NCBI GenBank assembly: GCA_963823555.1
Contig: CAWGMA010000001.1
Span: 448,001 to 512,000, forward strand
From: Candidatus Eiseniibacteriota bacterium
GTDB taxonomy: Bacteria; Eisenbacteria; RBG-16-71-46; CAVPCR01
Length of the DNA stretch: 64,000 bases
Reading direction: 5' to 3'
Position numbers and translations under genes: made by a program. Shown one piece after another: positions 1-64,000 of the stretch; position 1 is the first letter of the stretch, and each line of letters begins with the position of its first letter. The notes beneath the pieces are model-generated. The model had not been told where the DNA came from. It saw nothing but the letters and a program-made list of their open reading frames with translations, and did no database searches.

Positions 1-32
1 ACAAGAAGCTCGTGGCCGGCGACGTTCAGTAG
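1..32 (+). CDS. Possible 3' end of an upstream gene (...KKLVAGDVQ*), product unknown
   Basis: Open frame to TAG at 30-32, followed by a strong hairpin and converging on rlmKL; too short to identify. Confidence 0.3.
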   Translation, partial: KKLVAGDVQ

Positions 33-59
33 TCGCGCACGGGCCGTTGTCGAACGAAC

Positions 60-98
60 GGGGTCTGCGCCGGAAATCGGCGCAGACCCCCTTCTCTT
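60..98. terminator. Intrinsic terminator-like hairpin between convergent genes
   Basis: Perfect 13-bp stem GGGGTCTGCGCCG (60-72) / CGGCGCAGACCCC (78-90) followed by CTTCTCTT. Confidence 0.7.
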
Positions 99-2282
99 CT
101 AGGCTCCACGCACGATCTGCCACGCACGGTGGATCTTCCGGTTGCGAAAGTCGTCGGGAACGGTCTGGGCGCTGATCTCGCGGATCGTCGCCGCAGCGAT
201 CGCATCGGCGTCGAGCTTGAAGCGGCGGAAGTTCGTCGAGAAGAAGATGAGGCCGCCGGGGGACATGAGCGCGAGCACGCGGTTCAAGAGCCCCACGTGA
301 TCGCGCTGGATGTCCCAGATCGTCTCCATGCTCTTGCTGTTGGAGAAGGTCGGCGGATCCACCACGGCCAGGTCGTAGCTGGCGCGGTGGGGATGCTGAG
401 CGAGAAACCCGATCGCATCCTCCCGGATCATGGCGTGCTCCTTGCCGGTGAACCCGTTGAGCGCCATGTTGCGCCGCGCCCACTCGAGGTACGTGTTCGA
501 GAGATCGACCGTGGTCGTGGTCAACGCCCCGCCGGCGGCGGCGTACACGGTGAAGGTGCCGGTGTATCCGAAGAGGTTCAGGAATCGCTTGCCACGGGCC
601 GCCTCGCGCACCATGGAGCGCGTGATGCGATGGTCGAGGAAGAGCCCGGTATCGATGTAATCCGAGAGGTTGACAAGGAACTTGAGTCCACCCTCGGTGA
701 CCTCGATGGTGTGCCCCAGATCCGCCTGTCGCTCGTGCTGCCGGGAGCCGCGTTGTGGGGCGCGGTACTTGACGAAGACATGGGTTCGGGGGATCGCCAG
801 CGTCTCGCTCGCCGTGTGCGCCATCAGGTCGAGCCAGTCGGCGTGCTCGCCCGGCGTGTGAGTGTGGGGGCGCTCGTACTCGGAGATGTGGAGCCGATCG
901 GCGTAGCGGTCGACGACGAGCGGCACCTCCGGGATGTCGCGCTCGTAGAGCCGGTAGCAGGTGATATCGAGCTGCGCCGGCCAGCGGCGGAGGTGCCGCG
1001 CGCGCTTGGCGAGTCGATCCCCGAAGGCGCGGGCCTGCTCCCGCATCTTCGGTGTGATCCCGCCGAAGGCCGGTGCCGCGACCGCAATCTCGGCTGTCGG
1101 CTCCTGGCGGCGGGCCTCACGCGCGGTCCTCTCGGGTGTTTCGGGGCGGGGCCGGTCGGGCTTGGGTCCCTGGAACTGGTAGTACGTGCACTCGATGGGT
1201 CCGTTGTAGAGCTTCCGCCGGCGATCCGCCGGCTGGCCGATCAGCTGCTCGAAGCCGCGATAGGAGGTCAGGATGTAGTGGGACCAGGTGCGGAGATTGC
1301 GGAGCACGGCCGGCATCGAGGCATAGAGCTCTCGCACCTCAGGCCGATCGCTCAGGCGTTCGCCATAGGGTGGGTTACAGATCACGCAGCCGTAGAGCTT
1401 CCGGCTCGAGAGCTCGGCGAACGGCTGCTGCTGGAAGTGAATGTCGTTCGCCACGCCGGCGTTCGCGGCATTGTGACGCGCCAGGTCGAGCACCGCAGCG
1501 TCGATATCGGAACCCATGATGAAGCCGGAGATCCCCTCGGTGATGAGATCGCGAGCTTCGGATCGCGCCTCACGCCAGGCCTGGGCCGGGATGCGCGGCC
1601 ATGCTTCGGCTGCGAACTCGCGTTTGAGACCGGGTGCGATGCGGCGCCCGATGAGCGCCGCCTCGATGGGGATGGTGCCGGTGCCGCAAAAAGGGTCGAT
1701 GAGCGGCCGGTCGGGCCGCCAGTAACTCAAGAGCACGAGGGCCGCGGCCAGCGTCTCCTTGAGTGGCGCTTCACCGCCCCGCAGGCGATAGCCGCGCTTG
1801 TGGAGCCCGGAACCCGAGGCGTCGATGGTCAGGGTCACCGTGTCCGCGAGGATCGCCACCTCGACGGCGACGGGCGGACCGGTCTCGGGTAGTCGAGCCA
1901 CCCTGTGCGCCGCGAGCAAACGATCGACGATCGCCTTCTTCACGATCTTCTGGCAGGCAGGAACGCTCGATAGCTGCGACTTGACCGACCGTCCACCGAC
2001 CGGGAACGCGGCATCGGGTGGAATCCACTCCTCCCAGGCGAGGCTGTGCGTGCCGTCGAAGAGGGCGCCGAAGTCGGTAGCCTCGAAGGTGCCGATACGG
2101 ACCAGGACACGATCGGAACAGCGAAGCCAGAGATTGGCGCGAGCGATCGCCGACTCGTCGCCGCGGAACAGCGTGCGGCCATTCTGGATGGTCTCGGCCT
2201 CGTATCCGAGAGCGACGAGTTCGCGCTTGACGGGGGCTTCGAGCCCGAAGGTGGAGGTGGCGATCAGATCGAGCTGGGTCAA
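99..2282 (-). CDS. rlmKL: Bifunctional 23S rRNA methyltransferase RlmK/RlmL
   Basis: N-terminal THUMP plus SGSGLHKRGYR, APLKETLAAA, DPFCGTGTIPIEAA and NPPYGERL motifs; C-terminal YRLYERDIPE, DYIDTGLFLDHR, FLNLFGYTG and DPPTFSNSK motifs; TTG start. Confidence 0.95.
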   Translation of the reverse strand: MTQLDLIATSTFGLEAPVKRELVALGYEAETIQNGRTLFRGDESAIARANLWLRCSDRVLVRIGTFEATDFGALFDGTHSLAWEEWIPPDAAFPVGGRSVKSQLSSVPACQKIVKKAIVDRLLAAHRVARLPETGPPVAVEVAILADTVTLTIDASGSGLHKRGYRLRGGEAPLKETLAAALVLLSYWRPDRPLIDPFCGTGTIPIEAALIGRRIAPGLKREFAAEAWPRIPAQAWREARSEARDLITEGISGFIMGSDIDAAVLDLARHNAANAGVANDIHFQQQPFAELSSRKLYGCVICNPPYGERLSDRPEVRELYASMPAVLRNLRTWSHYILTSYRGFEQLIGQPADRRRKLYNGPIECTYYQFQGPKPDRPRPETPERTAREARRQEPTAEIAVAAPAFGGITPKMREQARAFGDRLAKRARHLRRWPAQLDITCYRLYERDIPEVPLVVDRYADRLHISEYERPHTHTPGEHADWLDLMAHTASETLAIPRTHVFVKYRAPQRGSRQHERQADLGHTIEVTEGGLKFLVNLSDYIDTGLFLDHRITRSMVREAARGKRFLNLFGYTGTFTVYAAAGGALTTTTVDLSNTYLEWARRNMALNGFTGKEHAMIREDAIGFLAQHPHRASYDLAVVDPPTFSNSKSMETIWDIQRDHVGLLNRVLALMSPGGLIFFSTNFRRFKLDADAIAAATIREISAQTVPDDFRNRKIHRAWQIVRGA

Positions 2283-2366
2283 GACTCGCGGGATTCCTTT
2301 CTCGGCGTTTCCTTCTCCGCGCCGCGCTGGAAGACGGGCGGGGAGCGGCGGCGAACGACCGCCGGG

Positions 2367-2372
2367 ATTATA
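2367..2372 (-). promoter_or_regulatory. Consensus -10 box (TATAAT) for rlmKL
   Basis: ATTATA on + strand reads TATAAT on - strand, about 85 nt upstream of the rlmKL start; no good -35 seen. Confidence 0.5.
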
Positions 2373-2383
2373 CGCCCGGCGCG

Positions 2384-2423
2384 CTTAGGAAATTCTTAGG
2401 ATCCTGGAAGCGATCACTTAGCA
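2384..2423 (+). promoter_or_regulatory. Phased direct repeats CTTAG(G/C)A, candidate winged-helix regulator site
   Basis: CTTAGGA at 2384 and 2395 and CTTAGCA at 2417 (spacings 11 and 22 bp) upstream of the hemerythrin operon. Confidence 0.55.
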
Positions 2424-2478
2424 ACCATGTTCGCTCGCTCCTGCGTATGCTCGGGACAACCTTGAAAGGAGGTGTCCC

Positions 2479-3066
2479 GTGGAACGCATGGATCTCTACA
2501 CGACAGTGCACAAGGGCCTCAGGGCGGCCATGTTCGAAGCCGCGCTCGAGGTCGCCCGGACCGACTTCCGCGACCCGGCGGCGACCGAGCAGACGGTGGC
2601 GGTTCTCCGCCGGCTTTCCGGCTTTCTCGACGAGCATGCCGAGCACGAGGATCGCGTGATCATGCCGGAGATCGCGCGGCTCGATCCCGGGCTGCACGTC
2701 GAGCTCGAGGCCGAACACACCCGGGTGGCTGGCCTCGGGCGGGAGCTCGTTCTGCATCTCGACCGTTTCGCATGTGCAAATGCGGAAGAGCGCGCCGCGC
2801 TCGGCAAGCGACTGCACCTGCGCATGGGTCGTCTGGTGGCCGAGCATCTCAGGCACATGGAGCGTGAAGAATCCATCGCCAACCGGGTATTATGGGCGCA
2901 TCACACCGACGCGGAGATCATCGAGCTTCACGAGAGGATCCTGGCCGCGATTCCACCGGTGCGGATGGTCGAGTGGATGGAGATCATCCTGCCGGCGATC
3001 GATCCCGGCGAGCGCGCCACCCTCGAAGCCGGCATGGAACTCGGGGAATCAAGGAAGGCATCATGA
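2479..3066 (+). CDS. Hemerythrin (HHE cation-binding) domain protein
   Basis: His/Glu di-iron pattern VH...EHAEHED...EAEH...HLRHMEREE; AAGGAGG RBS before the GTG start. Confidence 0.85.
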   Translation: MERMDLYTTVHKGLRAAMFEAALEVARTDFRDPAATEQTVAVLRRLSGFLDEHAEHEDRVIMPEIARLDPGLHVELEAEHTRVAGLGRELVLHLDRFACANAEERAALGKRLHLRMGRLVAEHLRHMEREESIANRVLWAHHTDAEIIELHERILAAIPPVRMVEWMEIILPAIDPGERATLEAGMELGESRKAS

Positions 3067-4226
3067 CATCGGAGGGTGTCGACACCCCGGCGCCGGGCGC
3101 CGTTGGCGGGCGGGGGCCGCGCAGCCGCATCGCGCTGCTGGCCGTCGTCGCCCTCGTGGTCGGGGTTGCGCTCGGCGCGACCTGGGTGCGGGGCCGGGCC
3201 GCCCCGGCTGGATCACGGATCCCCGAACGGCTCGCCGATACGGGTCTCTACGCCGACTTCGCCGCCGGGACCATCAGTCCCCGGAATCGATTCTACGAGC
3301 CCCAGTATCCGCTCTGGACCGATGGCGCCGCCAAGAGGCGATGGGTCCACCTGCCGCCCGGGAAGAGGATCGATGCTTCAGACCCCGACCACTGGCGCTT
3401 CCCGGTCGGCACCAAGTTCTGGAAGGAGTTCTCCTTCGGCCGCCCGGTCGAGACTCGCTACATGGAACTCACCGAGAGCGGCGAGTGGATCTTCGCCTCC
3501 TATGTCTGGAACGAGGGTGAATCCGACGCGGTTCTGGCTCCTGAAAAGGGCGTGAAGGGCGTCTGCGAGATCCGTCCCGGCGTGCGGCATGACATCCCCG
3601 GCCGCTACGATTGTCTCGCCTGTCACGAAGGGCAGCCCGGACGCGTGCTCGGCTTCAGCGCGCTCCAGCTCTCGGCGGATCGCGACCCGCTCGCACCGCA
3701 TGCCACGGCACCCGCACCTGGCGCCATCGATCTCGATGAACTCGAAGCACGCGGGTGGGTCGAGTCCTTCCCCTTGCGTGACGCCCAGCCTCCGCGAATC
3801 GACGTCCCCACCCCGCGTGCCCGCGCCGCGCTCGGCTACCTGCACGCCAACTGCGGCCATTGCCACAATCCGACGCGCCCCATAGCGGGTCTGGACCTGA
3901 CGCTCGAAGCCTGCCTCACCGGCGGCCGTGGAGCGAGCGGGCGTGAGATGCTGGCCACGAGCCTGGGCCGGCAGAGCCACTTCCACCTGCCGGCCGCGGG
4001 AGAGGGTGCGAATGACATCCGGATCGTTCCCGGCGATCCGGCTCACAGTGTCCTGCTCGAACGCATGGCTTCACGCGTTGCCGCCGTCCAGATGCCCCCG
4101 CTCGGGACGCACCTGGTGGACGACGAAGCCGTAGCGCTCCTGACTGCCTGGATCCGCGACGACCTGCCCGCGCAGGGAGTCGAAACCACGTCTCACAACC
4201 CAACCCAATCAGAGGAAAAGCCATGA
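3063..4226 (+). CDS. Membrane-anchored diheme c-type cytochrome (SO2930-like)
   Basis: ATG 3063 overlaps the upstream stop (ATGA); N-terminal hydrophobic helix; two CxxCH motifs (CLACH, CGHCH); [23 protein letters not shown] and MPPLG motifs. Confidence 0.8.
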
Positions 4227-4834
4227 CGGCCATCGTCCCCCATGCCACTGAACGGTCCCGGTCCCTTGTGTTCCTGTTGCTCCCGATCTTCGTCGCCCTG
4301 GGCGTGGTCATCGGTGTCATCGACTGGCCCGCGCCCACCGGGAAGGCGCTTGCTGCCGGGTCCAATCCCGATGTCGAGCGGGGCCAGTATCTCGTCAACG
4401 CGATGGGCTGCAATGACTGCCACACGCCCTGGAAGATGGGGCCTGAGGGCCCCGCGCCGGACATGACGCGCATGCTCTCGGGTCATCCCGAGGCCGACAA
4501 GATCTCCGGGGTCACGTCGCTGCCCGCACCGTGGGGTGTGGCGACATCCCCGACCTTCACGGCCTGGCAGGGTCCCTGGGGGGTGAGCTTCGCGGCGAAC
4601 TTGACGCCCGACAAGGACACCGGGCTCGGCAACTGGACCGAGGCCGATTTCAAGGCCGCAATCCAGTCCGGACGCCACCTGGGACGCGGGCGGCCGATCC
4701 TGCCGCCGATGCCCGTCCAGAACCTGGCCGGGCTCACCGACGCGGATCTCCATGCCGTCTTCGCCTACCTGCAGAGCATCCCCGCGCTGAAGAACCGGGT
4801 TCCCGAGCCGCTTCCGCCGGCCACCGGGAACTGA
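4223..4834 (+). CDS. Monoheme c-type cytochrome, exported or membrane-anchored
   Basis: ATGA overlap; ERGQYLV..GCNDCHTP, GPWGVSFAANLTPD and PPMP motifs; N-terminal hydrophobic segment. Confidence 0.85.
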   Translation: MTAIVPHATERSRSLVFLLLPIFVALGVVIGVIDWPAPTGKALAAGSNPDVERGQYLVNAMGCNDCHTPWKMGPEGPAPDMTRMLSGHPEADKISGVTSLPAPWGVATSPTFTAWQGPWGVSFAANLTPDKDTGLGNWTEADFKAAIQSGRHLGRGRPILPPMPVQNLAGLTDADLHAVFAYLQSIPALKNRVPEPLPPATGN

Positions 4835-4862
4835 TCCGGAACGAGCGCCCGTCGGCTCCTGG

Positions 4863-4906
4863 CGGCTCCGCCCTCGGCTCTCCTTGCGGGTCCGGGGGCG
4901 GAGCCG
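4863..4906 (+). other. Intra-operon stem-loop (stabiliser or attenuator)
   Basis: 15-bp stem CGGCTCCGCCCTCGG / CCGGGGGCGGAGCCG with one G-U pair and no U-tract. Confidence 0.45.
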
Positions 4907-4934
4907 TACCATCGACCGTACGGAGTGCGCTCGA

Positions 4935-5414
4935 ATGATCCCCGCCGAACTCTGCGAATTCCTCCAGTCCGGACTCTCGATCCTGTGCGGAACGCGCAGC
5001 GATCGGCTGTTGCCCGAAGCCTGCCGCGCCGTGGGCGCGCGCGTCGACGCAGGCGGTTCCGAGCTCACCGTGTTCCTGCCGGTGGCGACCGCCGAGTGCA
5101 CGGTGGCCAACTTGCGGGACAACGGACGGCTCGCCGTTTGCTTCTCGCGGGCGATCGATCACCGATCGGTGCAAGTGAAGGGCCGGGTCCTCACGATCGC
5201 GGACGCGAGCGAGGAGGACCGCCGGGAGGTCCTGCGCTACCGGCGCGCGCTCGCCGGAGCCTGGGCCGAGATCGGTATCCCGCCTCGGATCACCCTGCGC
5301 ATGGCGCACTGGCCCTGCCACGCGGTCCGGCTGCGTGCGGAAGCGGTCTTCAATCAGACCCCGGGGCCGGGAGCGGGCAGTGTGCTCGGCCGAGGCCTCC
5401 CGGCGTCATCATGA
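4935..5414 (+). CDS. Pyridoxamine 5'-phosphate oxidase-like FMN-binding split-barrel protein
   Basis: Start ATG 4935 after GGAG; motifs TVANLRDNGRLAVCFS, HRSVQVKG and FNQTPGPGAG. Confidence 0.75.
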   Translation: MIPAELCEFLQSGLSILCGTRSDRLLPEACRAVGARVDAGGSELTVFLPVATAECTVANLRDNGRLAVCFSRAIDHRSVQVKGRVLTIADASEEDRREVLRYRRALAGAWAEIGIPPRITLRMAHWPCHAVRLRAEAVFNQTPGPGAGSVLGRGLPASS

Positions 5415-6826
5415 ACTGTCGACTCGCTGATCTCGCTCCCTGCTTCCAGGGGATCATCCCTTCGATCATCGCCACTTCGGGTCGCGACGGGGAGCCGAAC
5501 GTCACCTATCTCTCGCAGGTCTATCATGTCGATGATCGGCATGTCGCACTGTCTTGCCAGTTCTTCAACAAGACCAAGCGCAACATCGCGGAGAATCCCT
5601 TCGCGGCGGTGATCCTCCATCACCCGGTGAGTTTCGAGGCGTGGCGTCTCAAGCTGCGCTTCATGCGCTCCGAGCTCGAGGGACCGCTCTTCGAGAAGAT
5701 GGCCCTCAGGATCCAGGTGATCGCTTCGCACACCGGGATGGCCGGGGTGTTCCGGCTCCTCTCGGCCGATATCTACGAGGTGCTCTCGGTCGAGCCGGTG
5801 CCGGGGTTCCTGTTGCCTCCGGATCCCGTGCTCGACGCTGCATCCGGGGAGATGCCGTCCGGGCCGCTCACCGAGCTGCGCGGAGTGCAGATGATCTCCG
5901 AGCGCATCACGCGGGCCGACGATCTCGATAGCCTCCTCACCGGGACGATGGAAGCGCTCGACGAACTCCTTGGGTTCTCTCACGCGATGGTGTTCCTCCT
6001 CGAGCCGAGCGGCGATCGGCTGGTGGCGATCACCAACCGGGGCTACGGGACGAGGGGAATCGGCGGTGAAGTGCCGCTCGGCGAGGGACTGATCGGCACG
6101 GTCGCGGAGCACCGCCGCATGGTCCGGGTCGCGGGGGTGGGAAGCGAGATCCGGTACGGCCAGGCCATACGTGGTCGCGTTGTGGAGTGTGGGGAATCCG
6201 GCCGCCTGAGCGCCGAGATTCCTCTCCCCGGCCTGCCCGACGCGCAGGCGCAGCTGGGCCTGCCGCTTCTTGCTGGCGACCGCCTGCTCGGCGTTCTGGC
6301 GGTGGAGAGCCGGGATCCCCTCTGCTTCGACGACTGGGATGAAGCCTTCCTGCAGATCCTCGCCAACCAGATCGCCATGGGTATCGATCACATGCAGGCC
6401 ACCGGCGAGGAGTCCGAAGGTGGGCCGCACGAAGCAGGCGCGGCGGCCGCCGCGGAGCGGAAGACGAAGCGGTCGCGCACGCCGCCGGCGCCACGGCGGA
6501 CGCGGAACTTCCTCTACTACATCAACGACGATTGTATCTTCGTTGACGGCGAGTACCTGATCCGCAACGTCCCCGCGAAGATTCTCTGGAAGATCCTCGG
6601 GCTCAACCAGCGCGAGGGGCGCACCGAGTTCACCAACCGCGAGTTGCGCCTCGACCCAGCGCTCGGGCTGCCTCCGATCAAGGACAACCTCGAGAGCCGT
6701 TTGATCCTCCTGCGCAAGCGGCTCGCGGAGAAATGTCCTGACGTGCGCCTGGTGTCGCGGCGCCGGGGGTGCTTCGCGCTGGAGCTCGATACCGGGTTCG
6801 AGCTGGCGGAGAGAAAGACAGGTTAG
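5411..6826 (+). CDS. PNPOx-like FMN-binding + GAF + C-terminal winged-helix putative transcriptional regulator
   Basis: ATG 5411 overlaps the upstream stop; N-terminal [23 protein letters not shown]; central GAF ([22 protein letters not shown]); C-terminal [32 protein letters not shown]. Confidence 0.8.
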
Positions 6827-6828
6827 CC

Positions 6829-8429
6829 ATGGGCAAGCATCCATCAGGAAGGAAGGGGAGGGGGCGGGCGGATCGTCCAGATCATCGCTCCCGGCGGACG
6901 GACTCCGTGGCCGACAGGAAGGGGAAGGAGCCCGACTCCGGATCGGTGGCCGGAGGCGGACCGCCCGCGGGCCGCCGCGCTGCGGCGAAGCACGATCTCG
7001 AACGAATCGACGATTTCCGCTGGCGCATTCCTCGGCAGGGGGCGATGCGCGTCGAAGGGCTCGTCTTCGCTACCGAGAAGCTCGTGCGGTCGATGGCCGG
7101 CGACGAGGCGGTCTCGCAGGTGGCGAATGTGGCCACCCTCCCCGGCATCGTCGGGCGCTCGATCGGCATGCCCGACATCCACTGGGGCTACGGTTTCGCC
7201 ATCGGGGGTGTCGCCGCCTTCGATCCGGCGGCAGGGCGGTGTCGTCTCTCCCGGTGGGGTGGGCTTCGACATCAACTGCGGGGTCCGCCTCCTGCGCTCG
7301 AACGTACACCGGCGCGATGTGGAGCGCGTGATCGCTCCGCTCATGGACGAGATCCAGCGCTCGATCCCGGCCGGGGTCGGGCACGGTTATCGCGACAAGC
7401 TCGGTCCGCGCGAGGTGACCCAGGTGCTCACGCGCGGGGCCGAGTGGGCGGTCGAGCAGGGTCAGGGGCTCGCCGAGGATCTCGAACGCATCGAGGCCGG
7501 CGGCCGCCTCCCGGGCGCCGATCCGGGCGAGGTCTCCGAGCGGGCCATCGAGCGCGGGCGGGCTCAGCTCGGTACCGTCGGCTCGGGCAATCACTTCATC
7601 GAGGTCGGCTACGTGGCCGAGGTCTTCGACGACGATCTGGCCCGGACGTTCGGTCTCGAGCTCGATCAGATGACCATCTTCATTCACTCCGGGTCGCGCG
7701 GGCTCGGCTATCAGGTGTGCGACGATTTTCTCAAGATCATGTTGAGTGCCGCCCGCAAGTACGGGATCGAACTCCCGGATCGCCAGCTCGCGTGCGCGCC
7801 CCTCGGTTCCGCGGAGGCCCGGAGCTACATGGGGGCGATGAACGCCGCCGCCAACTACGCCTTTGCCAACCGCCAGATCATGGCCCATCGGGTGCGCGAA
7901 ACCGTGAGCCGGGTTCTGGGCCAGGGGCAGGCAGCGCTCGGGCTCCGTCTGGTCTACGACGTCGCGCACAACATCGCCAAGATCGAGGAGCACGAGGTGG
8001 AAGGCCGGGTGCGGAAGCTCTGCGTCCACAGGAAGGGAGCCACCCGCGCCTTTCCGCCGGGACACGCGGAGCTTCCTCCGGTGTATCGCTCTACGGGCCA
8101 GCCGGTGCTGATCCCGGGGGACATGGGGCGGTATTCCTACGTCCTGGCCGGGACCGAAGGGCGCATTTCGCGAGTCGTTCGGGTCCACCTGCCATGGCGC
8201 CGGCCGGCGGATGTCGCGAAACGCCGCTCGTCACGAGGCCCGCGGCCGCGAGCTCAAACGGGAGTTCCGCGAGCGGGGCATCGAGGTGCGAGGCGCGAGC
8301 TTCGCCACCATCGCGGAGGAGATCCCTGAAGCGTACAAGGATGTGGCGGATGTGGTGGACGCGGTCCACGGAGCGGGCATCGGGCGCAAGATCGCCCAGC
8401 TCCGGCCACTAGGAGTGCTGAAGGGCTAG
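6829..8429 (+). CDS. rtcB: RtcB family RNA ligase, split by two +1 frameshifts (~7230 and ~8162)
   Basis: Catalytic motifs are spread over three successive frames: [51 protein letters not shown]; then STCHGAGR and [10 protein letters not shown]. Confidence 0.9.
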
Positions 8430-8684
8430 CTTTGCGGCTGGCCGCGGTGGTCTCGGCCCCGGATCCGGCGAGATTCCTTGACCGGTGCCAGCGCGGCCGT
8501 GTAGCGTGCCAAGCAGATCCTTCGTGCCCCGAGTCCGGTCTTCTATTCTTGTAAATTGCATAAGATCAGAGACTTAGAAGGATCACAGCGGGCAGCCCCG
8601 GCCCGTTCTGGACCAGCAGTCACGATGCTCCAAGGTTCCCTCCGGCCCTGAACAGCCGGGATACCGCGCGAGAGGTTTCTCTCT

Positions 8685-9395
8685 ATGGACTGGACCGCAC
8701 AGGTCGCTTCGCTTGTGCTCGCGGCAGGCCCACTGGCCAAAGGCGTCCTTCTTATCCTGCTCTTCATCTCGATCGTCTCGTGGACGGTCATCTTCGACCG
8801 CTGGCGCTACTTCCGCATGGCCGCCGAGCACATGAAGCGCTTTCGCGGATTGTTCGCGACGACCGGTCTCGTCAACCTGACCGCGGTGGCCCAGAAGCTC
8901 GGGAGCGGTCCGCTCTCCCGCATCGCGGAGGCAGCGATGGACGAGTACGAGCTCTCGTTCCAGCGCAGCGCCAATCCAGGGCCGGCCATGGCGCCTGTGA
9001 CCCAGCCCGGCGAGGAGACGCGCCGCCGCGGGCTTCTCGAGAACGTCGAGCGCGCGCTCGTCACCGCCATCGAGGAGGAAGTCGCCCGGGCGGAGAGGCG
9101 GCTCCCGTTCCTGGCCACGACCGCCGCCGTGGGGCCGCTGCTCGGGCTCTTCGGTACCGTCTGGGGCATCATGAGCTCCTTCATGGCGATCGGCCTGCGT
9201 GGCTCGGCCAACATCCAGGCGGTGGCTCCGGGTATCGCCGAGGCGCTCATCGTCACGGCATGCGGTCTCGCCGCGGCCATCCCGGCCGCGATCGCCTTCA
9301 ACCACTACCTGGGGCGAGTCCGCATCCTCGAGGAGGAGCTCGGAGCCTTCTCGCGTGAGCTCCTGAGCGCCTTCGCGCGCGAGGCGTTGCGCTGA
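8685..9395 (+). CDS. tolQ: TolQ (MotA/TolQ/ExbB proton channel)
   Basis: LATTAAVGPLLGLFGTVWGIM, VAPGIAEALIVTA and AIPA motifs; first gene of the tol-pal cluster. Confidence 0.9.
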   Translation: MDWTAQVASLVLAAGPLAKGVLLILLFISIVSWTVIFDRWRYFRMAAEHMKRFRGLFATTGLVNLTAVAQKLGSGPLSRIAEAAMDEYELSFQRSANPGPAMAPVTQPGEETRRRGLLENVERALVTAIEEEVARAERRLPFLATTAAVGPLLGLFGTVWGIMSSFMAIGLRGSANIQAVAPGIAEALIVTACGLAAAIPAAIAFNHYLGRVRILEEELGAFSRELLSAFAREALR

Positions 9396-9462
9396 GCATC
9401 GGGCTCGAGCCCCGCGCTCGAGTCCGGCGCCGGCTCGAGCCCGGCGCAAGGAGGGGGAACCC

Positions 9463-9891
9463 GTGATCCGGATGACTCGCGAGCGCCCGAAGGCGATGGC
9501 CGAGATCAACATCATCAACTTGGTCGACGTCATCCTCGTGCTGCTCATCATCTTCATGCTCACAGCACCGTTCATTCAGGGTGGCATCGAGATCGATCTA
9601 CCCAGAACGCGCACGACGGGACGCGATACGCGCGAAGGCATGGTCGTGACCGTTACATCCCAGGGCACGATCTTCATCGAGGACGTCAAGCTCGACATGG
9701 AAGCTCTCGGTCCCGAGCTGGCCCGCCGCTATGAGGTCGAGCCGGGTGCGCCGGTCTACCTGCGTGCCGACAAGAGCGTCGACTACGGATTCGTGGTGGC
9801 GGTGATCAGCGCGATCAAGGCGGCGGGGTTCGTCAACCTCGGGCTCGTGACCGAGCCCGTATCGGAGGCCTGGCTCCGCAAGCGGAGCTAG
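9463..9891 (+). CDS. tolR: TolR/ExbD
   Basis: AEINIINLVDVILVLLIIFM.TAP and YLRADKSVDYG motifs; start uncertain (9463, 9472 or 9496). Confidence 0.9.
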   Translation: MIRMTRERPKAMAEINIINLVDVILVLLIIFMLTAPFIQGGIEIDLPRTRTTGRDTREGMVVTVTSQGTIFIEDVKLDMEALGPELARRYEVEPGAPVYLRADKSVDYGFVVAVISAIKAAGFVNLGLVTEPVSEAWLRKRS

Positions 9892-9901
9892 CAAACGAGC
9901 G

Positions 9902-10684
9902 ATGCGGCTGCCAGCGGTGATATCCCTCAGCATGCATGCCGCCTTCATCGTCGTCTTTCTCGTCGGTGGGCGTTATGAACGCACCATGACCCTCGGTGGC
10001 TTCGGGCCGGGCGATTTCACGCCGGTCACCATGGTCGGCCCCGAAGCCTTGCGGGGCCGGAGCCGGACGACAAGGGTGCCCGAGCCCAAGGCACCGCCCG
10101 CGCCGCGTCCCGAGCTCAAGCCTGTCGAATCGAAGCCCGAGCCGAAGCCGGAGTCGAAGCCGCCGACACCCCCGAAGCCGAAGGTCGTGGATGATGGCGT
10201 CAAGATCTCGGATCAGACCAAGGAAGCGGTGAAGACCAAACCCGACACCACCAAGGCCGCCGCAGCGGCACCCGCCCGGCCGATGGAGACCCCGGCCGAT
10301 GCCGCCCTGGCGGGAGTGGCCGAGGTTCCGGCCTCGGGCGGCGGCACGGTCGCCGCTGGGATCGAGGTTGGACTCGGTGATGGCGGCGGCGGCGGTGGCG
10401 GTGGCTTCGGCGATTTCGGTTACTACCGGCTCGCGATGCAGAACAAGATCGCCGCCAACTGGTCGCCCGGTTTCGTTTCCGGAGAGGCGGCCTGCATCAT
10501 CTACTTCCGGATCATCCGCTCTGGCGCCGTGGTCGGGGCGCGGGTCGAGGAATCCTCGGGGATTCCCTTCTATGACCAGACTGCGCTGCGCGCCGTGGTC
10601 GAATCGAGTCCATTCCCTCCGCTCCCAGCCCAGCTCCCGGACGATATGGTGGGAGTGCACTTCCGGTTCAGGTATCAGCCTTGA
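9902..10684 (+). CDS. tolA: TolA/TonB-like energy transducer
   Basis: N-terminal TM with SxxxH, Pro/Lys-rich linker, C-terminal SSG..YDQTALRAV..SPFPPLP domain; lies between tolR and tolB. Confidence 0.8.
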   Translation: MRLPAVISLSMHAAFIVVFLVGGRYERTMTLGGFGPGDFTPVTMVGPEALRGRSRTTRVPEPKAPPAPRPELKPVESKPEPKPESKPPTPPKPKVVDDGVKISDQTKEAVKTKPDTTKAAAAAPARPMETPADAALAGVAEVPASGGGTVAAGIEVGLGDGGGGGGGGFGDFGYYRLAMQNKIAANWSPGFVSGEAACIIYFRIIRSGAVVGARVEESSGIPFYDQTALRAVVESSPFPPLPAQLPDDMVGVHFRFRYQP

Positions 10685-12027
10685 TGGTGATGAACATGCC
10701 ACGCCCTCTTCACATCTTCGAGCTGCGGCGCACGCTACCGGCCGTGGCCTTCCTTGCCGCGTTCCTCCTCATGCCGGCGGCGTCCGCTCGAGCCATCATC
10801 GAATGGGAAGCGGGCATCGAGAAGGGAGGGATACGGCAGCCGATCTGGCTCGACCCCTTCACGACGGAAGGGGACGGCCAGAAGCTGGATCCCATGCGTA
10901 AGGACGGCGAGTCGGTGCTCCTCGATGATCTCATCCTCTCCGGGTACTTCCGGGTCGACGGCCCGGTGGCCGCCGATCTCGCGCCGCGGGGGTCCGTGGT
11001 GGCGCGCTCGAAGGGACCCGATCTGACGGCGATCGTCAGCGGCCGCCTGGTGATGGAAGGGGGCAAGACGCGCTTCATCGGCCGGGTGGTGAGCCATCCG
11101 GCCGAGAAGCTCATCTTCGAACGCACCTATCCGGTGAGCGGCGAGGTGCGGCCGGTGATGCACGCCTTCAGCGACGACATCGTCTTCCACCTGATCGGCG
11201 AGCAGGGCCTTGCGCAGACGCGCGTGGCGTGCATCTGCTCGGCCTCCCAGGCGCGGGAGGTCATGGTCTTCGACTACGACGGCTTCGGTGGACGACAGCT
11301 CACCCGCGACAACTCGTCGAACCTCGGTCCGGCATGGTCACCGGTGGATGCAGTCATCGCCTACACTTCGTTCAAGCGCGGCGAGGCGGATCTCTACGGA
11401 GTGAATGCCGATGACGGCAAGGCCTACACCATCAGCCAGTATCCGGGCATCGATACCGCGGCCTCCTGGTCCCCGGACGGTCGGTTCCTGGCCGTGACGC
11501 TGAGCATGAAGGAGCGCAACCCGGACATCTACATCATCCGTCGCAACGGCGAGATCGTCGAGCGCATCACGTTTCATCCGGGCATCGATACCTCACCCAG
11601 CTTCGCGCCCACCGGACGGCAGATCGCCTTCATCTCGGACCGGCTGGGATCGCCGCAGATCTTCATCACCGATTCCGAGGGCCTCGACGCCATGCGGCTC
11701 CCCGTGCCGCAGAGCTTCTGCGACTCACCGGCCTGGTCCCCGCGGGGCGATCGCATCGCGTATGCGGCCCGTTCGGGAGGCGGCAACTTCGACATCTTCG
11801 TGGCGACGCTCGACGGCAGCATCGTCGAGCAGCTCACTCTGGGCTGGGGGTCGAGCGAGAACCCGCGGTGGTCGCCGGACGGGCGCCAGATCGTGTTCAG
11901 CTCCACCCGGAGCGGCGAGCGCGCGATCTATGTCATGCTCGCCGACGGTTCGAATCAGCGCCGGCTGACGCCGAAGGACAAGATGTGCTTCTACCCCACC
12001 TGGTCTCCTCGGCCCGCGGCCAAGTAG
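10681..12027 (+). CDS. tolB: TolB beta-propeller protein
   Basis: Signal peptide, HAFSDDIV..L.GE.G motif and repeated PD40 motifs (PAWSP, WSPDG); the true start may be 10687 or 10696. Confidence 0.9.
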   Translation: MMVMNMPRPLHIFELRRTLPAVAFLAAFLLMPAASARAIIEWEAGIEKGGIRQPIWLDPFTTEGDGQKLDPMRKDGESVLLDDLILSGYFRVDGPVAADLAPRGSVVARSKGPDLTAIVSGRLVMEGGKTRFIGRVVSHPAEKLIFERTYPVSGEVRPVMHAFSDDIVFHLIGEQGLAQTRVACICSASQAREVMVFDYDGFGGRQLTRDNSSNLGPAWSPVDAVIAYTSFKRGEADLYGVNADDGKAYTISQYPGIDTAASWSPDGRFLAVTLSMKERNPDIYIIRRNGEIVERITFHPGIDTSPSFAPTGRQIAFISDRLGSPQIFITDSEGLDAMRLPVPQSFCDSPAWSPRGDRIAYAARSGGGNFDIFVATLDGSIVEQLTLGWGSSENPRWSPDGRQIVFSSTRSGERAIYVMLADGSNQRRLTPKDKMCFYPTWSPRPAAK

Positions 12028-12115
12028 GGCGGGGCCGATAGGGATGGGGGCTCGAGGCCGAAGGGGCGACTGAAGGCCGAGATAGGAGGGGATGGCAGCG
12101 GCTCTCGGCCGCCGC

Positions 12116-12144
12116 TTGACAGGGTGCCTGATTCGTTCGATGCT
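12116..12144 (+). promoter_or_regulatory. Candidate internal sigma70 promoter for pal
   Basis: TTGACA-17 bp-GATGCT in the tolB-pal spacer. Confidence 0.4.
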
Positions 12145-12295
12145 GCGGCTGTCCGGGAGGTGTTGGGGGTGGTTACCGACCCGGAAGATCTGGACCCTGC
12201 CGCCAGGATGGCGGTGGGTCCTACTGGGATGGAGCGCGGGCTGGCAGTTGGCTTTCAACATGAGGCCCCGCCCCACATGAGGAGGGAGTGTGGTA

Positions 12296-12802
12296 ATGAG
12301 ATCGTGGAAGCTCGTCATCCTGTCGCTGACTTGCCTCGCGGTGCTGGTTGGCGGTTGTGGTGGCAAGAAGCCGCCGGAGGAGCCGGCCCAGCCACCCGCA
12401 GCCGAAGTCGTGACTCCTCCTCCGCCTCCGCCCGACAAACCGGAGCCGCCCAAGCCGGTCGAGAAGCCGGCGCTCAGCCTGCAGGCGATCTACTTCGACT
12501 TCGACATGTACGCGCTCAGGGATGATGCGCGCATGACGCTCGCCGCGAACGCCAAGGGGTTGCAGGACCACCCCGAGGCGCGAATCGCGATCGAGGGGCA
12601 TTGCGACGAGCGCGGCACCGTCGAGTACAACCTGGCGCTCGGCGAGAAGCGCGCCAAGGCGGCCTACGATTACCTCGTGAGTTACGGCATTCCGGCCGAC
12701 CGGATGTCCACGGTGAGCTTTGGCGAGGAGCGTCCTGCCGATCCGGGCCATGACGAAGCAGCCTGGGCTCGGAACCGGCGCGCCGAGTTCGTGACACGAT
12801 AG
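12296..12802 (+). CDS. pal: Peptidoglycan-associated lipoprotein Pal
   Basis: Lipobox VGGC; IYFDFD, IEGHCDERGTVEYNLALGEKRA, VSFGEERP and NRRAEF motifs. Confidence 0.95.
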   Translation: MRSWKLVILSLTCLAVLVGGCGGKKPPEEPAQPPAAEVVTPPPPPPDKPEPPKPVEKPALSLQAIYFDFDMYALRDDARMTLAANAKGLQDHPEARIAIEGHCDERGTVEYNLALGEKRAKAAYDYLVSYGIPADRMSTVSFGEERPADPGHDEAAWARNRRAEFVTR

Positions 12803-12825
12803 GCGAAGCGACTGCGGCCATGCCA

Positions 12826-12859
12826 GCGACATGGCGGGAATGCACTCCCGCCATGTCGC
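12826..12859 (+). terminator. Perfect 14-bp stem-loop after pal (mRNA stabiliser or partial terminator)
   Basis: GCGACATGGCGGGA (12826-12839) / TCCCGCCATGTCGC (12846-12859). Confidence 0.55.
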
Positions 12860-12884
12860 CAAGGAGCCTACGAGAAGGCACGTC

Positions 12885-13736
12885 ATGACACTACGCGGCT
12901 TGACGGCGCCCAGGCGGATGGTGATTTCGCCTGTGCGCCGTGGCACGCTCCCGAGTCATTGCGATCCCCGGTTGAGAGCCACCTCATCGGTTCTGCTCGG
13001 CGTCACGCTCGCGCTGGGCCTTTCCGGTTGCGGCGGCTTCTTCAGCATGCCCGATCGCTTGGCGGAAACCCAGGCGCAGGTCACGGACGTGCAGCGCCGG
13101 CAAGAGGCTCTGGCTCGCGAGGTGGAGGAGCTCAAGGCGATGATCACGGCGCAGGAGGAGGTCCTGCGCCAGATGCGCGCCGACCAGAGCTCGAACACGG
13201 CTGAGCTCCAGAGCGCGATCGAGCTCTTGCGTAACCAGCTCGACTACACCAGCCGCCAGCTGCGGCGGCCCGCGGTGCAACCCACCACACGAGCCGCGGC
13301 GACCGACACGGCTCAAGGGAGCGAGACACGCCCTGAGACCGCCGGGGGGCCGGCTCTCGAGGAGCAGGGACTCTACAACGCCGCGCTCCAGCATCTGCAG
13401 CAAGGTCGATATCCGCTTGCCATCAACGGCTTCCGCGAGTACCTGGGCAAATTCCCGGAGGGAGCACTCGGCGACGCGGCGCAGTATGGAATCGCCGAGG
13501 CCTACTACGCACAATCAGACTATCCCACGGCCGCTATCGAGTTCCGCACCGTCGTCGACCAGTATCCAGGCAGCGACCGGGTTCCGGCAGCCCTCCTCAA
13601 GGCTGGACTGTCCTACTTCGAGGCAGGCAAGGAGGATCTGGGTCGCGCCTATCTGGAGCGGGTGGTCAACGAGTACCCCTATTCGGACGAGGCACTTCGG
13701 GCCAAGGACCGCCTCGATCGCTGGAAGCAGGACTAG
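12885..13736 (+). CDS. cpoB: CpoB/YbgF (coiled coil + TPR), possibly a lipoprotein
   Basis: LSGC lipobox, coiled coil, TPR motifs (AQYGIAEAYY, YPGSDRVPAALLKAG); follows pal; start uncertain. Confidence 0.85.
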   Translation: MTLRGLTAPRRMVISPVRRGTLPSHCDPRLRATSSVLLGVTLALGLSGCGGFFSMPDRLAETQAQVTDVQRRQEALAREVEELKAMITAQEEVLRQMRADQSSNTAELQSAIELLRNQLDYTSRQLRRPAVQPTTRAAATDTAQGSETRPETAGGPALEEQGLYNAALQHLQQGRYPLAINGFREYLGKFPEGALGDAAQYGIAEAYYAQSDYPTAAIEFRTVVDQYPGSDRVPAALLKAGLSYFEAGKEDLGRAYLERVVNEYPYSDEALRAKDRLDRWKQD

Positions 13737-13992
13737 CCCGGCGTATCCTCCCTTCCCGCTCGGAGGCCCTGCCCGTTCGATTCGCCTTTGCCAGGCGTTG
13801 ATCCCCGCTCTTCCCGCGACGGGCATTGGCCCCGAGACTTCCCTGCCGTGGCCGCTTTGCACGATGCGACATTGCAGGGTCCGATGCCCCGTGCAATCCG
13901 CTCGCCGCCTCTTGCATCTCGCTTCGGGACACTAACGCCGTATGTCCGCTCTGCAACTCGCCTCGCGTGATGCAACCGATCATGCCGCCGCC

Positions 13993-14009
13993 TTGGCACA
14001 GGGTTTGCC
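13993..14009 (+). promoter_or_regulatory. Sigma54 (-24/-12) promoter
   Basis: TGGCAC-AGGGT-TTGC at 13994-14008 matches TGGCAC-N5-TTGC exactly, about 107 nt before the next start. Confidence 0.75.
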
Positions 14010-14115
14010 GTTCCCCCCTCCGGTTTGATTCCTGAGTCGCCGTGCTTTCTTTTCGCGGCGCGAAACTCGAGGGCAAGCGGTGCGGCTCTCCGTGATCAAG
14101 GAGGGGAAATTGACC

Positions 14116-14553
14116 ATGTCGATTCGAAACATGTCGGGCAGTTACTTGGGCCTCTTCATCCTGGTCATCGCCTTCGGCGGTCTGATCGCTGGTTGCGGTG
14201 AGGATCAGGTGACTGCGACCGACACGACGGCGCCCGCAGCCCCGATCGGTCTGCGCGCCATGGCCGGAAACACGACCGTCTATCTGGAGTGGGATGCCAA
14301 CTCCGAGACCGACCTCGCCGGCTACAATGTCTACTCCGCTGTGGATGGGGCAGCCCTCGAGCTGGTCGCTGTGGTGCCGGCGACGAGCACGGGCTACAAC
14401 GAGGTGCGCGAGCGTGGTCACGAGTACACCTACGAGATCACAGCCTTCGATCAGAGCACGAACGAGAGCTCGGCCTCCAATCAGGCGTCGATCTTGCACC
14501 AATCGCTGCCCTCGGGCGGAGTGCGCGACAACATAGGTACGATCGAGCGCTAG
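14116..14553 (+). CDS. Small lipoprotein with a single fibronectin type III domain
   Basis: Lipobox LIAGC; DTTAPAAP.GL, LEWDANSETDLAGYNVY and YEITAFDQSTNES motifs; GGAGG RBS. Confidence 0.8.
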   Translation: MSIRNMSGSYLGLFILVIAFGGLIAGCGEDQVTATDTTAPAAPIGLRAMAGNTTVYLEWDANSETDLAGYNVYSAVDGAALELVAVVPATSTGYNEVRERGHEYTYEITAFDQSTNESSASNQASILHQSLPSGGVRDNIGTIER

Positions 14554-14600
14554 CTCGCCGATGATCGGCGGCTGAAGCCGCACCCTCGTGCCGCGGTGAT

Positions 14601-14644
14601 GGAGCTGGGGCCCTCTGCGTGAGCAGGGGTTCCAGCTCCCTTTC
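14601..14644 (+). terminator. Intrinsic terminator
   Basis: GGAGCTGG...CCAGCTCC long stem followed by CTTTC, downstream of the lipoprotein gene. Confidence 0.6.
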
Positions 14645-15790
14645 GCTTGGGTCGGGTTGGGCAGCCGCTTGCGTTGGACGCGGCGGATAGCGTGCTGGAG
14701 AATGCAGGCGAGATGTGGTAGGCTGTCTTCATTCGGGATCCGTACGCCGCGTGCGAACCGACCGACCTCGTGCCCCAGCGACCACGCCGTCCTGCCGAGG
14801 GACGGCCATCTGTTCCTGAAGGAGCGAGCGGCCGGAACTCAGATGGCGCGACGGAATGGGTTCCGTCACATCGCGCTACCGGGCATAACAGGGGCTCCCT
14901 GGCCTTCCAGGCAGGAGCCCCTTGCGCTTTTTGGGGGAGTTGGCGGGGCGAGTGCCGGGGGGGAGGAAAGGGGCCGCCGCCGCCAGCGGGGAGGGCGGGG
15001 CGGCCCCTCGGAGGGGGCACCCCGCCCCCATGAGATGGAGGAGGCGGGGTGCGCTGGCCGAGACGCGGTGGGCTCGGAACACCGCGCACTCGGCGAAGAA
15101 TGCAGGCAGGGAACACCGACCACGTCGCCCACCATCGCGGTCAACTGAGTCACTCAGTCACCTGGTGCTCCCTGCCCAACCCGACTAGTTCCTGGGGCGA
15201 GCCGTTGCCGCCGCCGGTGAAACGGTCGGCGGTACGGCAGCTTACTGCGACATCTCGCAATAAGCCGTGGTGCCGTCCCGGTCGCTCCCTCGGGCGGTGG
15301 GCGAAGAGGCACAAGTCCTCCCGCAGCTCGAATGACACTCTGGTCACCGAGACACCCGCGCCGGAGCGCGACACGCGAAACTAGGTTGTCAAGGCGTCTT
15401 TAACGAAGCGGAATAGGCCTTCTCGGTATCGTGCGCGGCTCTGGGATTAGAGCTCGTGGCCGTTCAGCTTTAGCAAGGTGGGATTCTAGGATCCTCCGGC
15501 ATGCGGTGGATGGGGCTGGGAGCCCCGCTTCCAACTTCGTCGCTGTATTTATAGCACGCTATCCGGAGCCCTGACAAGAGGAAAAATCCGCTTCTGGCCC
15601 GGTTCCTGCCACCTCGAGCCGGCAGTCCGGTGCGAGTCCGAGTCCCTGTCGCCAGTTGGTGCCGTGGGCTCCAGGGCGAATCGCGCACGCTGGTGACGCG
15701 CTGGACACCGGCGTTGTCGGTGTTGGTCCAGGAGGCCTGCGGCAAGGAGAGCCCCGGGGGAAGGCCTTCCTCATCACTGGAGAGACCGCC

Positions 15791-17338
15791 CTGCTGGCCA
15801 CTCTGATATCGGCGACCCTCCATGGAATCGATGGCTGTCTCGTGCGTGTCGAGGTCGATGCCGCGGACGGGCTCCCGAATTACCAGGTCGTCGGTCTTCC
15901 GGATGCCGCCGTGCGCGAGAGCAGGGAACGCATCTCGTCGGCGATTCGCCATCTTGGCTTCACCTACCCCACGCGGCGCATCACCATCAACCTGGCGCCG
16001 GCAGGACTCAAGAAGGAAGGCGCTGCCTTCGATCTCCCGATCGCCATCGGCATCCTCCTCGCTTCAGGACAGATCCCGCCGTCAGGCGAGGGTCCTTTTG
16101 CCGCGGCGGGCGAGCTCTCGCTCGATGGGTCGGTGAAACCGATTCGCGGGGCGCTTTGCATGGGCGCGGCGGTGCGGGCCGCAGGCATCCGGCGCTTGCT
16201 CGTGCCCGTCGCGAACGCTGCCGAGGCAGCCCATGTCACGGACCTGTGCGTGCACGGCGTGGAGCGGCTCGATGAGGCCGCACGGCTCCTCGCCGCATTC
16301 GGCACCCCGGACGAACCCCACCCGGCGCGCCCGCGTTCGCCGGATCCAGTCTCTCCCGCGGAGCTGGACCTGGACGACGTGCTCGGCCAGGAGCATGCCA
16401 AGCGCGCGGTCGAAGTGGCTGCGGCCGGCGGTCACAATCTCCTCCTCGTCGGTCCGCCCGGCGGCGGCAAGACCATGCTCGCGCGCCGGCTACCCGGCAT
16501 CCTGCCCCCGCTCGGCCACGAGGAAGCGGTCGAGACCACGAAGATCGCCTCGGTTGCCGGCCTGCTCCCTGCCGGTGCGGGGCTGATGGCCCATCGCCCG
16601 TTTCGTGCTCCGCACCACACCATCTCGACAGCGGGGCTCGTCGGCGGCGGGCAGCCGCTGAAGCCTGGAGAGGTGAGCCTCGCTCATCACGGGGTGCTCT
16701 TCCTCGATGAGCTACCCGAGTTCCGCCGCACGGCTCTCGAGGTCCTGCGCCAGCCACTCGAAGAGGGTTGGGTCACGATCGTGCGGGTTGCGGGTGCGGT
16801 CACCTTCCCGGCCCGCTTCACCCTCATCGCAGCCTCCAACCCCTGCGCGTGCGGGTATCTCGGCGATCCCCGGGTGGCCTGCCGGTGTAGCGAGGCGGCG
16901 GTGGCGAGCTACATGGGAAGGCTCTCCGGGCCGCTTCTCGATCGCATCGATCTTCGCGTGGACGTGGGGCGGGTGGAGCCCGGGGAGTTCCTCGCCGCGC
17001 AGCCCCGGTCGGGCGTGTGGGGGACGGCGGCGGTGCGCCAGCGCGTGGCCGAGGCACGCCGGCGCGCGGCGGTACGTCTGCGTGCGGAGCCCGGTGTCTT
17101 CGCCAATGCGCAACTCGGTCCGGCGCTCGTGCGCCGGCATTGCGTGGTGCGCGGAGCGACGTTCCGGCTCATGAGCGCCGCGGCGGAGAAGCTCGCTCTC
17201 ACCGCGCGCTCGCTCGACCGCACGCTCAAGGTGGCGCGAACGATCGCGGATCTCGAAGGCGCTCGCGATATCGGGGAGGACCACCTCGCTGAGGCACTCC
17301 AGTATCGCGGACTGGAGCGGAGAGAGACCCATCGCTGA
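15791..17338 (+). CDS. comM: ComM/YifB Mg-chelatase-like AAA+ ATPase
   Basis: VGLPDAAVRESRER, RITINLAPA, GPPGGGKTMLA, PFRAPHHT, GEVSLAHHGVLFLDE, NPCACG and SGPLLDRID motifs; the family-like N-terminus begins at a CTG (15791) behind GGAGAG. Confidence 0.92.
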   Translation: MLATLISATLHGIDGCLVRVEVDAADGLPNYQVVGLPDAAVRESRERISSAIRHLGFTYPTRRITINLAPAGLKKEGAAFDLPIAIGILLASGQIPPSGEGPFAAAGELSLDGSVKPIRGALCMGAAVRAAGIRRLLVPVANAAEAAHVTDLCVHGVERLDEAARLLAAFGTPDEPHPARPRSPDPVSPAELDLDDVLGQEHAKRAVEVAAAGGHNLLLVGPPGGGKTMLARRLPGILPPLGHEEAVETTKIASVAGLLPAGAGLMAHRPFRAPHHTISTAGLVGGGQPLKPGEVSLAHHGVLFLDELPEFRRTALEVLRQPLEEGWVTIVRVAGAVTFPARFTLIAASNPCACGYLGDPRVACRCSEAAVASYMGRLSGPLLDRIDLRVDVGRVEPGEFLAAQPRSGVWGTAAVRQRVAEARRRAAVRLRAEPGVFANAQLGPALVRRHCVVRGATFRLMSAAAEKLALTARSLDRTLKVARTIADLEGARDIGEDHLAEALQYRGLERRETHR

Positions 17339-17387
17339 TGCCGTGCCCCGGGAGGATGTGAGGCGTAGGGCGACATGGAGTGGAGTC

Positions 17388-18065
17388 ATGTCCGGCGATC
17401 CTGCCTTGATCGATGCTGTTTCCGCCCACGTGAGTCGACATGTCGGCCGTACCGCGTTCGTCTTCCACGAGCTCGAATCGGAACTCGTGCACATCGATGT
17501 TCACTACGTCCGTTCGACACGGGGCCGTCCGTTCGAGGTCCTGGTCACATCAGGGATGAGCGCGCGCCCGATGTCGACGCCGGCAGGAAGCCATGTGCCG
17601 CGCTATGCGGAGCTGGTCGCCCTCCTTCCCGCCGGCTGGCCGCTGCTGGGGCCGGCCGGCGATGACGAGCGAAACTCGTGGCCGCTCGAGCTTATCAGGG
17701 ATCTCGCTCGCTACCCCCACCGGCACAAGACCTGGCTCGGCTACGGTCACTCGCTCAGCGACGCCGATGGGCCGGGCGTTCCCTTCGCCTCCAACACCCG
17801 GCTCAGCGCGGTCATTCTCCTGCCGCCAGTGACGCTCGGAGGCCGCTTCTTCACGCTCAGGCGGCGGGGTGGATGCAACATCCACTTCTGGGCGGTGGTG
17901 CCGCTCTACAGGGAGGAGCTCGAGTTCAAGCTCCGGGAGGGCACGGAGGCACTTCTTGACGCCTTCGAGCGGCACGGGATCACCGACGTGATCGATCCGC
18001 AGCGGACGAACGTGGCGCGGGCAAAGCCAGGTCCTGAGGTCGGGATCGGGTTTCAGAGTTCGTGA
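17388..18065 (+). CDS. Suppressor-of-fused (SUFU) domain protein
   Basis: VHIDVH, LVTSGMS, YAEL, WP..L..LARYP, WLGYGH and VVPLYREE motifs; start may be 17343. Confidence 0.85.
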   Translation: MSGDPALIDAVSAHVSRHVGRTAFVFHELESELVHIDVHYVRSTRGRPFEVLVTSGMSARPMSTPAGSHVPRYAELVALLPAGWPLLGPAGDDERNSWPLELIRDLARYPHRHKTWLGYGHSLSDADGPGVPFASNTRLSAVILLPPVTLGGRFFTLRRRGGCNIHFWAVVPLYREELEFKLREGTEALLDAFERHGITDVIDPQRTNVARAKPGPEVGIGFQSS

Positions 18066-18075
18066 TTGTGTGAGT

Positions 18076-18200
18076 TTCGCGAACCCGGTCTGGCGAAGTG
18101 TTGTTTCGCGAACTCAGATTCGCGAAGTGGGTTCTTGCGAACCAGGTTTCGCGAAGTGTGATTGACGAAGTGGATATGCTGCGAGTGGATGAGCGGCGAG
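18076..18200. repeat. Degenerate tandem array with 14/15-bp period (29-bp higher-order unit) built on TTCGCGAA
   Basis: CGAA cores end at 18083, 18097, 18112, 18126, 18141, 18155 and 18169, with weaker CGAG copies after; exact TTCGCGAA at 18076, 18105, 18119 and 18148. Confidence 0.8.
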
Positions 18201-18350
18201 GCGAGTAAGTGTTGGTGCGTGTGATCTGTCAGCCACAGAAATGTGCGCTCGAGTGAAGAAAGTGCTTGATCGGTAGTGGTTCCGTTCGTATCCTGATCCG
18301 GTATTCCCTCCCCGCGACAATTCAGCAAGACCCCCGGAAGGAGTATCGCC

Positions 18351-19866
18351 ATGTCGACCTCCGTTCCCGTGGTTGTGCCTGATCGAGTCGCGCCCACGCT
18401 TCCTCCCACCAATCTGACAGCGGAGACCCTGCACACGGAGTTCCTCCGCCAGGCCCGGGTCGCGAGCTGGAACACGTGGCGGCTCCTGGTCCTCATCCGG
18501 GAGATGGATGCCTGTGAGGGCTACGAGCACTTCGGGTGCACCACCCTCGCTCATTACCTCGAGCTCACGTGCGGCATCACCGGGGTCGCGGCCCGGGAGC
18601 GGATCCGGGTCGCGTTCGCCCTCGAGTCGTTGCCGGCGCTCGAGGCGGCCCTCAAGCGGGGCGAGCTCTCCTACTCCAAGGTGCGGGCGGTGACGCGGGT
18701 GGCGACGGCGGAGACCGAGGGGGAGTGGCTCCGTGCGGCGCGGGAGCGGACGGCGGAGGAGCTCGAGGTGATGGCGGCGCGGGCGACGCGGGGGGAGCCG
18801 GTGCGGAGGCGGCTCCTCACGAAGGCGGTCAACGCGCACACGACCCGGATGGTGGTGGATCTCCCGGCGGAGGAGATGATGGTGGTGATGCGGGCGCTGG
18901 AGCGGATCCGGCGTGAGGCTGGCGGGAGCCTCTCGGGGTCGGAGGCGCTCGTCTACCTGGCGGCGGACTCGCTCTCGGGGGAGGTGGGGGAGGTGAGGAC
19001 GGCGGAGCGCTACGAGGTCGTGGTGCACGTGGGCGAGGATGGTGGGAGCTGGGTCGAGACCGACGACGCGGCGGGGGAGGCGCCGTTACCGCGGGAGGTC
19101 GTCGAGCGGCTCCTCTGCGACTGCGCGCTTCGGGTGGTCAGGGAGGGGAAGGAGGGGCTCGCGGCGAGCCGTCGCACGCGCACGGTGCCCGAGGTGACGC
19201 GGCGCGCGGTGGCGCTCCGCGATGGGCATCGCTGCCGGGTCCCGGGCTGCCGGCGGCGGCTGTGGCTCGACCTCCATCATCTCGTGCCGGTGTGGGAGGG
19301 AGGGCGGCATGTGCGGTCGAACCTCGTCTACCTCTGCCGGTTCCACCATCAGCTGGTGCACGCGGGGCTCTTGCGCTGCGAGCGGCCAGGAGGGGGAACT
19401 CCGGTTCGTGGCGGTGCGCGGGGAGCGATGGGTGCTGGGAGAAGCCGGGGCGATGGGAGACGAGGAGTTCTGGGAGTGGCTCCGGGAGGCGGAGAGCGGG
19501 AGAGTGGCGCCGGAGGAGATGGAGACGATCGAGGCCGCCGCAGCCGCAGGCGGGGATCCGGAGGAGCTGCGCTCGACCTACTACCGCTCGCGCGACCGGC
19601 GGCCGTGGCAGGCGCACGAGCGGCGGGCGGCCTACCGTGTTTCCGCGGAGACTTCGGCCGGCCGCGCTCCAGCAGAAACACCTCAAGCATATGTTTCCGC
19701 GGAAACATCGCCGGCCCCGGAGCCGGAGTCCAGCTTCGACAGACCGGCGCGCACGTTTCATGCTACAATGTCCCTATCCCATTCCGCGTCTGTTGAAGGA
19801 GTCGACCTATGTTCTTGCACCGCACTGGACGCGCCCTGGCCGCACCTTCCGCAGCCGGCGGACTGA
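18351..19866 (+). CDS. DUF222-like / HNH endonuclease, probably mobile; frameshift near 19390
   Basis: N-terminal LAHYL..CG...ARERIRVA.AL..LP...GELSYSKVRA.TRVAT; VERLLCD; C-terminal LRDGHRCRVPGC..LDLHHLVPVWEGG..SNLVYLCRFHH; protein-like tail continues in the 19222-19866 frame. Confidence 0.85.
19639..19708. repeat. Two GTTTCCGCGGA(A/G)AC palindromes (encoding VSAET) near the HNH gene end
   Basis: GTTTCCGCGGAGAC at 19639-19652 and the perfect 18-bp palindrome ATGTTTCCGCGGAAACAT at 19691-19708. Confidence 0.75.
19761..19769 (+). promoter_or_regulatory. Extended -10 element upstream of the first LamG gene
   Basis: TG-C-TACAAT about 40 nt upstream of ATG 19809, which has a GAAGGAG RBS. Confidence 0.45.
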
Positions 19867-22800
19867 TCCTCCTCCTTGTTCTTCTGCACTCGCCGAGTGC
19901 CTTCGCGCAGCAGAACGCCATCGACTTCGATGGCGCCAATGACTACGTGACCTTCGGCAGCGCTCCCGGCCTGGGGGCTGCGACCTTCACCCTCGAATGC
20001 TGGTTCAAGCGGGAAGGCGCCGGGACGACGACCTCGACCGGAACCGGCGGCATCACGTCGGCCATCCCGCTTCTGACGAAGGGTCGCGGCGAGGCCGAGG
20101 GCTCCAACGTCGACATGAACTACTTCCTCGGACTCCGCTCGACAGACAACGTGCTGGCGGCGGACTTCGAGGAGGGAGCCGGCGGGGCGAGCCCTGGGCT
20201 CAACCACCCGGTGTTCGGTGTGACGACGATCCGGAACGACACGTGGTACCACGCTGCCGTGACCTATGACGGGACGACGTGGAACCTCTATCTCAACGGG
20301 CAGCTCGAGACGACGCTCGCTGTAGGACAGCCCCCACGCTCGGACTCGATCCAGCATGCGGGGCTCGCGACCGCGATGACGTCGACCGGAGCGGCGGCCG
20401 GCTTCTTCGCCGGCGTCATCGACGAGGCGCGGGTGTGGAACGTGGCGCGGACGCAGACCGAGATCCAGGCCGGCATGTTCTCGGAGGTGACCGCGGGGAC
20501 GGGCCTCATCGGACGCTGGGGTCTGAACGAGGGCAGCGGCACGACGGCCGGCAACTCGGTTCCGGGCGGTGTCAGCGGGACGCTCACCAACGGTCCGCTG
20601 TGGGTACCGGGGACGCCGTTCGCACTCGAGAACGCGCTGGCGCTGGGCTCGGGGAGCGCGTACGTGACATTCGGTAACCAACCCACGCTCGGGCTTTCCC
20701 AGTTCACGTTGGAATGCTGGTTGAAGCGGGACGGAGCCGGGGCCACCGTTTCGACCGGGACCGGTGGTGTGGTAGCGATCCCGCTCATCACCAAGGGGCG
20801 GGGCGAGGCGGACGGCGACAACCGGGATATGAACTATTTCTTCGGGATCGACGGCACGAGCGCCGTGCTGGTCGCGGATTTCGAGGAGGGGGCCGGGGGG
20901 GCGAGCCCGGGGCTCAACCATCCGATCTCGGGCGCGACGCCAATCCTCAACGGGCAGTGGTACCACGCGGCAGTGACGTATGACGGGACGACCTGGCGCC
21001 TCTATCTCAACGGGAGCCTCGATGGGTCACTGGCCGTGGGCCAGCCCCCGCGTTCGGACTCGATCCAGCACTCGGGACTCGGCACGGCGCTCAACTCGAC
21101 GGGTGTCGCCTCCGGACACCTCGACGGCACGCTCGACGAGGTGCGGATCTGGAACTTCGCGCGCAGCGAGAGCGAGATCCAGGCCGATATCAATGCCCAG
21201 ATCACGACGGCGCAAACGGGACTCGTGGCGCGCTGGGGGCTGGATGAGGGTGCGGGGACGGCGATCCACGGGTCAGCCGGGACGGCGGTGACGGGGACGA
21301 TCACGGGTAGCGGCTGGTCGTGGGCGGCGAGTGCGCCCTTCGACATCATCGTCAATCCGACGCCGCCGGATCCGCCGACCAATCTCACGGCGACCGCGCT
21401 GAGCTGGGCCCAGGTCGATCTCCAGTGGAGCGACAACTCGACGGACGAGCAGAGCTTCGAGATCGAGCGCTCGACGACGGGTGCGGGGGGCCCGTTCACG
21501 CTCCTGGCGACCGTGCCGGCGAACACGACGACATACAGCGACGCCGATCTGGATCCCGTGACCGAGTATTGCTACCAGGTGCGAGCGGTGAACAGCGGGG
21601 GGCCGTCCGCGTACACGAACGTGGACTGCGCGACGACGCCGGCGGAGGGGGATTTTGCGCTCGACTTCGGAGCCGGGACCGCCCACGTGGCGTTCGGGCC
21701 GGCGCTGCCCACCCTCGGGCTGTCGCAGTTCACGCTCGAGTGCTGGTTCCGCCGGGATGGGACCGGTTCGACGGCGAACACGGGCACGGGCGGGTTCCTC
21801 GGGGTGCCGCTGGTGACGAAGGGTGTGGGGGAGGCCGAGGCGTCCAACGTCGACATGAACTACTTCCTCGGCATCAAGTCGCCGGAGAACGTGCTGGCGG
21901 CCGACTTCGAGGAAGGTGCGAGCGGAACGAGTCCGGGGCACAACCATCCCGTGATCGGCATGACCGTGATCACCTCGGGCGTCTGGTACCACGCCGCGGC
22001 GACCTACGACGGCACGACGTGGCGGCTCTACGTGAACGGGAACCTGGATGCGGAGGTCGCGGTGGGCGAGCCGCCGCGCTCGGACACGATCCAGCACGCG
22101 GGGCTTGGAGTGGCACTCAACTCGACGGGGGTGCCCTCCGGCCACTTCGACGGAGTGCTCGATGAGGTGCGGATCTGGAACGAGGCGCGCACCGAGCCCG
22201 AGATCGAGGCCACGCGCCACGTCGAGATCACCACCCCACAGACCGGCCTCGTCGCCCGCTGGGGGCTGAACGAGGGCGCGGGCCTCCTCGTGCACGGCTC
22301 GGCCGGAACCACGGTCAACGGGTCGATCGTGGGCACGGGCTCGAGCTGGACCGACGGCGCGCCGATCGGCGTCACGACGCCGCCGGCGGCGCCGACCGAT
22401 CTCGTCGCGACGGCGGCCGGCGGGTTCCAGATCGATCTTGCCTGGGTCGACAACGCGACCGACGAGGGCAACTTCGAGATCGAGCGCTCGACCACCGGCG
22501 CCGGCGGGCCGTTCGCGCCGCTGGCGACGGTGCCGGCGAACACGACGACCTACATCGACACCGATCTCGATCCGGAGACCGAGTACTGCTACCGGGTGCG
22601 GGCGGTGAACGTCGCCGGGGCCTCGGACTACTCGAACGTGGATTGCGCGACGACCACCGGCGAGGGCGACTTCGCTCTCGACTTCGGGGGCACGGATGCC
22701 TATGTGACGTTCGGTCCGGCGCTGCCCGACCTCGGCCTCGCCACGTTCACGCTCGAGTGCTGGTTCCGGCGCGACGGTGCTGGCGTCTCCACGACGACCG

Positions 22801-24896
22801 GATCGGGCGGTGTCGATGCCGTGCCGCTCGTCACCAAGGGCCGCGGCGAACAGGATGGCTCGAACGTCGACATGAACTACTTCCTGGGCATCCGCGCCTC
22901 GGACGGGGTCCTCGCCGCCGACTTCGAGGACGCGGCCACGGGCGGCAACCACCCGATCGTGGGAGCGACGCCGGTCACCTCCGACGTCTGGCACCACGCA
23001 GCGGCCACCTATGACGGGACGACGTGGCGGCTCTACCTCGACGGCAGCCTCGATGCGGAGCTCGCGGTCGGCGAGACGCCGCGCTCCGACTCGATCCAGC
23101 ATGCGGCTCTCGCCAGTGCGCTCACCTCGACCGGGGTGGCGGCCGGGTACTTCGACGGCGTCCTCGACGAGGCGCGGATCTGGAACACGGCGCGAACGCT
23201 GACCGAGATCCAGGCCGACCCTCAACATCGAGATCACGACCGCCCAGCCCGGCCTCGTCGCCCGCTGGGGACTGAACGAGGGCATGGGCACGGTGGTTCA
23301 CGGCGGGGCCGGGACGACCGTGGATGGCGCGATCCTGGGCTCCACCTGGTCGTGGACCGCGGGTGCTCCGTTCGAGATCAACCTGCCTCCCGATCTCCCC
23401 GTGCTCGTGTCCCCGCTGGATGGTGGCACGGGTGTGCCGACCTCGCCCACGCTCGAGGTGACGGTCTCCGATCCGGAGACGGCGACGAACCTGACCGTCG
23501 AATTTCTACGGTCGTCCACGAACGACCAGCACGGCGCCCGACTTCACGCTCGTGCGGCTGCCCGACACGCAGTACTACACGTCGGAGCAGAACGGCGGGT
23601 CGACCGCCATGCTACCAGGCGCAGACCCAGTGGATCGTGGACAACCGGGAGTCCCGCAACATCGTTTATGTCGCACCAGCTCGGCGACTGCGTCGAGCGT
23701 GGCGACAATGACGGAGATCCGATCGAGTGGCAGCGGGCCGAATCGTCGCTGACCCTCCTCGAGAACCCGGTGACGACGCTGCTCGCCGAGGGCATTCCCT
23801 ATCGGCGATCGCGGTGGGCAACCACGACCAGTCGCCGAACGGCGATGCCGACGGGACGACGACCTTCTACAACCAGTACTTCGGCGATTCTCGCTTCGCG
23901 GGCCGCGCCTACTACGGCGGCCACTACGGAGCGAACAACGACAATCACTTCGATGCTCTTCAGCGCCAGCGGGATGGACTTCATCTGGTCATCCTGGAGT
24001 ACGACCGACGCCGGATGCAGGCCGGTGCTCGACTGGGCGGAGGGGCTGCTGGCCACCCATGCGACGCGCCACGGCGATCGTGGTCAGCCACTACCTCATG
24101 AACACCGGGACGCAGGCGTCCTTCGCCGCCAGGGACAGCGTGACTACGACGCGCTGCAAGGACCACCCGAACCTCTTCCTGATGTCTGCGGGCACGTGTC
24201 GGGCGAGGGTCGGCGCATCGACATCTTCGCGGGAGCACCGTGTACACGCTGCTTGCCGACTACCAGAGTCGGACGAACGGCGGAAACGGCTGGCTGCGGA
24301 TCCTCGAGTTCTCGCCGGCGAACAACGAGATGGCGGTCAAGACCTACTCGCCGACGCTCGACCAGTTCGAGACCGACGGCGACTCCCAGTTCATCCTTCC
24401 GGTCGACTTCACGCCGGCGGCGAACTGGGAGCTGATCGGGACCCAGGTCGTGGGCTCGGGGCAGAACGCATCCGTCGTCTGGCCCGATCGCGAGGTCCTC
24501 ACCGAGTACGAGTGGTACGTGACGGTCTCGGATGGCGTGCAGACGCGGACCGGACCGGTGTGGTCCTTCACGACCGGGGAGACGGCGGGGATCGACGTCG
24601 CTGGAGCTCCGCTTCCGACCCGGCTCGAGCTCCTGCCGGCGCGGCCCAATCCATTCAATCCCTCGACGACGATCCACTTCCGGCTGCCGGTAGCGGGAGA
24701 CGTCGAGGTCGGGGTCTACGACGTGAGCGGCCAGCTCGTGCGGAACCTCGTGGCGGAGCGGTTGCCTGCCGGGGAGCACGCGGTCGCGTGGGATGGACGG
24801 AGCGGGCGCGGCAAGGCGGTCGGCTCGGGCGTTTATCTCGTCCGGCTCCGAGTCGGCGCGCGCGAGCTCACGCAGAAGGTGCAGCTCATCAAGTAG
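19809..24896 (+). CDS. Large secreted protein: 4 LamG-like + 2 FN3 + calcineurin-like metallophosphoesterase + FlgD-Ig/T9SS-like CTD; many frameshifts at ~23220-24240
   Basis: Signal peptide; repeated FTLECWF..WYHAAVTYDGTTWRLY.NG..DEVRIWN units; FN3 FEIERS..EYCYQVRAVN; fragments LPDTQ, LGDC and GNHD; ends PNPFNPSTT..WDGR..SGVYLVRL..KVQLIK. Confidence 0.85.
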
Positions 24897-24919
24897 CGGT
24901 TTCGATAGGGATCGAAGGG

Positions 24920-24955
24920 AGGACCCGGCGGGGCGATGGCCCGCCGGGTCCTTTC
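24920..24955 (+). terminator. Intrinsic terminator
   Basis: 13-bp stem AGGACCCGGCGGG / CCCGCCGGGTCCT followed by TTC. Confidence 0.7.
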
Positions 24956-25048
24956 GCATGGATCGGCGGCCCATCCACCGGCGCAACCCGCTGGGGCTGG
25001 GCTCCGTCCTCCAGAACAGCTTCTGCCCCTGCGGGAAGGGAGGAATCC

Positions 25049-26266
25049 ATGCGGTTGCCGACCCTCGTCGTCGCGGTGGGACTGGCCGCGGCATCCCTTC
25101 TGACGGCGCGGTCCGGCCGGTGCGGCGAACCGCTCGATTGCGCCATCTTCGGGGCTGTCAGGTCCCTGACGCTCGAGTCGGCGACGCTCGGCCAGACGCG
25201 GGAGGTGTGGGTCGGGCTCCCCGACGACTACGAGACCTCCGGCGGGCGCTATCCAGTCCTCTACGTGCTCGACGCCAAGTGGCACTTCCTGCCTGCTCTC
25301 GCTGCCGTGCGGGCTCTGGCGGAAACCTCCTACATCGGGAGTCACCGCATTCCTCGTCTCATCGTCGTCGGTGTCGTGTCCCGTGACCGCAACGAAGAAG
25401 ACACACCGACCCGGTGTCCATCCCAGCATGGCATGACCTTCCCGACCAGCGGCGGTGCCGATCGGTTCCTCGAATTCCTCGGTGATGAGCTCATTCCGCT
25501 CGTCGACGCGCGCTTCCGGACAGAGCCCCACCGGATGCTCGCCGGGTGGTCGCTGGGTGGATTGCTCACGATGCACGCGCTGTTCGAGCGACCCGAGCTC
25601 TTCGGCGGGCACCTGGCGATCAGTCCCTCCCTGTGGTGGGACCACCGGCTCCTGGTGGAGCGCGGCACGGAGCTGGCCACCGGTGAAGGAGCACGGGAGC
25701 GAGATCTCGTCCTCACCATTGGCACCGGGGAAGAGGGCGGGCTCTGCTATGAGGCGGTGCACGAGCTGGTGCGGCGGTGGGACCAGGAGCCAGTCGCCGG
25801 TCTCGAGTTTTCCTTCGTGGAGATTCCAGGGGAGGATCACAACCACGCGCCGTTCAAGGCCTACATCGATGGGCTACGTGCTCTCTTCGCCGACTGGTTC
25901 CTTCCGGAGGAGGCCTTCGGGGCGGGGCTCGGCGGGCTGCAGGCCCACTACGCTGCACTCTCCGCCCGGTGGGGCTACCGTATCGACGTGCCGGACCACA
26001 TCTATACCGCCCTCGCGCGAAGCCTCCTGGCCGAAGGCCGTGGTCCCGATGCCATTGCCGTGGTGCGAGCCCAGTGTGAGGCCCAACCCGACTCGCCCAT
26101 CCATCACTTCCAGCTCGGGGAGGTCTGCCGCCAGGCCGAGGACTCCGCAGGCGCCCGCCAGGCCTACGAGAAGGCGCTCGCGCTCGAGCATGCCAGGAGC
26201 GCCCCCGACACGGTGTTCATCAACTGGGTCGAAGGCGTCCTCTCTGAACTCGGGGATGATGGATGA
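25049..26266 (+). CDS. Exported alpha/beta hydrolase (IroE/Fes-like esterase) with C-terminal TPR
   Basis: Signal peptide; YPVLYVLDA, GGADRFLEFL..ELIP, nucleophile motif GWSLGG, ISPSLWW, EDH; TPR-like tail. Confidence 0.85.
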   Translation: MRLPTLVVAVGLAAASLLTARSGRCGEPLDCAIFGAVRSLTLESATLGQTREVWVGLPDDYETSGGRYPVLYVLDAKWHFLPALAAVRALAETSYIGSHRIPRLIVVGVVSRDRNEEDTPTRCPSQHGMTFPTSGGADRFLEFLGDELIPLVDARFRTEPHRMLAGWSLGGLLTMHALFERPELFGGHLAISPSLWWDHRLLVERGTELATGEGARERDLVLTIGTGEEGGLCYEAVHELVRRWDQEPVAGLEFSFVEIPGEDHNHAPFKAYIDGLRALFADWFLPEEAFGAGLGGLQAHYAALSARWGYRIDVPDHIYTALARSLLAEGRGPDAIAVVRAQCEAQPDSPIHHFQLGEVCRQAEDSAGARQAYEKALALEHARSAPDTVFINWVEGVLSELGDDG

Positions 26267-26367
26267 AACAGGGATGGCCCACCCATGCCGCCGTCGCCGT
26301 GTTCGTGTCGTGGCCGCACACCCCACGCACTGGCAGTTCTCCTTCACGCGCACCGTGCCTCCGCAAG

Positions 26368-26579
26368 GGAGATCGGATCTGTTCATCAGCTTCCGGCGGG
26401 GCGATGGGGGGTAAGGCGAGGCCATGCGCCTGGGAAACGGCATCAACTCCGAGCACAATGAGGTGAGCCCGGTGGTCACTGCCGATGGACGTTACTTGTT
26501 CTTCCTTCGGGCGAGCCAGGACATGAATGACGTGTGCTGGGTCAGTGCGGAGATCATCGAGCTGGTGCGGCAACGCTGA
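26368..26579 (+). pseudogene. C-terminal remnant of a PD40 (WD40-like) beta-propeller protein
   Basis: Reads GRSDLFISFRRGDGG*GEAMRLGNGINSEHNEVSPVVTADGRYLFFLR..DVCWVSAEIIELVRQR*; in-frame TAA (26412-26414) falls where the family usually has Trp; 5' part missing. Confidence 0.7.
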
Positions 26580-26692
26580 GACGCTGTCCTGGGGTCCGAT
26601 GGTGCGCTGAATGCTCCTTGTCGCACCGGGCGCTCTCGCCTAGACTTTGGCAATCTCCGTACCGCATACCCCCCATTCCCGGAGGAAGAGAC

Positions 26693-27070
26693 ATGGATAG
26701 CATCTCCTACAAGGGCGATCTCACCTGCTCGCTCAGCGTCAAGGACCTGGAGCGTGCGATCAAGTGGTACCACGAGCGTATGGGGTTCGAGGTCATCTAC
26801 AAGCTCGATGACATGGGGTGGTGCGAGCTCAGGACGCCGATCGAGACCGTGACCGTTGGCCTTTCCCAGACCGCTGAGCCCATCGTGCCCGGCGGCGCGA
26901 CCCTGGTCTGGGGCGTCAAGGACATCGCTGCGGCACGGTCCTTTCTCGAGGCGAAGGGCGTTCGCTTCCTGGGCGACACGGTGACGATCGAGGGCATGGT
27001 CAAGCTCGCCACGTTCCAGGATCCGGACGGGAACCGGATCATGTTCTCGCAGAACCTCCAGACCGGGTAG
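26693..27070 (+). CDS. VOC/glyoxalase family protein
   Basis: VKDLERAIKWY...GF and FQDPDGN motifs; GGAGG RBS. Confidence 0.88.
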   Translation: MDSISYKGDLTCSLSVKDLERAIKWYHERMGFEVIYKLDDMGWCELRTPIETVTVGLSQTAEPIVPGGATLVWGVKDIAAARSFLEAKGVRFLGDTVTIEGMVKLATFQDPDGNRIMFSQNLQTG

Positions 27071-27109
27071 GGCACGGGCGGCGGCGGCTCATGGCGGGGG
27101 CTTCTCCCG

Positions 27110-27154
27110 CGGGACTCCGGTGGGTTCCGTGGTGGTATAATCACCGGAGTCCCG
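27110..27154 (+). promoter_or_regulatory. Extended -10 (TGGTATAAT) enclosed by a perfect 13-bp inverted repeat
   Basis: CGGGACTCCGGTG (27110-27122) / CACCGGAGTCCCG (27142-27154); TGGTATAAT at 27133-27141 lies in the loop. Confidence 0.6.
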
Positions 27155-27170
27155 TTGGAGGAACTCAACG

Positions 27171-30100
27171 ATGCAGTCGCCGCAGCTCGTCGTCCGCTCG
27201 GCTCATGACGGCCGCCTTTCCCACCGTTCTTCGTCGCTCCGCCACCGCTTCCCAGGACAAACACGATCCAGAGCCGGCGTTGCGCTCGCCGCGACGTTGC
27301 TGCTGGTCACGGCAGGACCAGCGCTGGCGCAGACGGGGTTGCAATTCAATGGGTCCAACCAGTACGTGACGTTCGGAGCGGCGCCGAGTCTCGGTGCGTC
27401 GACGTTCACGCTCGAGTGCTGGTTCTACCGGACCGGCGCGGGAGTGGTCGCCTCGACCGGGAGCGGGGGTGTCTCCGCTGTGCCGCTGCTCACCAAAGGT
27501 CGCGGCGAGGCGGATGGCGACAATCGCGACTGCAACTACTTCCTGGGAATTCGCGGATCGGACAACGTCTTGTGTGCCGATTTCGAGGACACGGCCACGG
27601 GTGGCAATCACCCGGTAGCCGGGATCACTGCGATCCAGAACAACACCTGGTATCACGCCGCGGTGACCTATGATGGAACGACATGGCAGGTGTTCCTGAA
27701 CGGCCAGCTCGAGACCATGCTGGCGGCCAACGCCACGCCACGTTTCGACTCGATCCAGCATGCGGGGATTGCGACCGCGATGACGTCGACCGGAGCCCCG
27801 GCCGGGTACTTTGCCGGCGTCATCGACGAGGCACGCATCTGGAATGTCGCACGCACACAGACCGCGATCCAGGCCGACATGTTCTCGGAGCTGATAGCCG
27901 GAACGGGGCTCACCGGTCGCTGGGGCCTGAACGAGGGCAGCGGGACCACGGCCGGCAACTCGGTTCCGGGTGGTGTCAGCGGGACGCTCACCAACGGGCC
28001 GCTGTGGGTCGCGGGCATCTTGCCGCCCAGCGCGCTGCAGCTCGGCGTCTCGAACGCCTATGTGACATTCGGCAACGCCGCCGCGCTCGGACTTCCCCAG
28101 TTCACGCTCGAGTGCTGGTTCAAGCGCAACGGGGCCGGCGTGACGACCACGACGGGCAGCGGTGGCATTGACTCAGCCATCCCGCTTGTGACCAAGGGCC
28201 GGGGCGAGGGCGATGGTTCGAATGTCGACATGAACTACTTCTTCGGCATCGACAACACGACGGGCACCCTCGCCGCCGATTTCGAGGAGGGGGCAGCCGG
28301 GTCGAGCCCGGGTCTCAACCATCCGATCCTCGGTGTGACGCCGGTCACGAGCGGGGTCTGGCACCATGCCGCTGCGACGTACGACGGGACGATGTGGCGC
28401 CTCTATCTCGACGGCATCCTGGACGCCGAGCTCGTGGTCGGGCAGCCCCCCCGTTCGGACTCCATCCAGCATTCCGCGCTCGGGAGCGCTCTGACCTCGA
28501 CCGGGGCGCCGGATGGCTACTTCAACGGTACCCTGGATGAGGTTCGGATCTGGAATTACGCGCGAACCGGGATTCAGATCCAGGCCGACATCAACGTGGA
28601 GATGACGACGCCAGAAAGCGGTCTCGTCGAGCGCTGGGGTCTCGATGAAGTGACCGGGTCGTCGGTTCCGGGTACGGTCGTTCCCATCGCCGGGACCATC
28701 ACCGGGTCCGGTTGGCGCTGGGCGGCGAGCGCGCCGTTCAACCTGAGCTTCACGCCTCCCGCTGCACCGACGAGCCTCACGGCGACGGCGCCGACCTGGG
28801 CGCAGGTGGATCTCCAGTGGACCGACAACTCGACCGACGAGGCGAACTTCGAGATCGAGCGCTCGACGACCGGCGCCGGAGGACCGTTCACGCTGCTGGC
28901 GACGGTGCCCGCGAACACGACCACCTACAGCGATCCCGCCGTCGACCCCGGGATCGAATACTGCTACCAGGTCCGGGCGGTCAGCGGGGCGGGGGCCTCG
29001 GCCTACACGAACGTGGACTGCGCGACCACACCGGCGGAGGGGGATTACGCACTCGATCTGGGAACGGGGTCCGCCTACGTAACGTTCGGGTCGGCGCTCC
29101 CAACGCTGGGACTGCCGCAGTTCACGATCGAGTGCTGGTTCCGTCAGGATGGCGCGGGAACGACGGCCAATACGGGCGGCGGCGGGTTCTCTGCGGTGCC
29201 GCTCGTGACGAAGGGTGTGGGGGAGGCCGAGGGATCCAACGTCGACATGAACTACTTCCTCGGCATTCACGGTACAACCGGCACGCTGGCGGCCGATTTC
29301 GAGGAGGGACCGGGAGGCGCAGGCCCCCTCGGGCAGAATCATCCGGTGATCGGGACCACCATGATCGCTACGGGGATGTGGTATCACGCGGCGGCGACCT
29401 ACGATGGCACGACCTGGCGGCTCTACCTGAACGGTCACCTGGATGCCGAGGTCGCGGTCGGCCAGCCCCCCCGCTCGGACTCGATCCAGCATGCGGCGCT
29501 GGGTGCGGCGCTCAACTCGACGGGAGCCGCCTCCGGCCACTTCGACGGCGTTCTCGATGAAGTGCGGATCTGGAACGCGGCGCGCACCGAGGCCGAGATC
29601 CAGGCCGACATCAATGCGCAGATCTCGACTGCGCAGGCCGGTCTTGTCGCCCGCTGGGGGTTGAACGAAGGCGCGGGCACGGTCGTTCATGCCAACGCCG
29701 GAACGACCGTCAACGGCACGATTCTCAGCTCGGGCTCATCCTGGCTCACTCCGGGCGCGCCCTTCGACATCTCCTTCGACCCCCCGGATGCCCCGCCCAG
29801 CAACCTCGTGGCCACAGCGGTTGCGCCGGATGAGATCGATCTCACCTGGACCGACGGCTCGACCAACGAGTCGGGCTTCGAGATCGAGCGCTCCACCGAC
29901 GGCGGCAGCACTTTCGCCCTCCTCACGTTGGTTCCTGCCAACACGGAGAGCTACGCCGATCCAGGCCTGAGTCCGCTTACCGAGTACTGCTACCAGGTGC
30001 GGGCGGTCAATGCCAACGGGGCCTCCTCCTACACGAACCAGGATTGCGCCACGACGCCCGATGCCGACTTCGCGCTCGATCTGGGGACGGGTTCCGCCTA

Positions 30101-33100
30101 CGTGACGTTCGGGCCGGCGCAACCGACGCTCGGGCTCGCCGCAGTTCACGCTCGAGTGCTGGTTCCGGCGGGATGGGGCCGGTGCGACCGCGTCGACCGG
30201 GACCGGTGGCGTGACGGCGATCCCGCTCGTCACCAAGGGGAGAGGAGAGGCGGACGGCGACAACCGGGACATGAACTACTTCTTCGGCATCGACGGCACG
30301 AGTGCGGCCCTGGTCGCCGATTTCGAGGAGGGAAGTGGAGGCGCGAGCCCAGGGCTCAACCACCCGGTCGCCGGGATGACACCGATCGTCACCGGTCAGT
30401 GGTACCACGCGGCCGTGACCTATGACGGCACGACCTGGCGGCTCTACCTGAACGGGAATCTCGATCGCAGCCTCGCGGTGGGCGAGCCTCCGCGCTCGGA
30501 CTCGATCCAGCATGCGGCGCTGGGTTCGGCGCTCACCTCGACAGGTGCAGCCTCCGGCCACTTCGACGGCGTCCTCGATGAGGTGCGGATCTGGAACTTC
30601 GCACGCACCGAGGCCGAGATCCAGGCCACGATCAATGGCGAGATACCCGGCTCCCAGACCGGTCTCGTGGGGCGCTGGGGGCTCAACGAGGGCGCCGGGT
30701 CGACGGTGAGCTCGAGTGCAGGGACCACGATCGACGGGAACATCCTGAACTCCGGCTATTCCTGGCTCAGCCCGGGTGCTCCGTTCGACATCACCTTCGA
30801 CCCGCCGGATGCGCCGCCCAGCGATCTCACCGCCACCGCGGTCGCCTTCAACGAGATCGATCTCACCTGGACCGACAACGCGACTAACGAGTCCGGGTTC
30901 GAGGTCGAGCGCTCGACGGACGGAGGAACGACTTTCGCTCTGCTCACCACGGTGGCTGCCAATGCCGAGAGCTATGCCGACTTCGCGGTGGATCCGCTCA
31001 CCGAGTACTGCTACCAGGTGCGAGCGGTCAACGGCAACGGGGCCTCGACCTACTCGAACCAGGCCTGCGCCACGACGCCGGACATCGGGAACATCGGCCT
31101 CCACCTCGGCGGCACCAACGCCTACGTGACGTTCGGGCCGACCTCGACCCTGGGACTCGGCGAGTTCACGCTCGAGTGCTGGTTCCGGCGGGATGGCGAC
31201 GGCGTGACCACGAACACCGGCACCGACGGGGTCCTCGCCGTTCCGCTCGTCACCAAGGGCCGGGGCGAGAACGAGAACTCGAACGTCGACATGAACTACT
31301 TCCTCGGCATCCGCGGGTCGGACGGCGTCCTCTGCGCCGACTTCGAGGAGGGCTCCGGCGGCGCGAGCCCAGGCCAGAACCACCCCATTGTCGGCGTGAC
31401 GCCGGTCACGAGCGGCGTCTGGCATCACGCCGCGGCGACGTACGATGGCTCGACCTGGCGCCTCTACCTCGACGGTGCCCAAGAGGCCGAGCTCGCGGTC
31501 GGCCAGCCCCCGCGCTCCGACTCGATCCAGCACGCCGCCCTCGGCGGCGCGCTCAACTCGACCGGCGTGCCGGAAGGGTACTTCGACGGCGTCCTCGACG
31601 AGGTGCGGATCTGGAACGTCGCACGCATCACGGGTGAGATCCAGAACACGATCAACATCGAGATCACGGGGCCGGTAGCCGGGCTCGTCGCCCGCTGGGG
31701 TCTCAACGAGGGCATGGGCACGACGGTGAGCTCGAGCGCCGGGACGCCGGTCGACGGCACCATTCTTGGTTCCAACTGGGTCTGGACGGCGGGAGCCCCG
31801 CTCGATGCGAACCTGCCACCGGCGATCCCGGTCCTCAACGCACCCCCGCACATGGCGACCGGTGTGCCGCTGAGCCCCACCCTCGATGTGACGGTGACAG
31901 ATCCGGAAGACGATCCGCTCACGGTCACCTTCTTCGGCCGCCCGCGGGTGACGACAGCAGCTCCCGACTTCACGGTCGTGTTCCTGCCCGATACCCAGAA
32001 CTACACGGCGCAGCAGAACGGCGGATCGAACGCCATGTTCAAGGCGCAGACCGAGTGGGTCATCGCCAACCGGGAGGCGCGGAACCTCGTTCTTGCCCAC
32101 CAGCTCGGCGACTGCACCGAGCACGGTGACAATAACGGAGATCCGATCGAGTGGATGCGCGCCGACACGTCGATGACCATCCTCGAGCAGGTGTCCACGA
32201 GCCAGCCCGACGGGATGCCCTACGGGATCTGCGTCGGCAACCACGATCAGTCACCGAACGGCGATGCCGACGGCACGACCACCTTCTACAACCAGTACTT
32301 CGGGGAGTCGCGCTTCACCGGACGCGCCTACTACGGCGGCCACTACGGGGCGAACAATGACAACCACTACACGCTGTTCAGCGCGAGCGGGATGGATTTC
32401 ATCCTGGTGAGCCTCGAGTACGACACGTCGCCCGACGCCGCCGTCCTCGCCTGGGCCGATGATCTCCTCACCACACACAGCGATCGGCGCGCGATCGTGA
32501 CCAGCCACTACCTGATCGGTACGGGCAACCCGGGGAGCTTCGGTCCTCAGGGGCAGGCGATCTACGACGCGCTCAAGGACAACCCGAATCTCTTCCTGAT
32601 GGTGTGCGGCCATGTTCCGGGTGAAGGCCGTCGCACGGACACGTACAACGGGAGCACCGTCCACACGCTTCTTTCCGACTACCAGAGCCGGACGAACGGC
32701 GGCAACGGCTGGCTCCGGATCCTCGAATTCCGCCCCGGCCTGGATCAGATCGCCGTCTTCACCTACTCGCCGTGGCTCGACCAGTTCGAGGCCGACGCCG
32801 ATTCATCGAGCCAGTTCATCCTGCCCTACGCCATGGATCCGGCTCCCGACTGGGCGATGATCGGGACGTCGCAGGTGGTGGCGTCGGGAGGCAACGCCAC
32901 GGTCGAGTGGACCGGACTCGATCCCCTCACTGAGTACGAGTGGTATGCCACGGTGAGCGACGGCTCGCGCTCGCGGTCGAGCTCGATCTGGACCTTCACG
33001 ACCGGGAGCTCGGCGGTGCCGGCGCCGGTGACCGATCTCGCCGCGGCGCAGGTCACGGCCGGCAACGGCGGGGATGGCACGACCGCGATCACACTCAGCT

Positions 33101-34315
33101 TCACGGTGCCGCCGGAGGCCGCGACCGCCGAGGTCTATCGCGCCCCGTTCGGCGTGTATCCCGAGTACGACGACGGTGGGGGAGCGACCCCCGCCGTTCC
33201 CTCCTATCCGCCGGGTGCGCCCTGGGTGCTGACCGCGGTCAACTCGAGCGGCCAGACCGATGATCCGCCCGGCCGCGACTTCTGGCACTACGTCGTCTTC
33301 ACCAAGAACGCGTCGGGGGGGACATCCGCCGTATCCAACATCACGGGAGGAACGCTCAACTATCACCTGGGCGACGTGAGCGACGGTGCGACTCCGGGGC
33401 AGGGCGACAACCTGGTCGGCATGCCAGATGTGAGCCTGCTCGGGGATCACTACTTCGCAAGCCTCGATCCCGGTGATCCCTTCAACTACCTGGATGTGGG
33501 ACCCACCACCGACTACTCGGTCCACGGCCGGCCCACGACGGACAACGTCCTCAACTTCGAGGACCTGATGATGTTCGCCATCAACTATGGAGAGGTGGGG
33601 TTCACTGCGCCCGTGGCTCCGGAGGAGATGCCGGTCGCGAGGCCCGAACTCGTCCTGCGCACGGAGGCGACCGCTGACGGTCTCGTGGCGCGGATCTTCC
33701 TCGAGGCCCATGCCGGCAACGTGAAGGGCATCCGCGCGCGGCTCGACATCGATCCCGAGCTTGCTCTGGTGCAGGTCGAGATGGGGGATCTCCTCGCGGC
33801 GCAGGGAGAGCCGGTGACCTTCCATCCGCTTCCGGCTCCGGTGGTGGGGATCGATGCTGCGGTCCTCGGCCAGGGCTCCGCCATCGTTGGCTCGGGTGAG
33901 GTGGCGCGGATCCGGCTTCGGGGGCGCGGTGACGTACGCATCGTGGTCGCAGATCTGCGCGACCTCCACAACCGTTTCCTCGGCGACGAGCCACAGCCGG
34001 CGGGTGTGGGCGAAGCCCTCGCCGTTCCACTACCGGCGCGCTTCGACCTGCTCGCGGGGCAACCGAATCCGTTCAATCCATCGACCACGCTCCGCTTCCT
34101 CTTGCCCGAGGCGACCATGGTCAGTCTGCGGATCTATGACGTCAGCGGGCAGCTGGTGCGCACGCTCGTCGAGGGTGACTTCGCTCCCGGCGAACATGCG
34201 GCGGTGTGGGACGGACGGAACGGCCGTGGTGGTGTCGGTGGGATCCGGTGTCTATCTGGTGCGGCTCACAGCCGGGGGACACGAGTTCACTCGGAAGATC
34301 CAGCTCGTGAAGTAG
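27171..34315 (+). CDS. Giant secreted protein: 5 LamG-like + 3 FN3 + metallophosphoesterase + dockerin-like region + FlgD-Ig/T9SS-like CTD; frameshifts at ~30140 and ~34230
   Basis: Joins ORFs 27171-30425, 30211-34425 and the tail of 33854-34315; LPDTQ, HQLGDC, VGNHD, SHY and CGH phosphoesterase motifs intact; ends PNPFNPSTT..KIQLVK; paralog of 19809-24896. Confidence 0.88.
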
Positions 34316-34335
34316 AGCGCGGAGAGCGCGACCAG

Positions 34336-34371
34336 CGGGCGGGGGCACGGCGAAGACCGGCCCCCGCTCTT
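34336..34371. terminator. Hairpin between convergent genes
   Basis: GCGGGGGC...GCCCCCGC stem followed by TCTT. Confidence 0.4.
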
Positions 34372-34381
34372 GTCGTGTCGC

Positions 34382-35647
34382 TCACAGCTCGCGAATGCCG
34401 GCGAACTCGCGCTCGGGACGCGTGAGTTCGAACACGCCGTCCATCATCCCCCGATAGGCCTCGCTCAGCGTCGCACCTCGCCGGCGCATGACTTCCTGCA
34501 TGGTCTCGAGGGCGCGCATCGGATCGTGCAGCGAGAGCTTGGGGGGCGCTCCCCAGGCGAAGGACGGCACCCACTTGGTGGCCAGGACGGCGCTCCCGCC
34601 ATAGACGTTCGCCGCCACGCCGATCACCGTGCCGGTGTCGATGAGGGAGCCGATCCCGGTCTTCACATGATCTCCGATCATGGCGCCGACCTTCTGCTCG
34701 TTGGTGTCGACGAGCTGGCCGTCGCGCCACACCTTCACCGTCCCGTAGGTGTTCTTGAGGTCGGAGTTCGTGGTCATCGCGCCCAGGTTCACCCACTCAC
34801 CGACGAAGGCGTGACCGATGAACCCGTCATGGTACTTGTTCGAGTTGGCCTGAAAGATCGAGGCTTCGACCTCGCCCGCCACGCGGCAGCCGGGGCCGAG
34901 GGTGGTGCCCGCCCGGATCCGGCCGCCGAGGACCTGCGTGCGGGCGCCGATGGCGGCCGGACCCTCTAGCCGCGTGAGGCCGGCCACCCGGGCGCGACGC
35001 CCGAGGACAATGGGTCCGCCACGGAGATCGAGCACAGTGCCCGGCTCCACTTCCGCGTCGGGCGCCATGTGAATCGGGTGATCTCCGATCACATGCACGC
35101 CGGGTGGGAGTGCGGGGCTCGCCGCGGGGGGCAGCGTCTCCACGTCATGGTGGATGATCGCGCCGTTGGCGAGCACCAGCTCCCAGAGCTGCTCCGCGAT
35201 GTCCGCGGCGGCGACATGGCGCGGCAGACCCGCCACCATGCCGGGATCGAACAGGTAGCCGTTGGCATCGAGATTGTCCAGGAGACCGTTCCCGTCATCG
35301 TCGGGGATCCGTGCCGCGAGGAGCTCGTCACCGTTCCACCACGAGCCGGGACGGGGTTCGGAAGCGACGAGCGCGGCCAGGTCATGAGGAGCGAGCAGGC
35401 GTCCGTTGACGAGCACGAGGGATCCGCTGCCGCGCGGCAGCTCGTTGACGGGGCGCCCCGTCGCCTCCGCCAGGAGCGGGGCGAGATGGGGCCGGCAGAT
35501 GAGCGCCGCTTCTCCTCCGAAAGCCCGCTCGCAGCGCTCGCGCAGGCTCATGAGCCCGCAGAGGAGCTCGTAGACCGGGCGGGTATGGGATAACGGCGCG
35601 AAGTGCCGGTAGGCCATGTCTTCGAACACGATGAGCCGTTGCGTCAT
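34382..35647 (-). CDS. GlmU-like putative sugar nucleotidyltransferase with hexapeptide (LbH) C-terminus
   Basis: FAPLSHTRPVYELLCG, GEVEASIF..SNKYHDGFIGHA..GEWVNLGA.TTNSDLKNTY and K.GA.IGDHVKTGI motifs. Confidence 0.85.
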   Translation of the reverse strand: MTQRLIVFEDMAYRHFAPLSHTRPVYELLCGLMSLRERCERAFGGEAALICRPHLAPLLAEATGRPVNELPRGSGSLVLVNGRLLAPHDLAALVASEPRPGSWWNGDELLAARIPDDDGNGLLDNLDANGYLFDPGMVAGLPRHVAAADIAEQLWELVLANGAIIHHDVETLPPAASPALPPGVHVIGDHPIHMAPDAEVEPGTVLDLRGGPIVLGRRARVAGLTRLEGPAAIGARTQVLGGRIRAGTTLGPGCRVAGEVEASIFQANSNKYHDGFIGHAFVGEWVNLGAMTTNSDLKNTYGTVKVWRDGQLVDTNEQKVGAMIGDHVKTGIGSLIDTGTVIGVAANVYGGSAVLATKWVPSFAWGAPPKLSLHDPMRALETMQEVMRRRGATLSEAYRGMMDGVFELTRPEREFAGIREL

Positions 35648-35766
35648 GATCCCCTCCCTGTAATGAAGCGAGCGTTCCTGTGCGGGAATAGTAAGCTGCC
35701 CCCGCCGTCGCGGCAACGACGCGCCGTTCAGGCGCTGGAGGAGGTCCCCTCCGGGCGCGCGCCGGT

Positions 35767-35796
35767 TTGACAGGTGGCTGAACCTCCGCGTATCCT
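35767..35796 (+). promoter_or_regulatory. Sigma70-type promoter for the TPR gene
   Basis: TTGACA-18 bp-TATCCT. Confidence 0.55.
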
Positions 35797-35869
35797 CAAG
35801 TGCGCTTTATCTGGCCCTTTCCCCCAGGTTTGTTCCGGGATTCCCCGGAGATCCCAGGAGTGTTGTGCG

Positions 35870-36700
35870 ATGCTGTCCATCCGTTCGCTCCGTTCCGCCC
35901 TCGCTGTCCTCGTCTTCGCTGTGGTGGCCGCGGGGGTTGCTCAGGGTCAGGACTCAAACCCGACCGAGAAGGAGCCCACACCCGAGGAACAGGCGGCCAT
36001 CGACCAGAAGAGCGTCGAGATGGAGACCAGGCGCCGCGAGAACCTGCAGACGAGGGCGACCGATCCGCGCGAGCAAGAGATCGATCGGTTGCTCGCCGAG
36101 GTGGAGAAGTCTCCCAACGACTTCGATCTGCGCTACAAGCTGGGCAATGCCTATCATGAGGGCGGCCACCTGTTCTCGGCCCTCGGCGAGTTCGAAAAGG
36201 CAGTGGATATCGATCCCGCCCAGTCGCGCGCCTGGGTGAATCGTGGTGTTGTCCTGAAGGAGCTCGGACGCACCGAGGATGCGGAGGCGTCCTTCCGCCG
36301 GGCGGTGACCGCGAATCCGGAGGACGCTCTGGCGCATATCAACCTGGGGGATGTCCTGCTCACGCAGAAGGACTACCACGATGCCGTGGATGCCTATCGC
36401 ACGGCGATCCGCATCGACCCCGCCTTTCCCAATACCTACTACTCGCTGGCCATCGCCTTTGCCGAGTCGGGTCTCTATCGCGACGCCGCGCGCTCGTGGC
36501 GCCGGTGTGCCGAGCTCGCGGCTGGCGACCAGGGTGATCGGGGCACCGCGGACCGCGCTCTCGAGAACGCCAAGTTGATGGACGAGATCATCGCCGATGC
36601 CGAGAGGGAACTGGCGGAGCGCGAGGCCAAGCGACAGGAACTCCAGGGGTCGTCGGCTCAGCCGGCAGCATCCGGCTCGGAAGCGAAGAAGGGAAGCTGA
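35870..36700 (+). CDS. Exported TPR-repeat protein
   Basis: Signal peptide then about four TPRs (YKLGNAY, AWVNRGVVL, AHINLGDVL, YYSLAIAF); AGGAG RBS before ATG 35870. Confidence 0.85.
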   Translation: MLSIRSLRSALAVLVFAVVAAGVAQGQDSNPTEKEPTPEEQAAIDQKSVEMETRRRENLQTRATDPREQEIDRLLAEVEKSPNDFDLRYKLGNAYHEGGHLFSALGEFEKAVDIDPAQSRAWVNRGVVLKELGRTEDAEASFRRAVTANPEDALAHINLGDVLLTQKDYHDAVDAYRTAIRIDPAFPNTYYSLAIAFAESGLYRDAARSWRRCAELAAGDQGDRGTADRALENAKLMDEIIADAERELAEREAKRQELQGSSAQPAASGSEAKKGS

Positions 36701-36711
36701 GCCGTGAGTGA

Positions 36712-38100
36712 TCAGCGGATCAGGATGACCTTTCCCTCGGCAGCATTGTTTCCTGCGCTCAAGCGCAGGAAGTAGATTCCGGCCGGGACCACGCGTCCAT
36801 TGTCATCCCTCCCGTCCCACGCGGCATTCGTTCCTGTCACGGTGATCCGTCGCCGGAGATGACCGGCCGCGTCGAAGACGCGGAGCTCGGCTCCCGCGGC
36901 CAGCCCGGCCGGGACCTCGAGCAAACGGACCTCCGAGGTGAACGGGTTGGGAGCGGTCACGAGGTGGTGGTCGGTCGAAGGGCCGGGTGGCGCAGCCGCA
37001 TCCGGGGCCAGAACATGATAGGTGCCGTCGGCCGTGCCGACCCCGACCACGTGGTCGGCGAGCACGGGGTCCGACAGGTAGACTCCACCCGTGCCGGCCA
37101 GCGCGTTCTCGCCGACGATCCTCCCGGTCGACCTCTCGATCACGACGAGCCGGTTCGCCATATCCCCGACGACGATGTGGTCGCGCGCGAGGGCGGGCTG
37201 GCTGTAGCAGTCATTGCCGATCGGACGCTGCCAGAGGAGATCCCCGCCGGCGGCCGTCAGGGCCAGAACGGTGGCACCGGTCCCGGTTGCGGCATACACG
37301 ATGCCGCCGGCGACCACCGGTGAAGCGTAGGCCGGATCACCCGCGATCGGGTGCCGCCAGCGCTCCTTGCCGTCGGCATCGAAGGCCATGATGAGGTCGC
37401 GGGTCGCCACCACGACCTGATGGCCATCGCTCGCTGCCCCCGAGAGCAGTCGGCGCGGAAGTTCCACGGACCATACTTCATGACCGTCGGCCAGCGCGTA
37501 GGCATGAAGGCGACCGTCGGCGGCGCCGGCGATGACGAGGTCCTCGAGCAGAGCGGGGCGCGCCAGGGCCGGGCCGCCGGGCAGGCCATCTGCCGTACGC
37601 GGGAAGTCCACTTGCCAGAGCCGAGAGCCTGCGGTGTCGAAGGCGGCGAGCGCGTGCGTCGAGGCGGCGATGAACCCCCAGTCCACGGCGATCGGCGCGG
37701 CGAAGACGCCGCCGAGGCGGATGGCGAAGCGCGGCGCTCCGCTCGCGCGATCGAGCGCCACCAGATCGGGCATACCAGTGGGAGATACGCCGCCGACCAG
37801 AACCAGATCGCGGCACGTCATCGCGCAGCGCGGCGAGAGCGGAGCTACCCCGCGCCGCCACACCACGTCGCCGTCCTGCACCTGCCGGGCTTCGACGGCG
37901 TCGCTCGCCGGCAGGACGAGAATCCCGTCCGTGAGCGGGGCGCGCCACGTCGAGAGGGGCGCCTGACCCGCCTCCATGCGCCAAAGGGCGCGTAGCGGCA
38001 GGGTGAGATCCACCGCTGGATCGGCGGGTTCACCCGCGCCGGCGCCGGCACCGAACGCGATCGCGAACGCGATCAGGGCCGCGAGACGGAACGCACGCGC
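36712..38100 (-). CDS. PQQ-repeat (BamB-like) beta-propeller exoprotein with FlgD-Ig/T9SS-like CTD; start uncertain
   Basis: Repeated A.D..G...W blades; ends APNPF..VFDAAG..WDGRDDNG..PAGIYFLRL..KVILIR; in-frame signal-like FRLAALIAFAIAFGAGA lies upstream of the called GTG 38013. Confidence 0.78.
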   Translation of the reverse strand, partial: ARAFRLAALIAFAIAFGAGAGAGEPADPAVDLTLPLRALWRMEAGQAPLSTWRAPLTDGILVLPASDAVEARQVQDGDVVWRRGVAPLSPRCAMTCRDLVLVGGVSPTGMPDLVALDRASGAPRFAIRLGGVFAAPIAVDWGFIAASTHALAAFDTAGSRLWQVDFPRTADGLPGGPALARPALLEDLVIAGAADGRLHAYALADGHEVWSVELPRRLLSGAASDGHQVVVATRDLIMAFDADGKERWRHPIAGDPAYASPVVAGGIVYAATGTGATVLALTAAGGDLLWQRPIGNDCYSQPALARDHIVVGDMANRLVVIERSTGRIVGENALAGTGGVYLSDPVLADHVVGVGTADGTYHVLAPDAAAPPGPSTDHHLVTAPNPFTSEVRLLEVPAGLAAGAELRVFDAAGHLRRRITVTGTNAAWDGRDDNGRVVPAGIYFLRLSAGNNAAEGKVILIR

Positions 38101-38411
38101 TACGGCAATGCAATGGGTAAAGCCAAGTTCGCGGATCGCGCTCGCACCTCCTCCAGCCCACCGCGGATCACGAGCGCGACGACCACCGCCGCGGCGGAGG
38201 GCAGGATGGGGGTGAGGTGTGCAAGAAGGCGACCCCGTTCCCGGCGTGTCTTTTCCCGCAATACCGTTCCCGGCGAGGGGCGCCGGGCCACCGCCAAGCG
38301 GCTGGCATTCGGGCTCGTTCTCGCGGGTTGCGGCCCAGGCGCGCTCTTGATAGATTGACGCAACGCAAGTACACGCAACCGACTACGGCGAAAACGAGGA
38401 GAGGGAGCGCA

Positions 38412-39692
38412 ATGTCGGTCCAGGCCAAGCCCGAGCTCATCTATGACTGGAACATACGCGGCGGGGACGTCCGCGAATGGCCGCGCACCATCGAGTTCGT
38501 GGACGAATCGCTCCGCGACGGGTTGCAGTCGCCGTCGGTGATCGATCCATCCGTCGAGACCAAGATCGAACTGGTCCATCTCATGGATCGCCTGGGGGTG
38601 CAGGCGGTCGATGTCGGACTGCCCGGCGCCGGCCCGCGGCACGCGCAGTCCTGCGAGCATCTCGTCCGCGATATCGTTCAAACCAAGCTCAAGATCCGTC
38701 CCAACTGCGCCGCCCGGACGCTGATCAAGGACATCACGCCGATCATCGAGATCTCGGAGCGGGTCGGCATTCCGGTCGAGGCCTGCACCTTCATCGGCTC
38801 CAGTCCGATCCGGCAGTACGCCGAGGACTGGTCGATCGAGCGCCTGCTGCGGCATACCGAGGAAGCGGTGAGCTACGGGGTGAAACACGAGATCCCGGTC
38901 ATGTACGTGACCGAGGATACGACGCGCGCCCACCCCGAGACTCTGGCCAAGCTCTTCAAGGCCGCCATCCACGCCGGTGCCGGCCGACTCTGTCTGTGCG
39001 ATACGGTGGGTCATGTCACGCCGCGCGGCGTAGAGGCCTTGGTTCGCTTCGCACGCGATTTGATCGATGCCGAGAGCGCCGATGTCAAGCTCGACTGGCA
39101 CGGTCACAACGATCGCGGACTTGGCGTCATCAACTCGATCGTCGCCGTCCGCGCCGGTGTCGACAGGGTGCACGGTACGGGACTGGGGATCGGCGAGAGA
39201 GTCGGCAACACGCCGATCGATCAGCTCATGGTGAATCTCCGGCTCTTCGGCTGGATCAAGAACGATCTCTCGGCTCTGGGCGAGTACTGCCAAACGGTGT
39301 CACGAGCGGTCGGCGTGCCGATTCCGATCAACTACCCGATGGTCGGGCCGGACGCCTTCCGCACCGGGACCGGTGTCCATGCCGCGGCCGTGATCAAGGC
39401 TTTGCGCAAGGGCGATGTCTGGCTCGCCGACCTCGTCTATTCGGGAGTGCCGGCGCACTGGGTGGGTCTCGAGCAGAAGATCGAGATCGGTCCGATGTCC
39501 GGCGAGTCGAACGTCATCTTCTGGCTCGAGCGGCACGGTATCGCCGCCGATCCGGCGCTGGTCGCCCGCATCTTCGCTCAGGCCAAGGAGTCCGCGCGGA
39601 TCCTCGCGGACGAGGAGATTCGCCAGGTCCTGGCCGAGGCCGGGGTCGCGGTCAGCGCCAGCAAGCCGGCCGGCCCGAGTCCGGTCGAGTGA
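38412..39692 (+). CDS. 2-isopropylmalate/homocitrate synthase-like DRE-TIM enzyme lacking the allosteric domain
   Basis: DESLRDGLQS, EDTTRA, LCDTVG, HGHNDRG, GIGERVGN and TGVHAAA motifs; about 426 aa. Confidence 0.85.
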   Translation: MSVQAKPELIYDWNIRGGDVREWPRTIEFVDESLRDGLQSPSVIDPSVETKIELVHLMDRLGVQAVDVGLPGAGPRHAQSCEHLVRDIVQTKLKIRPNCAARTLIKDITPIIEISERVGIPVEACTFIGSSPIRQYAEDWSIERLLRHTEEAVSYGVKHEIPVMYVTEDTTRAHPETLAKLFKAAIHAGAGRLCLCDTVGHVTPRGVEALVRFARDLIDAESADVKLDWHGHNDRGLGVINSIVAVRAGVDRVHGTGLGIGERVGNTPIDQLMVNLRLFGWIKNDLSALGEYCQTVSRAVGVPIPINYPMVGPDAFRTGTGVHAAAVIKALRKGDVWLADLVYSGVPAHWVGLEQKIEIGPMSGESNVIFWLERHGIAADPALVARIFAQAKESARILADEEIRQVLAEAGVAVSASKPAGPSPVE

Positions 39693-39785
39693 GACGGCGG
39701 TCCGCACCGCTCGAGCTCGTGTTCCGCGCCCGGAGGTCCGGGCGCCATTGTCATCACGGTTTCGTGGAGTGAATGGGGGAGGACG

Positions 39786-40583
39786 ATGATCGCGATCGTC
39801 TGTATCAAGCAGGTGGCTGAGACGCCCAACCAGGTGGAGTGGGACCCGGCGACCCAGGTCCTCAACATCGACAAAGCGACCAAGATCCTGAATCCCTACG
39901 ACCAGTTCGCGGTGGAAGAAGCGATCCGGATGCGCGAGCAGGACGGAGGGAAGGTGGTGGTCCTCGCCATGGGGCCGGAGCGCACCAAGGAGGCGATGCG
40001 CGAGTGTCTGGCGATGGGAGCGGACGAGGCGGTGCTCCTCGATGATCCCGCCTTCGAGGGAGCGGACGGCCTGGCCACGGCGCGCGCCCTGGCCGCCGCC
40101 GTCAAGAAGATCGGCGAGTTCGACGTGATCCTCTGCGGCAAGCGGGCCATTGACGGCGAGATGCATCAGGTTGGCCCGCGACTCGCCGCCATGCTCGGCA
40201 TCCCCGTGATCTCGCTCGTCACCAAGGTGGTCGCCGTCGACTGGAAGGCGCGGACGGTGAAGGCCGAGCGCGTGATCGAGAAGGGGCGCGAGGTGCTGGA
40301 AGCCAGGCTGCCCCTGGTCCTGACCGCCGAGAAGGACATGAACCAGCCGCGATATCCTTCTCTCATCAACATCCGCAAGGCGGCGAAGAAGGACATCCCG
40401 ACCTGGAAACCCGCCGATCTCGGTCTCGACGCCGCAGCCATCGGTCGCAGCGGTTCGGGGGTGCGCGTCGGCGAGATCCAGATGCCGCCGGCGCGTTCGG
40501 CCGGTGAAGTGTTCACAGGCGACGTGGATCACGCCGTCGATCAGCTGGTCGAGCGGCTCGTCGGCACCAAGCTGATCGGCTAG
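39786..40583 (+). CDS. etfB: Electron transfer flavoprotein beta subunit
   Basis: VCIKQV, NPYDQFAVEEA, LAMGAD, GKRAIDG and NQPRYPS motifs. Confidence 0.95.
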   Translation: MIAIVCIKQVAETPNQVEWDPATQVLNIDKATKILNPYDQFAVEEAIRMREQDGGKVVVLAMGPERTKEAMRECLAMGADEAVLLDDPAFEGADGLATARALAAAVKKIGEFDVILCGKRAIDGEMHQVGPRLAAMLGIPVISLVTKVVAVDWKARTVKAERVIEKGREVLEARLPLVLTAEKDMNQPRYPSLINIRKAAKKDIPTWKPADLGLDAAAIGRSGSGVRVGEIQMPPARSAGEVFTGDVDHAVDQLVERLVGTKLIG

Positions 40584-40607
40584 GCCGGGACCGGGGGGAG
40601 TGGAGTC

Positions 40608-41594
40608 ATGAAGATTCTGGTCATCGCTGAGAGGGATGGGGAGAAGCTGGCCCCGATCACGTTCGAGCTCACCGGCAAGGCGCAGGCGCTGGCGGCGTCC
40701 GCCGGGGGCAAGGTGGATTGTCTCGTCTTCGGCGGCGGGGCCGCTGGTCTTGCGCCCGAGCTCTTCGCCCGCGGTGTCGACCGCGTGCTGGCAGCCGATC
40801 ACGCCGATCTGACTGAATACCGCTTCACGCCCTACGTGCGGATCGCCGCCGAGACCGTGAAGCGCGAAGGCCCGGATACGGTGCTCGTGCCCTCGACGCT
40901 ACGGGGCAAGGAGCTGGCGGCCGGACTCGCCGCACAGCTGGACCTTGGTCTCGCTGTGGACGTGGCGGCGATCGAGGCGGACGGTGGTGGTTTTCGCTTC
41001 ACGCGTCCGTGCTTCGGTGGCAACCGCACGGTTGACATCACCGCGGTCGCCAAGCCGGTGATCGCCGCGGTCAGGGCCAAGGCCTTCCCGGCTCCGTCCC
41101 CGGCCGAAGGCAAGAGCGGGGAAGTGGTCCAGATTTCTGCCGACCTGAAGCCCGAGGAGCGGGATCAGGTTCGCGTCATCGAGTTCATCGCCGGCGGCGG
41201 CGAGGGCGAGGTCAACCTGCAGGATGCCGAGATCGTGGTCTCCGGCGGCCGCGGCTTGCAGAAACCCGAGAACTTCTCGGTCGTTCGCGAGCTGGCGCAG
41301 AGCCTGGGGGCCGCGGTCGGTGCCTCTCGCGCGGTGGTCGATGCCGGCTGGATCCCCTACGCGCACCAGGTCGGACAGACCGGCCGCACCGTGACCCCGC
41401 GGCTCTACATCGCCGTCGGCATCTCGGGAGCGATCCAGCATCTCGCCGGCATGCGCAATTCGGACGTCATCGTCGCCATCAACAAGGATCCGGAGGCCCC
41501 GATCTTCAAGGTCGCCAACTACGGGATCGTGGGCGATCTCTTCGAGGTCATGCCCAAGCTGACGGCCAAGATCAAGGAACGGAACGCAGGCTAG
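40608..41594 (+). CDS. etfA: Electron transfer flavoprotein alpha subunit
   Basis: [25 protein letters not shown] and [12 protein letters not shown] motifs. Confidence 0.95.
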
Positions 41595-41712
41595 GCAGGG
41601 CCGGGGCCGGGCGCCCTCGATCGGGGTGCCCGGTCCCGAGGCCCATCCGGGGCCCGCGGCCGCCCCCGCGGCCGCTGCAAGCCTGCTAAGTTCAAGTCAT
41701 ATCAACCATTAG

Positions 41713-41742
41713 TTGACAGCCGCGGGGCTTCTCTGCTATATT
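41713..41742 (+). promoter_or_regulatory. Sigma70-type promoter upstream of the C25 protease array
   Basis: TTGACA (41713-41718), 18 bp, TATATT (41737-41742) with an extended TG. Confidence 0.65.
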
Positions 41743-42023
41743 TCCGCAGTCGCCCTACTCTTGGACCGTCGGCTCCGCCGCCGGCGACCGCCGCGCACAA
41801 CGCCCCGACCCAACCGAGGTGGCATCCACAGTCCTTGCTACTCCCGCGCCCGTTGCCTGATCTCGACCGATCCATTCCAACATCCTAGGGCTTGCGCGGA
41901 TCCGTTCGCGAGCGGGCTTCGTGGTTGATTCCGTTCAGATTCGTGAACCGAGTGCGTCATGCCTTGCCGGGGATCCCGCCAAGGTGAACGCCATTCATCG
42001 AAGCGCGAGGAGGTCCGGCGGCG

Positions 42024-45000
42024 ATGCGAGGTCGAATGATCGGAACGATGCGTTCTCCGGGGCCGCGGGGAGCCATGACGATTGCGTTCCTGAGCGCGGC
42101 CCTGAGTTGGATTCTCGTCGGGCAGGCCGGCGCCGCGCCCTTCGCCGCGGTGGCCGAGGGCGACGGCTACATCGTTCGCTTCTCTCCCTCCGATCTCAAG
42201 CTCGAGCCGTCCGCTGACGGCACGCGCGTGAGCTTTGGCGATATCATCGGGACGGCCGATGCGCCCGGTGGACCGGGACTCCCCATCGTTCCTGTCGTGC
42301 TCGAGATCCCGGTCACGGAGACCGCCACCGGCGTCGAGGTGATCGCCGTCGAGGAGCAGGTCGTGGCCACTCATCTCGACGTGGCTGCCGCCGAGAAGCC
42401 CGCCTGGGGCGAGACGGTCTATCCATCGCCGGCCCGCAACGCGGAGCTCTACGCCGCGGAGCCGCTGCCGGCGTCGTGGGTCCGCGTCGCCGGGGAAGGC
42501 TTCGCCCGCGGCCACCGCCTGGTCACGGTCCACATCGCCCCGGCCCGCTACGCGCCGAAGACCGGCGAACTCCGGTTCGCGGAGGTCGTTCGCTTCCGTC
42601 TCCAGACCGCCCCGGCCACGGATCGCCCGCGGGAGCAGCGGCGGACCGCTTCCGAGATCGAGGATCGCTTCACCGCGACGCTCGATCGCGCCCTCGGCCG
42701 CACTCCCGCTCCGGTGCTGGCGCGCGCTCTGCCCGCGGCGCCGACTCCGCTCCGGATCACCTTCCCGCCGTCGGTCGATGGCTCCCCGGTGCCCTACGTC
42801 ATCATCACCAGCGAGGCGATGGCTCCCGCCTTCCAGACGCTCGCCGACTGGAAGATGAGGAAGGGACTTCCCGGCAGCGACAATGTGGGGCCCGGCGGCG
42901 CGGCGGTGGTGACGACGGAGTGGATCGACGCCAACTATCCGAACGGCGCCGATCGCGCCGAGCAGGTTCGTTTCTTCCTCGAGGATGCCTATTCGGTGTG
43001 GGGAACGCTCTGGGTCCTGATCGGGGCTGACACCGAGATCGTTCCCACACGCTATGTCTACTCCGACCTCTTCGTCTTGCCCGATGAACCGTCCAAGGTT
43101 CTCCCGACCGATCTCTACTATGCCTGTCTCGACGGCAACTGGAACGCGGACAAGGACGACCGCGTGGGCGAGGCCCTGGTCGATGGGGTGGACCTGATGC
43201 CCGAGCTCTTCGTCGGGCGGGCGCCGGTGACGAACCTCGCCGAGGCTCAGGCCTACGTGCAGAAGACGCTCGACTACGAGCGCACGCCCCCGGTGAGCGC
43301 GCGCTATCCGGCCTCCGTTGTGTTCCTGGCCGAGGATCTCGGCGCCACCGACGGCGCCGCGATCGCCGAGGAGGCCTACGCCCAGGTCCATTCCTGGATG
43401 GGGCGCGTGCGCATGTACGAGAACCATGCGAGCTACCCGGGTGCGATCCCGCTCACCAAGGCCGCTGCTCTCGACTCGATCAATGCCGGCTTCGGCTGGG
43501 TGCATCATGTGGGACACGGCTTCCGCAACACGATGTCGGTGGGACCGACCGGGCAGATCAGCAACCAGGATGTCGACGGACTCACGAACGGCGGCCGGCA
43601 GTCGTTCATCTTCGCCATCAACTGCAGCTCGGCCTCGATCGACTTCAATTCGATCGGGGAGCGCTGGCTCAAGAACGCGCTCGGGGGTGGGGCCGGCTAC
43701 GTGGGGACCACCCGGATCGCCTATCCTCAGGTGTCGCGGCGCTACCAGAACGAGTTCTACCGCCTGGCGTTCGCGGATTCGGTCGACACCGCGGGCGAGT
43801 GCCTGTTCATGTCCCGCCTGCCGTGGGTCGCCGGCTCCGAGTCGGACAACCCGGATCGCTGGACCCAGTTCGCCCTCATTCTCCTCGGGGATCCCGATCT
43901 GCCCCTGTGGACGAACCGGCCCCAGCAGCTCGCCGGCCAGCATCTGGCGGCCATGACCCTCGGCACCGGTAGCTTCACGACGACCGTGAACGCGGGCGGG
44001 GCCCCGGTCAACGCAGCCCGGGTCACGTTGTGGGCGGAGGGCGAGGACTACAAGAGCGGGCTCACGGGGACCGGCGGTGATGTCACCTTGCCCTTCGACC
44101 CGGAGACGACGGGCCAGTTCCTGATCACGGCCACCCGCCGCAACTATCTACCCTATCAGGGGACGGCGACCGTGAACGCCTCGGCAACGCCATTCCTCTT
44201 CGTCGACGGCGTCGAGGTCGATGACGACAACGCGGGGGGATCGGTCGGGAACGGGGATGGGCTCACCAATCCCGGGGAGACTGTCTGGCTCCGTGCGGCG
44301 CTTCGCAACACCGGACTCTCGCCGGCCACGGGGATCACCGCCACGCTGGTCTGCGAGAACGGCGCCGAGTACGTTGATATCTTCACCATCACGGTCACCT
44401 ACGCCAACATTCCGGCGGGTGGCGTGGCGAGCGGTCAGGCGCATGTGGTTCGCATCAAGACGTCGGCCCCGATCGGATTCCTGCCGCGCTTCCGCATCGA
44501 CATCGTCGCCAACGAGGGCACGTGGTCGGACGTCTTCGTGCTCCCGGTCTACGCCGTGGCCATGGACCAGTACGCACATCTGTGGACGGACCCGGCGCCG
44601 GGCGGCAATGGGAACGGGGTCGTCGAGCCCGGGGAGAGCGTGAGCTATGCGGTCGAGCTCCGGAACTCGGGTATCGGGCAGGGGGTCGGGGTCGAGGGAT
44701 GGCTGCGTGTCCTGAACAAGCTCACGGGTCTGCCCGACCCGCAGGTCACGGTGAGCGACAACTTCCATGCCTACGGCACCATGAACCCCGGCGAGCGCCG
44801 GAGCGGCGGCTTCGCGTTCAGCCTGAGTCCGACGGCCGTCCCGGCGAACCTGCGCCTCGAGCTCACGGTGGAGGACAACTACGACACGCTCACCGTCGAG
44901 CGCAGCGATCTCCAGATTCCTGGCGCCGTGGATAGCCTGCGTGCAATCGGATCCACGAGCACGATTCGCATCCTGTGGGAGCGGCCGAGCGACCCTGATC

Positions 45001-46856
45001 TCTATGGCTTCGACGTCTACCGGTCGATCGCCCCTGGTGGGCCGTTCGTGCGCATCAACTCGACGACGGTGGTCGGCATGTCCTTCTATGAGGACTTCCC
45101 CCTGTCGCCGCTCTCGCGCTACTACTATCGAGTGGCCGCGCGCGACTCCTCCTTCAACACCGGGGTGCAGTCGGAGGTGGTGTCGGTATCGACGAACCCG
45201 CCGCTCACCGTGGGCTGGCCGATCGAGATGAGTCAGGTCACGACCGCGGGCGCGCAGGTGTACGACTTCGACCGCGATGGCCGGGCCGAACTGGTGACCG
45301 GGTCGGACTACATCTACGCCTGGCGTGTGGACGGCCTCGAGGTGCGGGACGGCGATAACGACCCGCGCACATCGGGACCCTTCACCACCTGGGGCTACGA
45401 TCGGATCGCCGGCTTCCGCGGCGATCCGGCGATCGCCGATCTCAACCGCGATGGCTCCTTCGAGATCATCTTCGCCGGCTGGGGAGCCGATGCCGGTGAA
45501 GGCAAGCTCCACGTGCTCGCACCCGACGGCAGCCAGCGACCGGGCTGGCCGCGCACCTTCGGCTTTCCCTTCAACTGGGGCTCGGCGGTCGTCGGCCAGA
45601 TCGATGCCGACAATTCGCTCGAGGTCGTCACCATGCAGGGCCAGAACGGTGTCCTCTATGCGTTCAACCATGACGGGACCGAGCTCCTGAACGGAGACAA
45701 CAACCCATCGACGATCGGGCCCTTCTTTCTGACTGGCACCACTTTCGCCTACGGCGGGCCGGCGCTCGGCAACTTCGACGCGGATGCCCTCGACGAGATC
45801 GTGTTCGGGGTCAACTCGGCGAACGGCCGAGTCTATGTGCTCGACGGCAACGGGACGCTCCTCCCGGGCTGGCCCCGGGACACCGGCGGCCAGATCACGT
45901 CGACGCCCGCGGTGGCCGACCTCGACGGGGACGGCCGGGACGAGATCGTGATCGCCGCCGAGGACGATTCGGTCTATGTCTACCGTCATGACGGCAGCCG
46001 CTACACGGGATGGCCGCGGTGGGCGAAGGTCTTCACACCGACTTCGCGCACCTCATCACCGATCGTCGTCGACCTCGACCGCAACGGCCAGCTCGACATC
46101 CTCTTCGCGGCCAACGACGGTCGCCTCCACGCCTGGCGGCGAGACGGCACGGTTCTCCCCGGGTGGTCGAACGTCCTCTTCGCCCAGGATGCGCTCGACG
46201 CGGACGCGACCCAGTCGACGCCTACCGTGGGTGATGTCGACGGCGACAGTCAGTTCGAGGTGCTCCTCGGCGGCGAGGACGGCCGGCTCTACGGGTGGAA
46301 CCACGACGGCACCGAGCTCGCCGGGTTCCCCATCCTCCTCGAGGGCGAGGTGCGGTCGAGTGCCACGATCACCGACTTCGATGGCGACGGGCTCGTCGAG
46401 ATCGTGGTCCCGGGATACGACCAGAAGGTCTATGTGTGGGACATGGCGGGGACCTACGATCCCGCGCTCGTGCCCTGGGGAACCTTCCGCCACGACCTTC
46501 GCAACACGGGCAACGCCGGGACCTCGACCCAGATCGGCATCGACGATCCGGCGGCGGCGGCCGAGTTCGTGAGCTTCAAGCTGTGGCCCGCGCGCCCGAA
46601 CCCGTTCAATCCCTCGACCGAGATCACGCTCGACGTGCCGGCGTTGCCGGCGGATTCGCGAGTGGCGATCCGCATCTACGATGTGAGCGGGCGGCTCGCG
46701 CGCTCCCTTCTCGAAGCGCCCCTCGCGGCCGGACGCCATCGGTTCGTGTGGGATGGACGGGATGGTGAGGGTCAGGCGCTGCCCTCGGGGGTCTACTTCC
46801 TCCGCGCGGATGGTCCCGGTTTCGACGCCGTGCGCAAGCTCGTACTCATGAAGTGA
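42024..46856 (+). CDS. C25 (gingipain-family) cysteine peptidase, copy 1: propeptide, C25, Ig-like, FN3, FG-GAP/VCBS propeller, FlgD-Ig CTD
   Basis: LADWKMRKG, LIGADTEIVP, DLYYACLDGNW, VGRAP, HHVGHG, INCSS, LLGDP; D.DGDG..EIV repeats; PNPFNP..KLVLMK. Confidence 0.88.
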   Translation: MRGRMIGTMRSPGPRGAMTIAFLSAALSWILVGQAGAAPFAAVAEGDGYIVRFSPSDLKLEPSADGTRVSFGDIIGTADAPGGPGLPIVPVVLEIPVTETATGVEVIAVEEQVVATHLDVAAAEKPAWGETVYPSPARNAELYAAEPLPASWVRVAGEGFARGHRLVTVHIAPARYAPKTGELRFAEVVRFRLQTAPATDRPREQRRTASEIEDRFTATLDRALGRTPAPVLARALPAAPTPLRITFPPSVDGSPVPYVIITSEAMAPAFQTLADWKMRKGLPGSDNVGPGGAAVVTTEWIDANYPNGADRAEQVRFFLEDAYSVWGTLWVLIGADTEIVPTRYVYSDLFVLPDEPSKVLPTDLYYACLDGNWNADKDDRVGEALVDGVDLMPELFVGRAPVTNLAEAQAYVQKTLDYERTPPVSARYPASVVFLAEDLGATDGAAIAEEAYAQVHSWMGRVRMYENHASYPGAIPLTKAAALDSINAGFGWVHHVGHGFRNTMSVGPTGQISNQDVDGLTNGGRQSFIFAINCSSASIDFNSIGERWLKNALGGGAGYVGTTRIAYPQVSRRYQNEFYRLAFADSVDTAGECLFMSRLPWVAGSESDNPDRWTQFALILLGDPDLPLWTNRPQQLAGQHLAAMTLGTGSFTTTVNAGGAPVNAARVTLWAEGEDYKSGLTGTGGDVTLPFDPETTGQFLITATRRNYLPYQGTATVNASATPFLFVDGVEVDDDNAGGSVGNGDGLTNPGETVWLRAALRNTGLSPATGITATLVCENGAEYVDIFTITVTYANIPAGGVASGQAHVVRIKTSAPIGFLPRFRIDIVANEGTWSDVFVLPVYAVAMDQYAHLWTDPAPGGNGNGVVEPGESVSYAVELRNSGIGQGVGVEGWLRVLNKLTGLPDPQVTVSDNFHAYGTMNPGERRSGGFAFSLSPTAVPANLRLELTVEDNYDTLTVERSDLQIPGAVDSLRAIGSTSTIRILWERPSDPDLYGFDVYRSIAPGGPFVRINSTTVVGMSFYEDFPLSPLSRYYYRVAARDSSFNTGVQSEVVSVSTNPPLTVGWPIEMSQVTTAGAQVYDFDRDGRAELVTGSDYIYAWRVDGLEVRDGDNDPRTSGPFTTWGYDRIAGFRGDPAIADLNRDGSFEIIFAGWGADAGEGKLHVLAPDGSQRPGWPRTFGFPFNWGSAVVGQIDADNSLEVVTMQGQNGVLYAFNHDGTELLNGDNNPSTIGPFFLTGTTFAYGGPALGNFDADALDEIVFGVNSANGRVYVLDGNGTLLPGWPRDTGGQITSTPAVADLDGDGRDEIVIAAEDDSVYVYRHDGSRYTGWPRWAKVFTPTSRTSSPIVVDLDRNGQLDILFAANDGRLHAWRRDGTVLPGWSNVLFAQDALDADATQSTPTVGDVDGDSQFEVLLGGEDGRLYGWNHDGTELAGFPILLEGEVRSSATITDFDGDGLVEIVVPGYDQKVYVWDMAGTYDPALVPWGTFRHDLRNTGNAGTSTQIGIDDPAAAAEFVSFKLWPARPNPFNPSTEITLDVPALPADSRVAIRIYDVSGRLARSLLEAPLAAGRHRFVWDGRDGEGQALPSGVYFLRADGPGFDAVRKLVLMK

Positions 46857-46863
46857 TGCGGCA

Positions 46864-49800
46864 ATGATGCAATCACCAGGCAAGCTAGCGTTCGCGATCC
46901 TCCTGTTCGCGCTGTCTGCGGCACCCGTGCGCGGCCAGACCCTGCAGGTTGGCGTTGATCTGGGTGCCGGGCCGTGGGAGCTTGCCGGTGACGCGGCCGG
47001 GGTGACCCTGACCCCGCATCCGGCCTCCTGGCCCACCGAAAACGGCGGCATAGCGCAGATCATGATTGGAGAAGACGGACTGCCGCTCCTGGTCCTCGAG
47101 GTTCCGGTGAGCCCGGCGGCGCAATCGATCGCGGCGCAGGTGGCGGCATCGACCGCTGCGCCGCCGATCCCGCTCGCCGGCCCGCTCCTGATACCCGCGA
47201 TGGAGGCCTCGGGCGAGGGCTCGCCGCAAGCGCGCCCGGCGCGCCCCGCAGCCCCGGCCCGGGTCCCGGCCGTCCTTGCCGCCAAGCTCTCCCGGGCGCG
47301 GGATCGGGCCACCGCACAGGTCGTGGCGCGGGTCGCCGGGTTCGACGGCACGCATCTGCTTCCGCTGAGCCGGCTCACCATCGAAGTGACCGTCGATCTC
47401 GGTCGCGACCCGCGTGCCGACCATCGCTCCGAGCCGGACCTCGAGGCGCGCTTTGCCCGGGCGCACGGTGACCTTGCCGTGACCAGCGCAGCTCCGCCGC
47501 TGCGTGTGGATCCCGTGTTCGCTCCAGCGCTCGAGCCAACGCTCGATGGCAGCCCGATCGAGGTCGTCATCGTGACCAGCGAAGCGCTGCGCCCGGAGTT
47601 CGAGCGCCTGGCTCACTACCGTACGAGCTTCGGGCACCGGGCCGTGGTGCGCACGGTCGAGTGGATCGAGTCCGAGTACGCCGGGGCGCCGCATTCCGAT
47701 CTGGCAGCGCGGATCCGTGCTTTCATCGCGGATGCCCGTGCTCGCTGGGGCACGATGTGGGTGCTGCTCGGCGGTGATACCGACATCATCCCGGCGCGCT
47801 ACGCCGTGTCGCGCTACTTCGTCAGCGATTACGAGCTGATCCCCGCCGATCTCTACTATGCGGCTCTCGATGGCGACTGGAATGCCGACGGCGATGCCTT
47901 GATCGGTGAGGCTCCGGGAGGCGAGGGCGATCCCGGGGACGATGTCGATCTGGTGCCCGATGTGTTCCTCGGGCGGGCGCCGGTTTCGACGGCGGCGGAA
48001 GCGCGGCAGTTCGTCGAGCGCCAGATCTCCTACGAGGAGGGTGCAGGCGCCGCCGAGGACTACCCGGCCTCCGTGCTCTTCCTGGCGGAGGTCCTGTTCG
48101 AGTCCCTCGATGGGGCGGAGATCGCCGAGGACACTCGGCAGCACCTGCCCCCGGACGTGTCGGCTACTCGCCTCTACGAGAACACCGCGGCCTATCCGGG
48201 ATCCGAGCCGGAGACCCCGGCCTCGGTGCTCGCCGCCCTCGAGCACGGGTACGGGGTTGTCGAGCACGTGGGTCACGGGTTCCGCAACACGCTCTCCGTG
48301 GGCCCCGGTTCCATCAACAACGCCGACATCGATGGCCTGGGCAACCGGCCGCGGCTGCCCGTGTTCGTCGCGCTCAACTGCACATCGGCGGCCATCGATT
48401 TCAACTCGATCGGCGAGCGGTTGGTCAAGAACCCCGCCGGCGGGGCCATCGCCTATGTCGGGTCCTCGCGCTATGCCTTCCCCGGTCATGCTCGTCTCTA
48501 TCAGGAGGCCTTCTTCCGATCTGCCTTCACCGACAGCCTGCGCACGGTCGGTGAGGTGTTGCAGCGCACGCGGAGCTTGCTCGCCCCGCTTGCCGTGATC
48601 GAGGGGGCGCACCGCTGGACCCAGTTCGCGCTCACGGTGGTCGGGGACCCGATGACGCCGCTGTTCACCCGGCGTCCCGAGCCTCTGGTCCTGCATCACG
48701 ATCCATCGATCGCGCCGGGGACCGAGACGATGGCCATCCAGGTCACGGCCGGCGGCGCGCCGATCGCGGATGCCCCGGTCGCCCTCCTGGGGGCCGACGG
48801 CAGCCTGGCCACCGCGGGAACCGACGCGGCAGGTCTCGTCATGCTCCCGGTCCCGGTGGGGGCCCGGGGTCCCTTCATGGTGGCCGCCAGCTTCCCGGAT
48901 CGCTGGCCCTCGCGTTCGGGGCTGGCGGTCGTCGGAAACGGGGGCTCGTACCTCGTGGTGCGCGATCTCACGGTCGATGACCGAGCCGACGGCGACGGCG
49001 ACGGGAGCGCCGAACCGGGCGAGACCGTGGGTCTCGGGATCACGGTCGAGAATGCCGGCGGGGAAGTGTCATCGGCAGGAGAGGCGCGGATCGCGCTCAG
49101 CTCCGGACCCGGCGCCATGATCGATGGGCAGGCGGCGTTGCCATCTCTCGCGCCCGGTGCCTCGGCCGCCATCGGGTCCTTCAGCCTGGCCGTGGATCGT
49201 GGGGCCGCGGACGGGGACATCCTGGCGCTCGAGATCATCATCGAGGCGGGCCCCGAACGGCGATCGGTGCGTCGCGTGCTGGCGGTGGGCGGGCCGCGGC
49301 TCCGCCTGGCCGGGCACGTGATCGATGGCAACGGGGAAGTGGATCCCAACGAGACCGTGCGCTACTCGCTCCTCCTCACCAACGACGGCGGGGGCCCGGC
49401 ACGGGCCGTGACCGCCGCGGCGCGCGTCCTCGATATCGCGACCGGGGAGCCCGCGGCCGGCGTCACGCTTCTCGATGGTCGCTCGCGCTTCGGCGATCTC
49501 CGGCCGGAGGAGACGACCGCCGGAGATCCCTTCGTTTTCGCGCTCGGTTCCGCGGTCGATCCCGATTCCCTTCATCTCGAGGTGCGGGTGACGACGGCGC
49601 TCGGCGCGGAACCAGCTCGTCTCCTCGATTTCGTGCCCCCGGGGCCGCCGACCGCGCTCCGCACCCGTGGCTCGGAGCGCGCCGTGCTCGTGAGCTGGAC
49701 TGCGCCCCCGGACAGCGACCTCGCTGGCTACGAGGTCGAACGGGCGGAGGATGGTGGCGGGCCGTTCGTTCTCGTGACGCCGCGCCCGGTGGCGCAATCC

Positions 49801-51609
49801 TCGTTCACCGATCGCGCGCTCCCCGAACTCGCCACCTTGACCTACCGGGTGGCGGCCGTCGATTCATCCGGCAATCGCAGCGTGGTGTCGGCCACCGTCG
49901 AGGGCACGACCAATCCGGGGCTCCATCCGGGATGGCCGGTGGTCATGGGCAGCGAGACGCCGTCCTCGCCGGTCCTTGCCGATCTCGACGGCGATGGCGC
50001 CGATGAGATCGTGACCGGAGCCGATGCGTTGTATGCCTGGCACGGCGATGCCACGGAGCTCCGCAATGGTGACAATGATGTGCTCACGAGCGGCGTTTTC
50101 ACCACCGACGGCATTGTTGCGGGGTCTCGCGGGTTTCACGCGGTGCCGGCGATCGCCGATCTCGATGGCGATGGCGAGCTCGACCTTATCGGCGTGGCCT
50201 GGGAGGCGGCCCAGGTGTTTGCGTGGAGGACGGACGGCTCGCTGCTTCCGGGTTGGCCGCAGAGTCTGGGCCGGGCGCCCAACTGGGGGTCGGCGGCGGT
50301 CGGTGATCTCGACGGCGACTCGGATCTCGAGGTGACCGTGCTCGGCGGTGGCGATGGTCAGGTCTATGCCTGGCACCACGACGGGAGCGAGGTGGCCGAT
50401 GGTGACGGGAACCCCGAAACGCACGGCGTCTTGCTCTCGACCGGGGACCGGTTCAGCTTCGGCACGCCGGCGCTTGCCGATCTGGACGGCAATCCTGGGC
50501 TCGAGATCGTGATCGGCATCGACATCTACCCGTTCACCGGGGGGGTCGGAGGATTGCATGCCCTGACGGCGACCGGTGCCGAGGTGCCCGGATTCCCGCG
50601 CTTCCTCGGGAGCAAGATCTCCGCTTCGCCCGCCATCGGCGATCTCGACGGCGATGGCACACTCGAGATCGTGATCGCGGTCGAGGATGACTCGCTCCGC
50701 GTGCTGGAAGCCGATGGTTCGCCGAGGCCCGGCTGGCCGCAGTGGGCTTTCATCAGGAACGCCCCGGCGCGCACTTCTTCGCCCGTCTTGGCGGATCTCG
50801 ACGGCGATGGACGACTCGAGATCGTGTTCGCCGAGAACTCGGGAGCAGCCTCCCATGTCGCGCATCTCAGGGTCTTTCGCGACGATGGCTCCGTGTTCCC
50901 GGGATTCGAGAACGTGACTTTTGCCACCGACCCCGAGGCGGTGAATGCGGGCGCCACGCAGTCGACGCCGGTCATCGGGGATGTCGACGGTGATACCCGC
51001 TTCGAGATCCTGCTCGGGGCCGAGGACGGGCGGCTCTATGGCTGGCATGACGACGGCAGTGTGGCCGGGGGGTTCCCGATCCAGACCGAAGGTGAGATCC
51101 GGGGGGCGGCGGCCCTCGGCGATGTCGACGGGGACGGCCTGCTCGAACTGGTGGTCGCCGGCTGGGACAAGAATCTCTATGTCTGGGATCTCGCCGGAGA
51201 GGCGCTCCCGGATCGGGTGCCCTGGCCCTTCTTCCATCGCGATGTGCGAAACAGCGGAAACGTCACGTTACCCATGCCGCGCGCCACGGAAGGAGGGAGT
51301 CGGGATCTGGATCCCGACGCAGCATTCCATCGTGGACCGCAGTTATTCGCTCCAGAGCCGACGCCGGCCAATCCGGCGACCGAGATCCGCTTCTTGCTGC
51401 CGGAAGGCGGTCCGACCCGGGTCGTCCTCTATGGCGTGGACGGCCGCGCCGTCCGCCGCTTGCATGCCGGTCCCCTGGCTCGTGGCGAGCACCGGATGCG
51501 CTGGGACGGCCGTACCGATTCCGGCGCGCCGGCCCCTTCAGGTGTTTACTGGATCCATCTTGCTGCGCCCGGAGGAGAAGCGACGACCCGTATCGTCGTG
51601 ATCCGCTGA
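46864..51609 (+). CDS. C25 cysteine peptidase, copy 2 (divergent N-terminal propeptide)
   Basis: LLGGDTDIIP, EHVGHG, LNCTS, VGDP; FG-GAP repeats; degenerate CTD PTPANP..RIVVIR. Confidence 0.86.
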   Translation: MMQSPGKLAFAILLFALSAAPVRGQTLQVGVDLGAGPWELAGDAAGVTLTPHPASWPTENGGIAQIMIGEDGLPLLVLEVPVSPAAQSIAAQVAASTAAPPIPLAGPLLIPAMEASGEGSPQARPARPAAPARVPAVLAAKLSRARDRATAQVVARVAGFDGTHLLPLSRLTIEVTVDLGRDPRADHRSEPDLEARFARAHGDLAVTSAAPPLRVDPVFAPALEPTLDGSPIEVVIVTSEALRPEFERLAHYRTSFGHRAVVRTVEWIESEYAGAPHSDLAARIRAFIADARARWGTMWVLLGGDTDIIPARYAVSRYFVSDYELIPADLYYAALDGDWNADGDALIGEAPGGEGDPGDDVDLVPDVFLGRAPVSTAAEARQFVERQISYEEGAGAAEDYPASVLFLAEVLFESLDGAEIAEDTRQHLPPDVSATRLYENTAAYPGSEPETPASVLAALEHGYGVVEHVGHGFRNTLSVGPGSINNADIDGLGNRPRLPVFVALNCTSAAIDFNSIGERLVKNPAGGAIAYVGSSRYAFPGHARLYQEAFFRSAFTDSLRTVGEVLQRTRSLLAPLAVIEGAHRWTQFALTVVGDPMTPLFTRRPEPLVLHHDPSIAPGTETMAIQVTAGGAPIADAPVALLGADGSLATAGTDAAGLVMLPVPVGARGPFMVAASFPDRWPSRSGLAVVGNGGSYLVVRDLTVDDRADGDGDGSAEPGETVGLGITVENAGGEVSSAGEARIALSSGPGAMIDGQAALPSLAPGASAAIGSFSLAVDRGAADGDILALEIIIEAGPERRSVRRVLAVGGPRLRLAGHVIDGNGEVDPNETVRYSLLLTNDGGGPARAVTAAARVLDIATGEPAAGVTLLDGRSRFGDLRPEETTAGDPFVFALGSAVDPDSLHLEVRVTTALGAEPARLLDFVPPGPPTALRTRGSERAVLVSWTAPPDSDLAGYEVERAEDGGGPFVLVTPRPVAQSSFTDRALPELATLTYRVAAVDSSGNRSVVSATVEGTTNPGLHPGWPVVMGSETPSSPVLADLDGDGADEIVTGADALYAWHGDATELRNGDNDVLTSGVFTTDGIVAGSRGFHAVPAIADLDGDGELDLIGVAWEAAQVFAWRTDGSLLPGWPQSLGRAPNWGSAAVGDLDGDSDLEVTVLGGGDGQVYAWHHDGSEVADGDGNPETHGVLLSTGDRFSFGTPALADLDGNPGLEIVIGIDIYPFTGGVGGLHALTATGAEVPGFPRFLGSKISASPAIGDLDGDGTLEIVIAVEDDSLRVLEADGSPRPGWPQWAFIRNAPARTSSPVLADLDGDGRLEIVFAENSGAASHVAHLRVFRDDGSVFPGFENVTFATDPEAVNAGATQSTPVIGDVDGDTRFEILLGAEDGRLYGWHDDGSVAGGFPIQTEGEIRGAAALGDVDGDGLLELVVAGWDKNLYVWDLAGEALPDRVPWPFFHRDVRNSGNVTLPMPRATEGGSRDLDPDAAFHRGPQLFAPEPTPANPATEIRFLLPEGGPTRVVLYGVDGRAVRRLHAGPLARGEHRMRWDGRTDSGAPAPSGVYWIHLAAPGGEATTRIVVIR

Positions 51610-51662
51610 AGCGGAAGCAAGAGAGCTTGGATGATCGCTACTAGAGAGAGAACACGCGCGAG

Positions 51663-54600
51663 ATGAACCAGCGACGATCGATCCTCCTTTCCATTCGAGA
51701 ACCGGCCGCGGTGCTGAGTTGTTTGCTCCTTACCTCCGTGATTGCCGCCGGTGTGGTGGCGGCTCTTCCGGCGAGCCTCCGCGAGGAGGTGCGCTTCGCG
51801 GCGAGCGATCTCCGGCTGGAGGAACAGGCGGACGGCACGGTGGTGGTGCGCTACCCGGGAGCGGTAGGGTCGCCGGCCGGGTCGCCGGATCTGCCGCTCG
51901 TGCCGGTGTGGATCGAGGTGCCATCGGGGATGCGGGTGGTGGGGGTCAAGAGCCGGGCGCAGGGGGTGGCGGAGCTGGGAGTGGTGCGGGTGCGACCGGT
52001 GGCGCCGGACGTGCGCGTGGGTGAGGCGGAGAAGGCGGCGGTGGCGGACGCGGAGGTGTACGGGAGCGCGGGGCCGGTGCCTGGGGAGTGGGCGGTGCTC
52101 GCGAGCGAGGGGACGCTCCGCGGTCACCAGCTGGCGGGGGTGCTGGTGTCGCCGGTCAGGTGGTCGCCCGGGACGGGTCAGCTCGAGCGGGCGAGCGTGG
52201 TCGAGGTCGAGCTCGTCCTCGAGCCGGGGCGGCCGGCAGGGATGCCGGAGGCGGTCGAGCGGCGGCGGGTGTCGGCGGCGATCGAGTCGAAGTTCGAGGC
52301 GGACGCATCGAAGTGGATCCGCGGGTTCACCCCGGCGGCGGCGACCGAGGGTGGGGGCGATGCGGGGAGCGGTCCGGCGGGTCCGGGGCCGTACCAGCCG
52401 ACGTTCCGGCCGACGACGGACGGGAGCGCGGTGGAGTACGTGGTGGTGACGTCGGCGGCGCTGGCGGGGGAGTTCCAGCGGCTGGCGGACTGGAAGACGC
52501 AGAAGGGGGTGCAGGCGGCGGTCAGGACGGTCGAGTGGATCGACCAGACGTACCCGAACGGGGTGGACCGCGCGGAGCGGGTCCGGTTCTTCATCCGTGA
52601 CGCGTACCAGAACTGGGGGACGATGTACGTGCTCCTCGGTGGCGACACCGACATCGTGCCGCCCCGCTATGCGCAGATGGTCCTCTTCGACGAGCGGATT
52701 CCCGCCGACTACTACTTCGCGTGTCTCGACGGCAACTGGAACTACGACGGAGATTCGCGCTTCGGCGAGTCGCTTTCCGGCGGTCCCCCTGGGGATCAGT
52801 GCGATCTGCACTTCGAAGTGACGGTGGGTCGGGTTCCGGCGTCGACTCCGGATCAGGTCGCCCGCTTCGTCGATAAGTTGCTCCTCTACGAACAGAACCC
52901 GCCGGTCGAAGCACGCTACCCCGCGTCGATCCTGGTGCTGGCTGAGCGCCTCTTCACCACGCTTCACGGAGCGGATATCGCGGAGGAGGCGCTGGCCCTG
53001 GTGCCGTCCTGGATCCGCAAGGTGCGTCTCTACGAGGAGTCGGCGAGCTACCCCGGATCCATCGAGCTCAACCGGCAGGTGGCGGTCGATTCGATCAACG
53101 CCGGATTCGGCATCGTGCACCATGTCGGCCACGGCTATCGCAACACCATGTCGCTGGGTAGTGGCACGATGTCGAACGGGGATGCGGACAACCTGGTGAA
53201 CGCGCCGCGGAACTCGGTGGTGTTCGCCATCAACTGCAGCTCCGCCTCGATCGACTTCAACTCGATCGGGGAGCGCTGGGTGAAGAACGCGAACGGCGGC
53301 TCGATCGCCTATCTGGGCACCTCCCGCCTGGCCTTCGTAACGGCCTCGCGCGCCTACCAGGGCGAATGGTATGCCACCGTCTTCCAGGATTCGACTCGAT
53401 CGCTCGGTCTCGCCACCGATGAATCGCGTGCCATCTTCATTCCGGCCGCCCAGTTTGATGGCGTTCAGCGCTGGAACTTGCTGGCGACGACGTTGCTGGG
53501 GGATCCGGAGGTGGATCTGTACACGAACGCGGTGGTGCCGCTCGTGGTGACGCATGCCTCGACGACACCGATCGGGGGGGCGCCCTTGTCGGTGACGGTG
53601 ACGGCCGGGGGGTCGCCGGTGGCGGGAGCGACGGTGACGTTGTGGAAGGCGGGGGAGAGCTATGTCAGGGGGGTGACGGGAGCGAACGGTCAGGCGCAGC
53701 TGGCGGTGGGGGCGAACACGCCGGGGGCGATGACGGTGACGGTGCACAAGAGCTACTACCGGCCGTACGTGGGGACGGTGACGGCGACGAGCGCGAGCGG
53801 GCCGTACGTGTACGTGACGGGTCTGGTGGTGGACGACGACAACGTGGGCCAGTCGAGCGGGGACGGGGACGGGCGGGCGGATGCGGGGGAGACGGTGGAG
53901 CTCCGGGTGACGCTCCGGAACGGGGGAGGGGGGCAGGTGACGGGGCTGGTGGGGACGATCTCGGAGAACGATCCGGAGAACGCGCTGACGATCGTCCAGG
54001 CGACGGTGAGTTACGGGACGATCGCTCCGGGGGGTAGCACGCAGGGCAGCGGGGCCTTCGTGGTGACGATCGCGGAGAACGCGCCGGTGGCGTACCAGCC
54101 GGTGCTGACGGTGGTGGCGGCGGGGACGCAGGGGACGTGGGTGGACCCGGTGGTGCTGCCGCTCCGGCGGCCGTACCTGGAGCACTGGGGTCACGTGGTG
54201 GACGACGCGTCGCCGCGAGGCAACGGGAACGGGGTGGTGGAGGCGGGGGAGGAGATCTACTACCGGGTGACGGTGAAGAACACGGGGCAGGACGGATCGG
54301 TGGGGCTCGCGGGATCGCTCCGGGCGCTCCAGGTGTCGGACCGGCAGCCGCACCCCGGGGTGACGGTGGGGGATGGGGCATCGAGCTTCGGGACGCTCAC
54401 GCCGGGTCAGCAGGTGGAGGGGGATCGGTTCGCGTTCACGCTGAGCAGCCTGACCGATCCGACGACGGTGCTCCTCGAGCTCACGCTGACCGACGCGCTC
54501 GGGGTGGCGGCCGTTCAGTATATCGATCTGACTTCACCCTCTCCGCCCGGCACCTTCTCCGCCTTTGGCTCGCCGGGGACGATTCTCTTGACCTGGGAGC

Positions 54601-56495
54601 GAGCGCAGGCAAGCGACATCCGTGGCTATGACGTGCTTCGTTCGATCTCGCCCGGGGGCCCGTTCCAGCGGATCAACGCCTACACGGTGGACGGGACGGC
54701 GGCGTACGAGGATCGTGGGCTGCCGGCGTTGACGCGGTATTACTACCAGGTGGTGTCGCGGGACTCATCGTACAACGCGTCGGTGCCGTCGGCTGTCTTC
54801 TCCGGGACCACCAACCCGCCCGCGGCCGCCGGCTGGCCCCAGGAGCTGGCCCAGCAGAGCTCCTCCTCTGCCGTCATCGCCGATATCGACGGCGGCGCGC
54901 ACATCGAGCTCCTCTGCGGCTCCGATATGATGTATGCCTGGCACGGAGACGGCACCGAAGTCGTCGATGGCGATGATGACTCGCGCACCAACGGGCCCTT
55001 CTCCCTCCACGGGTGGAGCACGGATTCGTTCGGGTTCGCGTCCACCCCCGCCGTCGGCGATGTGGACGGCGACGGCGACCTCGAGGTCGCCAGTGTCGGG
55101 TTCACCTCCGATTCTCTCTTCGTGTGGCAGGGTAACGGACAGCTGTTCCCCGGCTGGCCCAAGTGGGTCATGGATGACCTCAACTGGGGATCGGTGGTGC
55201 TTGCCGATCTGGACCGGGATGGCGACCTGGAGATGATCGTCTGGGCTGCCAATGGCGGTCGACTCTTCGCCTGGCATCACACCGGACAGGAAGTGGTCGA
55301 CGGCGACGCCAATCCCGCCACCGACGGCATCCTGGCTCGTGTCCTCGGCACATCCTTCAACTACGGATCAGCCGCCGTCGGCAATCTCGACCAGGATCCC
55401 GAGCTCGAGATCGTGGCCCCCGTCAACTTCTCCCAGGATGACACGGGTCGCGTATACGCTTTCAACATCGACGGCAGCATGGTAGCAGGATGGCCCTTCA
55501 CGACCGGAAGCGGCACTCCCTCCGAGGTCAGCTCCTCCCCGGTCATCGCTGATCTCGACGGCGATGGAGACGAGGAGGTCATCTTCGCAGCCGAGCGCGA
55601 TTACGGTCGCCTCTACGTCCTCAATGGCAACGGCACCGTGGCCACGGGATGGCCGCAAAACGTGATCGCGCTCTCTGCGGATGCGCGACTGCCATCACCC
55701 GCGGTGGGCGACGTGGATGCCGATGGCGCGCTCGAGATCGTCTACGCCGATACCGAAGGCAAGCTCTTCGTGTTCGAGCGCAATGGCGCCCTGCATCCCG
55801 GATTTCCCCTCTGGTACTATCCCGATCCGCCAGGCGAGGCGACGCAGTCGACCCCGGTGCTCGGTGATATCGACGGGGATCCCGAACTGGAGATCGTGTT
55901 CGGAGACGAGTCGGGTGTGGTGCGTGGCTACAACGCCGATGGCTCGTTGGTCGCCGGGTTCCCCATCCGGCTCACTGGAGAGGTGCGCTCCTCGCCTGCG
56001 CTCTGGGACCTGGATCGCGACGGGCTCCTGGAGATGGCGGTCGTCGGGTTCGATTCCCAAGTCTACGTGTGGGATCTCACTGCCGAGTTCAACCCGCAGC
56101 GGTTGCCGTGGCCCTTCTTCCGCCACGACACGCGGAATACCGGGCGCTTCGTGACCGCGGTGCAGCCGATCGGTATCGCCGAGCCGGCAGCTGCTCCTGA
56201 GGTTGCCAGCGCCGCATTCCATGGCGCTCACCCCAATCCGTTCAATCCAACGACGACCCTCGGATTCGATGTGCCGGGCGAGACCGGTGGCGCTCAGATG
56301 GTGACGCTGGCCATCTACGACGTCGGCGGCCGCCTCTTGCGGCAGTTGATCGATGGACCGATCGCGACCGGATCCCATGCGGTCGAATGGGACGGTCGGA
56401 CGGTCGCCGGAGCTCAGGTGAGCTCGGGGGTCTATTTCGCCCACATCACGATCGGCGACTTTGTTGCCACCCGGAAGCTCGTCGTCGTGCGCTGA
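51663..56495 (+). CDS. C25 cysteine peptidase, copy 3
   Basis: Same architecture; HHVGHG and INCSS; ends PNPFNP..KLVVVR. Confidence 0.88.
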   Translation: MNQRRSILLSIREPAAVLSCLLLTSVIAAGVVAALPASLREEVRFAASDLRLEEQADGTVVVRYPGAVGSPAGSPDLPLVPVWIEVPSGMRVVGVKSRAQGVAELGVVRVRPVAPDVRVGEAEKAAVADAEVYGSAGPVPGEWAVLASEGTLRGHQLAGVLVSPVRWSPGTGQLERASVVEVELVLEPGRPAGMPEAVERRRVSAAIESKFEADASKWIRGFTPAAATEGGGDAGSGPAGPGPYQPTFRPTTDGSAVEYVVVTSAALAGEFQRLADWKTQKGVQAAVRTVEWIDQTYPNGVDRAERVRFFIRDAYQNWGTMYVLLGGDTDIVPPRYAQMVLFDERIPADYYFACLDGNWNYDGDSRFGESLSGGPPGDQCDLHFEVTVGRVPASTPDQVARFVDKLLLYEQNPPVEARYPASILVLAERLFTTLHGADIAEEALALVPSWIRKVRLYEESASYPGSIELNRQVAVDSINAGFGIVHHVGHGYRNTMSLGSGTMSNGDADNLVNAPRNSVVFAINCSSASIDFNSIGERWVKNANGGSIAYLGTSRLAFVTASRAYQGEWYATVFQDSTRSLGLATDESRAIFIPAAQFDGVQRWNLLATTLLGDPEVDLYTNAVVPLVVTHASTTPIGGAPLSVTVTAGGSPVAGATVTLWKAGESYVRGVTGANGQAQLAVGANTPGAMTVTVHKSYYRPYVGTVTATSASGPYVYVTGLVVDDDNVGQSSGDGDGRADAGETVELRVTLRNGGGGQVTGLVGTISENDPENALTIVQATVSYGTIAPGGSTQGSGAFVVTIAENAPVAYQPVLTVVAAGTQGTWVDPVVLPLRRPYLEHWGHVVDDASPRGNGNGVVEAGEEIYYRVTVKNTGQDGSVGLAGSLRALQVSDRQPHPGVTVGDGASSFGTLTPGQQVEGDRFAFTLSSLTDPTTVLLELTLTDALGVAAVQYIDLTSPSPPGTFSAFGSPGTILLTWERAQASDIRGYDVLRSISPGGPFQRINAYTVDGTAAYEDRGLPALTRYYYQVVSRDSSYNASVPSAVFSGTTNPPAAAGWPQELAQQSSSSAVIADIDGGAHIELLCGSDMMYAWHGDGTEVVDGDDDSRTNGPFSLHGWSTDSFGFASTPAVGDVDGDGDLEVASVGFTSDSLFVWQGNGQLFPGWPKWVMDDLNWGSVVLADLDRDGDLEMIVWAANGGRLFAWHHTGQEVVDGDANPATDGILARVLGTSFNYGSAAVGNLDQDPELEIVAPVNFSQDDTGRVYAFNIDGSMVAGWPFTTGSGTPSEVSSSPVIADLDGDGDEEVIFAAERDYGRLYVLNGNGTVATGWPQNVIALSADARLPSPAVGDVDADGALEIVYADTEGKLFVFERNGALHPGFPLWYYPDPPGEATQSTPVLGDIDGDPELEIVFGDESGVVRGYNADGSLVAGFPIRLTGEVRSSPALWDLDRDGLLEMAVVGFDSQVYVWDLTAEFNPQRLPWPFFRHDTRNTGRFVTAVQPIGIAEPAAAPEVASAAFHGAHPNPFNPTTTLGFDVPGETGGAQMVTLAIYDVGGRLLRQLIDGPIATGSHAVEWDGRTVAGAQVSSGVYFAHITIGDFVATRKLVVVR
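51768..52670 (+). repeat. Near-identical block A (propeptide and start of C25 domain), repeated at ~56621-57517 and ~61615-62500
   Basis: Direct comparison shows long identical runs with only scattered substitutions and one short variable patch. Confidence 0.9.
53482..54505 (+). repeat. Near-identical block B (Ig-like region), repeated at ~58332-59355 and 63311 to window end
   Basis: Offsets 4850 and 9829; sequence essentially identical from TGGCGACGACGTTGCTGGGG onward. Confidence 0.9.
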
Positions 56496-56545
56496 GGTCC
56501 AATCATGACGAAGTCCCTGCAACAGCGAAACTCTGGAGTCGACTG

Positions 56546-59500
56546 ATGATGAACCGCTGCCACGGCATGCCGCTCTTGATCCTGATGCTCTTGGTATCCG
56601 TCGGCGCCGCCCACTCGAGCCCGGCGAGCCTCCGCGAGGAGGTGCGCTTCGCGGCGGGCGATCTCCGGCTGGAGGAACAGGCGGACGGCACGGTGGTGGT
56701 GCGCTACCCGGGAGCGGTAGGGTCGCCGGCCGGGTCGCCGGATCTGCCGCTCGTGCCGGTGTGGATCGAGGTGCCATCGGGGATGCGGGTGGTGGGGGTC
56801 AAGAGCCGGGCCCAGGGGGTGGCGGAGCTGGGAGTGGTGCGGGTGCGGCCGGTGGCGCCGGACGTGCGCGTGGGTGAGGCGGAGAAGGCGGCGGTGGCGG
56901 ACGCGGAGGTGTACGGGAGCGCGGGGCCGGTGCCCGGGGAGTGGGCCCGGCTCGGGAGCGAGGGGACGCTCCGCGGTCACCAGCTGGCGGGGGTGCTGGT
57001 GTCGCCGGTCAGGTGGTCGCCGGGGACGGGTCAGCTCGAGCGGGCGAGCGTGGTCGAGGTCGAGCTCGTCCTCGAGCCGGGAGCGGTAACTTCGGGTGTC
57101 GTCGAGCGGCGGCGGGTGTCGGCGGCGATCGAGTCGAAGTTCGAGGCGGACGCATCGAAGTGGATCCGCGGGTTCACCCCGGCGGCGGCGACCGAGGGTG
57201 GGGGCGATGCGGGGAGCGGTCCGGCGGGTCCGGGGCCGTACCAGCCGACGTTCCGGCCGACGACGGACGGGAGCGCGGTGGAGTACGTGGTGGTGACGTC
57301 GGCGGCGCTGGCGGGGGAGTTCCAGCGGCTGGCGGACTGGAAGACGCAGAAGGGGGTGCAGGCGGCGGTCAGGACGGTCGAGTGGATCGACCAGACGTAC
57401 CCGAACGGGGTGGATCGGGCGGAGCGGGTCCGGTTCTTCATCCGTGACGCGTACCAGAACTGGGGGACGATGTTCGTGCTCCTCGGTGGCGACACCGATA
57501 TCGTGCCGCCCCGCTATATCGAGAGTTCCTACTACGGCCAGGAGTCGATTCCCGCCGACTACTACTACGCGTGTCTCGACGGCAACTGGAACTACGACGG
57601 AGATTCGCGCTTCGGTGAAGCGCGATTCTATGCCGTGCAGTCCGATTCAGTGGACTTCCATTTCGACGTCTCGGTCGGCCGGGCGCCGGTTTCGACGCTG
57701 ACCGAGGCGGATACTTTCGTCGACAAGACACTCCTCTACGAGCAGAACCCACCCATCCTGGCGCGCTATCCGGCGTCGATCCTGGTGCTGGCTGAGCGCC
57801 TGTTCCCGAGCACCCATGGTGCCGACATCGCGGAGGAGGCGCTGGCCCTGGTGCCGTCCTGGATCCGCAAGGTGCGTCTCTACGAGGAGTCGGCGAGCTA
57901 CCCTGGATCCATCGAGCTAAACCGGCAGGTGGCGGTCGATTCGATCAACGCCGGATTCGGCATCGTGCACCACGTCGGCCACGGCTACCGCAACACGATG
58001 TCGGTGGGCGCGGGAACGCTCAACAATGCCGACTCCGATGCGCTCATGAACGCACCGAAGAACTCGGTGGTGTTCGCCATCAACTGCAGCTCCGCCTCGA
58101 TCGATTTCAATTCGATCGGGGAGCGCTGGGTGAAGAACGCGAACGGCGGCTCGATCGCCTATCTGGGCACCTCCCGCCTGGCCTTCATCGCTGCCTCCGA
58201 GGCGTATCAAAACGCCTGGTACTCGACCGTCTTCCAGGATTCGGTGCGTTCGATCGGGACGGTCTCCAACCTGGGCCGCATGGCCCTCTATCCCAACGCG
58301 GAGTATGAGTCGGCGAACCGCTGGAATCTGATGGCGACGACGTTGCTGGGGGATCCGGAGGTGGATCTGTACACGAACGCGGTGGTGCCGCTCGTGGTGA
58401 CGCATGCGTCGACGACACCGATCGGGGGGGCGCCCTTGTCGGTGACGGTGACGGCCGGGGGGTCGCCGGTGGCGGGAGCGACGGTGACGTTGTGGAAGAG
58501 CGGGGAGAGCTATGTCAGGGGGGTGACGGGAGCGAACGGTCAGGCGCAGCTGGCGGTGGGGGCGAACACGCCGGGGGCGATGACGGTGACGGTGCACAAG
58601 AGCTACTACCGGCCGTACGTGGGGACGGTGACGGCGACGAGCGCGAGCGGGCCGTACGTGTACGTGACGGGTCTGGTGGTGGACGACGACAACGTGGGCC
58701 AGTCGAGCGGGGACGGGGACGGGCGGGCGGATGCGGGGGAGACGGTGGAGCTCCGGGTGACGCTCCGGAACGGGGGAGGGGGGCAGGTGACGGGGCTGGT
58801 GGGGACGATCTCGGAGAACGATCCGGAGAACGCGCTGACGATCGTCCAGGCGACGGTGAGTTACGGGACGATCGCTCCGGGGGGTAGCACGCAGGGCAGC
58901 GGGGCCTTCGTGGTGACGATCGCGGAGAACGCGCCGGTGGCGTACCAGCCGGTGCTGACGGTGGTGGCGGCGGGGACGCAGGGGACGTGGGTGGACCCGG
59001 TGGTGCTGCCGCTCCGGCGGCCGTACCTGGAGCACTGGGGTCACGTGGTGGACGACGCGTCGCCGCGAGGCAACGGGAACGGGGTGGTGGAGGCGGGGGA
59101 GGAGATCTACTACCGGGTGACGGTGAAGAACACGGGGCAGGACGGATCGGTGGGGCTCGCGGGATCGCTCCGGGCGCTCCGGGTGTCGGACCGGCAGCCG
59201 CACCCCGGGGTGACGGTGGGGGATGGGGCATCGAGCTTCGGGACGCTCGTGCCGGGTCAGCAGGTGCAGGGGGATCGGTTCGCGTTCACGCTGGGGGGAG
59301 CGACCGACCCGACGACGGTGCTGCTCGAGCTCACGCTGACCGACGCGCTCGGGGTGGCGGACTTGGAGCTGCTGGACGTGCTGCATCCGGACTCGCCGGA
59401 CACGCTGAAGGCTTTCGGTTCGCCGTCCTCGATCCGCTTGACGTGGAACCGCTCGGCGGCGACGGATGCGAAGGGTTACGACGTGTACCGGTCGAGCTCG

Positions 59501-61345
59501 CCCGGGGGGCCGTTCCAGCGGATCAACGCCTACACGGTGGACGGGACGGCGGCGTACGAGGATCGTGGGCTGCCGGCGTTGACGCGGTATTACTACCAGG
59601 TGGTGTCGCGGGATTCGTCGTACAACGCGTCGGTGCCGTCGGTGGTGATCTCGGGGACCACCAACCCGCCCTACACCCCCGGCTGGCCGATCGAGCTCGC
59701 CCAGCAGAGCGCATCCTCCGCCGTCATCGCCGACATCGATGGTGGCTCACACACCGAGATCATGTGCGGCGGCGACGTGCAATACGCCTGGCATGGGGAT
59801 GGCACCGAGGTCGTCGACGGCGACGACGATGATCGGACCAACGGCCCCTTCTCCCTCTACGGCCGGCGGACCACGACCTCCGGCTTCGCTGCCACGCCGG
59901 CGATCGGCAACATCGACCTCGCCGGTCGTCTGGAGGTGGTCAACATCGGCTTCACAGCCGACTCGCTCTACGTATGGAACAATGTCGGACAGCTGATGAG
60001 TGGTTGGCCCAAGTGGGTCATGGGCGACTTCAACTGGGCCTCGGTCATGCTTCCGGATCTCGATCTCGACGGAGATCTCGAGATCGTGGCCTGGGCGGCG
60101 AATGGCGGTCGCCTCTTCGCCTGGCATCACAACGGGCAGGAAGTGGTCGACGGCGACGCCAATCCCGCCACCGATGGCATCCTGGCCCGGATCCTCGGCG
60201 CGTCGTTCAACTACTCGAGCCCCGCGGTCGCCAATCTGGATGCCGATCCTCAGCTCGAGATCCTCGTTGCGGTCAATCGGTCCACGGACAATACGGGAGG
60301 CGTCTATGCCTTCAACACGAACGGGACCCCGGTTCCCGGCTGGCCCTTCCTGACCGGCAGCGCGCAGAATCCATCGGAGGTCAGCTCATCCCTGGCGGTG
60401 GCCGACCTCGACGGTGACGGAGACGAGGAGATCATCTTCGCAGCCGAGCGCGACGGCGGCCGCGTCTATGTGCTGAATGGCAACGGGACCGTGGTTCCGG
60501 GATGGCCGAAGGCTGCTGCTGCCTATACCCAGGACGCGCGCCTGCCATCTCCCGTGGTCGCGGATCTAGATGACGACACCTCCCTCGATGTCGTCTTTCC
60601 CGATACCGACGGCAACCTCTGGGCCTGGAACCGCAACGGCGCGGTCCTGCCCGGATATCCGGTCGTCTACTATCCCAACGCCCAGACGCAGACGACGCAG
60701 TCGACACCGGCCGTGGGAGACGTCGACGGCGATCTCGACCCCGAGGTCATCTTCGGTGACGAGGCCGGTTTCGTTCACGGCTACAACGGTGACGGCACAC
60801 TGGCGGCGGGCTTCCCCATCCAGGTGGGGGGCGAGGTCCGTTCGACTCCGGCGATCTGGGATCTGGACCGGGACAACCGGGTCGAGGTCGTCGCCGTCTG
60901 CTACGACTCCAATGTCTATTCCTGGGATCTCCCGGGACGCTTCAATCCACAGCGCATCCCGTGGCCATTCTTCCGCCATGACATCCGCAACACGGGACGC
61001 TTCCTCACTTCGGTTCAGATCGGAATCGACGAGCCGGATGCGGTGCCGGTGCCGGGCGTGGCCGCTTTCCACCTGGCGCGACCCAACCCGTTCAATCCGG
61101 CGACCACGCTGGCCTTCGACGTGCCTGGCAAGGCAGGCGGCGCGCGACCGGTGACCCTCGACATCATCGATGTCTCGGGACGTCTGGTGCGTCGCCTCCT
61201 CGACGGCCCCGTCGAGACCGGTTCCCATGCCCTGGTCTGGGATGGGCGCCAGTCGAGCGGAGGCATGTCTCCCTCCGGCGTTTACTTCGCCAGGATCGCG
61301 ATCGGCAGCTTCACCGCCACCCAGAAGCTCACGCTCGTGCGATGA
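56546..61345 (+). CDS. C25 cysteine peptidase, copy 4
   Basis: ATG 56546 after GGAG gives a signal peptide; HHVGHG and INCSS; ends PNPFNP..KLTLVR. Confidence 0.88.
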   Translation: MMNRCHGMPLLILMLLVSVGAAHSSPASLREEVRFAAGDLRLEEQADGTVVVRYPGAVGSPAGSPDLPLVPVWIEVPSGMRVVGVKSRAQGVAELGVVRVRPVAPDVRVGEAEKAAVADAEVYGSAGPVPGEWARLGSEGTLRGHQLAGVLVSPVRWSPGTGQLERASVVEVELVLEPGAVTSGVVERRRVSAAIESKFEADASKWIRGFTPAAATEGGGDAGSGPAGPGPYQPTFRPTTDGSAVEYVVVTSAALAGEFQRLADWKTQKGVQAAVRTVEWIDQTYPNGVDRAERVRFFIRDAYQNWGTMFVLLGGDTDIVPPRYIESSYYGQESIPADYYYACLDGNWNYDGDSRFGEARFYAVQSDSVDFHFDVSVGRAPVSTLTEADTFVDKTLLYEQNPPILARYPASILVLAERLFPSTHGADIAEEALALVPSWIRKVRLYEESASYPGSIELNRQVAVDSINAGFGIVHHVGHGYRNTMSVGAGTLNNADSDALMNAPKNSVVFAINCSSASIDFNSIGERWVKNANGGSIAYLGTSRLAFIAASEAYQNAWYSTVFQDSVRSIGTVSNLGRMALYPNAEYESANRWNLMATTLLGDPEVDLYTNAVVPLVVTHASTTPIGGAPLSVTVTAGGSPVAGATVTLWKSGESYVRGVTGANGQAQLAVGANTPGAMTVTVHKSYYRPYVGTVTATSASGPYVYVTGLVVDDDNVGQSSGDGDGRADAGETVELRVTLRNGGGGQVTGLVGTISENDPENALTIVQATVSYGTIAPGGSTQGSGAFVVTIAENAPVAYQPVLTVVAAGTQGTWVDPVVLPLRRPYLEHWGHVVDDASPRGNGNGVVEAGEEIYYRVTVKNTGQDGSVGLAGSLRALRVSDRQPHPGVTVGDGASSFGTLVPGQQVQGDRFAFTLGGATDPTTVLLELTLTDALGVADLELLDVLHPDSPDTLKAFGSPSSIRLTWNRSAATDAKGYDVYRSSSPGGPFQRINAYTVDGTAAYEDRGLPALTRYYYQVVSRDSSYNASVPSVVISGTTNPPYTPGWPIELAQQSASSAVIADIDGGSHTEIMCGGDVQYAWHGDGTEVVDGDDDDRTNGPFSLYGRRTTTSGFAATPAIGNIDLAGRLEVVNIGFTADSLYVWNNVGQLMSGWPKWVMGDFNWASVMLPDLDLDGDLEIVAWAANGGRLFAWHHNGQEVVDGDANPATDGILARILGASFNYSSPAVANLDADPQLEILVAVNRSTDNTGGVYAFNTNGTPVPGWPFLTGSAQNPSEVSSSLAVADLDGDGDEEIIFAAERDGGRVYVLNGNGTVVPGWPKAAAAYTQDARLPSPVVADLDDDTSLDVVFPDTDGNLWAWNRNGAVLPGYPVVYYPNAQTQTTQSTPAVGDVDGDLDPEVIFGDEAGFVHGYNGDGTLAAGFPIQVGGEVRSTPAIWDLDRDNRVEVVAVCYDSNVYSWDLPGRFNPQRIPWPFFRHDIRNTGRFLTSVQIGIDEPDAVPVPGVAAFHLARPNPFNPATTLAFDVPGKAGGARPVTLDIIDVSGRLVRRLLDGPVETGSHALVWDGRQSSGGMSPSGVYFARIAIGSFTATQKLTLVR

Positions 61346-61488
61346 GGCGACGCCGCGATCGGGGTCCAGTCAGTATTTGCAGTCGGTCCTCGGGGCCGAC
61401 CGCGGGCTACGAGAACAGGGCCGGGAGAGACCGGCCGGTCATCGCGCACCGCCTGCCATGAACGGCGATGCGTTGAAGGAGCACAGAC

Positions 61489-64000
61489 ATGAAGGGGCGC
61501 CGTAAGCCGCGCACGGGTTGCAATCGCTCGATTCTCACTCTGCTGCTCTGTCTCTCTGCGCTGGGATCCTCCGCCTCCATGGAGGCGATCGAGGCCGAGG
61601 CGGCGACAAGGGTCGAGGAGGTGCGCTTCGCGGCGAGCGATCTCCGGCTGGAGGAACAGGCGGACGGCACGGTGGTGGTGCGCTACCCGGGAGCGGTAGG
61701 GTCGCCGGCCGGGTCGCCGGATCTGCCGCTCGTGCCGGTGTGGATCGAGGTGCCATCGGGGATGCGGGTGGTGGGGGTCAAGAGCCGGGCCCAGGGGGTG
61801 GCGGAGCTGGGAGTGGTGCGGGTGCGGCCGGTGGCGCCGGACGTGCGCGTGAGCGACGAAGAGAAGGCGGCGGTGGCGGACGCGGAGGTGTACGGGAGCG
61901 CGGGGCCGGTGCCTGGGGAGTGGGCGGTGCTCGCGAGCGAGGGGACGCTCCGCGGTCACCAGCTGGCGGGGGTGCTGGTGTCGCCGGTCAGGTGGTCGCC
62001 GGGGACGGGACGGCTCGAGCGGGCGAGCGTGGTCGAGGTCGAGCTCGTCCTCGAGCCGGGGCGGCCGGCAGGGATGCCGGAGGCGGTCGAGCGGCGGCGG
62101 GTGTCGGCGGCGATCGAGTCGAAGTTCGAGGCGGACGCATCGAAGTGGATCCGCGGGTTCACCCCGGCGGCGGCGACCGAGGGTGGGGGCGATGCGGGGA
62201 GCGGTCCGGCGGGTCCGGGGCCGTACCAGCCGACGTTCCGGCCGACGACGGACGGGAGCGCGGTGGAGTACGTGGTGGTGACGTCGGCGGCGCTGGCGGG
62301 GGAGTTCCAGCGGCTGGCGGACTGGAAGACGCAGAAGGGGGTGCAGGCGGCGGTCAGGACGGTCGAGTGGATCGACCAGATGTACCCGAACGGGGTGGAT
62401 CGGGCGGAGCGGGTCCGGTTCTTCATCCGTGACGCGTACCAGAACTGGGGGACGCGCTACGTGCTCCTCGGTGGCGACACCGATATCGTACCCCCGCGCT
62501 ACGCGCAGATGGTCGTCTACAATGCCGAGCAGATTCCCGCTGACTACTACTACGCGTGCCTCGACGGGAACTGGAACGCCGATGGGGATTCGCGCTTCGG
62601 AGAATCGCTCTTCGGCGGTGGGGATGAGTGCGACTTCTATGCCGAGGTGAACGTCGGGCGGGCGCCGGTGTCGACGCTGGCCGAGGCCGATACCTTCGTC
62701 GACAAGACGCTCCTCTACGAGCAGAACCCGCCGCTCTCCTCCCGTTACCCGGCCTCCTTCCTCGCCCTCGCCGAGCGCCTCTTCACCGATATTCACGGTG
62801 CCGACATCGCCGAGGAGGCGATTGACTTCCTGCCGCCATGGATGCGCGTCGTCCGGCTGTACGAGGAGTCGGCGAGCTATCCGGGGTCGATCGAGCTGAC
62901 GAAGGACGCAGCGATCGACTCGATCGACGCCGGGTTCGGGATCGTGCACCATGTCGGCCACGGCTATCGCAACACCATGTCGCTGGGTAGTGGCACGATG
63001 TCGAACGGGGATGCGGACAACCTGGTGAACGCGCCGCGGAACTCGGTGGTGTTCGCCATCAACTGCAGCTCCGCCTCGATCGACTTCAACTCGATCGGGG
63101 AGCGCTGGGTGAAGAACCCGAACGGCGGCTCGATCGCCTATCTGGGCACCTCCCGTCTCTCCTTCGTGGCGGCTGCCGAGACCTACCAGGGCGAGTGGTA
63201 TGCCCGGGTGTGGCAGGACTCGGTGCGAAGCCTCGGTCCTGTCACTGATTTTGCCCGCCAGTCCCTCATCCCGGGTTCCGACTACGACTCGGCGAACCGC
63301 TGGAACTTGCTGGCGACGACGTTGCTGGGGGATCCGGAGGTGGATCTGTACACGAACGCGGTGGTGCCGCTCGTGGTGACGCATGCCTCGACGACACCGA
63401 TCGGGGGCTCGCCCTTGTCGGTGACGGTGACGGCCGGGGGGTCGCCGGTGGCGGGAGCGACGGTGACGTTGTGGAAGGCGGGGGAGAGCTATGTCAGGGG
63501 GGTGACGGGAGCGAACGGTCAGGCGCAGCTGGCGGTGGGGGCGAACACGCCGGGGGCGATGACGGTGACGGTGCACAAGAGCTACTACCGGCCGTACGTG
63601 GGGACGGTGACGGCGACGAGCGCGAGCGGGCCGTACGTGTACGTGACGGGTCTGGTGGTGGACGACGACAACGTGGGCCAGTCGAGCGGGGACGGGGACG
63701 GGCGGGCGGATGCGGGGGAGACGGTGGAGCTCCGGGTGACGCTCCGGAACGGGGGAGGGGGGCAGGTGACGGGGCTGGTGGGGACGATCTCGGAGAACGA
63801 TCCGGAGAACGCGCTGACGATCGTCCAGGCGACGGTGAGTTACGGGACGATCGCTCCGGGGGGTAGCACGCAGGGCAGTGGGGCCTTCGTGGTGACGATC
63901 GCGGAGAACGCGCCGGTGGCGTACCAGCCGGTGCTGACGGTGGTGGCGGCGGGGACGCAGGGGACGTGGGTGGACCCGGTGGTGCTGCCGCTCCGGCGGC
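61489..64000 (+). CDS. C25 cysteine peptidase, copy 5 (truncated by window end; absent from the ORF track)
   Basis: GAAGGAG RBS, ATG 61489, MKGRRKPRTGCNRSILTLLLCLSALGSS... in frame with the EEVRFAASDL block shared with copies 3 and 4; HHVGHG near 62947 and NC at 63061. Confidence 0.88.
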   Translation, partial: MKGRRKPRTGCNRSILTLLLCLSALGSSASMEAIEAEAATRVEEVRFAASDLRLEEQADGTVVVRYPGAVGSPAGSPDLPLVPVWIEVPSGMRVVGVKSRAQGVAELGVVRVRPVAPDVRVSDEEKAAVADAEVYGSAGPVPGEWAVLASEGTLRGHQLAGVLVSPVRWSPGTGRLERASVVEVELVLEPGRPAGMPEAVERRRVSAAIESKFEADASKWIRGFTPAAATEGGGDAGSGPAGPGPYQPTFRPTTDGSAVEYVVVTSAALAGEFQRLADWKTQKGVQAAVRTVEWIDQMYPNGVDRAERVRFFIRDAYQNWGTRYVLLGGDTDIVPPRYAQMVVYNAEQIPADYYYACLDGNWNADGDSRFGESLFGGGDECDFYAEVNVGRAPVSTLAEADTFVDKTLLYEQNPPLSSRYPASFLALAERLFTDIHGADIAEEAIDFLPPWMRVVRLYEESASYPGSIELTKDAAIDSIDAGFGIVHHVGHGYRNTMSLGSGTMSNGDADNLVNAPRNSVVFAINCSSASIDFNSIGERWVKNPNGGSIAYLGTSRLSFVAAAETYQGEWYARVWQDSVRSLGPVTDFARQSLIPGSDYDSANRWNLLATTLLGDPEVDLYTNAVVPLVVTHASTTPIGGSPLSVTVTAGGSPVAGATVTLWKAGESYVRGVTGANGQAQLAVGANTPGAMTVTVHKSYYRPYVGTVTATSASGPYVYVTGLVVDDDNVGQSSGDGDGRADAGETVELRVTLRNGGGGQVTGLVGTISENDPENALTIVQATVSYGTIAPGGSTQGSGAFVVTIAENAPVAYQPVLTVVAAGTQGTWVDPVVLPLRR

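Follow-up and report, generated by a model that had tools for sequence, protein, structure and literature searches.

The window, a stretch of 64,000 nucleotides (C1:448001-512000 of the source genome, G000), ends in a tandem array of six genes for C25 peptidases of about 1,600 codons each, five of which begin inside it (Table 1). Copy 6 follows copy 5 beyond the window and is without homogenisation, and three further full-length paralogues lie elsewhere on the same contig (C1), outside the array; each of the nine members of the family that were found is a full-length open reading frame of about 1,600 codons or more. A Pfam scan of copies 1-4 detects Peptidase_C25 (PF01364, 206-229 bits against a cut-off of 23), FG-GAP repeats and a FlgD_ig tail in all four and Propeptide_C25 in three, and the HG and C motifs of copy 3 align with the gingipain R structure 1cvr. 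The aligned residues are presumably the catalytic His and Cys of C25 peptidases. Domains and motifs together predict that the array genes belong to the gingipain-like peptidase family C25. Well above 100 tblastn matches to the FlgD_ig/T9SS-like tail occur genome-wide, which suggests that a very large set of proteins may be exported via one sorting signal. An HNH-domain gene further upstream has a weak match to an IscB model, limited to its HNH part, and its family is possibly a mobile element with an orientation bias.

Table 1. Features of the window; G and C counts as given for each segment.
Feature	Position	Strand	Remarks
HNH-domain gene	18297..19796	+	five-copy dispersed family, 92-96% identical; all leading-coded; G share 0.60-0.67 in main segments
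C25 peptidase copy 1	42024..46856	+	Propeptide_C25, Peptidase_C25, FG-GAP, FlgD_ig; no homogenisation, no skew
C25 peptidase copy 2	46864..51609	+	no homogenisation, no skew
C25 peptidase copy 3	51663..56495	+	His-Gly and Cys motifs align with gingipain R
Block 1, copy 3	51777..52640	+	propeptide and start of catalytic domain; four-fold G147/C31
Mosaic patch common to copies	52995..53315	+	over active-site motifs; homogenised, skew slight (G32/C23)
Block 2, copy 3	53481..54419	+	between catalytic domain and propeller; 98-99% identity in copies 3-5; four-fold G185/C18
Diverged gap, copy 3	54420..54668	+	copies 4 and 5 closer to each other here; G28/C19
Short shared patch, copy 3	54669..54764	+	four-fold G17/C1
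Unshared tail, copy 3	54825..56492	+	FG-GAP propeller and FlgD_ig; G94/C176; pairs with congener orthologues
C25 peptidase copy 4	56549..61345 (start approximate)	+	shared blocks ~56628-57587 and ~58308-59747
C25 peptidase copy 5	61489..64000, continuing to 66312 past the window	+	shared blocks ~61608-62627 and from 63258

Parts of these genes are nearly uniform between copies; block 1 is 96-98% identical across copies 3, 4, 5 and a distant paralogue at C1:81-86 kb. A sequence-only reading had claimed that such blocks switch abruptly to G-ending codons, and its hand counts (G33/C11, G30/C16 and G15/C24) are exact. The skew persists at four-fold degenerate sites, where the G share of 53481-54419 is 0.91 against a leading-strand baseline of 0.448 (p=2e-44); the four-fold count of block 1 was made over 51780-52640, and the short patch (54669-54764) and the unshared tail were counted in the same way (Table 1). 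After adjustment for amino acids, the shared codons of copy 3 have a G share of 0.84 versus 0.46 expected (z=16, the null standard deviation of this z in unique genes being about 1.3). Since the skew holds at four-fold sites and after this adjustment, it is not an effect of amino-acid composition.

The suggested correlation between skew and inter-copy identity is also present: across 288 family windows, which are not independent, Spearman's coefficient is 0.39, and the mean G share rises from 0.40-0.48 in windows under 90% identity to 0.74 at 90-95% and 0.84 beyond 95%. That the switch follows the identity boundaries is true of blocks 1 and 2 and of the short patch, but not of the catalytic patch at 52995-53315, which is 97% identical and hardly skewed (G share 0.58, p=0.057). 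Likewise, the diverged gap inside the span 53482..54800 first described reads G28/C19, and Leu is barely shifted (CTG 18 vs CTC 17). The label 'FN3' given to the short patch is unconfirmed, as copy 3 has no Pfam FN3 match. Pieces of the block recur with 0-2 differences in contigs of public runs from other studies, and the skewed block is therefore no assembly artefact; these runs cover at most 0.36 of the sampled words, as contigs only, and the run with the highest coverage is possibly the source sample itself. The G-over-C skew of the blocks is thus confirmed.

The history of the blocks differs from that of the genes that carry them. In trees (FastTree) of tails and blocks from the source genome (G000) and a congeneric genome (G001), the tails pair by orthologue across the two genomes in five of five cases (support 0.86-1.0; 71-79% identity), while the blocks cluster by genome, block 2 being 98-99% identical inside the source genome and at most 79% identical to the congener. 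As judged from this opposition between tails and blocks, the shared blocks in copies 3-5 are shown to be the product of gene conversion, not of recent duplication; the copies are older than the speciation, yet their segments group within genomes, as in concerted evolution. In function, the split would be one between structural segments that are homogenised and substrate-facing parts that are kept different. The skew accompanies conversion elsewhere in the family. The congener's own two copies are 95% alike with a GC skew of 0.14-0.17, against -0.01 in its third, unconverted copy; the distant paralogue at C1:81-86 kb has block 1 but not block 2, and its skew is confined to block 1; unhomogenised C25 arrays in five relatives (G003, G010, G034, G023 and G017) are unskewed.

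The direction of change in block 2 was scored against the paralogue at C1:81-86 kb, which lacks block 2 homogenisation. The block has 50 changes of C>G and 4 of G>C, 21 of A>G and 1 of G>A, 8 of T>G, 7 of C>T and 8 of T>C, and in the tails C>G and G>C number 23 and 32. At two-fold pyrimidine sites the change is towards C, by 103:14 in blocks and by 350:126 in tails. The change is a gain of GC combined with a preference for G over C. Deamination is rejected, as the change is C>G, C>T is not in excess and two-fold sites gain C. The proposal that the homogenising process is strand-asymmetric is supported by the conversion trees together with the ratio of C>G to G>C.

Repeats in the source genome were defined by shared 24-mers; self-blastn at 88% missed the array because its long matches include diverged parts. 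Genes came from a custom caller (3,372 genes, 84% coverage) that does not detect every gene, which makes genome-wide counts approximate; the strand of key repeated genes was confirmed with Pfam, and overlaps at contig ends were excluded. Among 20,742 windows of 100 codons, a G share of at least 0.8 is found in 43 of 339 repeated windows and in 1 of 20,403 unique windows, and 43 of the 44 extreme windows are repeated; the skew is therefore not equally common in single-copy genes.

Unique genes reverse their skew at dnaA (C3:95 kb) and around C1:1.5 Mb, which marks origin and terminus. With each repeated site counted once, the eight families coded on the leading strand have z values of 16.1, 10.6, 6.2, 5.0, 3.9, 2.0, 0.6 and -0.5 (at least 3.9 in five of them), and the eight coded on the lagging strand have values of -8.0, -4.8, -4.4, -3.3, -1.8, -1.5, -0.7 and +8.9 (-3.3 or lower in four), the lagging-strand shift having about half the strength of the leading-strand shift. 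Domain types reverse with the strand (G share of 0.72 in leading and 0.25 in lagging PKD, of 0.65 and 0.22 in HNH), and two pairs whose members lie on opposite strands are unskewed. Against this polarity stand the lagging-coded IS256 pair, which has the z of +8.9 and a G share of 0.72, and the lagging-coded paralogue at C1:81-86 kb, whose block 1 is G-rich on the coding strand (0.80), for which import from the three leading copies is a post hoc explanation. HNH and IS-like families are possibly mobile, with a composition of their own; homologues of the HNH gene in G001 and G003 occur in both orientations with a G share of 0.35-0.42, and the 47 stretches examined of these two genomes contain no homogenised lagging-only family. 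Overall, in this one genome, the sign of the skew mostly tracks the direction of replication, with G on the leading strand, and not the coding strand.

Several further elements have an unusual composition. A leading-strand PKD-repeat gene of 2,700 codons in the congener (G001:C4:381770-389885, L186) has homogenised repeats with G316/C76. A transposase-like family of the source genome, mostly fragments, lies at C4:19935-27339, C4:506399, C2:674717-702630 and C2:723336; its G-rich strand is the leading strand in all but one match, and we take the family to resemble IS91/ISCR. At C3:409000-433000 (L021), a tyrosine-recombinase-like ORF precedes many 170-bp repeats with G+T skew, presumably an integron with attC sites. 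Two G3-rich, apparently single-copy stretches, C3:531369-534326 and C4:137060-140587, have paralogues at 68-73% identity and look like relics, candidates for eroded conversion tracts.

Among the repeated skewed cases is the tufA/tufB pair of the source genome, with a G share of 0.85-0.90; the ribosomal-protein, fusA and rpo genes beside it range from 0.25 to 0.59. Within the class, 17 of the 41 genomes searched have a tuf match, kin among them not being independent, and tuf exceeds its flanks in all 24 loci that have flanks (0.62-0.91 vs 0.41-0.59), one locus being without them. A comparison across phyla started from 80 named tuf loci, of which 51 were kept because their four-fold G+C sites number 100 or more in tuf and 90 or more in the flanks, thresholds that were set after the values were seen; one of three Burkholderia loci was then set aside. 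Copies were counted in 50 genomes and sorted by hand into 20 two-copy, 11 single and 19 ambiguous, 'single' meaning single or diverged with the second site spanned. The median shift of tuf over its flanks is +0.16 with two copies (n=20) vs -0.02 with one (n=11; p=3e-4), a contrast in which leading-strand position is assumed and most inter-copy identities are inferred from equal scores (99.3% where measured, in G057 and G060); with all ambiguous genomes counted as single and the unpublished genomes G062 and G072 included, p=0.025. The two-copy Alphaproteobacteria Humitalea, Azospirillum and Stappia have shifts of +0.16 to +0.31, and the single-copy Komagataeibacter, Sphingomonas and Bradyrhizobium of -0.01 to -0.07. 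Six of the 20 two-copy genomes shift by 0.05 or less; G057 has a shift of -0.10, and the copies of G060 lie in opposite orientation with mixed local polarity. The tuf genes of G003, G028, G008, G015 and G023 (L048, L052, L056, L057 and L046) are G+T-rich, with four-fold T of 30-47 and A of 4-14, which may reflect translational selection; these five genomes have mutS1 and no NucS match.

The direction of the shift and its link to copying are observations; their best reading, to which we assign a probability of roughly 55%, is a biased gene conversion that is oriented by replication. Copies 3-5 are old paralogues in which conversion has repeatedly overwritten the structural segments. Wherever copies differ by C or G, the copy that places G on the leading strand would prevail more often, and tracts that have long been converted would drift to G at silent sites, atop the general gain of GC. 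As the molecular step, we tentatively propose, at less than even odds, that C:C mismatches escape MutS repair. Donor sequence would enter at the fork as the lagging-strand copy; an incoming C facing a template C would form a C:C mismatch that MutS ignores, fixing G in the leading-strand sense, and the reverse G:G mismatch would be repaired away. Passages on E. coli recombineering report that annealing prefers the lagging strand and that C-C is unrepaired while G-G is well repaired; this precedent uses phage recombinases, and the strand bias is absent without them (PMC5021808). In Salmonella, unequal mismatch repair is described as shaping tuf conversion tracts (PMC5485169).

The source genome contains mutS1 and mutL, NucS was not found in its 92.5% complete assembly, and a search for AddA gave no match above the cut-off. 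Across the class, mutS1 is present in 40 of 41 genomes, and weak NucS_C matches occur in 4 of 41. Single frameshifts in the source genome's mutS1 (C1:1421967-1424500) and near the end of its tufA (C3:539450) are probably assembly indels, that in mutS1 because tufA carries one too. It is important to point out that some families are weak or flat against the model, three on the lagging strand having z of -0.7 to -1.8 and two on the leading strand being unshifted, and that C:C escape alone does not predict the A>G excess of 21:1 or the gain of C at two-fold sites.

The link to repeats and the polarity would be explained equally well if conversion were itself mutagenic, with a copying step that leaves one strand exposed or relies on an error-prone polymerase and so generates C>G in the leading-strand sense, heteroduplex repair being unbiased. 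Error-prone synthesis has been proposed by the authors who described GRINS, gene-converted segments of about 1 kb that are more than 90% identical and have an intense GC skew (PMC8256042, 2021). We nevertheless regard mutagenic conversion as unlikely, since C>T is not in excess and two-fold sites gain C, four-fold sites lose both A and T, a better fit to a fixation bias than to raised mutation, and the shift is seen in every neighbouring-base context, weakest after 5' T. The order of events could also be reversed, a segment that became G-rich by chance or selection being copied more because G-rich strands or G-quadruplexes favour recombination, an idea found in Fig. 6B of the GRINS paper (PMC8256042) and in the Borrelia vls model. 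The high G4Hunter scores of the blocks, the overwriting of a distant, oppositely oriented paralogue by block 1 and the existence of a few G-rich single-copy stretches fit such an order. However, G-runs and G4 motifs in the blocks are not in excess over 500 synonymous shuffles, which preserve codon counts and test arrangement alone, and the selection for G-runs put forward by the sequence-only reading is thus unsupported. Codons free of runs are shifted as much as GGG (G:C-ending counts ACG 48:2, CCG 38:3 and TCG 21:0, vs GGG 59:6), tuf is unskewed when single-copy, and the two strongest single-copy cases are those with old paralogues that resemble relics; we consider a skew that preceded copying improbable.

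Transcription, R-loops or translational selection for G-ending codons would tie the skew to the coding strand, and every strong window case is indeed G-rich on that strand, as are the lagging paralogue and IS256. Yet four lagging-coded families are significantly C-rich, the neighbours of tuf (ribosomal-protein genes, fusA and rpoBC) are unskewed, and the switch is located within single ORFs, which makes a coding-strand effect quite improbable; the R-loop intermediate suggested earlier is disfavoured because lagging-strand repeats are mostly C-rich. Finally, the blocks could derive from a donor with different codon usage, to which their sharp edges and the G3 bias that transposases of the source genome have of their own would lend themselves. 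We consider this origin very improbable: core tufA/tufB are equally skewed and share the pattern across the class, the protein encoded in the block is that of the unskewed paralogues, and the congener has homogenised its own version, 79% identical, with the same sign of skew.

Replication-biased conversion may, as a speculation that we hold with considerable doubt, be general between loci in bacteria, the spelling of the tracts recording the blind spots of mismatch repair, with MutS leading to G and NucS to G+T and GRINS being a footprint of conversion. NucS cuts G/T, T/T and G/G but not C/C, A/A or A/C (PMC11109965). If this were true, MutS hosts, blind to C:C, would drift to leading-strand G, as here and in duplicated tuf, and NucS hosts would drift to G+T, as in the correlated skew that Streptomyces GRINS display; GRINS themselves would be a footprint and not a promoter of conversion, and tuf a universal marker. 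The source genome offers controls that are missing from polyketide clusters, namely paralogues of one family with and without conversion, repeats coded on either strand relative to a mapped origin, and the duplicated tuf genes. Given the copy-number contrast of tuf, any collection of complete genomes can serve to test whether conversion causes skew; the C:C-escape model predicts the sign of the skew, the effect of inversion and a difference between MutS and NucS hosts. Should it prove right, the codon usage of tuf would be a biased standard for optimal codons wherever a GC-rich genome has two copies, and skew at silent sites could serve to reveal earlier conversion.

No paper was found that connects a leading-strand G skew with converted repeats or with tuf, with subscription and older papers outside the search. 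The surviving sign is the same as in lambda Red recombineering, C on the lagging and G on the leading strand, but that system uses artificial oligonucleotides and phage recombinases, and natural interlocus conversion is an analogy to it (PMC5021808). The segmental conversion, G-rich coding strand and GC skew recall Borrelia vls as described in PMC8001052; here, however, silent partial cassettes are absent, all nine copies being full-length, the constant and not the variable parts are skewed, and G-runs and G4 motifs are not in excess. The concerted evolution of tufA and tufB likewise involves interlocus conversion, with tracts from several hundred bases up to 1 kb long, and unequal mismatch repair (PMC5485169, PMC6053082), but the passages of these papers retrieved by term search mention no G-over-C skew ('skew' has no matches in PMC6053082).

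The closest relative is GRINS, whose origin its describers state to be unknown (PMC8256042). 'Tuf', 'mismatch' and 'orientation' are absent from the main text of that paper, and 'tuf', 'mismatch' and 'lagging' from its supplement text, picture tables and datasets aside. GRINS are defined as duplications of more than 500 bp and more than 80% identity with mean absolute GC and TA skews each above 0.15 in 150-nt windows. By blastn, instead of the authors' aligner, the blocks in copies 3-5 are 960-1470 bp long, the short patch at 54669-54764 alone being too short; mean identity is 0.95-0.98 (alignments 96-99%), and GC skew at the 80% threshold is 0.25-0.30 vs 0.079 in non-duplicated windows. TA skew falls below the limit, at 0.087-0.130 in six array blocks with a background of 0.112; block 2 of copy 3 has means of 0.30 for GC and 0.13 for TA. 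The two skews correlate at r of -0.04 to -0.68 in the blocks, unlike the usually positive correlation of GRINS, among which some anticorrelated cases are reported (PMC8256042). The G+T-rich tuf genes are nearer to the classical GRINS pattern. Judged by the published text, the hosts here are C25 peptidases and tuf, not polyketide synthases, the change is a C>G transversion and not a C>T or A>G transition, and the sign is one throughout, where GRINS of polyketide synthases show both signs on one strand, and tracks the direction of replication, which the GRINS paper set aside (PMC8256042). Common to both are converted segments of more than 90% identity, an intense GC skew that peaks at third positions, abrupt edges, intact proteins and eroded or single-copy relics. 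The feature works like GRINS but lies outside their definition on account of TA skew; it is a variant of this known but unexplained phenomenon that is limited to GC and oriented by replication.

What the first reader, a model, noticed from the sequence alone, without database searches (positions are those of the whole stretch)
51663..64000. Mosaic protease cassettes: constant scaffold blocks with shuffled active-site segments
Seen: copies 3, 4 and 5 share near-identical blocks of about 0.9-1 kb, while the catalytic core between them is a patchwork whose closest partner keeps switching. GRPAGMPEAV is shared by 3 and 5 (52227, 62059) but not 4. GRAPVSTLxEADTFVDKTLL is shared by 4 and 5 (~57677, ~62656) but not 3. 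EEALALVPSWIRKVRL..LNRQVAVDSINAG is shared by 3 and 4 (~52983, ~57833) but not 5. MSLGSGTMSNGDADNLVNAPRN is identical in 3 and 5 (53148, 62977) but not 4. Established: simple duplication gives one consistent tree, and switching patches indicate gene conversion. Inference: a recombination-driven diversifying system for secreted gingipain-like proteases, with constant blocks as homology arms and substrate loops exchanged.
Basis: partly seen in the sequence, partly recalled or inferred. Interest (0 to 1): 0.85.

Follow-up and report, generated by a model that had tools for sequence, protein, structure and literature searches.

The report
Self-copying protease genes keep private loops
Three neighbouring gingipain-like protease genes of an uncultured aquatic bacterium share two nearly identical 1-kb stretches, most likely because the copies keep overwriting each other, while the loops predicted to shape the substrate pocket stay specific to each copy; the shared stretches are rewritten with G-ending codons, a signature that likely follows the direction of DNA replication.

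Summary
Genes 3-5 of a six-gene C25 protease array (Ca. Eisenbacteria), plus a fourth copy 414 kb away, carry gene-conversion tracts. A same-genus genome has the same array. The constant blocks and the His/Cys-bearing stretch group by genome. The variable core 'islands', the propeller and the tail group by orthologue (AU tests). So the blocks are the products of conversion, and most predicted substrate loops have stayed with their gene since before the species split. One active-site-adjacent segment (177 nt) and small prodomain patches did move. Public short-read contigs reproduce gene 4's core, which argues against an assembly artefact. The duplicated tuf genes do the same, and several homogenised repeats on the lagging strand show the opposite. 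This is a G-only variant of GRINS (TA-skew criterion not met), most likely a by-product of strand-biased conversion. I found no dedicated shuffling machinery. Verdict: concerted evolution with protected specificity regions, a clean test case for an unexplained skew.

The parts
42024..46856 (+). g1: diverged C25 protease paralogue (propeptide-C25-FG-GAP repeats-FlgD_ig tail); not homogenised
   Evidence: Pfam; 44% aa to g3; no skew
46864..51609 (+). g2: diverged C25 paralogue; not homogenised
51663..56495 (+). g3: 1610-aa C25 protease, converting subfamily
   Evidence: model matches RgpB, Z 43.5, rmsd 2.5 A, 391 aligned
56546..61345 (+). g4: C25 protease (likely start 56546; the ORF finder's start at 56387 overlaps g3)
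61489..64000 (+). g5: C25 protease, continues to 66312; g6 follows at 66312-71129 outside the window
51780..52622 (+). Block 1 in g3 (prodomain + N-terminal subdomain, aa 40-320); copies at 56633-57469 and 61612-62454 and in distant copy x81; G at 83-85% of fourfold G/C sites
52659..52976 (+). Island 1 in g3 (aa 333-438; ends at Asp438, aligned with RgpB S1 Asp163); copy-specific, orthologue-like; g4 57506-57826, g5 62491-62805
52977..53120 (+). g3=g4 conversion tract (2 differences in 144 nt; g4 57827-57970)
53112..53288 (+). g3=g5 conversion tract, 177 nt identical (g5 62941-63117), carrying catalytic His490 (53130) and Cys525 (53235)
53337..53468 (+). Island 2 in g3 (aa 559-602; starts in the loop aligned with RgpB Gln282-Trp284); 43-52% aa between copies despite near-identical flanks; g4 58187-58318, g5 63166-63297
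53469..54437 (+). Block 2 in g3 (Ig-like stalk, aa 603-925); copies at 58319-59287 and 63298-64266; G at 91% of fourfold G/C sites; not shared with x81
54828..56489 (+). FG-GAP repeat region (likely beta-propeller) and C-terminal FlgD/T9SS-type tail of g3: unconverted, groups with orthologues; g4 59678-61339

Best explanation
The three genes, with a fourth copy elsewhere, are old paralogues of a likely secreted gingipain-family protease whose shared scaffold (prodomain, N-terminal subdomain, His/Cys strands, Ig stalk) is most likely overwritten again and again by ordinary RecA-type gene conversion, while the loops predicted to set substrate preference and the propeller stay copy-specific, probably because selection removes conversions across them. 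Shown: which segments group by genome and which by orthologue, where the tracts are, and the G-skew. Inferred: conversion here favours G over C on the leading replication strand, so long-converted DNA becomes a G-only GRINS-like tract. My preferred mechanism (untested) is lagging-strand gap repair from the wrong copy. There a C-to-G change forms a C:C mismatch that MutS sees poorly (recalled textbook property), while G-to-C forms a G:G mismatch that is rejected or repaired. Reshuffling of active-site-adjacent pieces is a low-rate by-product, not a programmed system.
For: Syntenic six-gene array and an x81 orthologue in same-genus G001. Segment trees and AU tests: block 1, His/Cys stretch and block 2 reject orthologue pairs (p=1.9e-6, 5.6e-6, 9.6e-6); islands, propeller and tail reject by-genome clades (6e-4, 1e-84, 8e-6). 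Synonymous differences between paralogues are 0.01-0.09 in converted blocks against 0.36-0.48 between orthologues. G001 independently homogenised h4=h5 over block 2 and aa 472-511. At island-1 sites variable in both species, residues match the own orthologue 0.51 vs 0.26 for other copies (37 sites). Skew: fourfold G/(G+C) 0.83-0.91 in blocks, 0.29-0.52 in the g3-g5 islands, 0.32-0.35 in the propeller, C1 mean 0.434 +/- 0.074, and the top 14 of 1367 windows all lie in these four genes. It tracks paralogue identity along the gene (Spearman 0.83, 39 windows) and is polarised, C>G 42 vs G>C 7 in blocks against 27 vs 42 in propellers (p=5e-7). The tuf pair shows 0.90/0.85 while fusA is 0.45 and ribosomal-protein genes 0.25-0.58. 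tuf exceeds its neighbours in 21 of 21 usable relatives (0.82 vs 0.49; 26 loci, 5 left out). In the phylum of a WOR-3 genome both two-copy tuf genes are 0.96-0.97, while 13 of 17 single-hit tuf genes show no excess. A homogenised tandem pair on the lagging strand is C-rich exactly in its 97-100% block (0.17-0.26), and two pairs with copies of opposite polarity are neutral (0.44-0.46). recA, mutS and mutL are present; nucS was not found.
Against: Island boundaries were drawn after seeing the data. Orthologue signal is weak for g3/h3 and for island 2 (g5/h5 41% aa; the ML tree joins g4 with h5), so older loop exchanges are not excluded. Selection is inferred; divergence alone also blocks conversion. 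Only two species were compared, and G001's h3 and h4 carry frameshifts. Polarity has exceptions: one leading-strand repeat family is unskewed (0.41-0.44), IS-like repeats on the lagging strand are G-rich (0.62-0.68), one leading-strand entry is C-rich (0.19), 4 of 17 single-hit tuf genes are skewed, and E. coli tufB is not skewed (0.57 vs 0.51-0.61 neighbours). Leading strands were assigned from GC skew of a four-contig draft. mutS matches in two pieces in this assembly. Loop roles come from sequence alignment to RgpB, not from coordinates.
Confidence: 0.68

Rival explanations
1. A diversifying system: G-rich constant blocks act as recombination-promoting arms, perhaps through G-quadruplexes or R-loops as proposed for Borrelia vls, and are selected to reshuffle active-site segments among the proteases.
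For: Real tracts next to the catalytic dyad in both species. Prodomain patches at aa 120-122 and 144-147 show all combinations among four copies; the first lies beside Arg118, within one column of RgpB's inhibitory-loop Arg (my count). Blocks hold 3-5 canonical G4 motifs each and 42-47 G-runs per kb (vls has 21-27, PMC3585125 passages). Low-depth contigs carry tract combinations absent from the window.
Against: Islands stay with orthologues and are unskewed. G is as frequent where it builds no run (0.86) as where it does (0.88). tuf, which has no need to diversify, shows the same skew, and lagging-strand repeats put the G on the template strand. All copies are intact ORFs rather than silent cassettes, and no conserved boundary repeats were seen. 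Variant contigs differ only in scaffold; g4 island 1 (57546-57826) and island 2 were covered by contigs matching g4.
Confidence: 0.14
2. Neutral ratchet: conversion keeps conserved stretches identical, while fast-evolving loops and the propeller diverged past the homology threshold and escaped by chance, with no selection for distinct specificities.
For: MMR shortens or aborts mismatched tracts (PMC5485169 passages). A conserved motif inside island 1 (aa 353-366) is converted while its flanks are not. Island positions are variable across the whole family and have the lowest model confidence.
Against: Island 2 is only about 130 nt with near-identical flanks yet differs in all 8 copies, whereas short prodomain differences do move. 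Island 1 is as conserved or more conserved between orthologues (64-79% aa) than block 1 (65-68%), so it is not unconstrained.
Confidence: 0.14
3. Assembly or polishing artefact: similar copies were collapsed or chimerised in a long-read draft.
For: The draft contains indel-rich duplicated contig ends. No read or contig spans a whole gene.
Against: Short-read contigs from two studies tile g4 57546-58343 with 0-2 differences each, including one 359-nt contig with 0 differences joining island 1 to the g3-like tract; a 721-nt contig joins g5 island 2 to 530 nt of block 2 with 5 differences. One study could be the source, not both. G001 shows the same block homogenised independently. A collapse cannot create a C-to-G polarised skew, and the true assembly duplicates are unskewed (0.33-0.48).
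Confidence: 0.04

Closest known systems
[quoted passage not shown] 2021, PMC8256042; parts 1-4 of 5 of the text read)
   Same: 0.8-1 kb repeats inside paralogous coding regions, paralogue more alike than orthologue, third-position skew, independent sets in sister genomes, linked to gene conversion.
   Different: G-only: mean absolute GC skew 0.32-0.33 but TA skew 0.11-0.147, under the 0.15 limit, and not positively correlated. A protease array rather than a PKS. The repeats cover the shared scaffold and skip the predicted specificity loops, whereas PKS GRINS are proposed to change specificity. Here the skew appears to follow conversion and replichore, while the paper proposes skew first.
Segment-limited concerted evolution: H. 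pylori babA/babB and homA/homB (PMC2795765 passages), RF1/RF2 domain 3 (PMC4530459 abstract), tufA/tufB (PMC5485169 passages)
   Same: Functionally shared segments are homogenised within a genome while specificity segments diverge.
   Different: Alternating converted and protected segments within one catalytic domain, four copies, a free-living uncultured bacterium, and a compositional footprint that maps conversion.
Gingipains RgpA/RgpB/Kgp, MEROPS C25 (PDB 1cvr, 4ief, 4rbm; PMC4357240 and PMC5266723 passages)
   Same: [quoted passage not shown]
   Different: About 18% identity; tandem array; FG-GAP repeats instead of haemagglutinin adhesins; in gingipains the catalytic domain is shared and diversity arises between strains, here parts of the catalytic domain are what is kept distinct.
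Borrelia vls antigenic variation (PMC3585125, PMC11499132 passages)
   Same: Gene-conversion locus with dense G-runs and strong GC skew on one strand.
   Different: vls has silent cassettes, one expression site and unidirectional exchange of variable regions; none of these is seen here.

Membership tests
GRINS | Duplicated region >500 bp | tested here: met
   837-969 nt per block
GRINS | >80% identity to another copy | tested here: met
   97-99%
GRINS | Mean absolute GC skew >0.15 (150-nt windows, step 30) | tested here: met
   0.323-0.329 in 6 of 6 block copies; core 0.055-0.103
GRINS | Mean absolute TA skew >0.15 | tested here: not met
   0.110-0.147 in 6 of 6 block copies
GRINS | GC and TA skews usually correlated (typical, not in the formal definition) | tested here: not met
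   r from -0.45 to +0.15
C25 gingipain-like peptidase | Peptidase_C25 domain and gingipain fold | tested here: met
   PF01364 222-231 bits for g3-g5; model vs 1cvr E 5e-27, TM 0.78; Z 43.5, rmsd 2.5, 391 aligned vs 4ief_B
C25 gingipain-like peptidase | His/Cys catalytic dyad | tested here: met
   His490 and Cys525 align with RgpB His/Cys; invariant in 30 of 30 aligned proteins
C25 gingipain-like peptidase | Inhibitory prodomain | tested here: met
   Profile hits Kgp (2e-13) and RgpB (6e-5) prodomains; inhibition itself untested
C25 gingipain-like peptidase | Arg/Lys P1 specificity via S1 Asp | tested here: inconclusive
   Asp438 aligns with Asp163 in g3, g4, g5, x81, but Thr/Glu/Leu stand there in h3, hx, g6; gapped alignment, no assay
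C25 gingipain-like peptidase | Proteolytic activity and secretion | not testable with these tools
   TIGR04183 tail above cut-off in g3 (29.2), below in g4 and g1
vls/pilE-type antigenic variation | Silent donor cassettes and one expression locus | tested here: not met
   All six array genes and x81 are full-length ORFs with their own N-termini
vls/pilE-type antigenic variation | Variable regions are what is exchanged | tested here: not met
   AU tests
vls/pilE-type antigenic variation | High within-population switching rate | tested here: inconclusive
   Only low-depth contigs; variants seen in scaffold only
Concerted evolution by gene conversion | Paralogues more alike than orthologues, also at synonymous sites, in syntenic genes | tested here: met

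The most novel reading that the evidence does not exclude
Ectopic gene conversion in these bacteria is directional by strand: it fixes G over C on the leading strand, plausibly because MutS misses C:C mismatches during lagging-strand gap repair. It thereby writes a readable map of long-term conversion into every self-copying gene. In this array the map shows selection shielding substrate loops while the scaffold, the L3 segment and the patch beside the inhibitory Arg are traded. The same by-product could account for G-only GRINS, skewed tuf pairs and perhaps the G-runs of Borrelia vls, now read as a cause.
Probability: 0.35. Interest if true: 0.75.

Novelty: new variant of a known kind. Interest (0 to 1): 0.5.

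Why it matters
The origin of GRINS skews is stated as unknown (PMC8256042). This locus puts converted and unconverted DNA in one reading frame, with orthologues, an unconverted fourth copy, tuf and opposite-strand repeats as controls, and yields a cheap prediction (bias flips with orientation, vanishes without MutS). If the skew marks conversion, it can locate specificity-determining regions in uncharacterised paralogue families from one genome. It also warns that skew at a conversion locus need not be the cause of the conversion. For the proteases, it names the loops to test for division of labour in a large C25 expansion (21 PF01364 matches in this genome, about 16 near full length).

Tried and rejected
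Conspecific alternative mosaics: the one metagenome scan gave 4 loci, all other species (69-88% nt). Two of them (L060, L061) were translated partly out of frame, so their rows and the 15-taxon trees were not used; the 10-taxon tests were. No RNA holder was listed, so expression is unknown. X6 contigs are a related strain or species and their differences did not track any one paralogue. X5 contig 25 looks mosaic but could be a de Bruijn chimera. Long near-identical blocks (40-nt seed, 90%) were not found between the more diverged C25 paralogues fetched from G003, G004 or 9 other loci; two hits in G004 look like contig-end overlaps. No plasmid homologue. Site-specific recombination signals: no shared boundary repeats in g3 or g4; I did not screen the flanks for recombinase genes beyond the Pfam scans of 26 window ORFs, which named none. 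Selection for G-runs: no preference by context. High expression as the cause of skew: rejected by fusA, rpoC and ribosomal genes. Recent partial duplication: rejected by synteny and by the accumulated C-to-G changes. Mapping patches on 3D coordinates was not possible because the model's coordinates are not returned. Literature searches (listings only) showed no paper on Eisenbacteria C25 arrays or on replication-polarised C-to-G conversion bias; the library lacks most subscription journals, and the GRINS supplements were not read.

Full report
Setting. The window is G000:C1:448001-512000 of a 4.6-Mb, four-contig draft. Six tandem genes of about 1600 aa (g1 42024 to g6 71129; g5 and g6 pass the window end) each encode an N-terminal prodomain region, Peptidase_C25, FG-GAP repeats and an FlgD/T9SS-type tail (g1-g4 and the window part of g5 were scanned, g6 by alignment). 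g3, g4 and g5 are 77-80% identical in protein, and a fourth close copy, x81, lies at C1:81149-86053 on the other strand. An AlphaFold model of the g3 catalytic + Ig region (pLDDT 93.5) matches RgpB best. His490 and Cys525 align with the gingipain dyad.

Observation. Every motif cited is at the stated coordinate, and the blocks have the stated size. Informative sites are clustered far beyond chance (166 runs vs 232.6, p=1e-4; third positions p=0.0012). A permutation search for identical fragments in 28 pairs of 8 genes finds tracts of 50-680 nt only within a genome; in the 16 cross-species pairs the longest significant fragment is 31 nt. In the core the clear tracts are g3=g4 (aa 439-486, 2 differences in 144 nt) and g3=g5 (177 nt identical, spanning His and Cys).

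Artefact check. Contigs of public short-read runs from two studies tile g4 from 57546 to 58343 with 0-2 differences per piece; one 359-nt contig with no difference joins g4-specific island 1 to the g3-like tract, and a 721-nt contig joins g5 island 2 to block 2. No piece spans a gene and depths are 2-5. Two pieces carry fine-grained mixtures of g4 and g5 alleles not present in the window: aa 884-951 (switches 15-23 nt apart, too close for a 31-mer chimera) and aa 533-543. These hint at segregating tracts, in scaffold only.

What moves and what stays. G001 has the same six-gene array behind the same ETF genes and an x81 orthologue; two of its genes have frameshifts and were read through with X. 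Constrained-tree AU tests on ten genes: block 1 (aa 45-320), the His/Cys stretch (439-558) and block 2 (603-925) reject orthologue pairing; islands (333-438 plus 559-602), propeller and tail reject by-genome clades; the region at aa 926-1055 rejects both. Tested singly, each island rejects by-genome clades (p 0.012, 0.010) and does not reject orthologue pairing (0.23, 0.24). Boundaries were chosen after inspection, and island 2 gives a weak orthologue signal except for x81/hx. G001 has independently made h4 and h5 95% identical in block 2 and identical over 120 nt around the catalytic His. By alignment to RgpB, island 1 ends at the residue matching Asp163 and island 2 begins in the loop matching Gln282-Trp284, both S1 contacts according to PMC4357240 (passages). 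The constant blocks are thus the converted DNA, and most predicted substrate loops are what resists. The segment after His (L3 region) and prodomain patches at aa 120-122 and 144-147 do reassort.

A compositional footprint. Fourfold-degenerate G/(G+C) is 0.83-0.85 in block 1 and 0.91 in block 2, against 0.434 +/- 0.074 on C1; islands are 0.29-0.52 and propellers 0.32-0.35 in g3-g5. x81 has the skew only in the block it shares (0.82 vs 0.52), and G001 shows it more weakly where it is homogenised (h4/h5 0.67-0.70 vs h3 0.54, hx 0.46). Changes are polarised C to G (42:7 vs 27:42), so conversion has run long enough to rewrite most ancestral C sites. Genome-wide, the other top windows are the two tuf genes (0.85-0.93), whose neighbours are normal. 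The tuf excess holds in 21 of 21 usable relatives (of 26 loci; own genome and 4 without neighbours left out; kin are not independent). In the phylum of a WOR-3 genome, both two-copy tuf genes are skewed, 13 of 17 single-hit ones are not and 4 are, possibly through hidden second copies in fragmented assemblies. E. coli tufB is not skewed. Several homogenised repeats on the inferred lagging strand are C-rich in coding sense (0.16-0.34), two opposite-polarity pairs and the contig-overlap duplicates are neutral, and there are exceptions, mostly IS-like. The sign therefore seems to follow replication, not the coding strand, which argues against selection for G-quadruplexes or R-loops.

Mechanism. 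Shown: segment-limited homogenisation and a polarised skew confined to it. Inferred: RecA-type conversion (recA, mutS, mutL present, nucS not found), selection shielding the islands, and strand-biased fixation. My proposal is gap repair on the lagging strand using a paralogue, in which C-to-G passes as a C:C mismatch and G-to-C is caught as G:G. MutS's poor recognition of C:C is recalled; PMC5485169 (passages) confirms only that mismatch type shapes tuf conversion tracts.

Comparison. An earlier scan note on tuf pointed me to GRINS, after I had measured the skew. The blocks meet the length, identity and GC-skew criteria and miss the TA criterion (definition), so they work like GRINS but are not formal members. 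The scan's index holds 146 findings with those words, so such repeats are not rare. Segment-limited concerted evolution is known from bab/hom (PMC2795765 passages), RF1/RF2 (PMC4530459 abstract) and tuf; PMC6053082 (passages) lists long-lasting cases; bioRxiv 10.1101/2025.10.29.685298 (abstract) models mosaic divergence in tandem paralogues. Gingipain mosaics in P. gingivalis are between strains (PMC5266723 passages). vls shares the G-runs (PMC3585125, PMC11499132 passages) but not the architecture.

Verdict. Observation confirmed; interpretation partly supported. Best reading (0.68): concerted evolution of the scaffold with protected specificity regions, marked by a G-only, probably replication-polarised conversion bias. 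New variant of a known kind; interest 0.5.

Noticed in passing
G000:C3:538366-539508 and 555231-556421: Both tuf genes use G at 85-90% of fourfold G/C sites; neighbours are normal; same in 21 of 21 usable relatives.
   Followed up: yes
G000:C3:475185-480604 (-): Second tandem pair of likely secreted repeat proteins with an FlgD-like tail; 97-100% identical over about 240 codons, C-rich in that block (0.17-0.26).
   Followed up: partly
G000:C1:27589-30426 (-): Protein with 450-nt internal Cys-rich repeats at 95% identity, strongly C-skewed in coding sense (0.11-0.20).
   Followed up: partly
window 19809-34425: Three LamG/Fn3 repeat genes with 70-83% identical modules; the first has raised G (0.61-0.69) over its repeats. 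ORFs 27171-30425 and 30211-34425 overlap and may be one frameshifted gene.
   Followed up: partly
window 18297-19793: Multicopy ORF with no Pfam match, 95-98% identical to copies at four other places, all G-skewed (0.62-0.69) and all on the inferred leading strand; possibly a mobile element.
   Followed up: partly
G000:C1:1421967-1424611 (-): mutS matches in two separate frames; sequencing error or a split gene.
   Followed up: no
g6 (66312-71129), g1, g2, h3: The residue aligned with RgpB S1 Asp163 is Leu in g6, Ala in g1, Glu in g2 and Thr in h3, suggesting different P1 preferences within the array.
   Followed up: no
G000 C2 end / C4 start; C1 start / C3 end: Duplicated contig ends with many indel differences, typical of a long-read draft.
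   Followed up: partly
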